Part shown: one piece after another, positions 1 to 64,000 of the stretch
Position numbering within the stretch: position 1 is the stretch's first letter
How the letters are laid out: every line of letters starts with the position of its first letter
Translations under genes and position numbers: made by a program
Notes under the pieces: model-generated
The model's input: the letters and a program-made list of their open reading frames with translations, nothing else
What the model was told of the DNA's origin: nothing
Database searches by the model: none
Assembly: GCA_001661245.1 (NCBI GenBank)
Contig: KV454013.1
Coordinates: 1,334,502 to 1,398,501 of the forward strand
Direction of reading: 5' to 3'
Length of the DNA stretch: 64,000 nt
Source of the DNA: Pachysolen tannophilus NRRL Y-2460
Taxonomy: Eukaryota

Positions 1-1
1 A

Positions 2-928
2 ATTGTTAAATATATCAATTATTCGTCGCTTGATTTGGTAAAAACGTCAAAAGATTTTTCATTTTTGAGAAAGGAATTGAATATATCGACATTTGAAAAT
101 TTGGATCACAGTTCAGAGTTCAAGCATAAATTAGTTTCGTGTAAGAACGAGGCAGATAAAATCATAGTTATTGAGGAAGAGTTTATCTCTTCAATCATCC
201 AGAGAAGTCAAGTCGAGTTTATCAAAAACTTTAAATCCTCGCTACTTGAGACTTTTAAGGATGCTTATTATGAAGATGATGCAGAACTATTTGGAAAAGA
301 CTACACCTCATCATTGTTTTTCTCTTTATGTTCGTTGATATCCATACACTTGCATTTACTGTCGATTCATAGCACTTCCACAAATTGGTATTTTTTGTAT
401 CAATACACATCAATGCTCGTTGATAGCGTTGTTGACAAAGGCTCTCTTTGTACTTATGATCTTCATTGTATTTTGAACTTAGTGGATGCCTTGAAACATC
501 TTGCGTCTGTTAAATTAAACCAACCTACATTCTTAAAATTAAATTTAAGAGTGATGACGATGAGTAAGGTTTACGATTTGTTAGTAGCATTATATCATTT
601 GTTTACCACATATAAAGACCAACTGAACTATTTAGAATTTATCAAGCCGTATTTGGACTCAAAATTTTATTTGTTTGAGTTTGGGAAAATTCCCTATGAG
701 ACCTTCAAGGTACCCGACTCTTACATTGAAACTATAAAGAATATTTTAAAAAGACATGATATTACTGACATAATAGATGAAATTGCTGACGTTGATATAA
801 TTGAGGTTAGAAACACAGAGCAAAATTTACGATTAAACTATCAGAGGTTCAAATATAATGTTGAAGGTAACAACAATTACATTGAAAGCACAAATACATT
901 TATAAATGAATTAACTGTTTTTATTTAA
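2..928 (+). CDS. 3' part of an unidentified helical protein; the frame is open from the window edge
   Basis: Frame has no stop from position 2 to TAA at 926-928. The track's start at 35 is a TTG, so the real start lies upstream of the window. No motif recognised. Confidence 0.6.
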   Translation: MVKYINYSSLDLVKTSKDFSFLRKELNISTFENLDHSSEFKHKLVSCKNEADKIIVIEEEFISSIIQRSQVEFIKNFKSSLLETFKDAYYEDDAELFGKDYTSSLFFSLCSLISIHLHLLSIHSTSTNWYFLYQYTSMLVDSVVDKGSLCTYDLHCILNLVDALKHLASVKLNQPTFLKLNLRVMTMSKVYDLLVALYHLFTTYKDQLNYLEFIKPYLDSKFYLFEFGKIPYETFKVPDSYIETIKNILKRHDITDIIDEIADVDIIEVRNTEQNLRLNYQRFKYNVEGNNNYIESTNTFINELTVFI

Positions 929-1242
929 AGTTAATTTTAGTTTTTTTTTTTTTTTTGGGGAGGTTTTATTTGATTTATTTAGTTTTATTTTTCAAATTTT
1001 TGGGTGTAATAATTTAATTTTTTAATAAGGATGGTTTAAATAAAAGATTTAATTTAATCTACAATTACAATTAATTATACTCAATAAAAATTCATTTAAA
1101 TTGATACATCTCAATCAATTCACGAAAAAATTTTGATAAGCAAAATTTAAGTCGATCTGAGTATATAACAAGATACAGGATCTTGAAATATTTTATTATA
1201 ATGTCGTTTTCATACCTACCAATCACTAATTTTTTCAAAAAT

Positions 1243-2601
1243 TTAACTTGAAATAGTAACGGTGGTACCACTTTCGCTTAACCAGTCAGAAACTGTGTCA
1301 GAATCAATTGTCGATTCAAAAGAGGTACTGTTATCAACGACGGTAATATGAACTTCACTGTCATAGAAGATGACTGCAGCTTTCATTGTAGAAGAAGTTG
1401 GTCTAGCGAAGTAATCTTGAGAACCACCACCACCGTCAGAGGTACCGTTATCACCTTCACCATCGTGTAAGTGAGAAATTAATTTGTCTTCACCTGCAGA
1501 TAAAATTTCGAATAAATCAAGTTCACCACAACCAGTTGCCCAACATGAACAAGTGCCATATTGAGTAGTTCTTGGGATCTTGGCATTTAATAACCAAATA
1601 GCTGGCATATCGTAGTTTTCGGTTGTATCTGAAACAGTTGATTCAGTTGGCATTAAAAATTCGAAAACAAACATTTTTGAGGCACCAGCAAATCCATGAT
1701 AAGCTGGAATGTCAGATCTATAATAACCACAATCACCAACCGAAGTGTCACTACATTCAGAACCTGAGAAAATTATGTATTCAACATCAGAGGCAATAGT
1801 AACCTCATCCAAAGCAACAGCTTCTGATGCTGCGGTAGTACCATCTGAGTTACAGTAGGATAAAGAGTTACCAAAACATGTTGACCAAGTACCTGAACCA
1901 TTAACTCCACCTAAATTATTCATGAAAGTGACATTAGTAGTTGAACCCGGTTCATAGTAAGAAACTCTTTCCCAACCACTTGTTGAAGTCGATGAGGAAG
2001 ATGAATCTGAAGATGAAGAAGTCGAAGTTGACGAAGATTCAGTTGAGTATGCTGGCTCAGAAGTGGTTATAGCTTCTGTTGAAGATTCGGAATAAACAAC
2101 AGTCACAGAAGAGTCTGAAACATCGGATGTTGCAGAAGTAGCTGCGGTGGTAATGGTGTTACCGTATTGGTCAACAAGAACAGTAGCAGTAACATCAATA
2201 TATTCAGTTGATACTGCTCTCTTGTGCAGATGGTGGACATGTTGCGTAGTAGTACATTCATCATCACTGTCATCTCTTTTAACTTTCTTGGAGCTTGAAG
2301 AGTCAGATGGATAGTATACACCAAATTGTAATAATTTCAATGGACCTCTGAAATGAACTGAAAGTTCTTCATCCAATGGTGACAAAGTACCCGAGAATGA
2401 AGCTGTATCGGTTGAACAATCACATGAAGTTTCATCCATATCAGTGACATCGGTATAGGAACCTGAATAACCAATTCCTTCGTAAACGATGTTTGTGACT
2501 TCATCACAGTAATAGTTACCTGAAACATAGGAACAAGAGGTTGCTGAGACAGCCTTGATACCGGCTAAAACAGTTAACAAAACTGAAGTTGATAATTTCA
2601 T
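1243..2601 (-). CDS. TOS1: Tos1/YJL171C/Pga52-family secreted cell-wall protein (putative glycoside hydrolase)
   Basis: Signal peptide MKLSTSVLLTVLAGIKAVSA from ATG at 2601. Motifs FSGTLSPLDEELSVHFRGPLKLLQFGVY, HHLHKR Kex2-like site, S/T linker, DMPAIWLLNAKIPRT, CSCWATGCGELDLFE. Confidence 0.9.
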   Translation of the reverse strand: MKLSTSVLLTVLAGIKAVSATSCSYVSGNYYCDEVTNIVYEGIGYSGSYTDVTDMDETSCDCSTDTASFSGTLSPLDEELSVHFRGPLKLLQFGVYYPSDSSSSKKVKRDDSDDECTTTQHVHHLHKRAVSTEYIDVTATVLVDQYGNTITTAATSATSDVSDSSVTVVYSESSTEAITTSEPAYSTESSSTSTSSSSDSSSSSTSTSGWERVSYYEPGSTTNVTFMNNLGGVNGSGTWSTCFGNSLSYCNSDGTTAASEAVALDEVTIASDVEYIIFSGSECSDTSVGDCGYYRSDIPAYHGFAGASKMFVFEFLMPTESTVSDTTENYDMPAIWLLNAKIPRTTQYGTCSCWATGCGELDLFEILSAGEDKLISHLHDGEGDNGTSDGGGGSQDYFARPTSSTMKAAVIFYDSEVHITVVDNSTSFESTIDSDTVSDWLSESGTTVTISS

Positions 2602-3998
2602 TCTATCGTTCAAAAGCCAATATTCGTTCTTGTATTATTTATCTGGAAAGGAATGAAACAAACAAACAAAAAAATATGCCAACACGAGTTCTCTGGAATT
2701 TAATATTTTATTAAAGGAGCGTAATAAGTTGGATTAAATGCTTTTTCTTTTACGAAAAAAATAACAAACCACAACAACAATCCCAGAATTAAGTGCTGAG
2801 TTAGCTTTTCTTTTCAAAAAAAACAAAAAAAAAAAAAAAAAAATCAAAAAAGTAGATAAAGAATACTATAATACCGGTTGAGGAAAAGTAATTCTATATA
2901 AAGTCGCTTTTCAAAAAAAAAAAAAATGTTTATAAAAGCTTAGATAAAAAGAAATTTTTAATAGGTAAAAGGTAAAAAAGAAGTTTGAAACCTTTTATTG
3001 AAAATGGCCAGCCAGTATGTAGTAATATTATCATTACAATATAAGAATGATGTAGGCTTGCGTTACTTAAGTAAGCATGAAATTTTGTTACAGGTTGGTG
3101 GTTTTCTACTAATTACTATGAGGAGGTAAAAAAAAACATAAAAAGATAAACACGCCTAGCACCATAAAATAAGAAAAGGGAAGGAAAATTTTGTTATTAA
3201 ATTTCTCTTTTAAGGCATAAATACTCATGCATGCTGCAGATCTATAGTTGTAATATGCATGTTAATTTAACCTTGCATAATGAATTGTACCAAGTGGCTG
3301 GTGGCGGGCGAAAAAAAAAAGAAAAAAGAAAAAAGATCGAGAAAAAAGGGTCGCGGTATGAACCTCATCAGACAAATGTTTAATACCGCCTTTTGTTCCC
3401 CCTTTTAATACTGGTGATAAACGATAAAGGATTCTTAAACCTCATTCTTTCCACCATTCTATCATCCATTAGGTGCGATGGTTTTTTGGTTCCTTGAAAG
3501 TTCTTGAATTTGGTATCTTGAATTTGGCACCGGGAGCATGAGTACAATCTTAACAAATTGCAGAGAGGCTATTTTTTCCAATTTGTCTAGCTTTAAAACT
3601 TTAAGTTCACTTATTATGCAAACAGAAAAGACTATATAATATTAGTAGTAGCTAAGCTGAAAAATTCTCCATTTTTCGCTTCTAGCTTTTCAGGTGTAAA
3701 ACTAAGAAAACTACGTAACTACAAGGCTAATTTTTCATCTTACTTTGTTTACCGTCACAAAAGGGTTGATTTAAACTCTCTTGTAGAATGAATGTACCAA
3801 GTCAACTCACTATTAGTAGCAGCAGCACATTTATTTGAGTTGGGTACAAACTAGATATAACGGCAAAATCTAAAAAAAAAAAAATTAAGTTTTTTTTTTT
3901 TCTCTCTCTTTTTTGCTTTTTAACAAACGTCTGTCTATTTTATACTTTAAACAAATACAGGTAGGTAGGTAAGTAAGGTGATTTGTTTTCTTTTATCC

Positions 3999-4054
3999 TT
4001 TCGCGTGTAGCTCGAATATCTTTTAAGTTTGGGGCTGGTGTTCTGGATTTCGTG
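3999..4054 (-). promoter_or_regulatory. Two SCB-like elements (CGCGAAA, CACGAAA) upstream of TOS1
   Basis: TTTCGCG at 3999-4005 and TTTCGTG at 4048-4054. TOS1 is an SBF target in S. cerevisiae, but these lie ~1.4 kb from the ATG. Confidence 0.35.
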
Positions 4055-4208
4055 TTTTTTTTTTTTTCTTTTTCATTTATTTCCCTTTAAGGTTTTAAGT
4101 TACAATTTTTTTTTTTTTAAACGAATCAATTTTTCACTGCTGATGCATCATTGCAGCTAAATAACAGTAATTTGTGCCGAAAAACATAATAAAAAAATTC
4201 TTTCAACA

Positions 4209-4280
4209 ATAAGTACTCACTCATCATATATATATATATATATATATAAATGATGATGAGTGAGTTGAGTGAGTACTTAT
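4209..4280. repeat. Inverted repeat flanking a (TA)n tract
   Basis: ATAAGTACTCACTCA (4209-4223) and its reverse complement TGAGTGAGTACTTAT (4266-4280) surround a TA microsatellite. Confidence 0.85.
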
Positions 4281-4375
4281 CTACCAACAACAAAGAAGAT
4301 AATAATATTGATCCAGAATCTGAATTGTAAAGTTTTTTTTTTTTTTTTTTTGGCTTCTCTTTACATAAAAAATTT

Positions 4376-4401
4376 TAAAATTTTAGAATTCTAAAATTTT
4401 A
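4376..4401. repeat. Perfect 26-bp palindrome
   Basis: TAAAATTTTAGAATTCTAAAATTTTA equals its own reverse complement. Confidence 0.85.
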
Positions 4402-5021
4402 TTTTTTTCTTTTTTATTGTTTGACCTGAAAATTTTTTTTCATCTTCGTCATAGTTCAGATTTGTAAAAGCTGATATTTTTTTAATTTTGTTTTATTTTA
4501 TTTTTATTGTCTTGTTACATTCTCTAACTAATAGTTTATATAGGTAAGTTTAACATCTAAAGTCTAAAGTTTAACTCTTGAAAAACTTTTTCAGTTTTAT
4601 GAAAACCATCTAGGCCCTTTGTTTGCTTGTTTAAAAATCAAATCAGTTCTAGGAACAAGAATTTGATAGAACTAAGCCTCGGCTGAAGTTATCTTGATCT
4701 CAGCACCTTCACCTGTTCATTTTCTATTTTGTACTCTGACTAAATTTATAAACCCCTTACTTCAAAGCTTTTTACTTTGTGTATGAAAAAAAAAATTTTT
4801 TTCATTTTTTTTTTCATCAGCATTTTTGTAATACTTATTTTGATGGCTTTATTTAAACCACTTTGAATGCGGCTACATACATATATTATTTTACATTTTT
4901 AAAAAGTTACCCCTTATCCTTGAACTAAAATCAAAAATCAAATTAACTTGAATATTATATATATATATATAACATAAAAAAGGTTTATAGAATTGTATAT
5001 AAAAGAAATTTAAAAATTCAT

Positions 5022-7100
5022 CTATAAATTTTCCGTTTTCTTTTTTTCTCTTTTAATAAATTCTTTATAAAACCCATTTGAAATTCTGTATAAAGAACTT
5101 CTTCCATCGTATAAAGGATATACACCTATCAGAAGTAAAGCCAGATAAACCCAGATAAGTGACATTGTAGTCCAACCTCTGAAAAATGCTTTTCCAAATA
5201 TATAATCACGATAAAGTGGTAAGGGCCATACAACCCAAGTGATTAAGAAAACCAGAAGTGCTGCACCATAAGCAATCTTGATGTATAAGTTAATAATTCT
5301 TTGATTTTCTTGAGCTTCTTGTGATTCAATTGAATTTAATAATTCAGGATCTGTTTCAATAATTTGTACATCTGGTGAAATTTTTTCAGTAACACCACCA
5401 TAATTAGAATTACCTTGATCTTCAGCTAATGAAGAATTACTAGATGAAGATTTTTTCTCTTTATTTTCTTCAACATCATCTTCAGGAGTAACAAGGGAAG
5501 CTTGTTGAAGAATAGACCAATCAAATTTATAATTTCTATCTGCTAAACTTAAAATCACAGATATTAAACCTGGAAGGAAAAGTGCAACTAATCCACCATA
5601 TAAACAAGGTAATTGCCCACCTGTACTGGTAATGCTTATTACACCGTAAAATTTATAAGCTGTAGATAACCATGTAGCAATACCTGCAGCCATTCCAATG
5701 ATTGGAGAAACGAAAAATGCTAGTTTTGTTTGTTTATCCCAAGTAATCGCAAAAAGTAATGGAATAACACCAGGACAGATGATCATTGAATAGAAATAAC
5801 CAAACCAAGTCATATTTACTCCAACATAATGAAGCATTAAACTAAAACCTGCAGAGAAAAGTCCAAAAAATACAACTCCAAAATGAGAAAGTCTAATTAA
5901 TTGATGATTTTGTGCATCTTTATTAATATAACTTTTATAAATATCAAATGACATGATACTACTGACTGAAATCATTTGAGCACTAACAGTAGAAGTAACA
6001 GCAAGATAGATAACCAACAATAATCCAGCTAAAGAATTTTTACCCAAAACTGCTTTCAAAGTATATGGTAACCCATACCCACTATCTATTTCATCTGTTG
6101 TCATGGTTCTTGGATAAGTTGGGAAAATTTTACTACTTTCCAATACAACATTTGCTAATCCAACAATAGTTCCCAATGGCCAAACAATAGCAAAGATTGC
6201 AACTGCAGCAATCAAATAACCTGGAACTGATGCTCTAATACTAGCACTAAAACTTTTTTGCCAAAATGAGCTATCCATAATAGTTAATCCAAAATCACCA
6301 ATTGCATGGATTATACCAAAATAAATGGAACCTTTTGATTTACCAGTTAAAAAAGAACCTTCAAAATTACCTTCAATCGATCTACCACTTTTATTTTCAA
6401 TGACCATATCGTAAAGACTATCAATACCACCAATTTCACTGGAAGTTAACACTGCAGTATTGAAATAACATAAAATTATTAAAGCTATTATTGAATGAAT
6501 ATAATCAGTAAGAAATGTAGCCCTCAAACCACCAAAAGTTGTATACATTAAGACTCCAACAGGAATTAACATTGTACTTGCAGCAATATTCATGTTACCA
6601 GCAATAACGGAAATTGCACCAGCAGCACCCAAAATCATTGATGAAGATGATAATAAATTTGTACTCAAACATAAAAATAAATACAAGATATGACAAGCTT
6701 TACCATATCTTAACTTGACAATTTCTAAACTTGTATGACCATTTGGAATCTTCTTTTTCGCTTCTATACCAATAACGGCCATTATACAGATATGAACTGA
6801 AAGTCCTGCACCGTACCAGAAACTTGCCATAATACCATAGCTATACACCATAGTAACAACCCATAAAGTTTCAGTTGCCCAAAACCAACTACTAAAAGTA
6901 GCACTAGCAGTTAAGGCAACACCAACAGATCTATTACTAAGCATCCACTGCTCAGTTGAGTGCAAGTTTTCCCCAAGGTAGCGACTCATGAGCTTTGTTG
7001 CAACCCATACTCCAAGAGCAAATAATGTACCAATTCCTACTAAAACACCATACCCAGAGCCTTGGTTTAAAAGTTCAATAGTAGTTGTTTCTGAAGACAT
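5022..7100 (-). CDS. Dur3-family sodium:solute symporter (urea/polyamine transporter-like)
   Basis: Many hydrophobic segments. Dur3-like motifs LNQGSGYGVLVGIG, PNGHTSLEIVKLRYG, GGLRATFLTDYIH, AVTSTVSAQMISVSSIMSFDIY, VVWPLPLY. Looks like a divergent paralogue, so no symbol given. Confidence 0.9.
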   Translation of the reverse strand: MSSETTTIELLNQGSGYGVLVGIGTLFALGVWVATKLMSRYLGENLHSTEQWMLSNRSVGVALTASATFSSWFWATETLWVVTMVYSYGIMASFWYGAGLSVHICIMAVIGIEAKKKIPNGHTSLEIVKLRYGKACHILYLFLCLSTNLLSSSSMILGAAGAISVIAGNMNIAASTMLIPVGVLMYTTFGGLRATFLTDYIHSIIALIILCYFNTAVLTSSEIGGIDSLYDMVIENKSGRSIEGNFEGSFLTGKSKGSIYFGIIHAIGDFGLTIMDSSFWQKSFSASIRASVPGYLIAAVAIFAIVWPLGTIVGLANVVLESSKIFPTYPRTMTTDEIDSGYGLPYTLKAVLGKNSLAGLLLVIYLAVTSTVSAQMISVSSIMSFDIYKSYINKDAQNHQLIRLSHFGVVFFGLFSAGFSLMLHYVGVNMTWFGYFYSMIICPGVIPLLFAITWDKQTKLAFFVSPIIGMAAGIATWLSTAYKFYGVISITSTGGQLPCLYGGLVALFLPGLISVILSLADRNYKFDWSILQQASLVTPEDDVEENKEKKSSSSNSSLAEDQGNSNYGGVTEKISPDVQIIETDPELLNSIESQEAQENQRIINLYIKIAYGAALLVFLITWVVWPLPLYRDYIFGKAFFRGWTTMSLIWVYLALLLIGVYPLYDGRSSLYRISNGFYKEFIKREKKKTENL

Positions 7101-7236
7101 TGTAGAATATTATAGATTTCTTTTTGTCAATTAATTTTACTCCCGAATCGACCTTAAGATCCAACGGTTATGTATATCCATATTTATATATAGCAGAAGA
7201 GAAATTATTATCTCTCAACAGAGAATTGCGTGTTAA

Positions 7237-7570
7237 CCACAGTAGATTTTCAATATACTCAGGAAAAGAATTTTTAATTTGAGAATTTGCAATGACATTA
7301 CTTCAAACTTCTGTCAATCAAAAGACGGTGATGTCAAATCTCATGTATGTATGTATCTATCTATTCAATAAGATTTGAGGTCAGAAACCTACATTTTGTT
7401 CAATTTTGACCTTGAAAAAAAAAACCCACAGTTTTAACAACAATGCAACATCATGCTTGATCCCCAATATTCGGTTAATCTTAGAAAGATTCTAGAAACT
7501 AAATTCTCTGTTGAACGTGTTGAACGTTTTAGTTATATTTCGTAATTATGTGAAGTTTTATCACAGTTAT
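7237..7570. promoter_or_regulatory. Met31/Met32-type sites in the divergent promoter between the transporter and the monooxygenase
   Basis: CCACAGTTT at 7426-7434 is the exact reverse complement of AAACTGTGG. Partial sites CCACAGT at 7237-7243 and TCACAGTTAT at 7561-7570. Confidence 0.7.
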
Positions 7571-7776
7571 AACTTCAAATTCCAAAAGAGGAATTAGTAT
7601 AGGTGTGGCTTCAATTTTTCAATTTTACAAAACTTTACAATTGGATGTCGTCAATCAAAAAGAAACCAAAGCCTATAATATAAAGAAAGAAGAGAAGAAG
7701 CAAGAATAAACAAGAATATGTGTGTAACTTAATGAATAAACTAACTTATTAACTTTTTATCTGTTTTAAAGAAAAA

Positions 7777-9279
7777 ATGACCAACGAGATTAAACCAAAG
7801 AAAAAGCTCATTATCAATGCTTTTGATATGGGCTGCATTGGACTTCAAAACCCTGGATTATGGACACATCCTGATGATACCAAGGCAAGTGGTTATAAGT
7901 CAATTGAATATTGGACTAATCTAGCTAAATTGTTAGAAAAGGGGAAATTTAATGCACTTTTTTTAGCTGATGTCTTGGGGGGTTATGATGTCTATAATGG
8001 TCCAAGAAATATTGCTCCTGCTGCAAGAGCCGCAGCCCAATGGCCTGTAAATGAACCAAGTGCTGTTGTACCAGCTATGGCAGCAGTTACTAAAAATTTA
8101 TGTTTTGGTATAACTTTTAGTACCATCAGTGAAGCACCTTATCATTTAACCAGGAGATTAGCAACTTTGGATCATTTGACTAAGGGAAGAGTTGGTTGGA
8201 ATGTGGTTTCTTCTTATTTGGACAGTGCAGCAAGAAATTTGTTAAATGGTGAACCATTACCAGAGCATGACGAAAGATATGTTAGAGCAGCCGAATATAT
8301 TCAAGTTGTTTATGAGTTGTTTTTATCATCTTGGAGAGATGATGCCGTCATTAATGATAGGAAAAAAAGAATTTATACAGACCCTGAAAGAGTTAGAGAA
8401 ATTAATTTTGAAGGCAACTATTTCAAAGTTCCTGGTCCAAATATAACTGAACCTACTCCTCAAAGATTACCAGTTATTTTACAAGCTGGAACATCAAGTG
8501 CAGGTAAAGATTTTGCTGCAAAAAATGCCGAATCTGTTTTCGTTACAGGATTTTCTCCAGAAAGTTTGAAAACTCAAATTGATGCTATCAAAAGTATTGC
8601 CAAAAATAAATATAATAGAGAAGAAGGTACAATTAAATTTGTTCAATTGGTAACTGTTATTATTGGTCAAACTTTTGAAGAAGCTGAAAAGAAATATGAA
8701 GAATATAGAAGCCATGGTGATATTCAAGGTGCACAAGCTCTTTTCAGTGGATGGACTGGGATTGACATTGGCCAATTTGACGAGAAAGAAGAATTGAGAG
8801 ATGTGGGATCAAATGCAGTCCGTGGATTTGTTGATAATTGGACTAAATCAGCACCAGGAGATCCACCAAATTTGAAAAAAACTAGAGAATATGTTGCTAA
8901 GCAAATCACTGTTGGTGGATTGGGTCCTGTTTTCCACGGCACAGCAACTCAAGTTGCTGATGAAATTGAAAAATGGGTAAATATCTCTGGAATAGATGGA
9001 TTTAATTTCACTTATGCTGTTTCACCTGGCTCTTTTGAAGATATCGTTGAATATTTAATTCCAGAATTACAAAAAAGAGAATTGGTATGGGATGATTATC
9101 CAGAAAGTAAAGTAGGTGATGAACCTTCACTTTCTTTCCGTGAAAGTTTATTCGGTACTGACCGTGAAGATCCAAAATTCTTGCTTCCTTCCCATCCTGC
9201 AGGAAAATTGAGATGGACTCCAGAGTTTTCTAAAGAAGAATTTGAAAAGTACATCACTGAGTTAAAGGAAAATTCATGA
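7777..9279 (+). CDS. Bacterial luciferase-like FMNH2-dependent monooxygenase (NtaA/SnaA/DszA family)
   Basis: Motifs YWTNLAKLLEKGKFNALFLADVLG, LATLDHLTKGRVGWNVVSSY, HDERYVRAAEY, PTPQRLPVILQAGTSSAGKDFAAKNAE, DGFN, LIPELQKR. Confidence 0.93.
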   Translation: MTNEIKPKKKLIINAFDMGCIGLQNPGLWTHPDDTKASGYKSIEYWTNLAKLLEKGKFNALFLADVLGGYDVYNGPRNIAPAARAAAQWPVNEPSAVVPAMAAVTKNLCFGITFSTISEAPYHLTRRLATLDHLTKGRVGWNVVSSYLDSAARNLLNGEPLPEHDERYVRAAEYIQVVYELFLSSWRDDAVINDRKKRIYTDPERVREINFEGNYFKVPGPNITEPTPQRLPVILQAGTSSAGKDFAAKNAESVFVTGFSPESLKTQIDAIKSIAKNKYNREEGTIKFVQLVTVIIGQTFEEAEKKYEEYRSHGDIQGAQALFSGWTGIDIGQFDEKEELRDVGSNAVRGFVDNWTKSAPGDPPNLKKTREYVAKQITVGGLGPVFHGTATQVADEIEKWVNISGIDGFNFTYAVSPGSFEDIVEYLIPELQKRELVWDDYPESKVGDEPSLSFRESLFGTDREDPKFLLPSHPAGKLRWTPEFSKEEFEKYITELKENS

Positions 9280-9464
9280 TCTCTTAATGTTTGCCACTAT
9301 GCTACACGAACATAGTAGTTAGTAGTCTTTTGTTGTGTTTGCTTTTTTTTTTTTTTTATATATATATTTTATTTTATTCAATAAAATACATGAAAAGTTA
9401 TTATTTTACAAAAAATTCAATTTTATATTATATATATATTAAAAATCATATTTTTTAATAAATA

Positions 9465-10607
9465 TCAGTTTTTTAAAGAAACTACGTACTTTGAACCACT
9501 TGCTCCTTGTTTTTGTAATACGTCTAATGCTTTACTAACCGTTCCTAGATCTCCTTCAAATACCTTTGTTCTGATTGGTTTCACCAAGCCAGTTTCTAAA
9601 AATTTAGATGTCAGCTTAACAAAGCTTTCACCAAAATCAAGATCTTCATGAAATTGCTTTATAGCAATTTCTTTAATAATAACGTTTGGTTGATTTGATG
9701 TCTTTGGGTGGGAAACAATTCCAACAAATTGTGCTGGCTTCAGTATACGATTTTTCTTATCACCTAGTATATCGATAACAGAAAGCGAGGTTTCTTTTGA
9801 AAAACAATCAACTCCAAATGCAATTGATCTTTTATCAGCATATATTTTTTTCAAAATAGTATCCAAATCGTTATTCCTATCAATGACAATATCAGCACCA
9901 ATTTCATTTATTAAATAATCTCTGTTTTTTTTACTTGCAATTGAAATAACAGTGAGACCTAAAATTTTGGCCAATTGAGTTAAATACATTCCAACCACTG
10001 TAGAACCTCCCCAAATGAGTAAAGATTCTCCTCTATAACGTTTTGTAAAATCCAATTGAAAACTTTTCAAAAGAACAACACCAGCGGTTACCAAGCCAAC
10101 ACCAATCGTTGCACCATCTTCAAAAGTAATATGAGAAGGTAATTTCCAAACTAAACGTTTGTTCATAACGGTATATTCTTGGAAAGTACTGGTTCTATTA
10201 TCTCTATAGCTAGTACTGGCAACAATTACTCTTTCATCAATCAAATCCTTTTCCTCTCCGTGTTGTTTAACAACATAACCACTGCTTTCTCTACCATTGA
10301 TCCATGGGAAATGATACATTCCAAATTTAAACTTTTTACATTTCCAATCAACTGGATTCAACCCAATAGCTTTATTTTTAATCAAAATTTCATCCAGGTT
10401 TAAAGTGGAAATGGGATACTCTGTTTCATGAGATAATGGCTCCGTGAAATCTGTCACAACCACTGCACTTTGAATCGTTTGAGAAAACTCAAGTATCTCT
10501 TTTTCATGAATCTCAGATACTTTGTTCTTAGCGTCTTGGTAGACATTTCTTTCCACACTCCAATCACTATTATTACTAGTAGTAGTAACCTTGATATAAG
10601 ACAGCAT
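9465..10607 (-). CDS. Medium-chain dehydrogenase/reductase, enoyl-reductase/quinone-reductase-like (Zn-free)
   Basis: EILIKNKAIGLNPVDWK, GRESSGYVV, FQEYT, ITFEDGATIGVGLVTAG, LLIWGGSTVVG nucleotide-binding motif, GASGSKYVV. No catalytic Zn ligand set. Confidence 0.88.
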   Translation of the reverse strand: MLSYIKVTTTSNNSDWSVERNVYQDAKNKVSEIHEKEILEFSQTIQSAVVVTDFTEPLSHETEYPISTLNLDEILIKNKAIGLNPVDWKCKKFKFGMYHFPWINGRESSGYVVKQHGEEKDLIDERVIVASTSYRDNRTSTFQEYTVMNKRLVWKLPSHITFEDGATIGVGLVTAGVVLLKSFQLDFTKRYRGESLLIWGGSTVVGMYLTQLAKILGLTVISIASKKNRDYLINEIGADIVIDRNNDLDTILKKIYADKRSIAFGVDCFSKETSLSVIDILGDKKNRILKPAQFVGIVSHPKTSNQPNVIIKEIAIKQFHEDLDFGESFVKLTSKFLETGLVKPIRTKVFEGDLGTVSKALDVLQKQGASGSKYVVSLKN

Positions 10608-10746
10608 TTTGTATTTTTGGAGAGAATAGAAACAAATTCCAAGCTACAGAAAAACCAATTGTAGTAGTTCCATCATTTATATCTGCTCTATCCAATTATT
10701 CTACCCAACGAAACTCCGAATTTGAAATGTCAAAAGTCTCTTCTAT

Positions 10747-10929
10747 AACTGTGGCAAAAGATACACTCAATAAGCAGTGAGCCATGGTTTGTAAATCATT
10801 TCTCCTTTCAACTAAACTCTGATGTAAACCCCCAATCTCGTTTCCCCCGAAAGAGAAAAAAATGAGTACTTAAGGAATAGTACTGTGTCTCGGATTATGC
10901 AGAGTTTGTTGAAAAAAAAGAAGCCACAG
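10747..10929. promoter_or_regulatory. Met31/Met32-type sites in the divergent promoter between the MDR and the FMO
   Basis: AACTGTGGC at 10747-10755, ACTGTG at 10882-10887, GCCACAG at 10923-10929. Confidence 0.65.
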
Positions 10930-11028
10930 AAAATGTGAAAGATTTTCACATTTAATACCGATAGAATATATAATGAAGATGATAGATGATTTGTAAAGAC
11001 GATGGTAATACACTGAACAAACTAGAAC

Positions 11029-12579
11029 ATGTCAGGTAGTAAAAAATTTAATATAAACTCTATTGCTATCATTGGGGCCGGCCCAGCCGGTCTTGCTTCA
11101 TTAAATGAATTTTTACATACTAATAAGGATGGTTCTACAACAATTCATACAGATCATCTAGCTGAAGAGCCTGCATTTGAGAAAATAGTTGCCTTTGAGC
11201 AAAAAAATAAAGCTGGAGGCATATGGATGCCACTTGAAAAACCAGCTAATGATGATGTTAAGTTCATACCTCAAGGTATCTTGGACACCGAACTGTATTC
11301 TGATCCTGGTGTTCTTACTACAACTGATTTTGCAAAAATTCCTGATGGCCTAACCTCTCAACAAAGAATCAATGTAAAAGTTTCTGATGAAGAACGGTTA
11401 CAATATGAGAAGTGGATTGCTAAAAGTGGTATTTATGAAGACCTATATACTAATGTTCCTGAGAAATATACTAGATTTTCTTATCAATTAGAAGAACCAA
11501 ATTATAAAGATGAAACTAGAGACATACATCCATTTTTAACAGTAGGAGAGTTATCAAAAAGATTTGAAAATTTAATTGTAAAGGAAAAATTATCAAATTA
11601 TATAAGAACAAATACCACAGTAGTTAAAGTTGAGAAAAATTCTAATAAATGGGTTTTAACCTTGAGGAAATATGATCTTTCAACACATTCGTTTGAATGG
11701 TACCAAGAAGAGTTTGATGCTGTTGTTATTGCCAATGGTCATTATTCATTGCCAAACATTCCACATATTGACGGCTTAGCTGATTATAATAAAGTTTTCC
11801 CTGAGAAATTGATCCATGCTAAATCTTATTCTAACATTGATGATTTTAAAGGTAAAAAAGTGTTATTTGTTGGAAATAGTATTAGTGGTGTTAGTCTCAT
11901 ACAATATGCCTTCCCTGTTGCTAAAGAAGTTTTAGTTTCAAGAAGAGGTCCTCATATTGCTTTCCCCTGGGTTAATGATGCTATTGCATCAAATGGAATC
12001 AAATTGAAGCCAACTATTGAAAAATTTCTTCCAAAGGAAAATGCTATTTTATTCAGTGATGGTACTAAAGAGTACGACGTTGATCTTGTAGTCTTTGCAA
12101 CTGGTTATCATTATCATTTCCCATTTTTCCCAAAGGATAACGAATATTTTAAAGTTAAAAATGCTTCTAATTTAAGTTGGGTCTCTGGTTTTTATTTAGA
12201 TGATTTTTCTATCAAGGATCCAACTTTAACCGCTGTTGGGTTGACTGTTACTCATTTAAATTTTAGTTCTATAGAGGCAAGCGCAGCTGCAATTGCTGGA
12301 GTTTGGTCAAATGCAAAAGAGTTACCATCAAACGAAGTTCAAGAAAAATGGGTTTCAAAGAGATTGGAGGCCACTGGAGACAACATCTTATTTCATTATT
12401 ATAAAATTAATGAAGTGAAGGAAGGTATTATTGATCAATTACTTGAATTTGCTCCAAATGGAAGAAATAATCCTCTTGAAGGTGGTGATCAGGAAACCAA
12501 AAATTTAGAACTGGGGTTCAAATCATCAGAGCTGTTATTTTACAAGTTTAAAGATGGAAAATTAACATTGAAATCTTAG
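11029..12579 (+). CDS. Flavin-containing monooxygenase (Fmo1-like)
   Basis: IAIIGAGPAG FAD motif, FEQ..AGGIW, YEDLYTN, FDAVVIANGHY, FMO fingerprint variant FPEKLIHAKSY, VGNSISG, ATGY. Confidence 0.92.
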   Translation: MSGSKKFNINSIAIIGAGPAGLASLNEFLHTNKDGSTTIHTDHLAEEPAFEKIVAFEQKNKAGGIWMPLEKPANDDVKFIPQGILDTELYSDPGVLTTTDFAKIPDGLTSQQRINVKVSDEERLQYEKWIAKSGIYEDLYTNVPEKYTRFSYQLEEPNYKDETRDIHPFLTVGELSKRFENLIVKEKLSNYIRTNTTVVKVEKNSNKWVLTLRKYDLSTHSFEWYQEEFDAVVIANGHYSLPNIPHIDGLADYNKVFPEKLIHAKSYSNIDDFKGKKVLFVGNSISGVSLIQYAFPVAKEVLVSRRGPHIAFPWVNDAIASNGIKLKPTIEKFLPKENAILFSDGTKEYDVDLVVFATGYHYHFPFFPKDNEYFKVKNASNLSWVSGFYLDDFSIKDPTLTAVGLTVTHLNFSSIEASAAAIAGVWSNAKELPSNEVQEKWVSKRLEATGDNILFHYYKINEVKEGIIDQLLEFAPNGRNNPLEGGDQETKNLELGFKSSELLFYKFKDGKLTLKS

Positions 12580-12895
12580 AAATGTTATTTATAGTTAGTT
12601 ATATAATATATAATTTATATATATATATTTATTCATACAGAAAATAAAATAAAGAGAATAAATAGACAAAGCTTAACTCCATAATTCACCAAACAAATCA
12701 TCATAATTTGTCGAATATACATCAATATATCTGAAAAAATAAAAAAAAAAATAAAAATAGAAATCAAACCATAACCTGATTAATGATAATAAAATAAAAT
12801 ACAAAACCGATAATAAAAAAATTAAATATAGAAACTATTTTTCAAAAATAACAACATCAAAGTTCCTTTTCCTTTGCATTATACTTGGAAGAATT

Positions 12896-13541
12896 TTAAA
12901 CTGAAATAATAGTAGGATACAATTGTTTCTTTGTAAGTTGTTCCACTTGTTTACCTTCCGATTCACCATCACGCTTCTGGTAATTTATAAGAGCCTCTTC
13001 AAAGGATTGAACTATTTCATTCAAAAACTTTCTATGTTTAGTAATTTGAGTCTCTGTGATATCATCTTTCGTAATATCAAGTCCTGATAATTTAGTAACC
13101 AAATCATCCTCAGAATCAGCTTCTTTCGTTTTAATATCTGCACTAGATGATTTTTGGTTTGTACTGATATTGTGTCTTGTTATGAGATTATTATAAGAGT
13201 GATTGTTTGCTGGAGGTACCGGGTTATTGACATAATAATTATTGCCATTGTAACTTCCCCCAGGAAATTGCATAACCAATTTGTTGACATCAGAAGACGG
13301 CAAAACTGGGTAAAAGACATTTTGCAGAGGATAAGGATTTTTGAGATTCATATGTTGCAGTGATTGCAGTGGTTGTGGCAGTTGTGGCAGTTGTGGCAGC
13401 TGTTGCAGTTGCTGGTGTGGAGGATAAACATAATTTAAAGATTTCGATAACTGGTTGAAGAAGTTGCTGGCTTCTACCAAATCTTGATGACTGTTGAAGA
13501 ACATGTATTGTTGCAGTTGTTGCAGTTGTTGCAGTTGCAGA

Positions 13542-13581
<40 letters not shown>

Positions 13582-14986
13582 GCAGTTGCTGCTGGAGAGG
13601 AATTTGCAGAAGTGGTTGCTGATATGGATCAGAAACACCGATAAGCATACTTCCTGCAAACGATTCATTAGCAGAAGTATTGCTGCCATAGCTTGACATA
13701 CCACCAATCAAAGTATCCAATCTCAGGGCGATATCATTGTTATAAGAAGGTTGAATTTTCAATCTCTTTGCGTCTTCGAAAAAATTTGGCAAGCTTTCGA
13801 AAGTTCTCTTTGACTGATGATGGTGGGGTTGAGATTGAGATTGAGGTTGAGATTGTGATAAAGTTTGATTTTGAGATTGAAGTGTTGTTTGTGCCTGATT
13901 TCTGTTACGGGAAGGATCCAAATATAATCCTTGATTTTCAGTAGTTGTCAGATATCCCATAACTCCTGGGTTATTGTAACTATAATTGGAATTATAGTTA
14001 TTATAGTTGTAATTACTATAGTCATTGGAGGCAGGAATTGTGGAAGGAATTTTTGGAGTTTCGTTTAAATTTGCATGGGTCTTGACATGTTTTTTCAAAT
14101 CTTGAGGTCTTTTAAATTTTTTAGAACAATGATTACAAGCAAATGGTTTAAATGGAACATGGACCCTTAAGTGGGAAGTAATATGATCTCTTTTAACAGT
14201 GCTTGTAGAACAATTTTCCCATTGACAATCCAACGAAAGATTTTTGTTTGATTTCCTACCAACATGGTATTCACAAAGATGTGTATACAACAGTTGAGCA
14301 TCTGAAAATTCCTCATGACAGTGAATCCATTTACAATACATTGGGCCTGAGTTATCCATGCCTCTACTAAGAGGTTGATTATCCAGTTGCTGCTTTTCTA
14401 ATGTTTCCGCTGCTGTTTCCGCTGCTGTTTCCAATGTTTCTACTGCTTCTCCACGAGCATCGTGCGCAAAGTGTGAGTAGTGCGCACCATTATGCGCATG
14501 ATGCGCATGGTCACCTGGGAATCCAGAAAGTTCAGAAAGTCCAGGGTGACTAAGGTGTTCAGGGTATTCAGTGTTTCCAGGACTCACACTTGATTGATCA
14601 AGATCTACTAAAACACCTTGGACACCATTACCATTACCATTTAGTAACGGGTAAAGTGGCTTTTGTCCAATACCAACGCTGCCGTATAAACTATCTTTGT
14701 TATAACCGCCCTCACCACCAAACTCAATACCTGAATTTATTAAATGATTTGGCGAGTCACCCAATGAATTAGATGAAGTATCAGTAAATGTAGTTGTCGA
14801 CTTTGGAGATGAATTCGATGATGCCAAAGAGTTTGTTGTAGAACTTAACCTTTTACTCCCCATTATCGTACCACTACTATTGCTATTATTATATTCTTTT
14901 AAATGCTCACCGCCATCAGGAAAACCAGAGGCATTCAAATAAGAAACAGGATGGATACTAAAAACTTTACTATTAGAATCAGACAT
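12896..14986 (-). CDS. RIM101: pH-response C2H2 transcription factor Rim101/PacC
   Basis: Three fingers [59 protein letters not shown]. YPxL/I motifs (FYPVL, LYPTI). Confidence 0.96.
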
Positions 14987-15062
14987 CCTCGTTACCTTGA
15001 CTGATCGATCAATATATCACCAAAAAAAAAGAAAAAAAANAANAATAATAATAATAATAATT

Positions 15063-15521
15063 NNNNNNNNNNNNNNNNNNNNNNNNNNNNNNNNNNNNNN
15101 NNNNNNNNNNNNNNNNNNNNNNNNNNNNNNNNNNNNNNNNNNNNNNNNNNNNNNNNNNNNNNNNNNNNNNNNNNNNNNNNNNNNNNNNNNNNNNNNNNNN
15201 NNNNNNNNNNNNNNNNNNNNNNNNNNNNNNNNNNNNNNNNNNNNNNNNNNNNNNNNNNNNNNNNNNNNNNNNNNNNNNNNNNNNNNNNNNNNNNNNNNNN
15301 NNNNNNNNNNNNNNNNNNNNNNNNNNNNNNNNNNNNNNNNNNNNNNNNNNNNNNNNNNNNNNNNNNNNNNNNNNNNNNNNNNNNNNNNNNNNNNNNNNNN
15401 NNNNNNNNNNNNNNNNNNNNNNNNNNNNNNNNNNNNNNNNNNNNNNNNNNNNNNNNNNNNNNNNNNNNNNNNNNNNNNNNNNNNNNNNNNNNNNNNNNNN
15501 NNNNNNNNNNNNNNNNNNNNN
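15063..15521. other. Assembly gap (N run)
   Basis: Run of N. Confidence 0.99.
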
Positions 15522-15544
15522 NTAATTTTACTTAATTAATATAT

Positions 15545-15585
<41 letters not shown>

Positions 15586-15608
15586 CTTTTTTTAAATGAT
15601 ATTTTCGC

Positions 15609-15615
15609 TGCCAAG
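15609..15615 (+). promoter_or_regulatory. Rim101/PacC consensus site upstream of RIM101
   Basis: TGCCAAG. Single site, and its distance to the ATG spans an N-gap. Confidence 0.35.
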
Positions 15616-15867
15616 ACTTTTTCTTTCTTTTTGCTATTTTACTTAAATAATCGCATAATCAACGTTTTATTATACGCTCACTGATTTGAACAATTAGGAA
15701 ATGGATTTTAAAGAAGAATAGCATTTATAGGAATAAACTAAAAATTAGTTAATTTAGTTAGCTTGCTAGCTAAATAAGTTGAATGAATAGATAATTTTAC
15801 ATTTTACCAAAAAAATAATGTCTAATGATGTTTAATGTTTGGTATTCAAAGTGTCTAAGAAGTGAAA

Positions 15868-15898
<31 letters not shown>

Positions 15899-16106
15899 GA
15901 GCACTTTCTGAAAGGAAGTAAAAAAATAGTGTACAATTATTTCAGACTAACAGTGGACGTGAAAAAAAAAGAAGAAGAAGAAGAAAACACAAACAAATTG
16001 TAAAATTAAAGTAAATGTAAGTATAATATGTATGATTGAATTAAAAGTAAATTAAACCAAATTTTTTAATTTGAAGGGGATAATATATGTATTGTCTTTT
16101 ATCATT

Positions 16107-17252
16107 CTATTCATTAACGACTCTTAAAACTTTTCTTGAATAATCAAATTCATCTCCTAGAGATTTTCTTGAATCATTTATATTCATGTAAAATGAAGTT
16201 TGATTTGGATCTAGCCTTTGATCTACTTCACGGATTGGAACAAGTGTATCACCTCCATCACTAATTCCTGGTTTATGATGGATTTGTTTTTCAAAATCGT
16301 TATCGATGGATGAATTAATTGAATCATCTTCTTGTGGGTGTTGTCTTTTTTTGTAACAGAAAAAGTATAATGATAGCAGTAATATTGTCACTACAACTAG
16401 ACCAACAACTACAAATACTCCTGCAACTTTTCCCGGGTAATCAAAGAAATTTTTATGTTGTGTTGAAGTTTTACTTGAACTTGAACCAGTAGTTGAACCA
16501 GAACTTGAACCAGAATCTGTACTTGTATCTCCTGATGTGCTACTACTTGAAGTCAGAGATGCGTACAGTTCTGTGGTGACAACTGTAGTAGTCTGACCTC
16601 CAGTAACAGTTTCTATTGATACCACTACCGACACAGTAGCTGAATCTGTTGAAGAAGATGAGGAAGAACTTGAACTTGAACTTGAACTTGAGGATGAAGT
16701 TGAACTTGAACTTGAACTTGAGGATGAGGATGATGATGAACTGGATGATGAACTTGAACTTGAACTAGTAGTTGTGCTAGAACTTGAACTTGAGGATGAA
16801 CTTGTGCTTGAACTTGAGCTAGAACTTGAGCTAGAACTTGAGGATGAACTCGAACTTGAGCTTGAACTCGAACTTGAACTTGAACTAGTGCTTGAAGCCA
16901 CACTTGAAGTACTTGTACCACTTGGTGTACCAATTTCTATATAAGCATAATAACTTTCTTCGGGATTACCACAATCATCTGAAGGATACCCTGAACACAG
17001 AGTATCACAACTATCCAATGATACTGTAGAACTAGGAGTATCATCCCCACACCAGCACTCTGTCCCCATCAATATAGCATAAGCATACCCATTACAAGTA
17101 TCTTCACAAAGTCCATTTGATTGATAAATGGAAACCACCCCACTTGTTGTTCCTGTATTTTCCGAAGAGCATAATGATATTGAACCTGATGCTTTTAATG
17201 AAAAACATGATATCACTATTATAACGATTGGTATTATGAAATTTGAAGTCAT
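16107..17252 (-). CDS. WSC-domain cell-wall stress sensor (Wsc family; adjacency to RIM101 mirrors S. cerevisiae WSC4)
   Basis: Signal peptide, Cys-rich WSC domain (QSNGLCEDTC..ECWCGD..CDTLCSGYPSDDCG), poly-Ser stalk, single TM, cytoplasmic DQRLDP and DYSRKVLRVVN. Confidence 0.92.
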   Translation of the reverse strand: MTSNFIIPIVIIVISCFSLKASGSISLCSSENTGTTSGVVSIYQSNGLCEDTCNGYAYAILMGTECWCGDDTPSSTVSLDSCDTLCSGYPSDDCGNPEESYYAYIEIGTPSGTSTSSVASSTSSSSSSSSSSSSSSSSSSSSSSSSSSSTSSSSSSSSSTTTSSSSSSSSSSSSSSSSSSSSSSTSSSSSSSSSSSSSSSSTDSATVSVVVSIETVTGGQTTTVVTTELYASLTSSSSTSGDTSTDSGSSSGSTTGSSSSKTSTQHKNFFDYPGKVAGVFVVVGLVVVTILLLSLYFFCYKKRQHPQEDDSINSSIDNDFEKQIHHKPGISDGGDTLVPIREVDQRLDPNQTSFYMNINDSRKSLGDEFDYSRKVLRVVNE

Positions 17253-18857
17253 GATGAAAATGCTAAAATAAAATTATACAAGGAATTATGAAAAAAAAAT
17301 AAAAAAATAAAAATAAATAAGAATGCTAAAATGCTTGATATGACAAAGTGGGAAGTGAATGAAGAAAAATGACAAATAAATGTTTCAGCAAAAAAAAAAG
17401 AAAATACTGAAATACAATATAAAAGCAAAGAGATCAATTTAGACAAAGAAATAAAAATAAAAATAAGAAAATAAAAAAAATAGAAAACAGAAAAGGAAAA
17501 GCAACGGACAAAAAGACTAACAACAACAACAACAACAAAACGACCTTAATTCGAAATAAAATCCAAACAAAAAAAAAAAAAAAAAAAATATTAAAAAAAA
17601 AAAATTAAAAATAATTTTTTTTTTTAATATTTTCCCACAATGTTATCAAAGCAGTTAGTTCCCTTAATGATGAAATTAATATTTTCGATCGGTATGATTC
17701 AATCAAATATATCAATTGATTATTGGTATTATTATAGGGAAAATAAACAGGTTTAACTTTTTGCTCGGAAAAAATCAAAAAATCGAAAAAAAATCAGAAA
17801 AAAAAAATCAAAAAAATTTATTTATTTATAGACAATTTAAGCACAGTTGTTTCTAAGCTTAGTAAAAAGGTAAAAAAAAAAGACAAAAAGAAAATAAAAA
17901 TAAAATAATTTTTACAAATACAAATCAATCAATTTAGATTATAAATGATAACCACACTTTGATTCTGAGAAATAGAAAAATTGATCAAATCTTTTTCTTT
18001 TTTTTTTTTTTTAAATTTCAAATTGAAATTTTGTCTTCAATTATTTTAATTTCAAATATAAATAAATAATATAGAAAAGAGAGGAAAAATTAATAAATTG
18101 ATTTTTTGATGATGCTTTTCTCTCTCTGTTTTACAAAATAAGCTTTCGAATCTTAAATTTGCCGGCAGATGCAAAGACTTAATAACAAAAAAAAAAAAAT
18201 GGGCAGATTCTACCCGCATTGGGAAGCATCCGTAAAAGGGCAAAACTCTCGAAATTTTAATCCGCTTTGCGTAAAACACACGACGGAGAAAAGTAAAAAA
18301 AATTTAATAAATATATTTATTTATTCTCTTTTAACTCTCTCCACATCCACATCCACATCACATATAAATATTTATATATGGTACTTTATATATAGTACTC
18401 TCTCTATAAACAAGTAGGAAAACTACTTTCTTTTTTCAAGTGATTCAAAAAATGTCTCTGAGAGATGCACTTTAAAAAGTACCTGAAAAGGCGATGTTAA
18501 TTAGCAAGGATTGTTTGTTAGCAGTGCAGAAAACGTCTTTTAAATTAATTTGATTTTGATTTGATTTTTTTGGTTTCGAGACTTGGATATATGTGCTTTT
18601 TTTTTCCTTCGTTCTCTCGCACACACATACACATACACATATACATATATATATATAATATATATACACTCTATATGTCTTTTTGTTTCTCTTGTGTATC
18701 TATACTTTTTTTTTTCTTTCTTCTGCATATGACGTACATGAATACTCTATTAGTAAACGACGTAATAGGTAAATAAGCATATAAATACAGATAAATAAAT
18801 AAATAAATAAATAATTATAATTATTATTATTATTTTCTGCCTCTCCCCCCACAACCC

Positions 18858-18891
<34 letters not shown>

Positions 18892-19159
18892 GGGTTTTCT
18901 GTTTTTCTTTGAAAAAGAAATTGGTCGGTCTCAATCTGTCCGCTCCTTCTTGTTCTTTATTTATTTATTTATTTTATTTTCCCTCTTTACCGCCTAATGT
19001 CCTTTTCAGGCAATGCAAATTTGTTCCCTTTCGGAAAAAAGAAAAAAGAAAAAAGAAAAAAGAAAATGTCTAATGAAACTACACATGTAATTAACAAAAG
19101 GAGAAGTTTATTTACTCCTTTTAAATTTAATTAATTAATTAATTAATTTTTAAATTATT

Positions 19160-19935
19160 TTAAATGTCAATTTTAACAACACTTGTGCCCCTTGTTACAT
19201 AAATACTATCAACATTAACACTTAAGCCCTGTATAAAGTTTTTAAATTTTTTATTCTCAGTACATAATATCGACTGATCAATTTGATCTAATAAATTATT
19301 ATTTGTTTTATTTGTTTTAAGTATAGCAATAGAAGAATGTAAATGAGATGAATCATAATAAAATTTTTTTTTCTCAATTGTATTTAATTCAATTAATTTA
19401 TTAATTTCTTTAATTATTATTTTTAAAAAATCATTTTCTTTAGTAATTGAATCAACTATTAATGATAAAAAAAAATTATTAGTAATTGGATTTTTTAAAA
19501 AAAAAAATTATCAAATTTAATATTTAAATTATAATCATTGTTATTCTTATTAAATAATTTTTTTAAAAAAAAATTAATTGAATTAATAAATTCATCAATT
19601 TTTTCATAATTTTGGAAAATTATATTATATGAAAGTGAAATATGTAAATCTTTATGTATTTTTAATTTATCTAAATATAATTTTTCTAAAAAAAAATCTT
19701 TATTTTTAAATTCTTTATTTAATTCATCAATGATTTTATCTAATAAATTAATAGTTTTATCATCTAATTTCCAATTTATATAAATAAATGAAGAAATATT
19801 TGAATTTTGTGGTTTCTTAAAACAATTCAATTTAGGTGCATTGTTGAATTTATTAGATATACAAATTGGAGGTGATGGTAATCTTCTCTGTTCTTCTTCA
19901 TCTGATGATTCATAATTTAATAAATTGTCCATCAA
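19160..19935 (-). CDS. USB1: U6 snRNA 3'-phosphodiesterase Usb1 (2H family), with one frameshift in a T11 run near 19497-19507
   Basis: N-terminal YESSDEE..LPSPP and first HxS motif LHISLS in the track ORF. After a one-base shift the frame continues LKNPITNNFFLSLIVD..SHLHSSIA..VDSIYVTRGTSVVKIDI* (stop 19160-19162). Confidence 0.75.
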
Positions 19936-20432
19936 AAAATAAATATCATTTAAAAAAATTTATTCATTAATAAATAAATAAATAAATAAATTAATTTAAA
20001 TTTGAATTTTTTTTATTTTTTTTTTAAGGAAATTTTCATTTTTTCATTTTTTCATTTACACACTAACTAACTAAAACTAAATATTATTATCAAAATTTAT
20101 TTTTTTAATTAATAAAGTAAAGTAAGTACTTATAATCGTTATATTACAATGTGCTTGCTCAAAACAAATTAAAAAAAAAAAAAAAAAAAAAATAAAAAAT
20201 AAATTAAACTTAAAGAACATCTAGAGAAACTCTCGAATTAATTAATTCAAATCAACATCAAACAAGAAAAGAATATTAACAGCATTAAAAACACAATAAG
20301 ATTTTTTTTTTTCTTTTTTTTTTTTCCATTTTTCCTTTCTTTTTACTGGTATAAGACACATCTGAATGTAAAAATAATTAATATGTTTTTGTCTCTTTTT
20401 TTTTTTTTTTTTTTATTTATTTTCTTAGTTTC

Positions 20433-22161
20433 TTATGAGAAAAATTTTTTCAATTTGGATAAAAATCCTTTCTTTTGTTTTTTAGAATCTACATTATTAG
20501 TTGCTTCTGTCTTTTTAGCTTGTCCCGATGTAGCAGCAGTAGTTTTTGCTGTTGTAGCTGGCTTAGTTGAGCTTTCTTTTTGAGATTTATCAGAAGTCAG
20601 TGCAGTAGCTGTTGTCTTTGTTTTTGCCTTGGCCTTAGTAGTTGAGGGTGTTGTTGCAGTATTTATAGTTGCTGCTGGTACTTTTTCTTTAACACCATCA
20701 GATTTAGGTTTAACTTCTTTTTCAACTGGTTCAACTGGTTCAACTTGTTTTACTGGTTCAACAGTTTCCAGAGGTTTTTCAATAGTAGCAGCAGGAATAG
20801 GTTCATCTACTGTAGCTGGCTCTTCTGTTGTAGTTGCAGCAGCAACATCAGCCTCAGGAAGAGTTTCTGGAACAGTTTCAGCAACAGTCTCTGGAGCAAT
20901 CTCTGGAACAGTTTCTGGTGCAGTTTCTGGCGCTTCTGAGACTTCTTCACTACTTTCCGCTGTAGTTGGGACTTCTTCAGTTGAAGTTGCAGCTGTAGCT
21001 GGTGCAGTTTCAGTTCCGGAACCGTTGGTGGCAGTAGCAGCACCAGTGGCACCAGCAGCGCCGACAGCACCAGTAGTAGCATTAGCAGCAGTCGAGTCTT
21101 GAGCACCGTTATTATTATTATTATTATTATTACTATTATTGTTATTCTTCTTGGTCTTTTTTTTGTTCTTCTTGACCTTCTTTTTTTTCTTTGAACCAGA
21201 TGTTGAACCAGAAGTTCCTTCAGTTGAGGCAACAGGAGCAGCTGTTTTTTCCTTTCCCAGCTTCAGAGCTTGTTCTGCATTTATTTGTTCATTCAATTCT
21301 TTTGCATCAACTTTTGAAACATTTTTGAAAGCATCAATTGAATTAGCATCAGAAGGAACATAGATTCCCGGTTCATTTAAAGTTTGTTGTTTACCTTCAT
21401 TTGAAGGCATGACTGTAGTTTTCAAATCTTTTACATTTTCTTTACCCTTTTCTGAATTAATTTGTTCATTTAAAGCTTTCAGATCCACATTTGAAACATT
21501 CTTAAAAGCATCGACCGAGTTTGGATCTGAAGGAACATGAATTCCTGGTCCACCAGTTGCACTTGATGATGCAGCAGCTGCAGCTACATCTGCTTTTGAA
21601 ATACTCAAACCACCTGATTCAGGAATTTTTGCAGAATTTGAATTAGATTTAGAATTGATCAAATCAGCAGAATATAAGACATTATTCTCAATGCCACTAC
21701 TATCTTTTTCAATTTTACCATTTGAAGATACTCTCCATTCACCATCAACAACATATTTATAATAAATTTTTTCTGAAGACTTTAAATCTAATGGAACCGT
21801 CAATTCAAAAGAACCTTTTGAATTATGAACTAAAGGTAAAGATTTCGACCAATTGTCAAATGATCCGGTAACAATAACATCTTTTGGACCAGAACCCCTA
21901 AATAAAATAATAATGAGCAAAAAAAAAAAAATAGTTAGCAAATGAATTAATTAAAAGAAATTGAAAATTGACAAAAAAAAAAAAAAATTTTTTTTTTTTT
22001 TCACTTCAAAGAAACATATCAAAAAAATCAAAAAAAATTGGATTCAATTACAATCACAAAGTTAAGACTCTAGAAAGTCAAAAAAGAAAGCAAAAGAAAA
22101 AATCCAATGGTTCAATTCTTATTTATATTTTTATTACATACCAAGTAAAAGTATAACTCAT
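20433..22161 (-). CDS. Mdg1/Crp1-family protein with N-terminal AMPK-type carbohydrate-binding module; exons 22142-22161 and 20433-21897
   Basis: Splicing GTATGT (22141), branch TGCTAAC (21934-21940), TAG (21898) gives [39 protein letters not shown]. Also KIPESGGL and C-terminal KKGFLSKLKKFF. Confidence 0.88.
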
Positions 22162-22364
22162 ATTCAAAATTTGTTTTTTCTATTTTTTTTTAAACTTTTT
22201 TTTTCTTTTCCTATCCGCCTTAAACTGATCAACTAAATTAACTTCAAAAAAATTCTTTTTTTTTCTTTATATTAACCTTAAAGAAACCACAATGAAGATA
22301 TATATATCTATATATTCTAAAAGGTTTTATTAATTTGATTGTTCGTACAATTAAATAATTATAA

Positions 22365-22395
<31 letters not shown>

Positions 22396-22465
22396 TAAAC
22401 TGTTGATTATTGTTACTTTTTTGTGTACGTAATTTGATCAAAGGGAAAAAAGAAGAAAAAAAAAA

Positions 22466-23088
22466 NNNNNNNNNNNNNNNNNNNNNNNNNNNNNNNNNNN
22501 NNNNNNNNNNNNNNNNNNNNNNNNNNNNNNNNNNNNNNNNNNNNNNNNNNNNNNNNNNNNNNNNNNNNNNNNNNNNNNNNNNNNNNNNNNNNNNNNNNNN
22601 NNNNNNNNNNNNNNNNNNNNNNNNNNNNNNNNNNNNNNNNNNNNNNNNNNNNNNNNNNNNNNNNNNNNNNNNNNNNNNNNNNNNNNNNNNNNNNNNNNNN
22701 NNNNNNNNNNNNNNNNNNNNNNNNNNNNNNNNNNNNNNNNNNNNNNNNNNNNNNNNNNNNNNNNNNNNNNNNNNNNNNNNNNNNNNNNNNNNNNNNNNNN
22801 NNNNNNNNNNNNNNNNNNNNNNNNNNNNNNNNNNNNNNNNNNNNNNNNNNNNNNNNNNNNNNNNNNNNNNNNNNNNNNNNNNNNNNNNNNNNNNNNNNNN
22901 NNNNNNNNNNNNNNNNNNNNNNNNNNNNNNNNNNNNNNNNNNNNNNNNNNNNNNNNNNNNNNNNNNNNNNNNNNNNNNNNNNNNNNNNNNNNNNNNNNNN
23001 NNNNNNNNNNNNNNNNNNNNNNNNNNNNNNNNNNNNNNNNNNNNNNNNNNNNNNNNNNNNNNNNNNNNNNNNNNNNNNNNNNNNNNNN
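22466..23088. other. Assembly gap (N run)
   Basis: Run of N. Confidence 0.99.
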
Positions 23089-23502
23089 AAAAAAAATTTA
23101 AAATTTTTTTTTATTTAAACAGACACCACAGCCCCGGAGCCTTCGAGAAGTTTTTTTTTTTGTTTAAGGAAAGCAAAATGCGGTAATTTGGGGTAATTTG
23201 GGGTAAATCAGGGCATTTTTTAATTTAGTCTTTGGGCAAATTTATAAATAAAATTGTAGTGACTCACACTACTACAACATTTTGATGGCAAAACACAACA
23301 AATTGCAGCCCTTCTTACCCGAATAGGTTAAACAGTTTTTCTTCTTTTTCTTCCACAACTGATTTATTGGTACGCGCTTACACTACCCCAGGTACTTTTT
23401 TTTTTTTTTTCTCTTTTTCTCTTTTTATTATCTTTTGCTAAGTTTTTATTTATATTTATTTATTTATTTATGTATATAAATATATAGTTTGAACAAGGGC
23501 AA

Positions 23503-24158
23503 ATGACGTATAATAACACTGAGAGGAATCTGACAGGAAATGCTGGTTCAAGGACAGTGATTATAGATGGGAATTCACCCAATGAAATATTGCATTTGAG
23601 AGCAGGACCTGTTTCTGATGTGAGCAATAATGGTGATACTACTACTAATAATACTACTACTACTACTAATAATAATAATATTGCTGTTAATAGTAATAAG
23701 AAATCAAGTAAAAAAAAGAAACCAAGAGTAAGATGGCAGGAAGATGTAGTGGATAATGAAAACATGGGCAAAAAGAAATCGAAAAGTAAGTATACAAGAA
23801 TCTTAAATATATATTTATATATATATATATGCATGCGGAGAGAAATTAATTTTTTACTAATACGTCATTTAATATAGTATGTTGTATATTCCATCCACAG
23901 AGAGAATTTGGAGATTTTTCAGATGATGAAAATTGTTGTTCGTCATCTGAAAGTGATTCAGATTCAGATTCAGACTCAGATTCGGATTCAGATTCAAACT
24001 CAGATACAGGTTCAAATTCAAATTCTGGATCTAATGAGAATAAAAAAAATAGTTCTTCGAAACAACAAACCAAAAATGGCTCTAGTTCAAGAAATTTAGA
24101 AAGACTCCCGAGCCCGAATGCATATGAGTTTCAACCAAAGTATACAAAGAAAAGCTGA
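23503..24158 (+). CDS. YPI1: PP1 regulatory subunit Ypi1 (inhibitor-3); intron 23786-23877
   Basis: RVRW PP1-docking motif, VVDNENMGKKKSK|ICCIFHP joined across GTAAGT..TACTAAT..TAG, C-terminal PNAYEFQP. Next to NIC96 as in S. cerevisiae. Confidence 0.93.
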
Positions 24159-24247
24159 AAACAAAAAAAAGTGTAACTAGTGGAATAAACTTGACATGAC
24201 TGATAACGATTTTATTAATATTAATTTTTTTTTTATATATATGTATA

Positions 24248-24256
24248 CGGCGGCTA
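24248..24256 (-). promoter_or_regulatory. URS1 (Ume6) consensus TAGCCGCCG
   Basis: CGGCGGCTA on the + strand, ~430 bp upstream of the NIC96 ATG. Confidence 0.45.
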
Positions 24257-24686
24257 TATTACTGAACAAAGAATTTTGAATGGATGATTGAAATATACGA
24301 AAAAGTACAATTACTCGTTTTCATTATCATTATCGTTTGTTGTCTTATCTTTAATCTCTGATCCATCTGCCAAAAATTGGTTTAAATATAAAAAAAAAGA
24401 AAACAAACAAAACGTAGTGCAAATAAAAAAATCAAACAAATGACAGAAAATGACAGAAAATGACAGATTTTTTTTTTTAAAAACAAAAGGAAACAACACG
24501 TGTCAATTGTGTTTGATCTTCAAAATTTTCTCAAACTTTTTGTCACTTTTTTTTGTTTGTTTCTCAAGTAAACAAACAAGTAATATATATATATATATAT
24601 ATATATAATAAATAATAAATAACTTTTATTTCCATTGGCGGTTAAAGAATTTTTATTCTTTTTTTTTTCTTCTTGAACAAGATAAG

Positions 24687-27509
24687 ATGACTGTTGGTAA
24701 TGAGAGTAATGATTTTGCAACTAATCGCACTGGTAAATACTTGTTGAAGGAATTGATTGAATCTGCAAGACATTTACCAAAAAGATATAATGATTTGGGT
24801 ACAATTCAACTTGGTTTAAATGATATTCAAAAAAAGGCTAGTGAATCAATCAAAGATAAGGACAAGCTTCGTCACTATACAAAGGCGCACTATTTGTTGA
24901 CCTTAAGTGGTATTACTGCTGAAGAAATTGAAAATGATTTGAAATCACTTGAAGTTCATCCAAGTTTAGATGCTTTTAATCCTACTGTATCACCATTGAT
25001 CAATTGGAATGAGGCTAATATTAAAACAAAGAAAGATGGGAATATCTTGATGGCCATTGAACATTCGTTATCAAGTGCAGCAAAAGATTTTGATAATTTT
25101 GTTAATCAAAATATTTCAATGGATTGGAAACAACGTAAAAATGAATTAAGAGAATCTTTTCAACTTATCTTGTTTCAAAAAGATTCTGCAACACTGCTTC
25201 CACCATCAGCACAATCACCAGCAACAGCAGCACCATCACCAGTACTGGCATCAGCATCGTCGCCATTCCCGGAAAATAAGAAACATAAAGCTTCTCCTGG
25301 GATAACTTGGAAATCTGTAGATAAAAATAAAAATTCATTATTAAACAGAGGAGAATTTACTGATGTTAAAGCTCCAGTAACTCCTGAAGATAATCTTTTA
25401 AATCCAGGTATTTCATTTGCACTGAGACAGAAATTCGAAATATATGCACAAGTAATTCATGATTTAAATAAAAATAGACAAAATAGAATATCATATCCAA
25501 TAGCTCTTGTATTTGCAGATTTAACAAAAGAAAATACAGATACAAAATCAAAACAAGTTCATCATGCTTGGAGAATATTACATGATTTTGTAATTTCAAA
25601 TGATGATAGAACATATCAAGAAAGAAAATTTCTTAAAAGTTATACTTCAACAGATTTAAATGATTTTAATGCTCTTACTTTAAGAAAATCAATTGTAAAA
25701 GCAAGTAGAAAATATCTTGAAAATCAATTTGTTCATTATATTAATGAAATATACAGAAAATCAGATCCTAGTATTAATAGAATTTCACTTCCAAGACAAA
25801 AAAATCAAGATAAACAGAAAAAACAACCAACAAATATAGAAAAGATAAAAGTTTTATTAGATAAAAAATTAAAAATAAATGGGAAATGGAAATTAACTAA
25901 TTTAATTACTATAAATAGTATGCCAATTTGGGCAATGATTTTTTATTTATTAAGAGCTGGATGGTATGAAGATGCATTAACTTTAACTGAAGAAAATATT
26001 GAAAATTTCCATAAATTTGAAAAATCTTTCCCAGTTTATCTTAGATCATATATTAATTCACCAGAAAGAAAATTACCAGAAGAATTACATGAAAGACTTC
26101 ATGCTGAATTTAATCAATATTTTAAACATTTAAATAAGGAAACAGATCCTTTTAAATATGCAATTTATAAAATTATAGGTAGATGTGATTTGACAAGAAA
26201 AAATTTACCTTATATAACACTTAGTGTTGAAGATTGGTTATGGACACATTTAACTTTAACAAAAGAAGATAATATTGAAAATGATCCTATTCATGAAAGA
26301 TATACTATATTAGATTTACAAAAAACAATTGAACAACTTGGTCCTGATAATTTTAATAACTCTAATAATAATCCTCTATATTTACAAGCATTAATGTTAA
26401 GTGGTTCATATGAATTAGCAGTGCAGTATTTATATTCAAGTAATGAAGTTAATGCTGTCCATTTAGCAATAAGTCTTTCATATTACGGTTTATTAAGAGT
26501 TACAAAGACAGTTGTTGATTCTCTTATTCTGGTCAATGATTTTGGACAAAGAGAATTGAATTTTAGCGGATTGTTAATTGCTTATACAAGAACTTTTAAA
26601 ATTTCGGATCCAAGAATTGCTGTTGAATATTTAACATTAATATGTATGACTGGAGGAAATGATCAAGAAAGAAAACAAGAACAAGAAATTTGTTTAGAAT
26701 ATTTAAGGAAATTGATATTAGAAACTAGAGAATTTAAACTATTATTAGGAGAGATTAAGAAAAATGGAGTTAGAGTACCTGGTTTCATTGAAGAAAAGAA
26801 AAAATTATTGTTATTAGAAGGTGAAAATGATTATTTACAAAAAGTAACTGAACAAGCAGCTATAAGAGCTGATGAAGAAGGAAGAACTGATGATAGTATC
26901 TTATTACACCAATTGTCAGGAGAGTATAATATTGTTATAAATCTTGTTAATACACTATTAGGTGAATTGTTAAATATTACAGAGCTTGATAAGCCTTTGA
27001 GATCACCTTTGGGTAGTACACAAGAAGATATAGTTTCAGTAGCTGAAAGATTAATGGAATCATATAGCACTAATGCTGAAGTATCTTTGAAAATTGAGTT
27101 GAAAAAAAAGGAAACTTGTTCAAAATTGTTATATATTGTAAAGATTAGAGGTTTTTTTGTTAATCAAGATTGGGAAAGGTGTTTGAAATATTTGGGCCTG
27201 TTAGATTTTATTCCTGCTTCACTTTATAAGACAGATTTAAATAAATTAAGAGAAATGGCTCAGAATGTCCAATCATTAGATGATTCAATAGCAAGAAATA
27301 TTTCTTCATTGTTGATAATGACCATGACTTGTGTTTCACAGTTAACTTACTCCTTAGTACACAGTGAATATAGAGGACAAACCAAAGATGAGAGATTACA
27401 GCAATTAAAGCAAATCTCAAAAAATTGTATGATATTTGCTGGTTTGGTTGAATACAAAATGCCACAGGAAATTTATACTATGCTCATCAATTTAGAATCG
27501 TTAACATGA
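24687..27509 (+). CDS. NIC96: Nucleoporin Nic96
   Basis: LGTIQLGLNDI, HYTKAHYLL, PIWAMIFYLLRAG, DPFKYAIYKIIGRCDL, SVEDWLW, AVHLAISLSYYGLL, ILETREF, YKMPQEIY. Confidence 0.96.
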   Translation: MTVGNESNDFATNRTGKYLLKELIESARHLPKRYNDLGTIQLGLNDIQKKASESIKDKDKLRHYTKAHYLLTLSGITAEEIENDLKSLEVHPSLDAFNPTVSPLINWNEANIKTKKDGNILMAIEHSLSSAAKDFDNFVNQNISMDWKQRKNELRESFQLILFQKDSATLLPPSAQSPATAAPSPVLASASSPFPENKKHKASPGITWKSVDKNKNSLLNRGEFTDVKAPVTPEDNLLNPGISFALRQKFEIYAQVIHDLNKNRQNRISYPIALVFADLTKENTDTKSKQVHHAWRILHDFVISNDDRTYQERKFLKSYTSTDLNDFNALTLRKSIVKASRKYLENQFVHYINEIYRKSDPSINRISLPRQKNQDKQKKQPTNIEKIKVLLDKKLKINGKWKLTNLITINSMPIWAMIFYLLRAGWYEDALTLTEENIENFHKFEKSFPVYLRSYINSPERKLPEELHERLHAEFNQYFKHLNKETDPFKYAIYKIIGRCDLTRKNLPYITLSVEDWLWTHLTLTKEDNIENDPIHERYTILDLQKTIEQLGPDNFNNSNNNPLYLQALMLSGSYELAVQYLYSSNEVNAVHLAISLSYYGLLRVTKTVVDSLILVNDFGQRELNFSGLLIAYTRTFKISDPRIAVEYLTLICMTGGNDQERKQEQEICLEYLRKLILETREFKLLLGEIKKNGVRVPGFIEEKKKLLLLEGENDYLQKVTEQAAIRADEEGRTDDSILLHQLSGEYNIVINLVNTLLGELLNITELDKPLRSPLGSTQEDIVSVAERLMESYSTNAEVSLKIELKKKETCSKLLYIVKIRGFFVNQDWERCLKYLGLLDFIPASLYKTDLNKLREMAQNVQSLDDSIARNISSLLIMTMTCVSQLTYSLVHSEYRGQTKDERLQQLKQISKNCMIFAGLVEYKMPQEIYTMLINLESLT

Positions 27510-27658
27510 TTTACATTACCATTTTCCTTTTTTTTTTTAAAAAAAAAAGAAACTATTGACTTTTTTAATTTTTCATATAAATATATGTATTTCTTTTTTC
27601 TTTGTTCTGGAGATATTAAAAAAAAGCTCTATAAATTAATTGTGAAGTTGAAATTATT

Positions 27659-28426
27659 TTATTCAAAGACCACATCTGTTCTTAAAACCCATTTTTCTCC
27701 ATTCTTTACCAAATCAGCCTCATGTAACAAACAATCTTGTCCATGTTTATGTAGCAAGACCATTCCTTTGCTAGGGTGAAGATCAACGAGTACACCATTA
27801 CTTGTTGCAGGATAAAAAATAGTATTCCCACCAGTAAATTCCTCATCTCCTGTTAGATACATCAACATGGTCCATTTTGTCCTTCCATTCAAAATTTTTT
27901 TGTTATTAGTGTCATTGGTTGAATCTAATACTGTTGAATTCACATCATCATCGTAATGCTTACCAAAATAATGTCCCTTTGTATATCTGTATACACGTAA
28001 TTGGGAGTTCAAACCAATAGCTTTATCAAACATATCAACACTAGAGTCTTCTTCTCCCAAATCATATTCATCTTTAAATGATAAAACTTTTTTCAAATAT
28101 TTCCAAAGATTTAATGCAGTCTCATGATCGTTAACCAATGCTCTATCATTAACCCTGGATGCATAGTCTTTACTTTCAATTTTGGGTGTTAATGATAATT
28201 CCAAAGAGGATTCAAATGATTTAATCAAGTCAGCACATAACTGTTCGGTGAAAAATCTTTCAATCGTTATTATCTGGTCAGGAACAATTGTTCGTACTAT
28301 AGGTTTATCATAATTTCTTAAATTTTTACTTGATAATTTTTGAAGATCAAGTGGAAATTCATATTTTTTATCTTCAATATTCTTTCTATTGGGAATTACT
28401 TTTAACTTGGCTTTCTTCAGAACCAT
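27659..28426 (-). CDS. 2-oxoglutarate/Fe(II) oxygenase, prolyl-4-hydroxylase-like, uncharacterised
   Basis: GLNSQLRVYRY..GHYFGKHYDD (HxD), WTMLMYL, GGNTIFY, CLLHEA (distal His), KWVLRTDV. Confidence 0.88.
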   Translation of the reverse strand: MVLKKAKLKVIPNRKNIEDKKYEFPLDLQKLSSKNLRNYDKPIVRTIVPDQIITIERFFTEQLCADLIKSFESSLELSLTPKIESKDYASRVNDRALVNDHETALNLWKYLKKVLSFKDEYDLGEEDSSVDMFDKAIGLNSQLRVYRYTKGHYFGKHYDDDVNSTVLDSTNDTNNKKILNGRTKWTMLMYLTGDEEFTGGNTIFYPATSNGVLVDLHPSKGMVLLHKHGQDCLLHEADLVKNGEKWVLRTDVVFE

Positions 28427-28556
28427 CTTAAAGATTAAATTTCAATACTTATTCAATCTCTGTTGTATTGTATTCTACTATTTATTATTATTACATTTAA
28501 AAGGTTTTAACCAATATTTTTTTATTTTCACTACTTAACCTCTACATGATCTTTAT

Positions 28557-31115
28557 CTATATTCGATCTCCCTTATTTACAAAGAAACTTCTTGTAGTAT
28601 TTACAACTTGCCTGAAATCATTAATGTCATAGGTTACTAGTCTCTTTCGAACCCAACCACTCAATTTGCTTGAAATTCTAGTATTTTCTGAATATCTCTT
28701 ATCTATCAAGTAAATGGTTGCATAATCACCAATATGTCTGATTGATCTACCAATACTTTGATTAACCAGTCGCATACAAATATTTTCATAAAAATGAGTA
28801 CAAGCTTCTAAAGACATTTGCTTATTTTGTGTCTTTGCAAAAACTTGATCATATATATATTTTCTTTTTGAAATAATCTCTCCACTGAATAAATTTGGAA
28901 ATGGAAGTCCAATCATTATTACAGCTCTTGCAAGATTATCAGAAAAATTTATACCTTCAGATAACTTGCCTCCAACAACGGAAAATAGAATTGCTCCTTT
29001 ATTATTCAATATTTCTAAAGAATAATTTTGTAATAAATCATCTAATTCAGTGGAATTTTGCTCTTCTTTGAAAATTTTTTTTAACTTGTTCAATATCGAA
29101 TAAATAGTTGATTTTTGCCATTGTGATATCACTTGAAATAAATATTTATAACTTGGGAAAAAAACAACAACACCTCCTGGTATATTCTTGGCAAGTTCAA
29201 TAAAAGTAAAACCTAGCCCATCAATCATCTTGTTATCGTTTCTTTTATCAAACGTGAATTCGAAAGGCAATCCGTTACAACTCTTACCAACACTGAAAAC
29301 TTTTAAGTTGTCATCAGGTATAATATGATCACAACTAAATTTTAAGATTTTTTGTTTATCAATATAAGGAAATAAATAATGCTCATAATCTTCCATTGGT
29401 TCCATTGTACCACCTGCTAATATAACACATCTTGCGTGTTCCACAATTTCTCTAAAAATTTCACTAGAATCCAATAACATATAATTTATCGATATATCTT
29501 CACCAATTTTATCAAAAAAAAATTTACCTTCTCTTGAAGGATTTGCTAGTGATTTCATGAATGCAGTCACTTTGAACAACAATGGCATTGATCTATGCAT
29601 CGATTTTCTTCCAGTAATCTTTTCCATATAACCTTCAATCTTATATGCAATCTTAGAAACAGAGAGATATTTATCTAATTTATGAATATTTAATATATCA
29701 CCATTATTGTCACTAAAAATATCCAAGATTTGAATTTCTTTACCTGGGGTAACCATTTTTGAATTTCGTTGATTGATGATAAAATTTTGTAAAATATCAA
29801 CCATTTTAATAATCTTAGCCAAATTGACTCTATTACCTCCATTTAACCTTGTTCTAAATTTGTTCATATAAAATTTAAGAGTTTTCTTTGTATCTGATAA
29901 TTCTTGTAATGATATTGAAGTTGAGTTCATGGCTGATATGGTATCTAACAAATTATGAGCTTCATCTATTATTACAATTGAATCTTTAAGTTTCAAGCCC
30001 AATACATCTCTAGCTGATTTTTCCAAGAGTAATTGGTATGGTAGGGCAATAATTTCACTAATATTAACACCACTTCTAACGCTATAATAAGGACAAATTG
30101 TAAGTTTTTCTCCAATCTTGTGTAAATCCTCAATATCATGAACTTCACTGAATGTCATATCTCTAAATCTCTTAACCAAATTTTCACTAATTGGGTCACT
30201 ATGTTTGGGGAAATATTGACAACCTTCAACAACGTCATTTCCTTTTCCTTTTACTTTAGATTTATTTTGTTGTAAATCTAAACAGCCATCATTAATTAAT
30301 GAAACATTTTCAAATTTTGATATCTTGGGATGAACACATAATTGTTTTCTAGAAGCTAAGGGTAAATATTTGATTCTTTCCTGGACACCTTCAAAAGAAG
30401 ATTTAAAATTAGTCAATTTAACTTGATGAGAAAATTGATTTAATTGAGAATGGGTTCTTGAAGAATAAAAAATAGTTGTTGGGCATTCATTTATCAAGTC
30501 TCCAAGAGCATTATCTCTAACAACGTGATCTTCAAGACCTTCAACTTTGATCAATAGATCTCTTATTTCCAGTTGAATTTTAAGATTCTCATCAATTTGT
30601 GAATTTTCTCCATCACTAGTATAATCTTTGGGCACAAACTCATTATCATCATCATCATCTTCATTTTCAACTGAAATTTTTATCTTCTTTATTCTCCTTC
30701 TATTATCAACACCATTATCTTTAATCTCATGAACCACAGTAGCATCCACTTCAGATTTAAACTCATCCAAATGTAATTCATAATCTTTCAACAAATTTTT
30801 CTGTTTTGACAAAATCTTCTCTTTATAAACTTCTTTGATCCATTCAGGTTCATCATCATCTTCCTCTTCTTCTTCTTTTTTACTCTCCAACTTATTAACT
30901 TGGTCCAAATGTAACTGTCTCTTATAATTCCTCAACCATGTCATCGTCGAACATATGATCGACAAAGTCTTACCAGTTCCTGTTGGACTTTCAAACAATC
31001 CTATTTTGTAATTCTTATCAATAACATCATAGATCGCTCCCATTAACTGAACCTGAATATGATAGGGCTCATATGGATGACTAAAGAAGTTGCCATCTTT
31101 ACCACAAGCATCCAT
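28557..31115 (-). CDS. CHL1: XPD-family Fe-S DNA helicase Chl1/DDX11
   Basis: HPYEPYHIQ, FESPTGTGKTLSIIC, SSRTHSQL, LASRKQLC, CPYY, DEAHNL, LAGGTMEP, VVGGKLSEGINFSD, NQSIGRSIRH. Confidence 0.97.
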   Translation of the reverse strand: MDACGKDGNFFSHPYEPYHIQVQLMGAIYDVIDKNYKIGLFESPTGTGKTLSIICSTMTWLRNYKRQLHLDQVNKLESKKEEEEEDDDEPEWIKEVYKEKILSKQKNLLKDYELHLDEFKSEVDATVVHEIKDNGVDNRRRIKKIKISVENEDDDDDNEFVPKDYTSDGENSQIDENLKIQLEIRDLLIKVEGLEDHVVRDNALGDLINECPTTIFYSSRTHSQLNQFSHQVKLTNFKSSFEGVQERIKYLPLASRKQLCVHPKISKFENVSLINDGCLDLQQNKSKVKGKGNDVVEGCQYFPKHSDPISENLVKRFRDMTFSEVHDIEDLHKIGEKLTICPYYSVRSGVNISEIIALPYQLLLEKSARDVLGLKLKDSIVIIDEAHNLLDTISAMNSTSISLQELSDTKKTLKFYMNKFRTRLNGGNRVNLAKIIKMVDILQNFIINQRNSKMVTPGKEIQILDIFSDNNGDILNIHKLDKYLSVSKIAYKIEGYMEKITGRKSMHRSMPLLFKVTAFMKSLANPSREGKFFFDKIGEDISINYMLLDSSEIFREIVEHARCVILAGGTMEPMEDYEHYLFPYIDKQKILKFSCDHIIPDDNLKVFSVGKSCNGLPFEFTFDKRNDNKMIDGLGFTFIELAKNIPGGVVVFFPSYKYLFQVISQWQKSTIYSILNKLKKIFKEEQNSTELDDLLQNYSLEILNNKGAILFSVVGGKLSEGINFSDNLARAVIMIGLPFPNLFSGEIISKRKYIYDQVFAKTQNKQMSLEACTHFYENICMRLVNQSIGRSIRHIGDYATIYLIDKRYSENTRISSKLSGWVRKRLVTYDINDFRQVVNTTRSFFVNKGDRI

Positions 31116-31357
31116 TATATCTCAAAGCACTTCATTCACCATCTGATACTTGACAATGTCTTCCATAAAATCTCAACTAGTTTATTTCAATAAATTGATA
31201 TTGAAAACTATTTTAATTTTTAAAAATACACAAAAATTCAAAAAATTCCAAAATTAAAACAATTTTATCAAAAGTTTCCAATTATTTGTAAGTGATTTTT
31301 CACTATTGTGTTTTGGATAGCAATAGGTCTAATAGGTCTTTTCCATTTCCATTGCAA

Positions 31358-31519
31358 ATGATGCCGTCGGGCTCTTCTAGAGGGGTTGGGACTGGTAATA
31401 GTAAAGGCAAATATAATGGTGAGAATGAGCCTTTTTTGTCTGCTAATATCAGAAGAAGGTTATCTATGAGTGGTGATGATGATGAAGATGATGAAGAAGA
31501 ACAAGAACGAGAGGAACGA

Positions 31520-31550
<31 letters not shown>

Positions 31551-34500
31551 GTATGGTGATTAAAAATGAAAAGAGACTACGAACAGGTGATGGTAAGAAG
31601 AGTCAGAAGTTGGGAACTTTTGGTGGGGTTTTTTTACCAACGGCCTTGAATGTTTTAAGTATATTGATGTTTTTAAGATTTGGTTTTGTTGTTGGACAGA
31701 TGGGGATTTTAGGTTCTCTATTATTGCTTTTTATGTCGTATGCTATTGATTTATTGACCACTTTGTCTATCTCTGCAATTGCCACAAATGGTACAGTCAG
31801 AGGTGGAGGTGCTTATTATATGATAAGTAGAAGTTTAGGTCCTGAGTTTGGAGGATCTATAGGAATTGTGTTTTATATTGGTCAGATTTTAAATTCTGCC
31901 TTGAACGTTGTTGGATTTATTGAACCTTTATTGGTCAATTTTGGAGTTAAAAATGGTGAATTCTTGAAAATATTACCAGATGAAGGATATTGGTGGGTTT
32001 TCTTGTATTCTACAGTGTTATTATTTTTATGTACTATCATCTCTTTAACAGGTTCTGGGTTAGTTTCAAAAGCTGGATCTTTATTTTTTGGAGTTTTAAT
32101 CATTGCTACAATATCAATTCCAATTTCTACTTTATTTGTTGCGCCTTTTGAAATTCCAGAACTTGACTCTTATTATTCAGGACCTTGTATTAAAAATTTA
32201 AAAGAAAATTTGATGCCTCATTTCACAAAGAAAGCTGCTGGTTCACAAATAGATGGGAAAGAAACATTTAATGATTTGTTTGGGATTTTTTTCCCAGCTG
32301 CAGCAGGTATATTTGCTGGAGCTTCAATGAGTGGTGATTTGAAAAAACCATCAAAGGCAATACCTAAGGGAACTTTATATGGTTTACTTCTAACTTTTCT
32401 TTGTTATTTTAGTGTTATTCTTTCTATTGGAATTGCTATTCCAAGAGATTTGTTATATAAAGATGTTCATGTTATTCAATCCATTAATATTTCAAGGAAA
32501 TTGGTTTTACTTGGTGAATTTTCAACAGCTTTATTTTCTGTTATAGTTGGTATAGTAGGTGCCGCTAATGTATTGGAAGCAATAGCAAAAGATGAAATTA
32601 TTCCAGGTTTAAAATGTTTTAATAACAATGATAACACTAGCAGTAAAGCCTCTATATTATTTACTTGGTTATTAACACAATTATGTTTGTTTGCAGATAT
32701 TAATCAGATTGCAACGTTTATAACAATGGCATTTTTAATGACTTTTATCGTTACAAACTTAGCTTGTTTCTTATTAAAAATTGGATCGGCTCCAAATTTT
32801 AGACCAAGCTTTGACTGGTTTAGTTCTGCTACAGCATTTGTTGGATGTATCAGCTGTGCAGTGGCTATGTTTATTGTTGATGGAACTTCAGCTATGCTAG
32901 TAATTGTCTTTCTTCTTCTTTTGTTTTTATTAATCCATTATGTTTGCCCTCCAAAACTGTGGGGGGATGTTTCACAATCATTAATATATCATCAAGTGAG
33001 GAAATATTTGTTAAGATTAAGACAAGACAATGTTAAATATTGGCGTCCACAGATTTTGTTATTGATGGATAATCCTAGAACGGCATGGAATTTAATGAGT
33101 TTTTGTAATCATTTGAAAAAAGGTGGATTATATATATTAGGACATGTTATAGTGACTGAAACTTTTCAAGATAGATTTTCTGAATTCAAGAAACAACAAC
33201 AGGCATGGATGAAATTGAGAGATTTATCCAAGATAAAAGCCTTTGTCCAAATTGGATTAGGTCCTACATTGTCATGGGGGGTTAGAAATGTTTATTTGGG
33301 TAGTGGTCTAGGAGGAATGAAACCAAATATAACAGTCTTGGGATTTTATGATCTTTCTGATTATTATGCGGAAAGAGAGGCTAAAGATTCATCATTTAGT
33401 AACCCTATGAAATCACTTTGTACTGAGAGACAAAATACTCGTTTTAACAATCAGATTGGTGTTGATTTTGAAAGTTTACCTACTGATTCATGTCGTAACG
33501 AAAATAAAGCTACAATTCAAGAATGGGTTCACATTATTGAAGATTTATTACTTTTAGAATCAAATGTTGCTATAGCAAAAGGATTTCCAAGGTTAATTTC
33601 AGTGATTGCGATTGCCGTTGCTGCTGCTGCTGCTGCTGTTGTTGTTGTTGTAATGGTTGTGATTGTCCCTGGGTAGGCGGTAATCTATTATTATGAAAAA
33701 AACTGAAGGTCCAGCTCTGTTTCTGTTGGCTTTTTGTGTTTTGACTGATAAAGAAGATGACAGTTTTTTCTTCAATTCAGGTCTTGCTAAAGGTGATTTA
33801 GCTGGTTTCATTGAATTCTGATAAGACATAGTAGATCCATATCCATATCCATATCCGTTTCCGGATCCGTATCCGTTTCCTCCTGTTCTACTGTTATTTA
33901 AAGATCCATAATTTCTAACCTTATTATTTAAACTCAGCTCAGAATCACTATCGGATACTAAATCTTCTGAATCTGATAAATCTGATGAATCCGATATGTT
34001 TGTTTTTGCAATATCAGATTGCAGTAATTTTGAAGTTCTCATACTCACTGATAATCCTAATTTCTGTAATTTTGAAAAAGTATATCTCCTTTTTTTTATT
34101 TCCTCCATCTTCTCTCAAAGCTTTAAAATTGAAACTATTATTATTTCCAATAGGAACATCCATGGACAAAGATCTTTTAAATTTGTCTTTATTTTTGTTA
34201 TTCGTTTTTGAAAAATTTCTAATTTCCAAAAGATTTTGAAACCATTCATCATCACCTATCAATTTATTTACTCTATTAACAGCATTATGATTTGTCTTAT
34301 CACCTTTAACGATATAATTATAAACCGGATAATCACCTGAACTAAAGCTCAAAACTAAAATTTCCGCCTTGATCCTTAATACTTCCAACAATGAAGAAAC
34401 TCTGTTCTTTTCATCCTTGACATCTTCTTGATATTCCACAAACACAACTACTCGTAATTTATGTGTTCTTTTCCATTCGGGTACGGTATTTAAAATAGCT

Positions 34501-35362
34501 CCCAATTGTAAAATTAAAGTGTATGTATCAAAATTTGTAGTCAAAGCACTTTTTGCACCAGTCTCATCAGCAATTTGTGCACTCATTTGAATTGGATATA
34601 AATCAATATACTCTTTTGAACAATTAGGTACTTCTGGTGAATGTTTAGTTGGTAAATTTTTACAATCTTCAAAATACATCTTCGTTTTTTGCTGCTCCTC
34701 CTAGTGATAATAGCTATAGCATTACTGGGAATGCATCTACTATTTCTCTTAAATCAAGGAAACAACTGAGGCCAAATTTTTCATCTGTTGCTATTCCTCA
34801 ATCGCAGGTCCTTGAGGATGCAAGTGGAGATCAGCCTTCGATAATGTTTATACCAGATTTAGAACGAGACAATAGAAGTAGGGCATCAAGTCTTAGATAT
34901 CAACCAAGTATCAATAATAAAATTGCAAATAATAATACCGAAGAAGATCTTAGGATCAATTCTCCTGGTTTATTACCTTCAATACAAACAAATTCAGACA
35001 TTGAAGGTAATGAGGAAGATGTTGATTACGAGAGAAATGAAGACGAAAGTATAAACGCTGTTGGTGGTGCACGCGGTGCGGGTGCAGATTATGATTATGA
35101 TAATGATGGTAATGACTGTGATGAGCTTTCTTTTAATGAAATATCTGCAAAAGCTCAGCATTTGATATTGAATGATTTAATGTTGAGAATTTCTTCTGGC
35201 AGTGGAGTCATATTTTCTACGTTACCAGCTCCTAGTATTGGGTGTCATAAATCAGAAGAAGATTGCTTGGAATATGTTCAAAATTTGAATTTGTGGTGTA
35301 GTGAATTACCCCCAATTTTGCTTATAAATTCACAATCAATGACAGTTACCACTGCTTTATAG
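31358..35362 (+). CDS. VHC1: Vacuolar cation-chloride cotransporter Vhc1 (SLC12 family), interrupted in this assembly by an inverted internal segment 33596-34658
   Basis: [62 protein letters not shown] on +. Middle part [25 protein letters not shown] on -. C-terminal [33 protein letters not shown] on +. Confidence 0.9.
33596..34658 (-). other. Inverted internal segment of the VHC1 coding sequence
   Basis: Reverse-complementing 33596-34658 gives in-frame junctions FPRL|NLPTKH and QSxK|FYNLQN. Confidence 0.85.
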
Positions 35363-35517
35363 ATTTTAGTTATTATCCTTTCCCCTTATATTTTATTCAA
35401 CAGACATTTATGTATCAAATATATACCATTTTCGTCGTGTTTATTGATTGACAAGAAATCAGTTTTAACAGAACTGAAACATTTAGTTAAAACTAAATAT
35501 TATAGGGTGAGAGTGCA

Positions 35518-35568
35518 GGCGGTAACTCCTCCCCGTTTCCTCCCTTTTTTTTCCAGCAGAGAGCCGCC
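35518..35568. promoter_or_regulatory. URS1-like GC boxes upstream of the 187-aa ORF
   Basis: GGCGGTAA at 35518-35525 and AGCCGCC at 35562-35568 in a GC-rich island. Confidence 0.4.
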
Positions 35569-35711
35569 TTTTTTCTGCCCTTTCCCGCCCCAAAAAAAAA
35601 ATTTTTTTTTCTATCACTACTGTTATCATCTATCTATATTATCATTTTATTCATATACCTACATACTTACATACTTACATACATACATATATATAATTAT
35701 AATATGCCAAA

Positions 35712-36275
35712 ATGTCTACATCAGTGGTAGAAGAGAACTTTTCCAAAATCAAAATATTATCATTTTTAATATATGATGCATATATCAAAGTAGTTAAACT
35801 AGATTATAATCTAGTATCGTATTATATAATTCAGGTTAAATCTGATAACGATAAAAATCTCATTGAGGATTTATCATGGTTACGAGAAAATTTACTACTA
35901 GGATTGAAAAAAGTGAGTAATATGAGAAATGATTTAAATCAAATAACTTCTATGGATAAGATTTCATTATTTTATGAATATTTACAAGATTTATTAGTGA
36001 CGAATCTTTTAAACGATTTTATTGCTATTATAAAAGATTTAAAATCTCAATTGATTGATATAGGTTCTAATGGTGTTTCAAAATTTGAGAAAATCCTCAA
36101 AGTTCATGATTTAATAAAGATTATAAATCGAGATTTTTTAAAAATTGATCAGAAAAATAATGAAAAAGAACCAAGGCAATTACAAGAAAATGGATTTAAA
36201 ATTAGATTGGAAATTGTAAGCTCAAGATTGGATAAATTAGAAAATAGTATTGATGGCTTTAACGTTAATGAGTGA
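35712..36275 (+). CDS. Hypothetical 187-aa helical protein
   Basis: ATG in A-rich context (AAAATGTCT), protein-like composition, coiled-coil-like C-terminus. No family recognised. Confidence 0.7.
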   Translation: MSTSVVEENFSKIKILSFLIYDAYIKVVKLDYNLVSYYIIQVKSDNDKNLIEDLSWLRENLLLGLKKVSNMRNDLNQITSMDKISLFYEYLQDLLVTNLLNDFIAIIKDLKSQLIDIGSNGVSKFEKILKVHDLIKIINRDFLKIDQKNNEKEPRQLQENGFKIRLEIVSSRLDKLENSIDGFNVNE

Positions 36276-36645
36276 AAAGTGAAGGAAGTGAAGAAGTGAA
36301 AAATTCATTATGTCTGGTTTTATGTCACCCTTTGGTGTGACATGACATGATTTGGTTCGTCATGACACTATGAACCGAATTTGGGGGGTTTTGATATTTG
36401 GTAAACGACGACAATATTTAGGAGACACGACCTTTTTTTAGCCTTTTCCCTTTTTCGGATTGTTGAGCAACATTAAACTACTTTTGTTATTTTTTCTGTT
36501 AATTTTTTTTTTTGCTTTTTTTTTCTCTCTTTTTTGCTTAATCTGCGGGAAAAAATTGGAAATGAGCAGAAATATATATAATATTTAAATGTTAATTCAA
36601 TTGATTTTATTTGTTTTCACGAGTATTATACGGAATTAGATAGGA

Positions 36646-37412
36646 ATGAATATTAATCAGCAGTCACTGCAACGGTGGCAGCTGACGCTATCTGCTACTG
36701 ATAGACAAAAGTTTATTGCAATATTGTAAGTTTTTAAAAGTTCAAAAATTGAGGAAAATCATAATGATGTTAAATAGTACCCTTGTTTTAAAAAAGAATT
36801 AAATTGAATCTAATTACTAACTAACTAATTTTTTTTTATTTTTTATTATTAATTTTTTTGTTATTAGAAAACAAGCCTATTTCCAGACACCGAATCCCCC
36901 TGATGATGTTCATCAGATTGCACAGGATTTTGAAAGTTATTCATATCAAAATGCTCGTTCAAAGGAGATGTATGCTAGCTTGTGTAAGCATAAGTTATTA
37001 GAAATCAAAAGTGGACTGGCAGCAGCGGTAGCCGCTGCTGCCGCCAATAACAGCGGTTCAGGGAATGGCGGTAATATCCATAATATGATTCCGCAGCAGC
37101 TTTTGAATGGGGCCCTGGCTGCGGGTGGTTCCGGTGCTACAAGCAATAGCAATAACAACAATAACAACAATAATAATAATAACATTAATAACTCCGGTAT
37201 CAATAATTCCGCTTCTAATATTTCAAACAATATAGCCAATAATAATAGTAACGGCGCTAATGGGCAATTGCCGAATTTGAATCCCGAACAGACAAGAGCC
37301 TTTTTGGCAAGGCAAGCGCAAGTAAGGCAACAAGCTGCTCAGTCTTTGTTACAACAGCATCAACAACAACAACAGCAAACTGGAAACAGTAACAATAATA
37401 ATACTAATAATA

Positions 37413-37443
<31 letters not shown>

Positions 37444-40400
37444 TGGTAATAACAAGGGTAATCAACTGGGTGGTACTGGACCGCAGCATTCGCCTCTGAT
37501 GCCAATGGCTCCGATGAACCCAATGAACTCAACCAAGCCGCTCCTGGCCATAGATCTAAGAAGTACACCAATCCCCGATGCCTTGCTTTCAAAGATTCCT
37601 GGTCTTCCTGCAGGTGTCCACACTTGGGGCCAAATTATGGATTTGGCAACAAAACAAGTTTTCAGCCCCGAGGTGTTGAATACTATTAAAAATGTTCATC
37701 AAATGCATCAACAATTACTTCTTCTAAGACAAGAGCAGACTTTAAAACAAGGGGTAGGGGCCATCAATGCAAATCCAAACAATAAACCAAATAATAATAC
37801 GAATAACTTTACTTTCAATACTAATGCTACTGCGGCAATGATGAACCAACAACGCCTGCTGTTGCTGAAACAACTGCAACAGCTGCTGCAACAGCAGATG
37901 CAACTTCGTCTGCAACAACTGCAACAACTGCAACAACAACTGCTGCTGCTGCTGCTGCTGCAAATTCCAGGAGCAAATAATAGGTTTAACCAAGCACAAC
38001 AACAACAACAACAACAACAACAGGCTTTAAACAGCAATAGTAACAATCAGCAAAGATTGCCATTAACTCAATCAATACCTCAACAGGTTCTCAAAGATGG
38101 TACAACTCAAGCACTACAATTATTACAAAGATTACAGGCTCAAGGTGCTGTACCAAGAGATTTAACTCAAGAACAAAAACAGGCATTTATAAAGAAATTC
38201 ATTATTCATCAAATAGAGCAATTGAAGAAGAATGCTGCTAATAATAACGCAAACAATAACAATAGCAGCAACAATGGCAACAACAATAACAACAATAATA
38301 ACAACAACAATAACAATAATAATAATAGTAATAATACTAATAATAACAATATGCCGCTTCCCTTGTCAGCTAATCAGGCTCAGGTTCAAGCAAGAATGCA
38401 ACAAACAGCAGCTGCCGCTGCATCAAATAATATTACAGCACCACCTCAGCAGCAGCAAATGGGAGGTTATGTTCCGCCTCTTCCACCACATGCAAGATGG
38501 AATGGTAATAATGGTATTGTTCCACAACAAGGTAATAACAATAATCAAAGCAATAATAACAACAACAACGCTAGCCTTCAACAGAAATTGGCACTTCAGG
38601 CTCAAAACTCTCATTTACCTACTATGCAACACCAAAGATTACAACATCAACAACAAGGGCTACCTACAAATGACCAGCATATTAGACCTAACAATTTGAA
38701 CCCTCAATCACTGCAATTTTCTCAGATTGCTCAACAACTGCTGCAGCAACAACAACTGCAACAGCTGCAGCAACAAAACCCTAGAGGCACCATTATTGCT
38801 ACTGAAGAGGATAAGCAAGAGTTGAAAAAATTGGTTGAAGATTCTTCGAAATTTGCCATTAATTTAAGAAATTTAACAAATGAAATGAGCCCTGATGAGA
38901 AAAAATACATTTTATCACAGTTTAAAACTTTGGTATCAATGTTGAGCATGACTGATAATATTATTCCTAATTTTTATTTCATTACAAAGAATAAAGATGG
39001 AACAAGTAAATTATTATCAATGAGGATAATGATCAAAATTATAATCAACGGATTGAAAAATAACGAATTCTATGCCAACCAGCTTCTTTATACAAAGATT
39101 CAAACACAAATTCAAAGATATGTTAATTACATAAAAGAATATCAGAAGACCTATGCCAGCAAGATATCTGGAATCAATACTAATATTCCTCAGGTAAGAA
39201 ATAACTGGCAACAGCAACTGCTGCAACAACTGCAACAACAACTGCAGCTGCTGCAACAGCGTTTGAACCAACAACAATTGTACCAAAATATGCAAGGCGG
39301 TTTACCTCAAAACAAGGCCATGCTCCACCAACAACTGCAACTGCAACTGCTGCAACAACAACAGCAACAACAGCAACACCAAATGATGCCATCGCATGTT
39401 CCACATAATTTACAGCCAACTGTCGACAGTAATAATCCTTTATCTCAGCAACTGCAATTGTTCCAAAATATGCCACTGCAAGATGCTGCGTTATTGTCAA
39501 TGACCATGCCGGGTACTACACCACTGCAACAATTTCAACTGGCACCAACTGGGTTACCTCCGTCAGCTCCACTAACACCACAGTTGATTCAACAACAGGC
39601 TCTGCAAAGATTTGCCCCATCAATGGCTAATAATTCAATGAGATCGTCACCAATTGTTCCAGCACCGATCCTTCCAAATCCAATACAGCAGCAGCAACAG
39701 CTTCACCCACTGCAGCATCAATACCAACAACTGCAGCAGCAGCAACAACAACAACAACTGCAGCCGCAGCAGAAAGTTTCGAACACTACGACGCCAACTG
39801 GAACAAGTGTTGGACTAACATCTAAGAAATTAACGCCTAATAGAAGAAAATCGAAAACTGTACAAAAAGCTAATAAGACGCAGCAGCCACCGAAGGTGGA
39901 AGTTTCTTCTGTTGCTACTAGTAATAATAACAGCAGTGGTTCTTTAACATCGTCGGAGAAGCCAGGGTCCAATGTTTCAAAGATGGCAACGCCTTCATCA
40001 CTTTCGATGTCACCTGCTAATCAACTGTTTTTGAAAGAACAAGCAGAAAAATTAGCTAGAGAAGAAGCATTGAGAAGTGAGGAAGAGGCATCTAGAATAC
40101 AAAGACAACAATTGGCTGCCATTGATCCAACTTTATACTTTTTATCGAGTTTATCGCATGCTTTTGGTTTGAAAGAAGAAGAATCGAAATTGGTTCATAG
40201 TAAAAATTCTCCTACTTTCAATAAGCAAATGTCTCCATCTATGGTAAAAGGTATAACCCCATCTGCAATATTACAGACTCCAACCCCATTCAATGTTAGA
40301 ACACCACTGTCAGGACGCAGATCTTCTCCTGTCACTAACAAATATAATTCTAAGGCCACTAATGAAGCTATCATCGATGAGGAAAACAATTGGAAGTGTA

Positions 40401-40696
40401 CATTAAAACCACTGGCTGTAAGGTCGGCTTTCAAAGAAGTCCCATCGATTGAACGTACTATATTCAACTTGATGATTCCAACTCCACCAGAAGAAAATCT
40501 AACAGATGGTATACTTAAAAATGAAAATGAAAATGAAAATGAAAATAATATCAAGATCCAAATTAACGACAAAAAAAGAAAATTCGAAGGCGACAATGAT
40601 ATGGGTCCTTTGAATAAGGAATCCAAAATTGGATTTTTCAAAGAAAGCGAAGCCATAGATCCAATCTGGGACTTTAACTCGATTTCAGCGCCATGA
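36646..40696 (+). CDS. GAL11: Mediator tail subunit Med15/Gal11; intron 36726-36867
   Basis: Exon 1 MNINQQS..WQ.TLSATDRQKFIAI joined via GTAAGT..TACTAAC (36815)..TAG to a KIX-like segment AQDFESYSYQNARSKEMY. Also IPGLPAGVHTWGQI, long Q/N/QA tracts, TPSAILQTP, IPTPPE. Confidence 0.88.
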
Positions 40697-41235
40697 TTTG
40701 ACTTGAATCATTCACAATATCAAACAATTTGTTTTATTCCACTTTCTTTTTAACTTTTCTATTATTAACTTATTCAACTTGACTTTTATTTTATTTATAT
40801 ATACATACATATTATTCTTTGCTTTTTTTTACTCCCTCCTTTCTTCTCTTTCAAAAGTGTTTCTGTATCGTTTCGGCATCGTTGGTTCTCATCAGTTTTC
40901 TCCAATTTGTTGATGTATTTTTGTATAATAAAAACCGCCCAAATAGAAGTAGTGTACAATATTTCAAATTAGTCCCAATTCGGATTTGTATGTGAAATTT
41001 TTCAGAAAGCACTTTTAAATCAGATAAGGCAAGTGAATTTATAATATATATTTATTGAATTAGCAATCAAGTGTAGAGACGTTTATTGTATCTTGGATAG
41101 AGAGAAGCAAGTCTGGATTTATTTAATAGCTAGATTATAGGTTGTAATCTTTTTTTGTTTCTTTTTTTGTTTTTTTTTGTTAGAATAAAAGGTTTTCATG
41201 TATCATTAATTGGTGGGATTTTATTTAAAGTGAAG

Positions 41236-43956
41236 ATGACTAAGAATGAAAATGTTTCAGATATTGTTGGCAATACAGATGCTAGCAATAATGGTTGCCG
41301 TCAAGGTGGTTCAGGAGATGAAGCTGGTGGGTTTATAGTGGATGATCCTGAATTATCCAAGAGCAATAGAAGGAGGTCAAGAAGATTAAGAGATCAAAGC
41401 AATCATTCTTCAGATTTGAAGGCAAATGAAAATTTAAAAGGTAATAATAATAATGATTTAGAGAAGGCTGATCCTTTAATAACACCTTTCCAGGTATCAA
41501 AACCCAAGAAATTAAATGGTAAGAAAAATGGGAAAAATGGGAAAAAGCAGACAGTAAAATCATCTCGACCATCAGCGCGTGTTTCTTCTTCGTCTAGAAA
41601 ATCTGCTTTGAAGGCAAAGAGAAGTTTAAAAGAGATTTCAGATGGTGATGATGACGATCCAGATTTTGATTCAGATGAATATGTTCCTGAAAATGAAGAA
41701 GAGGAAGAAGGAGAAGAAGAAGAAGAAGTTGAGGGAAATGGTGCAAATGGTGCAAATGAAGACGTGATTTTTATATTCGATAAAGATGGTAATGTTAAAA
41801 GAGAAGGAAGGTCAAATGATGACCCTATCGATCTTTCGCTTGAAGATAATGAAAATGAACTTGATGATGTACCTTTAAGTACTAGAGCTAATGCTACTGA
41901 AGCATCTCGTAAGAGAAGGAAAACAACCTCATCTTCAAGTACTTCATCCAGAGCTAAAAAGGCTAAAGATAAAAAACCAAAGATTTCTTATCATGAAAGA
42001 ATTACGAATAAACTTTTTGATATTCATACAGGGTTGGCCGATGTTTTCCCTAAATTAGCAAGTAATTCCATGATTAAACCGGAACGTGCTATTCAACCTG
42101 AAGGAATGACAATTAAATTATTACCTTTCCAATTAGAAGGTCTTAACTGGTTGATTAAACAAGAAGCTGGTGAATTTGGTGGTGGTGTCTTGGCAGATGA
42201 AATGGGTATGGGTAAGACAATCCAAACAATTGCCTTATTTATGAATGATTGCACGAAAAGACCAAATTTAGTTATTGCTCCAACAGTTGCGTTAATTCAA
42301 TGGAAAAATGAAATTGAACAACATACTGGTGGGAAGTTAAAAGTTTGTGTTTTCCATGGTGCAAATAGACTGAAAAATGCAGAAGGTTTAGAAGAATTTG
42401 ATGTTGTATTGACAAGTTATTCAGTTTTAGAAAGTGTTTACAGAAGACAAAATTATGGGTTTAGAAGAAATAATAAATTAGTCAAATCCAAATCACCTTT
42501 ACATAGTACTCAATTTTATAGAGTTATTTTGGATGAAGCTCATAACATCAAAGATAGGAATAGTGGAACTTCAAGAGCAGCAAATATGTTGAATACCAAG
42601 AAGAGATGGTGTCTTTCTGGTACTCCTTTACAAAACCGTATTGGTGAAATGTACTCATTAATTAGGTATATGAAATTATTCCCATTTTGTGAATATTTCT
42701 GTACAAAATGTAAATGTCGTTCCACTGAATGGAGATTTAGTGATCGTAGTCATTGTGATGGATGTGGCCATCCACCAATGTTACATACCAATTTTTTCAA
42801 TCATTTCATGTTGAAAAATATACAAAAATATGGAATTCAAGGTGATGGTTTAGAAAGTTTTGAAAATATTAGATTATTATTGAAAAACATTATGTTAAGA
42901 AGAACAAAAGTAGAAAGAGCTGATGATTTAGGATTACCACCAAGAATTGTAGAAATTAGAAGTGATTATTTCAATGAAGAAGAAAAAGATTTATATCAAA
43001 GTTTATATTCTGATTCCAAGAGAAAATTCAATGATTATGTTGCAGAAGGTGTTGTATTGAATAATTATGCAAATATTTTCACTTTATTAACTCGTATGAG
43101 GCAATTAGCAGATCATCCAGATTTAGTATTGAGAAGAGCGACTAGTAATAATGGTAATGATTATTTACTGGCAAGTGGTGTAATAGTTTGTCAATTGTGT
43201 GATGATGAAGCTGAAGATGCCATTGAATCCAAATGTCATCATAAATTTTGTAGAATGTGTATTAGTGAGTATGTTGAAAGTTTTGATGGTGATATAGATA
43301 AGGAATTAGAATGTCCTGTTTGTCATATTGGTCTTAGTATTGATTTATCGCTGCCCCTGATTGAAAATGAAGAAGCTATTGGTAAAAAATCCAGTATAAT
43401 CAACAGAATAAGAATGGATGGTGATTGGAGATCTTCAACCAAGATTGAAGCATTGGTGGAAGAATTATATAAATTAAGAAATGATAGGCAAACCATTAAA
43501 TCTATTGTCTTTTCTCAATTTACCAGTATGTTAGATCTTGTTGAGTGGAGATTGAAAAGGGCTGGTTTCCAAACAGTGAAATTACAAGGATCAATGTCTC
43601 CTCAACAAAGAGATAACAGTATTAGATATTTTATGGAAAATCCTCAAGTTGAAGTCTTTTTAGTATCTTTAAAAGCAGGAGGCGTTGCATTAAACTTATG
43701 TGAAGCATCCCAAGTCTTTATATTAGACCCATGGTGGAATCCAAGTGTAGAATGGCAGTCCGGTGATAGAGTCCATAGAATTGGTCAACATAGACCAGTT
43801 AAAATCACCAGGTTCTGCATTGAAGATAGTATCGAGGCAAGAATCATTGAGTTACAAGACAAGAAAGCAAACATGATTAATGCTACAATCAACCACGACG
43901 ACGCTGCCATTAACAGATTAACACCCGGTGACTTGCAATTCCTTTTCATGAACTAG
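41236..43956 (+). CDS. RAD16: Snf2-family ATPase/RING protein Rad16 (global-genome NER)
   Basis: [76 protein letters not shown]. First ATG is at 41236; the track start is a TTG. Confidence 0.97.
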
Positions 43957-44076
43957 ACCTTTAGTTGCCGTTGCCGTTGCTGTTGTTATCGTTGCCGTTA
44001 TCGCAGTCGCCCACACAAAATGGACCATCTGCCATTTATTTTTTCTGGAAATTTGACCCGTGTCAATACTTGCAGT

Positions 44077-44085
44077 TCACGTGAC
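44077..44085. promoter_or_regulatory. Cbf1-type E-box TCACGTGAC upstream of NOT5
   Basis: Exact RTCACGTG match on the - strand. Confidence 0.45.
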
Positions 44086-44391
44086 ACTAAATTGTCTCTT
44101 TGAACAACGACAATTCAAAAAACTTAGAGAAAAGAAACCAAAGACGTATTTTATATATATAGTTTATATATATATATATATCAGTTGAAATAAATTAATG
44201 AAATATTGTATAAGTAGTTAGTGTTAATTTGGATTAGACCATTATTTCTTGAAGTTTATTAAGGAAGAGGGAAAAAAAAAGACTTCAAAATAATATTAAA
44301 TAAAAAAAAATATATATAAAAAAAGAAGAAGGTTTGACTGAGAGAAAAGTAGAGAAAATAGAGGAGTTTTTAAATTTGTGTATATGGAAAA

Positions 44392-46483
44392 ATGGCACAA
44401 AGGAAACTTCAGCAGTAAGTTTTTATGATTTAGAGATTAATAGGTCAATATCATGATGATTTGAAATTGGATTATTAATGTGGTTTTAAAAATATGAGAT
44501 TTGTATGAATACTAACTGAGTTTTTTTTTTTTTTTTTTTTTTTATCTATTTATTTATTTATTTAGAGAGATTGATAAAATTGTTAAGAAGGTGAAAGATG
44601 GTGCTCAAGAATTTGATTTTTATTATGAGAAATTATTGAGTTCAGAAAATCAATCTCAAAAGGAGAAATTGGAAGGGGATTTGAAAAAAGAAATAAAGAA
44701 ATTACAAAGATCAAGAGATCAAATTAAGGTATGGTTAAGTGGTAATGAAGTTAAGGATAAATCACAACTTGTTGAATTAAGAAAGATTATTGAAACTGAT
44801 ATGGAGAAATTTAAAGATGTTGAAAAAGAAATGAAAACTAAGGCTTTTAGTAAGCAAGGTTTAAATATGCAACAGAAACTTGATCCAAGAGAAAAGGAGA
44901 AATTAGAAACGGCAAATTTTGTTCAATCAATGATTGAAGAATTAGAAAGACAATGTGAAGCATTAGAACTGAAAATTGTTTCAGCTCAAGGCTCACTGAA
45001 GAAGAGTCGTTTATCTTCGAAAAAGCAAGAAGAAATAAATTCAATTCAAGAAACTTTAGATAGGCATAATTGGCATCAAGAAAAAATGGAAAATATTTTA
45101 AGATTATTGGAAAATAATGATTTAGAAGTTGATCAAATTCAAGAAATTGAAGAAGATATCAAATATTATGTTGAAAATAATCAAGAAGATGATTTTATTG
45201 AAGATGATGGATTTTATGATCAATTGGGATTGGAAGCAGTGGAAGATTATAATGCTATCCCTGCAATGCCTTCAAATACAGATGTTACTACAGCTTCAGC
45301 AACTTTGGAAGAAAAAGATCTTTCTCAACAACCAAATTCAACCTCTACTCCAATACCTGCAACACCAATAGCTACAACAATGGCGACTACAAGTTCTTTT
45401 AATCAACCACTATCGGCCACATCGACAACGGTTTTAGCTTCTGGAGGATTAAGTAAGAAATCAACACCAGTAGCTACTACACCAGTATCTTCATCGGTCC
45501 CATTATACCAATCCCTGTCCCAATCGCAATACCATACACAGCAGCAGCAGCAGCAGACTCAGCAGACTCAGCAGAATCAGGAGCAAGAACTGCAACAACA
45601 GGTCCAGATACAACCACAACTTACCCAGAAATCCTCACCTTCATCAACGTCAGCTATACATTCAGCTAAACTTTCTACACCTTCTGGAGCAACAACTCCA
45701 AAATTGAAGTACGCATCTGTAGTTGCAAGTAATAGTGCTTCAAATGGATCGCAACAAGTTACTCAACAAACATCAATATCAGCATCACAGCAGACGCCTC
45801 CTCCACCTCCTCCAGGGTTGACCAAAATTAATACAAATGTTTCTGCCGCAGGGACAGATTCAAGAGAAAGTACACAATCACCTCAATTATTGTCTGCCAC
45901 TGTTGACCATACAGCTGCATCATCATCAGCATCAACTACAATCTCTCCTTTACTTCTGGATTTAGCCCCTGCTTTAGAAAATGCAATGAAGAGATTAGAA
46001 ACACCGGCTTCATTTGAAGATATTTCATCCAAATTAGAAACTTCATTATTAACATGTCCAGATTCACTAGATACTGATAAACCTAAAAATTATTATTCAA
46101 CTCAACCTTTTGCAACTTCAATTTTTTATCCACAAGAACCATTATTCCAATTAGTAAACAACACAAAAAATTTATCAAAATATAATGAATCTACTTTATT
46201 TTACATTTTTTATAACCATAAATTACCAAAGACAGAAATTGAATATCATACAACTTATGGTGAATATTTACAATATAAATCTACTTTGGAATTAATTAAA
46301 AGAGGATGGAAATTTAATAGAGAAGAACAAAAATGGTATCATGCAGATGAAGAAATTATTCCTCCTTTACCAGGACAACAAAATCCTGTAAAACAACAAA
46401 TCTGGAGATACTTTGATGAATCAGATTGGATATCAAAAAGGAAAAATAATTTCAATTATGATGAAACTAAAATGTGGGGATAA
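44392..46483 (+). CDS. NOT5: CCR4-NOT subunit Not5 (Not3/5 family); intron 44415-44565
   Basis: Exon 1 MAQRKLQQ joined via GTAAGT..TACTAAC (44510)..TAG to EIDKIVKKVKDG. EKLEGDLKKEIKKLQR, EKEMKTKAFS, NOT box STLFYIFY. Adjacent to LTP1 as in S. cerevisiae. Confidence 0.92.
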
Positions 46484-46726
46484 TTATTTAAATACTTTTC
46501 AAACATTTAACTTAGTTTTACTTTTTTTTTATTTTCTTTTATTTAGTTTATTTTTGTCCTACTAGAAGTTCTTTCCATAAAGATTAAGAAAGGAACTGGG
46601 ATCATGTAAAAATATTTCTTTTTGTTGATTTTAAACTGTTTTCAAGTTCAAATTGAAAAAATTTTGTAATTCATCTATCTATCTATATATCTATATATAT
46701 CTTTATTAAGTAAATTGAAGTTTTAA

Positions 46727-47435
46727 TTAAGATAATTCTTGTTTTAAAAACTCATTACTGAAATGGCAAATCTGATTATAATTTCTTTCAAACCCACTAG
46801 ATCCTCCGTAATAAGGGTCTTCAACTATTTCACCATAACTTGAATCTGTTCTCCATTCCCCAAACATCTTGACAATAGCTTTTGAACCTTGTGGTTTTAT
46901 CCTTAACAAATTCAGTTTATTAGAACTATCCATAGCAATTATATATTCAAACTCATGAAAGTGTTTTGGCTTGATCTGTTGTGCCTTATGACAAACTGGA
47001 ACTCCATGTCTTTTGCAAGTCAGAACAGAACGATGATCAGGATCTTCTCCTGTATGATACGCACCTGTACCAAATGAATCAATACGTTTAAAATAATGAG
47101 ATTTCCCTAAATCTTTAACTATACTAGTGAAAACAGCTCTACAAGTTAATAAAAAAAAAAAGAACAGACATGTTAGTTCATTGGACTCTTTCGTTGTGTC
47201 ATAGAGAAAATGATAAAAATGATTGAAATCATAGAAATGACTTACTCGGCCATAGGACTTCGGCAACTAATAATAATGATAAAAAATGTGTTGATGTTAG
47301 CAGGTTTCTCCGACTTTCACAATTATACAATAATTCATTGATAAAAAGAAAATAAAAACTCTCTTACATATTACCAAGGCAAACAAAGGCAACGGATATC
47401 TTGCCATCAGGCTCTTTAGAGTCTGATTGAGTCAT
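46727..47435 (-). CDS. LTP1: Low-molecular-weight protein tyrosine phosphatase; exons 47368-47435, 47246-47266, 46727-47138
   Basis: Spliced product MTQSD..KISVAFVCLGNI|CRSPMAE|AVF..IDSFGTGAYHTGE..AMD..DPYYGG. Donors GTAAGA and GTAAGT, branch points TGCTAAC and AACTAAC, TAG acceptors. Confidence 0.93.
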
Positions 47436-47646
47436 TCGAAACTTGTATTATACTTATTCAAAAGCTTTTCAGTATATAAAATATATTAAAACTGTATTCT
47501 AAAATTAAGATGAAAAAAAAAAAAGAAAATTTAAGAAAATACCAAAAAACTTTCAAATTGTTGTTATTTAAAATTATATCTAGTTTTAAAAGAGAGAGCA
47601 GAAGATAGCATAAGAGAGCAGAAGGAGTCAGAGGTGTGTGGTGGAT

Positions 47647-50184
47647 TTAAAGACCTGACCAGTGTTTTGTCTCCTTAAGTTGAAAGCTTTCAACCAATTG
47701 GATATTCTCAGTACTTTTACCGATAATTACATTATAAGTACCACTTTCTGAGCACCAATCGTTATAGTATTCGTCAAAGAAAGAAGTTGCGTACTTTAAT
47801 GAAGTTTTGATTTCAATTTTTTTGGTTTCACCTGCTTTTAGTGATACTTTGATAAAATTCTTCAATTCTTTTATAGGTCTAGTAATGGAAGGTTTCTGTT
47901 GTGAGACATATAATTGAGCAACTTCTTTACCAGATCTATCACTGTTATTTTTCAACTCAAATTTAGCTATTAATAAGTCACTTGACTCGTTAATAGATAA
48001 GACCAAGTTATCATAAGTAAAGTTACTATATGAAAGACCATGACCAAATGGGAACAAGACAGGTCTATCTATTTTTTCATAAAACCTATAATCAACATAT
48101 ACGTCTTCACCATATAGGACTTGACCATTATTTGAATTAAAATTGAAATATGTTGGATTATCTTGTAATCTAATTGGGAAAGTGATTGATAATTTCCCAG
48201 AAGGATTGACATCACCATAAAGAACATCTGCAATTGCATTTCCACCTTCATTTCCTGCAAACCACAGTTGAAGTACAGCTGGGATTTTTTCAATCCATGG
48301 CATTTCAACAGGTGTGCCAGATTGATTAACGACAATAGTGTTTTTATTGGCCAGAACAATTGCTTCGATTAATTGATCTTGATAACCAGGTAATTTCATA
48401 TCTTCCCTATCAAGGCTTTCAGTTTCAAATTCAAGATTTGTACCAGAAACAATTATAACTTTATCATTTTTTTTAGCAATTTCAACAGCTTTAGCAATTT
48501 CCAGTAAAGGGTCAAAGACTTTAATTGCACCAATACGAATACCACCACCACCATAATTTCCTGGATCTAAACCTTTGGTTAAAATTGAAGTTTTACCTGA
48601 ACTAAATTCAATTCTTATTTTATAAGTTTTATCCTTTGATAAAACAATTCTACCCTTTTCTTCAATTGAACCTTGATTGAAAAAAGTATTACCAAAAATT
48701 TGTTTTGTCTTATTATCAACAACTAAAGTTTCATCAACAAAGATTAATGCAGTTCCAACTACTGCAACACCAAATTCATATTCACCATCTTCTTCTGGGG
48801 TAAAATAACCTTCAATATCCAGATAAAAAATAAGATCATTTTCTAAAATTTTAGAATTATAATAATCAACCATATGCATATATGATGAATTTAAATTTAA
48901 TTGTTCAACAAAATTTCTATCACCTTGATAATCTCTTGGTTTTAAATAAATTTTCATTGTAAAACCAACTGATCCATCATCTCTTTTTAATTGAGTACCT
49001 AAACCTGGTAACATCTTATGAGCAGCAGCACCTAAAGTATATTCAGGAATAATATCAGCTTTTGATTTAATACCATCATAAGGAGTTGTTGAATAATATG
49101 ATAATAATGATGCAGAACCACCTCCACAATAAGATGCAAATTTTGCATTTGGACCAAAAATTGCAATTTTATCCAGAGGTTTTAAAGGTAATAAATTATT
49201 ATCATTTTTTAATAAGACAATTGATTCTGAAGCTATTTCTCTTAATTTTAAAGAAGTTATTGGAGTATTATTTGAAGAAGTTTCTGGATCATTTTCATTA
49301 ATTCCTGAATTTAAAGAATATTTAATTAATTTTAATACATTTTCAACTCTTTTATTTAAAATTTTTAAATGAATTTCCTTTGAATTAACAGCATGTTGTA
49401 CTGAATCATATTTTCTCATCTTTGGTGGACCTGGCATTTCTAAATCCAAACCAGCATCAATTGATTCTTTTAAAGAATATAAACCATACCAATCGCTCAT
49501 AGTAGCACCTTGCCATTTCCATTCATCTCTTAAAATTTCTTCAATTAAATATTTAGAATTAGAAACATGTTCTCCATTAACTTTATTATAAGATGTCATT
49601 AAAGAGATTGGATTTGAATCTCTAATTGCAATTTGGAAAGGTAATAAATAAACTTCTCTTAAAGCACGTTGAGTAACAATAGAATTAATAGAACTTCTTT
49701 CAGTTTCAATATCATTACAAACAAAATGTTTTAAAGTTGCTGCAATTTTTTTATCTTGAATACCAGAAATAATTGCAGCAGAAGCAAAACCAGATAAAAC
49801 TGGATCTGGTGAATAACTTTCAAAACCTCTACCTCCTAATGGAGATCTTTGAATATTACAAGTTGGACCCAAGATAACATGAACAGCTTTAGCTTTAGCT
49901 TCTTCCCCCATTAATTGACCTGCTTCAAATAATAAATCTTTATTAAAAGTTGCAGCTAATCCAGTACCACAGGGGAAACAACCTGCTGGAACACCATTAA
50001 AAAATTTTGTACCTCTAATTCCATTTGGACCATCAGAAACTCTTATTTTAGGAATACCTAACCTTTCAATCTTAGCCGTATGCCAAAAATCAACACCTGA
50101 AATTAATTTGACTTTTTCTTCAAGAGTTAACTCTTTAATTAAACTTTCAACATCAAAATTTTTTGAATTTGTAATTAACGTCAT
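47647..50184 (-). CDS. Intracellular GH3 beta-glucosidase with PA14 insertion
   Basis: LTLEEKV, SDGPNGIRG, GGRGFES, KHFVCN, MSDW nucleophile motif, GLDLEMPG, PA14-like insert, ESLDR, PSGKLSITFP, FPFGHGLSY, Fn3-like tail. No signal peptide. Confidence 0.96.
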   Translation of the reverse strand: MTLITNSKNFDVESLIKELTLEEKVKLISGVDFWHTAKIERLGIPKIRVSDGPNGIRGTKFFNGVPAGCFPCGTGLAATFNKDLLFEAGQLMGEEAKAKAVHVILGPTCNIQRSPLGGRGFESYSPDPVLSGFASAAIISGIQDKKIAATLKHFVCNDIETERSSINSIVTQRALREVYLLPFQIAIRDSNPISLMTSYNKVNGEHVSNSKYLIEEILRDEWKWQGATMSDWYGLYSLKESIDAGLDLEMPGPPKMRKYDSVQHAVNSKEIHLKILNKRVENVLKLIKYSLNSGINENDPETSSNNTPITSLKLREIASESIVLLKNDNNLLPLKPLDKIAIFGPNAKFASYCGGGSASLLSYYSTTPYDGIKSKADIIPEYTLGAAAHKMLPGLGTQLKRDDGSVGFTMKIYLKPRDYQGDRNFVEQLNLNSSYMHMVDYYNSKILENDLIFYLDIEGYFTPEEDGEYEFGVAVVGTALIFVDETLVVDNKTKQIFGNTFFNQGSIEEKGRIVLSKDKTYKIRIEFSSGKTSILTKGLDPGNYGGGGIRIGAIKVFDPLLEIAKAVEIAKKNDKVIIVSGTNLEFETESLDREDMKLPGYQDQLIEAIVLANKNTIVVNQSGTPVEMPWIEKIPAVLQLWFAGNEGGNAIADVLYGDVNPSGKLSITFPIRLQDNPTYFNFNSNNGQVLYGEDVYVDYRFYEKIDRPVLFPFGHGLSYSNFTYDNLVLSINESSDLLIAKFELKNNSDRSGKEVAQLYVSQQKPSITRPIKELKNFIKVSLKAGETKKIEIKTSLKYATSFFDEYYNDWCSESGTYNVIIGKSTENIQLVESFQLKETKHWSGL

Positions 50185-50324
50185 TTCCGAATTATAAACT
50201 TAATAATAAAACTTTTATCGTATTTTAATCTTTCCCATCTACTTTCTTACTCTTTCTATGTTTATATATCTCGAGTTCTTGATGGGGATTTTATATCAAT
50301 CTTTTAAATTGGATTTATTGATTA

Positions 50325-50392
50325 CCCCAGGAAAAATGTACCAAAAACAATTTCAATTTTTCAACTGCAGGAGGTCACCATGCAGCGTGGGG
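50325..50392. promoter_or_regulatory. Mig1/CreA-type SYGGGG boxes upstream of the beta-glucosidase
   Basis: CCCCAG at 50325-50330 with A-rich flank, and GTGGGG at 50387-50392. Confidence 0.45.
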
Positions 50393-50645
50393 TGCAGCCA
50401 CGAATTTTACGAGAAATTATCGGAAAATTGATGAAAAGACTGCAGAACTAGACAGGGTAGGTTAATCAGATTAGAAGAAGAAGAAAAAGCTAAAAGTTTG
50501 CCGATGAACTATAGTGAAATGAGTATAAATAATGTATATCAAGTCTAAAAAAGTGGTATTTATTTGTGTTATTTTTTTTTTTGTTATAGGGAAAGGCCAG
50601 CCTTTCTGGTAAAAGAAAAAGAAAACTATATAGATTTAAAAATTA

Positions 50646-52040
50646 TTAATCAACTTCGTTTACTCTAAAACTATCATCGAAGGGGCTCTTATGAGAACTG
50701 TTTCTATTGTTATTGTTATTGTTATTACTGGTATCCAAGTCCACTTCTAGTAAGACCTCATCTTCATCTTCATCTTCATTGTTTTCATTTTCTTCATCAC
50801 TGGCTAATAATAGGCTTTGACGATTATTTTTAAGTTTAATTTGATTTTCATGATCTCCTTCATGATCCAAATCCAACGAGATTTCTATATCTCTCTTATT
50901 ATTGTTGAACAAATGTGATTTTTCTTCATTTTCTTCATTTTCTTCTTCGTCGTCGTCGTCGTCGTCGTCTTCTTCTTCTTCTTCTTCTTCTTCTTCAGCA
51001 ATAAGTTGTGATTGTAAACCTAACAGGAATCTTGGCAGATTATCATTTGAATTTGAATTATTTGAATTAATTTTATTTATTTTTGTAATTTCTTTTAATT
51101 TTAAATTATTATTATTACTTGAAGGTCCAATTTTAACAGTTTTAACTCCTCCAAGATTAACAACACTAACAGCAGTTCTTGGTTGATTTTCATTTATAGA
51201 ATGGAAAGAAGAAGATGATGATGAAGATGAATTTTCTGAAATATTAACTAATTTTGGTTTTGCTCTTATTGCTGTCATTGTTGATTTTTTCAGTTCCAAA
51301 TTTGTATTATTTGTATTTGAATTATTTGTAACACCAACTATTGAAGCATTTTCTATTGATTGTAAATCTGAGAAAAATGACAGTTTTGAAAAAATTGAAG
51401 GATTATAATTTCTCTTTACTGAAGAAGAATTTGAACTTGAAATATTTGATTGTTTTACTGTAACACCTGGAATATAAGCTATTGGTATAACATTTGAAGC
51501 TTTTGTGAAAACTGAATTTGCCATTGTAGAAAGAGTTACTTGTGATAATCTTTTTTCACCATGATTATTAGAATTTAAATTTTTATTTTCTCTAATTTTT
51601 GAACCATCAGAACCACCATTAGAAACTAATCTATCTTTAATTCCACCTCCAGATAAATTTTCATCATTTTCTATAAAATTTTCATCATCTTTATTATAAA
51701 TATATTCTTTTTGTTTAATATAAAATTGTCTTCTTTTTTTAAAATAAAATCGATAAAGTAAATACATTATAATTAAAACAATTAATAATAATCCACCAAT
51801 AACTCCACCTGCAATACCTCCAACTTCTTTTTTCTTACTTGAAGAAGAAGATGAAGAAGAAGAAAGTGAAGTAACTACTGAACAATAAGTTGTTGGACAA
51901 CTTTCACAAGTTTGTGTTGTCATTACACATTGTTCATCATCATTACATGATGGACAAGATGGAGCTGAAGAACAAGTTACACATGAATCTCTTTTAGAAA
52001 AAAAAAATAAATTATAATATTCATGCGGCGGCACACTCAT
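50646..52040 (-). CDS. OPY2: Membrane anchor Opy2 (HOG/filamentation pathway)
   Basis: MSVPP start, Cys-rich CVTC..PSCPSCNDDEQCVMTTQTCESCPTTYC, TM GGIAGGVIGGL, STMANSVFTKASNVIPIAYIPGVT, MTAIRAKP, SPFDD. Confidence 0.92.
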   Translation of the reverse strand: MSVPPHEYYNLFFFSKRDSCVTCSSAPSCPSCNDDEQCVMTTQTCESCPTTYCSVVTSLSSSSSSSSSKKKEVGGIAGGVIGGLLLIVLIIMYLLYRFYFKKRRQFYIKQKEYIYNKDDENFIENDENLSGGGIKDRLVSNGGSDGSKIRENKNLNSNNHGEKRLSQVTLSTMANSVFTKASNVIPIAYIPGVTVKQSNISSSNSSSVKRNYNPSIFSKLSFFSDLQSIENASIVGVTNNSNTNNTNLELKKSTMTAIRAKPKLVNISENSSSSSSSSFHSINENQPRTAVSVVNLGGVKTVKIGPSSNNNNLKLKEITKINKINSNNSNSNDNLPRFLLGLQSQLIAEEEEEEEEEDDDDDDDEEENEENEEKSHLFNNNKRDIEISLDLDHEGDHENQIKLKNNRQSLLLASDEENENNEDEDEDEVLLEVDLDTSNNNNNNNRNSSHKSPFDDSFRVNEVD

Positions 52041-52217
52041 TTTTTCCAACAAACAAACAAATAATAACCTAATCGATTGATTAATCAAATCAAATTAATT
52101 AGATATTAATTATAGTTATAGATTGTTTGTTATTCATTTAAACTTATTCCAGGCTGCTTTTTAATCAATTTTTTCTCTTTTATTTTTTCTCTTTTTTTTT
52201 TTTTTTTTCTACGTGTT

Positions 52218-52590
52218 NNNNNNNNNNNNNNNNNNNNNNNNNNNNNNNNNNNNNNNNNNNNNNNNNNNNNNNNNNNNNNNNNNNNNNNNNNNNNNNNNNN
52301 NNNNNNNNNNNNNNNNNNNNNNNNNNNNNNNNNNNNNNNNNNNNNNNNNNNNNNNNNNNNNNNNNNNNNNNNNNNNNNNNNNNNNNNNNNNNNNNNNNNN
52401 NNNNNNNNNNNNNNNNNNNNNNNNNNNNNNNNNNNNNNNNNNNNNNNNNNNNNNNNNNNNNNNNNNNNNNNNNNNNNNNNNNNNNNNNNNNNNNNNNNNN
52501 NNNNNNNNNNNNNNNNNNNNNNNNNNNNNNNNNNNNNNNNNNNNNNNNNNNNNNNNNNNNNNNNNNNNNNNNNNNNNNNNNNNNNNNNNN
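52218..52590. other. Assembly gap (N run)
   Basis: Run of N. Confidence 0.99.
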
Positions 52591-53353
52591 TTTTTTTTTT
52601 TTTTTTTTCAAGTTCTTAATGACACGTGTTTAATGGCAGATCCAATTTTTTTTTTTTTAATTTTCTTTTAATTTAAAGTCGTTCATTTAAAACACAATAC
52701 GCAATTTTTCGAGATCGCATTTTAAATAAGTAAACTTAATAAAATATTTTTTTTTTAAAATTACGTCATCATCATTTTTTTTTTTTTATTTTTCTCTTTT
52801 TTAAGATTTCCGGTCGGGGTAGTATTCCAATCTATTAAAAAATAAAAACAAAGCAAAAAGTGGGGAACAAAAAAAGCCGTTCATTTCCAATGTCGGTGAG
52901 GGGTAGGGTAGAATTTAAAAAAAAAAGAAAATAAAATTAGATTAAAAAAGGGCTCTTAAAAGTCTCAAAAATGTCTTAAAAAAGTTACTAGTTTCTCTTG
53001 GTTTTCTTTGTATTTGCGTGTGATCATTTATAAATCAATTTTTTATTTTATTTTTTTACCAACTCCGATTCCCGCTAATTGCGATCTCCGAAACTGGAAC
53101 TATAGTGGTACTAAAAAAGGGGCAAAAGGAAGAAATTTAGGGCAAAAAGGGGGTGATTCCTATTATTTTACTTTATTATATAAAAAAAAATCAAGAACAA
53201 GAACAAGAACAAGGTACTAAAGTGGAGAAGTTACTCCAATTCACATTTACAAAAAGAAAAGAAAAAGAACACAAATATGAAAATGAGCATTTTTATTGGC
53301 TAGATGTAATGAATTAAGAATCAATATTAAAACGTAAAAATCTTTATACTTAG

Positions 53354-53364
53354 CGGTTCAATGG
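53354..53364 (+). promoter_or_regulatory. Carbon-source-responsive element (Cat8/Sip4-type) upstream of the aldehyde dehydrogenase
   Basis: CGGTTCAATGG; its reverse complement CCATTGAACCG fits CCRTYSRNCCG. Confidence 0.5.
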
Positions 53365-53686
53365 TTTATTGCATTGCATTAATAAAATCTCTTTTTTTTC
53401 TTTTACTTTCTTTTACTTTCTTCTTTTTTTTTTTTTTTTTTTATTTTCATTATTAATCATCAGAGTAAACCCCCTCCTTTTAACAAATGCTTAAACTACG
53501 ATCATCTATCTGTTTCATTTAGTTTAATTTGATAATTGTGGAGAGCAATCAAATTATTCATATATATATATATATATAAGTATATAAAAGTAGAGCAATT
53601 ATATATTTGATACTTTTTTTTTTTTTTATATATATTCTTTTATTATATAGTTTGAGAAATAAATAAATAAAATTCAAATAAAAAAA

Positions 53687-55288
53687 ATGTTGAGAGTATC
53701 TACTTTTACTGGTGCTAAAGTTACTGGTACAACAACTATTAGAACTACAATTGGTTCTCAACAATTAATTACAAAATCTTTATTACTGAGATTTTATTCG
53801 TCTCAAATTCCTTTAAAAGTTCCAGTTACTTTACCAAATGGTATTAAATATGAACAACCAACAGGTTTATTTATTAATAATGAATTTGTTGCTTCGAAAC
53901 AAGGTAAAACATTTGAAGTTTTAAATCCTTCAACTGAAGATGTTATTTGTGATGTTTATGAAAGTAGAGAAGAAGATGTTGATCTTGCTGTGGATGCTGC
54001 TTCAAAAGCTTTTAATTCAGAATGGTCTTCTCAAGATCCTGCAATTCGTGGTGAATATTTATTAAAATTGGCTGATTTAATTGAAGAACATAGTGAAGTA
54101 TTGGCTGGTATTGAAGCTTTAGATAATGGTAAAGCTTTAATTTCTCTGAGAGGTGATGTAGCTTTAGTTGCTAAATATTTAAGATCTTGTGGAGGTTGGG
54201 CCGATAAAATTTTTGGTTCATTAATTGAAACTGGTGATTCTCATTTTAATTATGCAAGAAGAGAACCTCTTGGAGTTTGTGGTCAAATTATTCCATGGAA
54301 TTTCCCATTATTAATGTGGTCTTGGAAAGTTGGTCCTGCATTAGCTACAGGTAATACTGTTGTTTTAAAATCTGCTGAAAGTACACCTCTTTCTGCTTTA
54401 TATGCTTCTCAATTAGTTAAAGAAGCTGGTTTCCCAGCTGGTGTTGTTAATACTTTATCTGGTTTTGGTAAAATTACTGGTAATGCTATTGCTGCTCATC
54501 CAAAAATTAAAAAAGTTGCATTTACAGGTTCAACAGCAACTGGTAAACATATCATGAAAACTGCTGCAGAATCAAATTTGAAAAAAGTAACTTTAGAATT
54601 GGGTGGTAAATCTCCAAATATTGTTTTTGAAGATGCTGATATTAATAAAGCTGTTGCAAATATTATCTTGGGTATTTATTATAATTCTGGTGAAGTTTGT
54701 TGTGCAGGTTCAAGAGTTTATGTTCAAGAAAGTATTTATGATGAAGTTGCAAAAGCTTTTAAAGCTGCTGCAGAACTGGTTAAAGTTGGTGATCCTTTTG
54801 AAAATGGAGTTTTCCAAGGTCCACAAACTTCTCAAAATCAATTAAATAAAATTTTAGATTATATTAATATTGGTACTCAAGAAGGTGCTACTTTAATTAG
54901 TGGTGGTAAAAGAAAAGGTAATAAAGGTTATTTTGTAGAACCAACAATCTTTGGTGATGTTTCTGAAGATATGAGAATTGTTAAAGAAGAAATTTTTGGT
55001 CCAGTTGTTACAATGTCAAAATTTAAAGATGTTGATGAAGTTATTAAATTAGGAAATGATACTGAATATGGTTTAGCTGCTGGTATACATACTACTAACT
55101 TGAATACAGCCATTAAAGTTGCTCATTCCCTTAAAGCAGGTACTGTTTGGATTAATACTTATAACGATTTCCATCAAATGGTTCCTTTCGGAGGTTTCGG
55201 CCAATCAGGTATTGGTAGAGAAATGGGTAAAGAAGCTTTAGATAATTATACTCAAGTTAAAGCAGTACGTATTGCACGTACCAACTAA
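53687..55288 (+). CDS. Mitochondrial aldehyde dehydrogenase (Ald4/Ald5-like)
   Basis: Arg/Thr/Ser-rich presequence, [54 protein letters not shown]. Strongly biased codon usage. Confidence 0.96.
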
Positions 55289-55603
55289 TTTTGAAAGAAA
55301 CTAATTTTTTTTTTTTTTTTTTAAAAAGTTGATCTTTTTCTTCTTTTTCTTTTAAAATCATATATTTTCCCTCTCTTTCTCTTACTACTCACACACACAC
55401 TATCCTCTATCCTCTATTATTCATTCAGCTTTCAAATTTTTTTTTTTTTTTTTTTTAATGTGGTATAAAAAGTTTACCGCAACAAGTTGGAAATTTATAT
55501 ATCCACTTTTTCTATTTTTTTTTTTTTTTTTTTATATTTTTATTACTTTTATTATATTTCATTTTATTATTGTTACATATTCGAAAAATACATATTACTT
55601 TAG

Positions 55604-58168
55604 TTAAATGATATTTGTGGTATCTTTAAAATAATGTTCCATAATCCATGGATCTGGCCTTAATAATTTATTATCAAATTTAATTTCAATATTTTGTTCA
55701 TTTAAATAACTTTCATCTATTTTAATGAAAAAATCATCTTCTTCTTCAATACTATCAATTCCAATTGGTAAAATTTTATTTAATTCTTGTTTATGATTTT
55801 TATAATATTGTTGCATTGAATTAAATTCCAGTTTAACTTTTGGATTTTCTTTTAAACATTGATCAGCAATTTCATCATCACTAATATCTGCTCTAATTTT
55901 ACAACCTTTATCTCCAGATTTAACCCAAGAATTTAATTTTGGAGAAAATTTATATCCTTCAAATGAATTATCAATAACAGATGTAAATCCATATTCTATC
56001 ATTAAATTTTTTAACCAATTTGAAGGTATATAAGTAGGATAATTTTCAAAATGTACAGGTAATAATGGAACTAAATCTGATTGTTTATAAAAATGGAAAT
56101 TTTTACAATAAATTAAATCTTTTAAAAAACTTTTAGTTAAAAGATAAGATGCAGAATTTTCTTTATCCACTGTTATTTCTAAATCACTTTTCATTGATTT
56201 AACCATTGATAAAGATTTAATATATATTTTCTCATTATCAGGAAATACAATATATGGTTCTTCTTTTTGTTTTTGAAATTCATCTTTTAACATAACTCCA
56301 TCATAAAAAATTTCATAACCTTTTAATTTTGCTAATCTCATAATTTCATCTTTACCAAGACGTGATAAAATTCTTTTTTGTTTTGAAATTTCATCATTAG
56401 TTGCACTTGTAAAAGAAGTTAATGCAGTAATATCAATATACATACCAGAAGATGTATCTATTAATCTTGCATCAATAAAATTTTGCCGTATAAAATTATT
56501 TGGATCATCAAATCTATTGACAAAACTTGGATTTATTTCGAAAAAATAACTGTGTAAACCTAATTCAGCATCAGGATCAATCATTTCAGCTTCTTTACCA
56601 TCAGAAACCGCGTCGGCACCATTATTTTTATCACCACCAATAACAGAAGCTGAAGCTGAAACTGTAGCCGCATTACTATTGAAATTATAAATTAAAGTAT
56701 TATTTAAAAATTTCGATAATTTATATAATGATTGAATAGGAATTTGAACATCAACATCTTTATCATAAGGTAAACTAAGTCCATTCCAATACCATCCAAT
56801 TAATGCACCATGACTTAACCAAGATGAAATTTCAAATGTTTGACAAAGTTTAAACCATGCTCTAACTAATCTATGTAAATTTGATTTTGTTTTAAAATCA
56901 ATATCAAATTCATCTTTATCATCTTGTATAGAATGTGCAAAAAATCTCCAATCATAATGATCAAAATGACGAGATTGAACACTAGCAATTCCAAAAAATT
57001 TATCTTCAATAAATTTCATATCATAATCTTCATCATCAGGATTAAGATATTCATCAATTTCTAATCTTTGTAACATTAAAAATTTTAAATTTTCCAATTG
57101 TTTTAATTTTTTTTCATCTTTTTCTAAATTTGGACTTAACATTGGATTTAATGCTTCTAATTCATCTCTTAAATTCCATAAAAATAATTCTGGTTTAATA
57201 TTAATTATTTGACTTTGATTAAATTTTTTACTATTACCGAGAGTTTGAGGTGAATATGATTTTAAATTATATTCAAAATTATCTTTTAATTTTAAAAGAT
57301 TTTGTTTTGTAAATAATTGATTTAATTTTTTCAATTCTGAAAATGTTGAAATTCCTTTTAAATTCAGATTATTCCTCCATTTATTCTTATTAATTTTATT
57401 AATATAATTTTCTGATAATAAATCTAAATGAGTCTCTACTTTTCTAGATGCATCTGTTAAGTCATTTCTTTCATGATCATTTGCCAATTTTAATGGAACA
57501 ATTAATGATTTTTCATTATTGATTGCATCTAAAAATAAAACATTATCAGGAATTGGAAATTCTAAAAGTGAATAAATCAATCCATAAAGTTTCCTAAATT
57601 CAATATCCAGAAATTTAATATCTATATTTTTCAATATTTTAAATGAAACATGATAATTATTATTAGCCTTTTCGTTACTGCTTATATCAATACATGTCTT
57701 AATTCTTGTATAACTTTTAGATTGAGAATCTAATTCAAAAAATTTCTTACAAGTAGGTTTCTCAACAATAGCCTTGGTATAAAATGGATTTTTTTTAATC
57801 TTTGTTGTTAAATCTAATAACATATTCCAATTAAATGGTAATGCAAATTCTTTATTCAATAAAAACCCATTTTTACCTTGATTTAAACTATCATTTATTA
57901 AATCTAACCAAAGAGCAGGTAATAACCGTGGATCAAAATCATCATTTTTCTCATTCTCATCAGAATTATTAACAATATCACGTAACAGAGAAGTGATCCT
58001 ATCTTTATTTTTAAATCCAGTCTTTTGTTGTACTAATGATAACGAATCTATATTATTATCAAACTTCAGAGTAGAAAATAAATTAGAAATTAAAAACAAC
58101 GATATAGCAAACCCCAACGTCAAAACTATCAACCTCTTAAGCGACAACCTCCTTGGCCTCATAAGCAT
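55604..58168 (-). CDS. LicD/Mnn4-family mannosylphosphorylation protein (type II membrane)
   Basis: N-terminal TM, FDPRL, LPFNW, HYDWRFF, LHRLVRAW, WLSHGALIGWYWNG..PYDKDVDVQ, NFIDARLIDTSSGMYIDIT. Confidence 0.88.
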   Translation of the reverse strand: MLMRPRRLSLKRLIVLTLGFAISLFLISNLFSTLKFDNNIDSLSLVQQKTGFKNKDRITSLLRDIVNNSDENEKNDDFDPRLLPALWLDLINDSLNQGKNGFLLNKEFALPFNWNMLLDLTTKIKKNPFYTKAIVEKPTCKKFFELDSQSKSYTRIKTCIDISSNEKANNNYHVSFKILKNIDIKFLDIEFRKLYGLIYSLLEFPIPDNVLFLDAINNEKSLIVPLKLANDHERNDLTDASRKVETHLDLLSENYINKINKNKWRNNLNLKGISTFSELKKLNQLFTKQNLLKLKDNFEYNLKSYSPQTLGNSKKFNQSQIINIKPELFLWNLRDELEALNPMLSPNLEKDEKKLKQLENLKFLMLQRLEIDEYLNPDDEDYDMKFIEDKFFGIASVQSRHFDHYDWRFFAHSIQDDKDEFDIDFKTKSNLHRLVRAWFKLCQTFEISSWLSHGALIGWYWNGLSLPYDKDVDVQIPIQSLYKLSKFLNNTLIYNFNSNAATVSASASVIGGDKNNGADAVSDGKEAEMIDPDAELGLHSYFFEINPSFVNRFDDPNNFIRQNFIDARLIDTSSGMYIDITALTSFTSATNDEISKQKRILSRLGKDEIMRLAKLKGYEIFYDGVMLKDEFQKQKEEPYIVFPDNEKIYIKSLSMVKSMKSDLEITVDKENSASYLLTKSFLKDLIYCKNFHFYKQSDLVPLLPVHFENYPTYIPSNWLKNLMIEYGFTSVIDNSFEGYKFSPKLNSWVKSGDKGCKIRADISDDEIADQCLKENPKVKLEFNSMQQYYKNHKQELNKILPIGIDSIEEEDDFFIKIDESYLNEQNIEIKFDNKLLRPDPWIMEHYFKDTTNII

Positions 58169-58521
58169 CGTTTCAACATAAATATAAATCAATATTTAAA
58201 TATCTTCAAATTTAAATGATTATTAAAAAAATATTTAATATTTATATTTTTGAAAAAAAATAAACAATCTCTTTAAAATACAAAGAAATAAGTAATTTAT
58301 TTAAGCAATTCTACATTAATTTATTAATCTTTTTTTTTTTCTTTCTTTTTAACAAATGGAGAGGTCATCGTTATATATATTGTATGAGCAAGTTAGGTTT
58401 TGAACTGATTTAAGATTAAAGAATATCTATATAAATTAAGAAAAAAGAAGGAAAAAAGATTGTGAAGAGTTTTAAAACTGTTTGTATGGGAGTATATCTC
58501 TTTTAAGTAGAGATAAGAATT

Positions 58522-60189
58522 ATGAGTTACGAGATTACTAGTGAAGAAGATCCACTTCATAGTTCACTGGCTAGTACTAGTACGAATACTAGTGCTAGTG
58601 AAAGAGAATGTTTGAATCCAAATTGTAATATTAGCAATAGGCCAACTTTGGAAGAAGTTGTATATTCTTGTTGTCAGGTAGCTGCTACCAATGAATCTAT
58701 TTTAAAGACACCAATACAAGTATTACAAATGGATAAACATTCACCTTTATCATTTGATCCTGGGAATTTTATTGAATTTTTGAAAAATTCTCATTGTGAA
58801 GAGAATTTACAATTTTTAATAGAGATTTATAAATATGAAGTTATTTGGAATAAGTTATTCAAAAGAAGGTCATCAGTTTTAAAATGTAAAAAAACTAATA
58901 CTACAAATGCCAGTAATAATAGTAATATTACTAGAACAAATACAGCAGTATCTTCAACTAGTAATACTAATTATTCTCCAATAACTTTGACCAATAGTTC
59001 AAAATATAGTTCATCAAACAATAAGACACCAAGGAGAAATGAAGAATTATCAAAATCAATAAAAGATTTGGAAATTTCATTACCCAAGATAATAAATTCA
59101 GATTATGAAGATGATGAAGCAAGATCATTTGTATTTCCAGGTGCTTCTAACAAGAATCATCATGGTTTATGGAAAATGGCAACTACACAGTCTGGTGGGG
59201 ATAAAAAAGAACGATGGAACGATTATTGGATAGAGAATGAGAACGATAAGGATGCATTATCATTAGGTTCTAGTGATAATGATGATGAGGCTGGACCCAT
59301 CCCTTATATACCAGAACAAAATGAACAAAATGAACAAGATGAACAAAATTACGATCTCTTGGACGAGCTAGAAGATGAAGAAGAATACGATTATGAAGCT
59401 GATTTTAAAGATGATGCAGATCTGGAAACCAAACAGGATTTGAAAAACCAGTGGAATCTTATTATTGATAACTATATAAAGGAAAATTCCCCATTTCAAA
59501 TAAATTTGACAAATAATATTTATAAGCAGGTTTTAATAAGATCAAATAACCCAAGGATTTTATACCATTCTCCAGAAATTTTGGTTGATGCCAAAAATTT
59601 CGTATTACAATTATTAAGAGAAAATGTCTATGCAAATTTCATAAAAGAATATTATTGCGGACCTGCTGAAAAGACACAAGCACTATCACCATCACCACCA
59701 CTACAGGAACAACAGCAGCAGCAGCAACAACAACAACAAATTCAACCCAAGCTGGGCTCACCTTCGTCATTATCATCCTCAGCCTCATCGCGCGAAAAAT
59801 CTCCAGCTTCCCCAATTTCACCTTTTTCTAGCATTTTGAAACATTTTTACACAAGTGCTACGGACGCTAATGCCAATGCACTAAACAACTCTAGAAGGCC
59901 AGCAAAGAGCCATGCTCCACACCACCACAACCACCACCACCATAACCATCTCCACCGGAGCCACCATTCTGTAGATCAAATAATGCCGTTGGTGAAGTCT
60001 AAATCACCAACATTGGTTTCTACACGTGGACCATGCAATGTTCGAACTGAAGATGCCATGATCGGTGGCTCATTGCGAAAATCTCCGGAACCGCATGAGA
60101 CTAATGGAATACCTTCTAGAAATCATAAAGGAGATGATGAGTCTTACCATCATCGTTCAGGTTGGATGAGAAAGATTTTAAGGCATTAA
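58522..60189 (+). CDS. RGS2: RGS-domain protein (Rgs2-like)
   Basis: PTLEEV, FIEFLKNSHCEENLQFL, long acidic insert, WNLIIDNYIKENSPFQINL, LLRENVYANF. Confidence 0.8.
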   Translation: MSYEITSEEDPLHSSLASTSTNTSASERECLNPNCNISNRPTLEEVVYSCCQVAATNESILKTPIQVLQMDKHSPLSFDPGNFIEFLKNSHCEENLQFLIEIYKYEVIWNKLFKRRSSVLKCKKTNTTNASNNSNITRTNTAVSSTSNTNYSPITLTNSSKYSSSNNKTPRRNEELSKSIKDLEISLPKIINSDYEDDEARSFVFPGASNKNHHGLWKMATTQSGGDKKERWNDYWIENENDKDALSLGSSDNDDEAGPIPYIPEQNEQNEQDEQNYDLLDELEDEEEYDYEADFKDDADLETKQDLKNQWNLIIDNYIKENSPFQINLTNNIYKQVLIRSNNPRILYHSPEILVDAKNFVLQLLRENVYANFIKEYYCGPAEKTQALSPSPPLQEQQQQQQQQQQIQPKLGSPSSLSSSASSREKSPASPISPFSSILKHFYTSATDANANALNNSRRPAKSHAPHHHNHHHHNHLHRSHHSVDQIMPLVKSKSPTLVSTRGPCNVRTEDAMIGGSLRKSPEPHETNGIPSRNHKGDDESYHHRSGWMRKILRH

Positions 60190-60386
60190 TTTTTTTGTTT
60201 CGTAATTGATTGAATAATTTTTCAAATTTTTCAAAAAATTTCACTTTTAAATTTTGTATTAAATAATTAGTAAAGTTCAACAATTTTTAATACATATATA
60301 GTTTTGTTAAATTGATAAATTAAATATATAGAAGAGAAGAGAAAGAATATCAATAAATTATATATATATAGTTATTTATTAAAAAC

Positions 60387-60893
60387 ATGCCATCTACAAC
60401 GAGTGATAAACAGTATAAGGTAACTATTTCATTAGATGATTTAACACCAAATAATTTAGGTGTATTAAGGAAAATAACTGAAAAAGTACTTCCTACAAGT
60501 TATCCTCAACAATTTTATCATCAAGTCATCGAATCACCTTCCACTTCAATAACAAAACTTGCTTATTTCAATGAAGTACCTGTTGGTTGTCTTAAAGCAC
60601 AAGTTTTAATTCCAGAGGGGAAAACTTTACCTTCTTGTTGTTATGTGGATTCTTTATGTGTAATAAAAGCATATCGTAAATTTGGAATAGGTCAACAATT
60701 ATTGGATTATTTGGAACAAGAAACTATAAAGAAATTCATTCATACTATTAAATTGCATTGTTGGGTAGAAAATAAACCTGGAGTTGAATGGTATTTAAAA
60801 AATGGATTTCAAGTAGAAGAAATAGTTAAAGATTATTATAAAGAACAAGAATTGGTAAATCCCGATGCTATGTTACTAGTTAAAACCATCTAA
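60387..60893 (+). CDS. NAT5: N-terminal acetyltransferase Nat5/Naa50
   Basis: ISLDDLTPNNLG, LPTSYP, LAYFNEVPVG, YRKFGIG GNAT motif. Close to SEC63 as in S. cerevisiae. Confidence 0.9.
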   Translation: MPSTTSDKQYKVTISLDDLTPNNLGVLRKITEKVLPTSYPQQFYHQVIESPSTSITKLAYFNEVPVGCLKAQVLIPEGKTLPSCCYVDSLCVIKAYRKFGIGQQLLDYLEQETIKKFIHTIKLHCWVENKPGVEWYLKNGFQVEEIVKDYYKEQELVNPDAMLLVKTI

Positions 60894-61042
60894 TTAAATT
60901 ACAATAAAATAAAAAAAGGAACATATTCTTTAGATTATCTAGAACGTATATTATATAAATATAAATATAAATATATCAAAATTAATTTTAATTTTAATTA
61001 TTAAATAAAAAGCACTTTCATCAGTAATCATTCAAGTATATT

Positions 61043-61513
61043 TTATAGGTCATCTTCATTAACTAAAGTACCAATACATGGATATTTTTCTTTAAACATC
61101 TCTTCCCAACCATCCAATGAAGCTTGCTGCTCACGAGTTAAATCATCCAATGGATCCAATGGCTCATCAAAAGATCTCACACATTCCAAATCAAAAGAGT
61201 TAAGTGCTAATCCTCTACTTGCATCATGACCAGCAAAATTAGAATATGGACCAGATGGTCCATAAAAATTCCGACCTTTAGATACATCATATACTTTCCC
61301 CTTAACACCTATATATATCTTTTCAGTATCAAACCCATTAAACTTATATAAAGTCTTTGGAGTAAATTTTCCTTCTAATACTGGCTCTTCATCATCTTTA
61401 CTAGAATTGGATCCCAATGATATAGGATCATCTGTCTTTGGAGACAGAAATAAAATCTTCCTCAAAATATACAAAGCAATTAATAAAGCTACAATCACAA
61501 TTGAGTCAGGCAT
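61043..61513 (-). CDS. DAP1: Heme-binding MAPR protein Dap1 (PGRMC1 homologue)
   Basis: N-terminal [54 protein letters not shown] at 61513. Confidence 0.95.
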
Positions 61514-61755
61514 AATAGAATTCTCTCTTTCACAAATGATTACATATACAATTCTTTCCAATACTTGGATGATTTAATCTTATATTTAAACCCCCATAAA
61601 CCACGCCATACACATTCTCTCTCGTTTACAAAAGGTGGTCAAGGTAGTTGAAAAATTTTATACACGACTCAAAATTCAAATTCAATTTTTTTTTCTGTTT
61701 TTTAACTATACAAAATCAAAAATTATTTAGTTTGTTCATTTCTTTTCTCCCCTTT

Positions 61756-63852
61756 TCATCCTTCGTCCTCGGTATCGGTATTGATATCAGTGAAATCGCT
61801 CTCTTCGGTATCTTGTTCTTGTTCGAAATCACTATCGTCTTCGTTTTCTTCTTCGTCTTCGTCTTCATCGTCACTGAATATTGTTTTCTTGACACTTTCT
61901 CCTTTCATACTAGCCATAACTCCAGCAATAGAATCTTCATCTGGGTCTTCAATTCCATAAACATCGGTTTCTACTTGGGTTTCTAATGTTGCTGGATCTT
62001 CAACCTTCATCTTTATGGGGAAATCTAAGTCGTTTCCGAAATAATCTAGAGATTTCAAATTACATCTAAAATGATATTCTCCTATTGTTGGTGGTGTTGT
62101 TGCTTGTAATTGTAATTTAAAAGTTCCAACAATTAAATTACCATCATTTAAAAATTGTTTGTTATCTTTATTTAAATTTTGGAAAGAAAGATTTGTTATA
62201 CGAGCTGGTAAATCTGATAATTTATTATCTCTTTGTAAAATTAATGAACAATACCATCCATTATGTTGTCTATTTTTGATAGGGAAAAATGGTGCATTTG
62301 TTGGTGGAATAGGAGGTTGTTCAGAAACTATTTTGAATGGGTTTTTCAATGATTCTAAAGTTTCTTCTTCTATTAATGATTCTTTATTTAAAATAATTTG
62401 ACCTTTTTGCAGTGGTGATTTAATTAAAATTTTTAATACTAAATGTGCATGTGATGATGGAGTAACAATTTTTTCTCCTGGAACTTTAAATTCTGCAGAA
62501 ATTAATTTAATAATTGGAAATTTTTTACCAATTTCAATAATTTCTTGAAATTTATTATCATCTTGAATATTTAAAAAATTTTTTTGTTCAAAATCTGCTA
62601 AATTAAAAAATTTTTCTAATGTATAACATTCAATTTTTTTATCTATTTTATCCAATTCAACATATGGTAATTGTAAAAAATGATGATATTTTTTGGAAAC
62701 TGTTGGATTTACTGCTTGAATTATACATTTGTTTGTTTCAATTGCCTTTGATACTATATCATTACTACGAAATGTTGCAGCAATTTCAATTAAACCATCT
62801 ATTAATATTGGTACCATTGAAACTATTCTTAAAGTTTTATCTAAATCTTTTGAATTAATTTCCAAGAAATTTCTATTTATATAATCTTGAATTAAAAAAT
62901 AAAAATTTTCCAGAGAATCATTAGGATATAATAATTGAAATTCTTTTGATTCACTAATCCATTTTAAAATTGTATTTATTTTCACCACTTCTGCTGGATT
63001 ATTATTCATTAATTTAGAAACAAAATTTGCTGCAGTATCAACATGAATTCCCAGTTTTGTATAAGATTTAACATTATTCCACCATAATGAAACACTAATA
63101 GGTAAGAGTAAAACAAAACTCAGAGCATAAAATAATGTCAAGATCCATGAATATTGACCTTCAACAAACCATTTTGGTAATGCAATACCATGGGTAACTT
63201 GTTGAGGACCATCTGGGTGTCCATATTTTTCATAATTGGCTCTAGTAACTTCATCCGTTAATGCTTTATATGCTTTATTTATCAATACAAATCTTGATTC
63301 CAATTCTTTCTTATCCAGCTCTGAAGTATCTCTTGAAATCTTATCCGGATGAAATTTCAAAGAAAGTTTCCTATAATGAGACTTGATCTCCTTTTCTGTA
63401 GCTGAAGACGATATATCTAAAATTTCAAACGGATCAAATCCACCACTAGAAAATCCTGCAAGACCAGAAGTACCAGTACCGCCAGTACCGCCTGAAGCAC
63501 CCGAGGCACTACCGCCGCTGCTGCCACCGCCGCCACTCGTACTAACAGCATATTGAACAACCAGTGATATAAGCACAATTAAAACACAAAGAACAAAAAA
63601 TTTCCTACTGAAAACTTTTGATTTCTTTGCACCAGATTCAAATTTCTTTAAATTCTTATCAATTGGAGTCTTGTAATTATCAAATTTTTTTTTAATATAA
63701 TCTTTATCATCTTCTTTTGCCCTTTGTGAACCAGCGAAAAAATTGGCAATATAAGAATAAAATAAAGGAATCGTAATAACAATTAAAATACTCAAGACAA
63801 AGTACGGCCACACTTGAGCATTCTCATCATAGGCATACCTCGAATCACCCAT
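61756..63852 (-). CDS. SEC63: ER translocon J-protein Sec63
   Basis: YAYDENAQVWPYF, J-domain FDPFEIL..LSLKFHPDK, YGHPDGPQ..HGIALP, acidic tail FTDINTDTEDE. ATG at 63852. Confidence 0.97.
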   Translation of the reverse strand: MGDSRYAYDENAQVWPYFVLSILIVITIPLFYSYIANFFAGSQRAKEDDKDYIKKKFDNYKTPIDKNLKKFESGAKKSKVFSRKFFVLCVLIVLISLVVQYAVSTSGGGGSSGGSASGASGGTGGTGTSGLAGFSSGGFDPFEILDISSSATEKEIKSHYRKLSLKFHPDKISRDTSELDKKELESRFVLINKAYKALTDEVTRANYEKYGHPDGPQQVTHGIALPKWFVEGQYSWILTLFYALSFVLLLPISVSLWWNNVKSYTKLGIHVDTAANFVSKLMNNNPAEVVKINTILKWISESKEFQLLYPNDSLENFYFLIQDYINRNFLEINSKDLDKTLRIVSMVPILIDGLIEIAATFRSNDIVSKAIETNKCIIQAVNPTVSKKYHHFLQLPYVELDKIDKKIECYTLEKFFNLADFEQKNFLNIQDDNKFQEIIEIGKKFPIIKLISAEFKVPGEKIVTPSSHAHLVLKILIKSPLQKGQIILNKESLIEEETLESLKNPFKIVSEQPPIPPTNAPFFPIKNRQHNGWYCSLILQRDNKLSDLPARITNLSFQNLNKDNKQFLNDGNLIVGTFKLQLQATTPPTIGEYHFRCNLKSLDYFGNDLDFPIKMKVEDPATLETQVETDVYGIEDPDEDSIAGVMASMKGESVKKTIFSDDEDEDEEENEDDSDFEQEQDTEESDFTDINTDTEDEG

Positions 63853-64000
63853 TTCCTTATCTTCAATCAATCACTCAATCAATCACTTAGTATCACAATA
63901 TTTCAGTTATATTTTACTATAGAAAAAACCCTCTTGTTTCCTCTTCCGCTTCTTTCGTCAAGAAAACTTTTTCTCTTTTTCTCCAACGTGTTATTTGTAT

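What the first reader, a model, noticed from the sequence alone, without database searches (positions are those of the whole stretch)
5022..12579. Candidate sulfur-starvation organosulfur-scavenging gene cluster (symporter + DszA-like monooxygenase + MDR + FMO)
Seen: four intronless accessory genes in two back-to-back divergent pairs, between TOS1 and RIM101. Both shared promoters contain ACTGTG/CACAGT-core sites, and the enzymes are Cys/Met-poor. Known: the NtaA/DszA luciferase-like family includes C-S bond-cleaving enzymes, FMOs oxygenate sulfur nucleophiles, and AAACTGTGG is the Met31/Met32 site. Inference: a co-regulated import, S-oxidation and C-S cleavage pathway that releases sulfur from an unknown sulfide/sulfone/sulfonate. 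I know of no characterised yeast cluster with this composition. The flavin reductase partner that DszA-type enzymes need is not in the window.
Basis: partly seen in the sequence, partly recalled or inferred. Interest (0 to 1): 0.85.

Follow-up and report, generated by a model that had tools for sequence, protein, structure and literature searches.

The report
Yeast sulfur-starvation organosulfur-scavenging gene cluster
Four neighbouring yeast genes (an importer, two flavin oxygenases and a reductase) look like a co-regulated kit for extracting sulfur from small organic sulfur compounds when sulfur is scarce; its parts were already known from Candida, but their conserved physical linkage apparently was not.

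Summary
Four intact, intronless ORFs form two divergent pairs between TOS1 and a PacC/RIM101 gene:
- a DUR3-family SSF symporter
- an NtaA/DmoA-family FMNH2 monooxygenase
- a zinc-less MDR reductase
- an FMO

Four lines of evidence support a Met4/Met32 sulfur-starvation function.
- **Promoter motifs.** In an unbiased k-mer comparison, the words most enriched in both shared promoters are pieces of the Met31/32 site (T)AACTGTGGCTTC. GATA, Cbf1, Gcn4, Yap1, STRE and PDRE sites are absent.
- **Composition.** The three enzymes are strongly Cys/Met-poor. The FMO has 0 Cys and 1 internal Met in 516 aa.
- **Relatives.** The closest C. albicans FMO is FMO5, which is Met32-bound and sulfur-starvation-induced in print. 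PF00296 monooxygenases and DUR paralogues are Met4-dependent or sulfur-starvation-induced in Candida.
- **Linkage.** Linkage recurs in Priceomyces carsonii (FMO–x–LLM–symporter) and C. railenensis. Partial linkage is seen in W. ciferrii, Y. tenuis, L. fermentati, Sarea resinae and an intron-bearing fungus.

The monooxygenase is closer to DMS monooxygenase DmoA and to LadA than to DszA. No flavin reductase lies in the window. The substrate, the order of steps and the expression here were not tested.

The concept is known; the conserved cluster, and its suggestion that DUR3 paralogues import organosulfur, is a modest novelty.

The parts
5022..7100 (-). DUR3-family sodium:solute symporter (692 aa); proposed importer of the organosulfur substrate
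   Evidence: PF00474 and TIGR00813. The best named C. albicans hit is Dur32p at 54%. Homologues lie next to LLM genes in P. carsonii, W. ciferrii and L001/L002.
7101..7776 (.). Divergent promoter shared by the symporter and the LLM, with Met31/32-type sites
   Evidence: Sites read: CCACAGT 7237-7243, CCACAGTTT 7426-7434 (= AAACTGTGG on the - strand), CACAGTTA 7562-7569, TGTGGCTTC 7604-7612. Counts are and k-mers. No GATAAG, CACGTG, Gcn4, YRE, STRE or PDRE site.
7777..9279 (+). NtaA/DmoA-family FMNH2-dependent luciferase-like monooxygenase (500 aa); proposed C-S cleaving step
   Evidence: TIGR03860 444 bits. PDB: DmoA 6ak1 E 8.6e-126, LadA 3b9n 3e-114, DszA 5tlc 6e-57. 82% identical to P. carsonii PRCAT00003539001. 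2 Cys and 2 internal Met.
9465..10607 (-). Zinc-less MDR (quinone-oxidoreductase / enoyl-reductase type) NAD(P)H reductase (380 aa); role least certain
   Evidence: ADH_N plus ADH_zinc_N. Best PDB hits are QOR/LovC-type at E 5e-17 to 1e-11. Atlas clusters are named 'enoyl reductase domain'. Only 2 Cys and no GHE zinc motif, read. Homologues are adjacent to an LLM in Y. tenuis and to an FMO in L. fermentati.
10608..11028 (.). Divergent promoter shared by the MDR and the FMO, with Met31/32-type sites
   Evidence: Sites read: AACTGTGGC 10747-10755(+), ACTGTG 10882-10887, GAAGCCACAG 10920-10929 (= CTGTGGCTTC on the - strand). Counts are and k-mers.
11029..12579 (+). Flavin-containing monooxygenase, yeast 'thiol-specific' FMO5-like clade (516 aa); proposed S-oxygenation step
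   Evidence: PF00743. PDB: S. pombe FMO 2gv8, E 8e-38. The best C. albicans hit is CAALFM_C305840WA = FMO5 at 46%. P. carsonii PRCAT00003537001 is 57% identical over 99% of the length. 0 Cys and 1 internal Met.

Best explanation
This is a four-gene cluster of the Met4/Met32 sulfur-limitation regulon, in a low-GC budding yeast whose closest named relative for these genes is Priceomyces carsonii. It serves to scavenge sulfur from small organic sulfur compounds.

Inferred mechanism:
1. When cysteine and methionine are scarce, Met32 with Met4 binds the (T)AACTGTGGCTTC-type sites in the two bidirectional promoters and switches on all four genes.
2. The DUR3-family symporter imports a small, probably uncharged, urea-sized sulfur compound. 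Candidates are a dialkyl sulfide, sulfoxide or sulfone, or a thiourea-like molecule.
3. The NADPH/FAD FMO oxygenates the sulfur atom, either of the substrate or of a thiol product.
4. The DmoA-like FMNH2 monooxygenase, fed by a flavin reductase encoded elsewhere, cleaves a C-S bond. This gives a thiol or sulfinate plus an aldehyde.
5. The zinc-less MDR reductase probably removes a reactive carbonyl or enone by-product.
6. The released sulfur enters the normal sulfite/sulfide route.

Shown here: gene identities, motif clustering, sulfur-poor composition, conserved linkage.
Taken from papers on relatives: induction and Met4/Met32 dependence.
Inferred: the substrate, the order of steps and the role of the MDR.
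For: **(1) Promoter motifs.**
- Among the 6-mers shared by the two promoters, the three most enriched against the other 25 intergenic regions of the window are TGTGGC (3 hits against 0 elsewhere), ACTGTG (5 against 1) and CTGTGG (4 against 2).
- At k = 7 the top word is ACTGTGG. At k = 8, AACTGTGG, TGTGGCTT and GTGGCTTC are among 11 words tied at the top (counts also).
- This matches AAYTGTGGCT, the motif over-represented in C. albicans sulfur-starvation promoters (PMC13170222, passages).
- As here, 4 of 4 C. parapsilosis PF00296 genes carry Met32 motifs and only 1 of 4 a Cbf1 motif (PMC11502921, Suppl. Table 3).

**(2) No rival regulator sites.** Both promoters have 0 hits for GATAAG, CACGTG, Gcn4, YRE, STRE and PDRE.

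**(3) Sulfur sparing.**
- FMO, LLM and MDR have 0.19%, 0.80% and 1.32% Cys+Met, against a window median of 2.3%.
- The yeast FMO5-like clade is mostly 0-0.4%. C. albicans FMO5 has 0 Cys and only its initiator Met in 536 aa.
- The 119 LLM homologues have a median of 0.99%.

**(4) Relatives in print.**
- The best C. albicans hit of the FMO is C3_05840W = FMO5. FMO5 is Met32-bound and strongly induced (Table 2, passages).
- DUR32, DUR7, DUR35 and DUR4, and the SOX1/SOX2 monooxygenases, are induced by sulfur starvation.
- In C. parapsilosis four PF00296 genes and DUR4 are induced, and the induction is lost in met4 but kept in met28 (Suppl. Table 2).

**(5) Linkage.**
- P. carsonii: FMO CUM65887, LLM CUM65889, symporter CUM65890.
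- C. railenensis: CAH2351269, CAH2351271 and CAH2351273.
- W. ciferrii: LLM CCH44663, symporters CCH44664 and CCH44665.
- Y. tenuis: LLM EGV64552 and MDR EGV64553.
- L. fermentati: FMO LAFE_0E05094g and MDR LAFE_0E05116g.
- Sarea resinae: MDR M1819_001688 and LLM M1819_001691.
- LLM, symporter and MDR homologues all have a longest contig of 20,563 bp, so they probably share one unnamed contig.
- Loci L001/L002: a symporter divergent from the LLM in an intron-bearing fungus.

**(6) Chemistry.** The LLM aligns end to end with the C-S cleaving DMS monooxygenase DmoA (E 8.6e-126).
Against: - **No expression data for this organism.** No RNA run was listed.
- **Motif statistics are post hoc.** They use overlapping words, and the background is only 18.3 kb of intergenic DNA from the same window. 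The ChEC-derived degenerate motif RBTGTGGYKB is not enriched (1 hit, P 0.16). Window-wide counts equal the shuffles.
- **The symporter is not sulfur-poor** (3.61%).
- **Symporter orthology is loose.** It is not sister to the syntenic P. carsonii symporter in the tree. It also sits on the opposite side of the midpoint root from Dur32, so the Dur32 expression data transfer only loosely.
- **The cluster is not universal.**
  - In D. fabryi (AC631_04189 against AC631_04776) and M. farinosa (Piso0_004140 against Piso0_003683), LLM and FMO are far apart by locus tag.
  - The Babjeviella accessions lie 48-286 apart.
  - 3 of 5 metagenome loci lack the symporter, and 5 of 5 lack the MDR and the FMO.
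- **Published knockouts gave no phenotype.** C. albicans fmo and sox mutants had no defect on taurine, and by the paper's discussion none on the sulfonates tested. No nutritional role has yet been shown for these families.
- **LadA is almost as similar as DmoA**, so the sequence does not prove a sulfur substrate.
- **MDR sulfur poverty is not specific.** It does not differ significantly from distant MDRs (P 0.069).
Confidence: 0.72

Rival explanations
1. A detoxification or redox-defence cluster rather than a nutritional one. Met32-controlled enzymes would oxidise and remove reactive or toxic sulfur species or xenobiotics (thiols, thioethers, allicin- or isothiocyanate-type compounds). The MDR would act as an enone/quinone reductase.
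For: - In C. albicans, Met32 also governs resistance to reactive sulfur species and redox genes (title and passages of PMC13170222).
- Yeast FMO homologues are named 'thiol-specific monooxygenase' by their sources.
- The MDR is of the quinone/enoyl-reductase type.
- The Linder review raises detoxification of plant sulfur compounds as an alternative role (PMC5857272, Introduction passage).
Against: - There are no Yap1 (YRE), STRE or PDRE sites in either promoter.
- A dedicated importer paired head to head with the monooxygenase, and conserved across fungi, fits uptake for use better than defence.
- Extreme sulfur sparing is the signature of proteins made when sulfur is lacking (the principle is recalled from the literature, not from a call).
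Confidence: 0.13
2. A nitrogen-scavenging set. It would comprise a urea/polyamine-type DUR3 importer, an NtaA/RutA-like monooxygenase acting on amines or amides and an N-oxygenating FMO, all under nitrogen catabolite repression.
For: - Sources annotate the DUR3 family as urea/polyamine transporters.
- The LLM family includes nitrilotriacetate and pyrimidine (RutA) monooxygenases.
- The mBio paper itself files the DUR genes under nitrogen metabolism and NCR derepression.
Against: - GATAAG occurs 0 times in both promoters, against 8 in the other intergenic DNA. GATAA is at background level: 3 seen, 3.3 expected.
- RutA and NtaA are far weaker matches (54 and 159 bits) than DmoA (424 bits).
- Met31/32 sites and sulfur-poor composition have no explanation under nitrogen control.
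- C. parapsilosis DUR4 induction is Met4-dependent.
Confidence: 0.05
3. No pathway at all. Four individually useful accessory genes would merely sit together, some or all of them separately Met32-regulated and acting on different substrates.
For: - The composition varies between species. Pairs (LLM-symporter, LLM-MDR, MDR-FMO) recur more often than the whole set.
- In D. fabryi and M. farinosa, LLM and FMO are unlinked.
- The symporter next to the LLM is not the same paralogue in this yeast and in P. carsonii.
Against: - The order FMO-x-LLM-symporter is the same in P. carsonii as here.
- Each of the three kinds of pair recurs in distant lineages, including a Saccharomycetaceae yeast, a lichen-associated ascomycete and an intron-bearing fungus.
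- Both bidirectional promoters carry the same motif.
Confidence: 0.1

Closest known systems
Candida albicans / C. parapsilosis Met4-Met32 alternative-sulfur regulon (SOX1/2, FMO1-5, JLP genes, DUR paralogues; PMC13170222, PMC11502921)
   Same: - The same three gene families are involved: PF00296 monooxygenase, FMO and DUR3-family symporter.
- The Met32-type motif is the same.
- The FMO here is closest to FMO5, a direct Met32 target.
   Different: - In the passages I read, those papers treat the genes as dispersed regulon members. They file the DUR genes under nitrogen metabolism.
- Here the genes form a physical cluster with an added MDR reductase.
- Orthology of this LLM to SOX1/SOX2 was not established: no C. 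albicans protein is among the 120 best LLM hits.
Bacterial DMS / dimethylsulfone assimilation by two-component flavin monooxygenases (DmoA; sfnG/msuD/ssuD with one flavin reductase; PMC13352529 abstract, PMC11588060 listing)
   Same: - An FMNH2-dependent luciferase-like monooxygenase, alignable end to end with DmoA.
- Control by sulfur starvation.
- The reductase is supplied in trans.
   Different: - The setting is eukaryotic, with bidirectional promoters instead of operons.
- S-oxygenation is presumably done by a single-component FMO.
- The importer is an SSF/DUR3 type rather than an ABC type.
- SfnG and SsuD themselves are only weak matches, at 77 and 61 bits.
Rhodococcus dszABC dibenzothiophene desulfurization
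   Same: The same NtaA/DszA superfamily and the same logic: S-oxidation followed by C-S cleavage, repressed by sulfur.
   Different: - DszA scores 196 bits against 424 for DmoA.
- No DszB or DszC homologue lies in the window.
- According to the Linder review, DszB has no fungal homologue.
S. cerevisiae regulon-like alternative-sulfur gene cluster around HSU1/YLL058W (with JLP1 and YCT1)
   Same: It is a yeast precedent for physically clustered, sulfur-limitation-induced scavenging genes (PMC9757880 passage). That the cluster includes a transporter and an oxygenase is recalled, not taken from a call.
   Different: - It uses other enzyme families: a 2-oxoglutarate dioxygenase and a homocysteine synthase.
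- It has no PF00296 monooxygenase, no FMO and no DUR3-type symporter.

Membership tests
NtaA/DmoA family FMN-dependent monooxygenase (TIGR03860; luciferase-like, PF00296) | Full-length match to the family model above its curated cut-off | tested here: met
   444.4 bits against a cut-off of 279.7, residues 14-444 on profile positions 2-417 of 422. PF00296 E 1e-35.
NtaA/DmoA family FMN-dependent monooxygenase (TIGR03860; luciferase-like, PF00296) | Two-component operation with a separate NAD(P)H:flavin reductase | not testable with these tools
   No reductase-type Pfam domain among the window ORFs of at least 120 aa. No whole genome is held.
DszA (dibenzothiophene sulfone monooxygenase) in the narrow sense | Closest characterised relative is DszA, with dszB/dszC partners nearby | tested here: not met
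   DszA 5tlc scores 196 bits, below DmoA (424), LadA (386), HcbA (255) and riboflavin lyase (213). No DszB- or DszC-like gene in the window.
Met4/Met32 sulfur-limitation regulon | Met31/32-type sites (AAACTGTGG / AAYTGTGGCT) in the promoter | tested here: met
   Both promoters carry them: 3 of 3 intergenic TGTGGC and 2 of 3 intergenic AAYTGTGG. They are also the top shared k-mers.
Met4/Met32 sulfur-limitation regulon | Induction on sulfur withdrawal, dependent on Met4/Met32 | not testable with these tools
   No RNA run was listed. It is shown only for homologues in Candida.
DUR3 urea/polyamine transporter | SSF fold and membership of the fungal DUR3-like family | tested here: met
   PF00474 and TIGR00813. 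53-65% identity to proteins that sources name urea transporters.
DUR3 urea/polyamine transporter | Orthology to the bona fide urea transporter, and nitrogen (GATA) control | tested here: inconclusive
   The best named C. albicans hit is the paralogue Dur32p, and no protein named DUR3 is among the 120 best hits. GATAAG occurs 0 times in its promoter. Transport itself was not tested.
Class B flavin-containing monooxygenase (FMO) | FMO-like domain with an N-terminal FAD GxGxxG and a second dinucleotide motif | tested here: met
   PF00743 E 2e-26. GAGPAG at residues 16-21, an FxxxxxHxxxY variant (FPEKLIHAKSY) and GNSISG are read; the motif definitions are recalled. S. pombe FMO 2gv8 E 8e-38.
Zinc-dependent alcohol dehydrogenase (classical MDR-ADH) | Catalytic-zinc ligands (Cys/His/Cys, GHE motif) | tested here: not met
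   The protein has only 2 Cys and no GHE, read; the motif definition is recalled. The best solved relatives are zinc-less quinone oxidoreductases and enoyl reductases. I therefore file it as QOR/ER-type MDR.

The most novel reading that the evidence does not exclude
The head-to-head pair of a DUR3-like symporter and a DmoA-like monooxygenase, with the FMO5-like and MDR genes often joined to it, is a widespread fungal module for assimilating small neutral, urea-sized sulfur compounds. Candidates are dimethyl sulfide, DMSO and dimethyl sulfone, or thiourea-type molecules.

If so, it would be the first eukaryotic gene cluster for DMS-type sulfur assimilation. It would also mean that a whole branch of fungal 'urea transporters' are in fact organosulfur importers. 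That would reinterpret the 'nitrogen cross-talk' reported in Candida sulfur-starvation transcriptomes.
Probability: 0.25. Interest if true: 0.7.

Novelty: new variant of a known kind. Interest (0 to 1): 0.45.

Why it matters
According to the 2018 review, fungal FMNH2-dependent monooxygenases had then not been characterised genetically or biochemically. In 2026, C. albicans knockouts still gave no phenotype on the sulfonates tested.

A conserved cluster narrows the search for the substrate. It links one DmoA-like enzyme to one importer, one S-oxygenase and one reductase. It also points away from sulfonates, towards small neutral thioether, sulfoxide or sulfone-type compounds.

It further suggests that the DUR paralogues induced by sulfur starvation belong to sulfur uptake rather than to nitrogen uptake. 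All of this can be tested with simple deletions and growth assays.

Tried and rejected
- **Whole genome.** None is held for this window. Paralogues and the flavin reductase partner could not be sought.
- **Expression.** No RNA holder was listed.
- **Laying contigs.** This only confirmed the assembly. The small-share run X6 gave two tiny identical pieces and no information on a relative.
- **Earlier notes of this scan.** There was nothing on this genome. Two bacterial organosulfur clusters turned up, and they did not bear on the reading.
- **Literature search for DmoA in yeasts or fungi.** It returned only DMOA (dimethylorsellinic acid) papers.
- **Literature search for DUR3 + luciferase-like + sulfur + gene cluster.** No yeast paper was found, so I found no printed description of this cluster. 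Linder 2012 is not in the library. I also did not read Supplementary Data 4 of PMC11502921 or the supplementary tables of PMC13170222, and any of these may bear on that claim.
- **Symporter tree.** It had 72 rows; 48 near-identical C. albicans-type rows were dropped.
  - All 9 rows known to be LLM-linked fall on the 41-row side of the midpoint root (support 85).
  - The label-shuffle test is not significant (176 of 500 shuffles as low), and the linkage of most rows is unknown. I count this as weak evidence only.
- **Degenerate ChEC motif RBTGTGGYKB.** Not enriched.
- **MDR sulfur poverty against distant MDRs.** Not significant, P 0.069.
- **Meaning of CTG.** It is unresolved.
  - Only 1 of 10 CTG positions in the symporter, FMO and MDR aligns mainly with Leu.
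  - 2 conserved ALD positions align with Ser in yeast Ald4.
  - The protein collection's own model of the FMO reads CTG as Ala.
- **MDR as the missing flavin reductase.** I considered this and set it aside, because nothing supports it.
- **The gene between FMO and LLM in P. carsonii (CUM65888).** It could not be fetched, so the presence of an MDR there is inferred and was not seen.

Full report
**What is there.** The window is low in G+C, about 30% over this region. It holds four uninterrupted ORFs at exactly the coordinates given.
- 5022-7100(-) is a 692-aa sodium:solute symporter (PF00474; TIGR00813).
- 7777-9279(+) is a 500-aa luciferase-like monooxygenase. It passes the NtaA/DmoA family model at 444 bits against a cut-off of 279.7.
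- 9465-10607(-) is a 380-aa medium-chain dehydrogenase/reductase.
- 11029-12579(+) is a 516-aa flavin-containing monooxygenase.

They form two head-to-head pairs with shared promoters of 676 and 421 bp. The two inner genes converge, with 185 bp between their ends.

The flanks are a Tos1 homologue and a C2H2 protein whose nearest Atlas clusters are named pacC/RIM101. Homologues cover 98-100% of each ORF, so the genes are intronless and intact. A 9518-bp contig of a sequencing run from another study spans 4363-13515 without a mismatch, so the arrangement is not an assembly artefact.

**Identity of the parts.**
- *Monooxygenase.* Its best solved relatives are:
  - dimethyl-sulfide monooxygenase DmoA (6ak1, E 8.6e-126), aligned over residues 8-444
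  - the alkane hydroxylase LadA (3b9n, 3e-114)
  - DszA (6e-57), NtaA (2e-46), SfnG, SsuD and RutA, which are much more distant

  'DszA-like' is therefore right for the superfamily, but the nearest characterised chemistry is thioether C-S cleavage or terminal hydroxylation.
- *FMO.* It belongs to the yeast clade that sources call thiol-specific monooxygenase. The closest solved structure is the S. pombe FMO.
- *MDR.* It has only two cysteines and no zinc motif (read). Its solved relatives are quinone oxidoreductases and LovC-type enoyl reductases, and its Atlas clusters are 'enoyl reductase domain' proteins of Ascomycota. Among 1.84 billion representatives, only 24 reach E 1e-30, so it is a narrow fungal subfamily.
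- *Symporter.* It is 53-65% identical to many yeast proteins annotated as urea transporters. The best named C. albicans hit is the paralogue Dur32p.
- *Species.* The closest named relative for the LLM (82%) and the FMO (57%) is Priceomyces carsonii.

**Promoter signal.** Window-wide, AAYTGTGG (8 hits) and TGTGGC (12 hits) are no more frequent than in shuffles. Their placement is what stands out.
- Among 27 intergenic regions (19.4 kb), the two shared promoters (1.1 kb) hold:
  - 3 of 3 TGTGGC
  - 4 of 6 CTGTGG
  - 5 of 6 ACTGTG
  - 2 of 3 AAYTGTGG
- An unbiased comparison of all k-mers shared by the two promoters, against the other intergenic DNA, ranks TGTGGC, ACTGTG and CTGTGG first at k = 6.
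- ACTGTGG ranks first at k = 7.
- At k = 8, AACTGTGG, TGTGGCTT and GTGGCTTC are among 11 words tied at the top.

Together these words spell (T)AACTGTGGCTTC. This is the Met31/32 site. The C. albicans study reports AAYTGTGGCT as the motif enriched in sulfur-starvation promoters and a similar motif at Met32-bound loci (PMC13170222, passages).

The sites lie about 100-540 bp upstream of the four start codons. Neither promoter has a GATAAG, CACGTG (Cbf1), Gcn4, Yap1, STRE, PDRE or Rim101 site.

Caveats:
- The words overlap.
- The test is post hoc.
- The background is small.
- The degenerate ChEC motif RBTGTGGYKB is not enriched.

**Composition.** Cys plus internal Met makes up 0.19% of the FMO, 0.80% of the LLM and 1.32% of the MDR. 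These rank 2nd, 3rd and 5th lowest of 28 window ORFs, whose median is 2.3%. The symporter, at 3.61%, is not depleted.

The depletion is a family trait. Among the 99 FMO homologues the lower quartile is 0.00%, and C. albicans FMO5 has no Cys and only its initiator Met in 536 aa. More distant filamentous-fungal relatives rise to 1-2.7%. The 119 LLM homologues have a median of 0.99%.

Eight of the ten closest MDR representatives are at or below 1.2%, but the contrast with distant MDRs is not significant (P 0.069).

Sulfur sparing in proteins made under sulfur shortage is an established principle. I recall it from the literature; it comes from no call.

**Relatives in print.**
- The Linder review states that yeast PF00296 genes carry sulfur-regulatory motifs, and that at that date they had not been characterised (PMC5857272, section 4).
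- In C. parapsilosis, four PF00296 genes (log2 fold change 2-8) and DUR4 (4) are induced without Cys/Met. They drop out in met4 but not in met28. All four carry Met32 motifs (PMC11502921, Suppl. Tables 2 and 3).
- In C. albicans, SOX1/2, FMO1/2/3/5, SSP96 and DUR32/DUR7/DUR35/DUR4 are induced by sulfur deprivation. Met32 binds the FMO5 promoter.
- The best C. albicans hit of the window's FMO is CAALFM_C305840WA, which is FMO5.
- That paper files the DUR genes under nitrogen cross-talk.
- The fmo and sox mutants had no defect on taurine, and by the paper's discussion none on the sulfonates tested.

**Linkage elsewhere.** I had no fungal genome DNA, so I used locus tags and consecutive accession numbers.
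- P. carsonii: FMO …3537001 (CUM65887), LLM …3539001 (CUM65889), symporter …3540001 (CUM65890). This is the same order as here, with one unseen gene where the MDR would be.
- C. railenensis: FMO CAH2351269, LLM CAH2351271, symporter CAH2351273.
- W. ciferrii: LLM CCH44663, then symporters CCH44664 and CCH44665 (CCH44664).
- Y. tenuis: LLM EGV64552 and MDR EGV64553.
- L. fermentati: FMO LAFE_0E05094g and MDR LAFE_0E05116g.
- Sarea resinae: MDR M1819_001688 and LLM M1819_001691.
- LLM, symporter and MDR homologues all have a longest contig of 20,563 bp, so they probably share one unnamed contig.

A scan of metagenome contigs with the LLM gave 5 loci.
- Two near-identical ones (L001/L002; 52% identity, exon-like pieces, so an intron-bearing fungus) have an SSF symporter at 6761-8777(-), divergent from the LLM at 10001-11724(+).
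- The other three lack it.
- None of the five has an MDR or FMO hit.

Against universality:
- LLM and FMO are far apart by tag in D. fabryi and M. farinosa.
- The Babjeviella accessions lie 48-286 apart.
- In a 72-row tree, the window's symporter is not sister to the syntenic P. carsonii one. All 9 LLM-linked rows lie on one side of the midpoint root, away from Dur32, but the shuffle test is not significant.

So the association is recurrent, with turnover of paralogues, rather than one frozen cluster.

**Interpretation.** The best reading is a Met4/Met32-controlled kit for scavenging organic sulfur.
1. The DUR3-type symporter imports the compound.
2. The FMO oxygenates sulfur, either on the incoming thioether or on a thiol product.
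3. The DmoA-like enzyme cleaves a C-S bond, using FMNH2 from a reductase encoded elsewhere. None lies in the window, and no genome is held.
4. The zinc-less MDR handles a carbonyl or enone by-product.

The substrate is unknown. Three things point to small neutral thioether, sulfoxide or sulfone-type compounds rather than sulfonates, but this is inference:
- the urea-sized cargo of the transporter family
- the kinship with DmoA
- the lack of a sulfonate phenotype in Candida mutants

The rivals are a detoxification role, nitrogen scavenging and mere co-location. They are weighed in their own sections.

**Novelty.** The idea that yeast PF00296 monooxygenases, FMOs and DUR paralogues respond to sulfur starvation is published. 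S. cerevisiae already has a 'regulon-like' alternative-sulfur cluster around HSU1 (PMC9757880 passage).

What I did not find in print is this cluster, its conservation, or the link between DUR3 paralogues and DmoA-like enzymes. Linder 2012 and several supplementary tables could not be read. I rate it a new variant of a known kind, of moderate interest.

Noticed in passing
window 11029-12579 (+): The protein collection's own gene model of the FMO (P0244) is 450 aa and starts at Met67. It therefore lacks the N-terminal FAD-binding GAGPAG. The full 516-aa ORF is supported by the 521-aa P. carsonii homologue, which aligns over 99% of it.
   Followed up: yes
window, CTG codons, e.g. 11029-12579 and 53687-55288: The same gene model reads the three CTG codons of the FMO as Ala. 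Only 1 of 10 CTG positions in the symporter, FMO and MDR aligns mainly with Leu. Two conserved CTG positions of the aldehyde dehydrogenase align with Ser in yeast Ald4, and one of them with Ala in another chain. CTG is probably not Leu here; Ser against Ala is unresolved.
   Followed up: partly
window 2602-5021: A 2.4-kb AT-rich spacer between TOS1 and the symporter holds only one ATG-started ORF of 50 aa or more (50 aa, 3231-3383). It is full of poly(A)/poly(T) tracts. Word depth in the 4501-5000 bin is 769-1993 against about 70-130 elsewhere, and many contig breaks fall there. It is low-complexity or dispersed-repeat DNA.
   Followed up: partly
window 13374-13397 (inside the RIM101-like ORF): TGTGGC occurs three times at 9-bp spacing inside the coding sequence. 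Contigs of two runs carry a 3-bp GCA insertion after 13386. This is an in-frame length polymorphism of a coding repeat.
   Followed up: no
window about 15041-15042, within 14987-16106: N letters, probably an assembly gap, lie in the region upstream of the RIM101-like gene. They blocked the first attempt to lay reads and probably lower the apparent G+C there (0.11).
   Followed up: no
window 52041-53686, upstream of the aldehyde dehydrogenase 53687-55288: This promoter holds an AATTGTGG at 53534-53541, about 150 bp before the ATG, and the count table gives 2 CACGTG hits. It is a possible Cbf1/Met32-type promoter on an Ald4-like gene. Aldehydes are the by-product of C-S cleaving monooxygenases.
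   Followed up: no
L001 6761-11724 (and the near-identical L002): In an intron-bearing fungus from a metagenome, a DUR3-family symporter and a DmoA-like monooxygenase sit head to head, as in the window. The neighbours include a lipase-type alpha/beta hydrolase but no FMO or MDR.
   Followed up: partly
C. parapsilosis CPAR2_407210 / CPAR2_407220 (from the paper): A PF00296 monooxygenase and a 2-oxoglutarate dioxygenase with consecutive gene numbers are both induced by Cys/Met starvation (PMC11502921, Suppl. Table 2). This suggests further small sulfur-scavenging gene pairs in CTG-clade yeasts.
   Followed up: no

Follow-up and report, generated by a model that had tools for sequence, protein, structure and literature searches.

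Our analysis indicates, with a probability of roughly 0.98, that the 64-kb stretch of DNA under study (hereafter the window) derives from the nuclear genome of Pachysolen tannophilus, in which CUG is translated as alanine (NCBI table 26), by means of a single-copy tRNA that combines the anticodon CAG with an alanine-type body. The proposal of the initial annotation that CTG reads as Ala is thus borne out by the alignment columns, in which alanine scores best, as well as by a tRNA-CAG with G3:U70 found in the genome. The assignment is correct and already known, and the suspicion of the annotation that it was probably not new was well founded, given that both the code and its tRNA, along with proteomic proof, have been in print since 2016. 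P. tannophilus, a member of the order Alaninales, is the budding yeast in which CUG-Ala was first described (Muhlhausen et al., 2016; PMC4937558), and in the part of that report consulted, 97.2% of the 907 CUG positions with full support were found by mass spectrometry to carry Ala. The order itself, which takes its name from this code and comprises Pachysolen, Nakazawaea and Peterozyma, is diagnosed by CUG=Ala according to the sections consulted of two further publications (PMC5951914, PMC11182611).

The window has a GC content of 30%, and its ORFs are yeast-type, long and mostly devoid of introns. Runs of N, totaling 1,458 bases, are located at positions 15040-15522, 22466-23088 and 52218-52590. 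CTG accounts for 128 of the 13,987 codons counted in 24 ORFs of the window, and one ORF, encoding a luciferase-like monooxygenase (PF00296; 7777-9279), spans 500 codons with zero CTG. Four CTG codons had been cited as occupying positions where homologs conserve alanine, and all four were found to be correctly located and in frame. In a Chl1/DDX11-type helicase ORF (28557-31115), the codon at 28767-28769 on the minus strand specifies residue 783 in the context ICMR[CTG]VNQSIGR; in a GH3 beta-glucosidase ORF (47647-50184), that at 48265-48267, also on the minus strand, specifies residue 640 in VLQ[CTG]WFAG; and in the Rad16 ORF (41236-43956), that at 43357-43359 on the plus strand specifies residue 708 in P[CTG]IENE. 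These three are read as Ala. The fourth, at 44969-44971 on the plus strand, specifies residue 57 of a Not3/Not5-family ORF (44801-46483) and lies in ALE[CTG]KIV, a context which is un-Leu-like and in which Ala and Ser both fit locally. Regarding the same ORF, the translation from its first ATG enters the Pfam Not3 model at position 86 of 231, while the open frame extends back to 44516, and therefore the real start is probably situated in an upstream exon (44516-44801).

Residues at CTG positions were compared in homolog alignments of four proteins, retrieved using the Leu translations as queries, namely GH3 (118 sequences, once the record of the window itself and a paralog from the same species had been removed), Rad16 (119), aldehyde dehydrogenase (119) and Chl1 (150), with the CTG positions set to X. 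The alignments include 14 such positions, and 12 were scored after exclusion of residue 34 of the aldehyde dehydrogenase and residue 182 of Chl1, which fall in a gap in most homologs. Alanine was the commonest residue in seven columns, serine in one and leucine in none, while Asp, Glu, Glu and Gln prevailed in the other four. The summed log-odds were +12.4 for Ala, -6.5 for Ser and -29.9 for Leu, values that rank the readings and do not represent probabilities, since the homologs are mutually related; the summed residue fraction was 4.54 for Ala vs. 0.18 for Leu. An identical test on all codons returned the standard meaning for 58 of the 59 with scorable columns (2 sense codons were without any), CTG being the sole exception, and its assignment to Ala can thus not be attributed to chance. 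The remaining leucine codons, CTA, CTT, CTC, TTA and TTG, all decode as Leu.

At the individual sites, conservation of alanine was evident for Chl1 residue 783 (Ala in 118 of 150 sequences, Ser in 18), GH3 residue 640 (Ala in 109 of 118, Leu in one, Ser outside the six commonest residues) and Rad16 residue 708 (99 Ala, 19 Ser and one Thr among 119). The claim did not extend to the Not5 site, where the only three PDB matches carry Ser in two cases (CNOT3) and Ala in one (Not5), and where the Pfam Not3 model scores Ala and Ser almost alike (155.2 and 154.9 bits, compared to 153.3 for Leu). In the PA14 domain of GH3, the column of residue 455 (48820-48822, minus strand) contains Ala in 52, Ile in 25 and Val in 16 of the 118 homologs. 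The remark that the Vhc1 and aldehyde dehydrogenase sites would also accommodate Ser agrees with our data. In the aldehyde dehydrogenase, residue 154 (54146-54148, plus strand) falls in an Ala/Ser column (Ala 65, Ser 54 and Leu 0 of 119) and residue 364 (54776-54778, plus strand) in a variable small/polar one (Ala 31, Ser 25, Asn 20 and Thr 14 of 119). The Vhc1/SLC12 codon at 32957-32959 (plus strand), in the context PPK[CTG]WG, is uninformative for Ala, Ser or Leu; the AA_permease model scores Ser at 158.7, Leu at 158.3 and Ala at 157.8 bits, and the three KCC alignments listed in the PDB search exhibit Glu. For this site and that of Not5, the relatives in the PDB were too scarce or too remote to settle the residue.

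Profile comparisons were also performed, in which Pfam scores of 14 proteins from the window, translated by table 26 and by table 12, were set against those of the Leu translation. Counting was confined to the 14 families whose matched stretch contains CTG, with overlapping families on one codon excluded. Alanine outscored leucine in 13 of the 14 (sum +25.5 bits) and serine in nine, serine being favored in five, for a net difference of 5.7 bits. Such score differences rule out Leu and distinguish Ala from Ser only weakly. An example is the Chl1 site, with 164.6, 163.7 and 161.9 bits in Helicase_C_2 for Ala, Ser and Leu, respectively. Among public records, P0121 (the best-scoring Rad16 match, labeled P. 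tannophilus) differs from the window, over the aligned length, only at four CTG codons, where it has Ala, while P0001 (GH3) and P0241 (aldehyde dehydrogenase) have Ala at 5/5 and 3/3 CTG codons. The resulting 12/12 is not independent evidence, since these records follow the published code, which the annotation already uses.

The window contains no tRNA gene. A tRNA-CAG with the G3:U70 pair was sought in the genome and is present as a single copy outside the window (G000:C6:217831-217902, minus strand, corresponding to L060:1466-1537). The gene is 72 nt long, begins with GGGC and, as read by eye, has G3:U70, discriminator A73 and G37 on the 3' side of the anticodon, and lacks a long variable arm. 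It is identical to tRNA-Ala(AGC) in 54 of 75 columns and to tRNA-Ala(UGC) in 51 of 75; the corresponding counts for Leu(UAA) and Ser(AGA) are 47 and 45 of 85 columns, and Ser(GCU) reaches 44 of 83. Its slightly greater similarity to the AGC gene may be set beside the UGC ancestor proposed in the published account (PMC4937558, consulted in part). The label "Leu" given to the gene by ARAGORN reflects the anticodon only. The adjoining ORF (L061:7684-8973, minus strand) contains VLPHPPLS, and the legend to Supplementary Fig. 5d in PMC5951914 (a source consulted in part) gives "vlphppls" as the marker gene beside tRNA-CAG in CUG-Ala yeasts. Judged by this neighbor, the locus is syntenic with the tA-CAG locus of the CUG-Ala clade.

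Retrieval of the gene depended on the method employed. It was detected by a genome pattern search allowing 2 mismatches and was overlooked both by the genome Rfam tRNA search (63 matches scored among 1003 candidates) and by a genome DNA search with tRNA-Ala(UGC), whose 6 matches are all GCN-reading; a first pattern search of the genome for tRNA-CAG yielded 6 matches, none of them a tRNA. Inspection by eye revealed an apparent A-C mismatch in the T stem, and the variable loop seems to be shorter by one base than that of the other tRNA-Ala genes; these features may have caused Rfam to overlook it. The minimum-energy fold recovers three stems without the T arm (z -0.59, an uninformative value). 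A one-mismatch genome pattern for a Leu- or Ser-type body with CAG returned 26 matches, of which 7 are tRNAs and none has CAG. Two further observations emerged from the tRNA survey. An intron-containing serine-type tRNA (L047; G000:C2:296344-296438), for which ARAGORN gave the anticodon "cgaa" and no amino acid, probably represents tRNA-Ser(CGA), its intron boundary having been misplaced. The contig G000:C10 (L001, L006-L011, L018 and L027), which is AT-rich and has its tRNA genes in clusters, one of them with the anticodon UCA, has the appearance of the mitochondrial genome.

The decoder would accordingly be an alanine-tRNA body bearing the anticodon CAG, encoded outside the window. Alanyl-tRNA synthetase is established to recognize G3:U70 and to ignore the anticodon, hence this tRNA would be expected to carry Ala, and the missing long variable arm would keep LeuRS and SerRS off it; both steps follow established knowledge and the published account (PMC4937558, consulted in part). 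The same source suggests that tRNA-Leu(UAG) is presumably barred from CUG by modification of U34.

Translation of CUG as serine, in the manner of the CUG-Ser1 and CUG-Ser2 yeasts (table 12), appears highly improbable. Serine does surpass leucine by +19.8 bits in the Pfam sums and alanine in five of the 14 families, and it is frequent at aldehyde dehydrogenase residue 154 (54/119), at Rad16 residue 379 (40/119) and at the Not5 site. However, it is rare at the three best-conserved alanine columns, namely GH3 640, Rad16 708 (19/119) and Chl1 783 (18/150), its column log-odds are negative (-6.5), the sole tRNA-CAG found is built on an Ala body and lacks the variable arm of serine tRNAs, and the published proteomics report Ala (PMC4937558, in the part consulted). 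The standard code, under which CUG would be Leu and the cited sites chance substitutions, is less credible still. In its favor may be mentioned the 17 of 119 homologs with Leu at Rad16 residue 379, which may perhaps be proteins of CUG-Ser yeasts translated by the standard code, and the AA_permease model, in which Leu stands 0.5 bit above Ala. Against it, leucine tops none of the 12 columns, its summed fraction is a small part of that of alanine (0.18 vs. 4.54) and the five other leucine codons decode as Leu.

Somewhat less remote, yet still very unlikely, is that CUG is mainly Ala and measurably ambiguous, either through a second, undetected tRNA-CAG or through wobble by the intron-containing tRNA-Leu(UAG). 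The gene for the latter is present in the genome, the U34 modification thought to stop it is only presumed in the consulted part of PMC4937558, and the tRNA scan covered 63 of 1003 Rfam candidates. On the other hand, no second tRNA-CAG was found in three genome pattern searches or among the 50 Rfam matches read of the 63 in this non-exhaustive scan, and the published proteomics place Ala at 97.2%, with other residues occurring at a rate similar to that at AUG (PMC4937558, in the part consulted).

A practical consequence is that ORFs of P. tannophilus need table 26 throughout, because 183 of the 202 ORFs sampled hold CTG. Under this table Gln-rich regulators change character, with QL repeats becoming QA repeats. 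The code itself adds nothing new, and the possible new value of the present analysis concerns only the concentration of CTG in Gln-rich tracts, defined here by the presence of four or more Gln codons among the 10 neighbors. In the window, half of the CTG codons belong to two ORFs, i.e., that of Med15/Gal11 (PF05397; 36968-40696, plus strand) with 47 of the 128, and a C2H2 zinc-finger ORF (PF21816; 12896-14986, minus strand) with 17, which we take to be Rim101/PacC-like. In both, many of the codons lie within Gln-rich tracts, which in Med15 become Gln-Ala repeats under CUG=Ala. The possibility that the Med15 runs are inverted CAG repeats produced by misassembly appears less likely, because CTG is interspersed with in-frame CAA and CAG.

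Overall, 40 of the 315 codons in Gln-rich context in the window are CTG, vs. 88 of 13,422 outside. An independent genome sample of sixty 10-kb segments (L064-L123; 202 ORFs and 124,837 codons) gave 62 of 1,430 vs. 730 of 123,407, a 7.3-fold enrichment distributed over 19 ORFs. Expressed as a share of alanine codons, CTG represents 62 of 137 in Gln-rich contexts vs. 730 of 6118 elsewhere. The corresponding enrichment was none for CTA (0.97) and 1.0 to 1.4-fold for the GCN codons; among the other single-step neighbors of CAG it was 5.75 for CGG, 3.7 for CAC and 2.75 for CCG. Slippage within tracts makes the codons non-independent, which limits how these enrichments can be read. As a control from other yeasts, 17 fungal metagenome loci (L150-L166) out of 34 were considered, a very small sample that is partly redundant, has few Gln-rich codons and comes from organisms whose codes were not determined; CTG was found in 2 of 155 Gln-context codons vs. 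43 of 4119 elsewhere in L153, in 0 of 101 in L162 and in 0 of 39 in L155. This outcome fits the lead from P. tannophilus and is too small to count.

With CUG=Ala, a single base change turns the Gln codon CAG into one for alanine, a route that is absent under the standard code. It is conceivable, albeit rather doubtful, that the code change reshaped low-complexity regions, with Gln-Ala repeats such as those of Med15/Gal11 being built largely from reassigned CTG. If this were true and specific to CUG-Ala yeasts, codon reassignment would have opened a mutational route that proteins then used. Our literature searches retrieved no report of a link between CTG and Gln tracts; none of the papers listed in one of them contains "polyQ", and the listed papers on this code do not address the matter in the parts considered.

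The VHC1/SLC12 gene of the window (31358-35362) appears broken, its middle lying on the minus strand and its frame being shifted. In all four sequencing runs considered, which represent two studies and at most three samples, one of them perhaps the source of the assembly, a single contig follows the window over 32800-33594 and then switches strand, proceeding from 34659 to 33667. The contigs also carry an extra T at 34089 in 4/4 runs (two T in three runs and one in the other) and an extra A at 33695 in 3/4. The inverted segment (33595-34658) lies beside a short (GCT/GTT)n repeat. The break is most likely an assembly inversion of 33595-34658 accompanied by homopolymer errors. With 33594 connected to 34659 of the opposite strand in the contigs of 4/4 runs, a pseudogene or other real lesion is improbable.

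When compared to known systems, the window shares both the codon and the amino acid with the published P. tannophilus code (table 26; PMC4937558, consulted in part). The published tRNA-CAG, which was compared by its text description and not letter by letter, shares G1GGC4, G3:U70, A73 and G37 with the gene found here and likewise lacks an extended variable loop, and within that comparison no difference from the published P. tannophilus code was found. With the CUG-Ala clade (Alaninales) as a whole, the location of the tRNA adjoining the "vlphppls" gene is common to the clade and this genome (PMC5951914, consulted in part). None of the homologs retrieved was identified as a Nakazawaea or Peterozyma sequence. 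The CUG-Ser1 (Serinales) and CUG-Ser2 (Ascoideales) yeasts are alike in that CUG was reassigned via a tRNA with its anticodon mutated to CAG (same source). They differ in that their decoder belongs to the serine tRNAs and carries a long variable arm, whereas here a 72-nt alanine-type tRNA is present and the alignment columns favor Ala.
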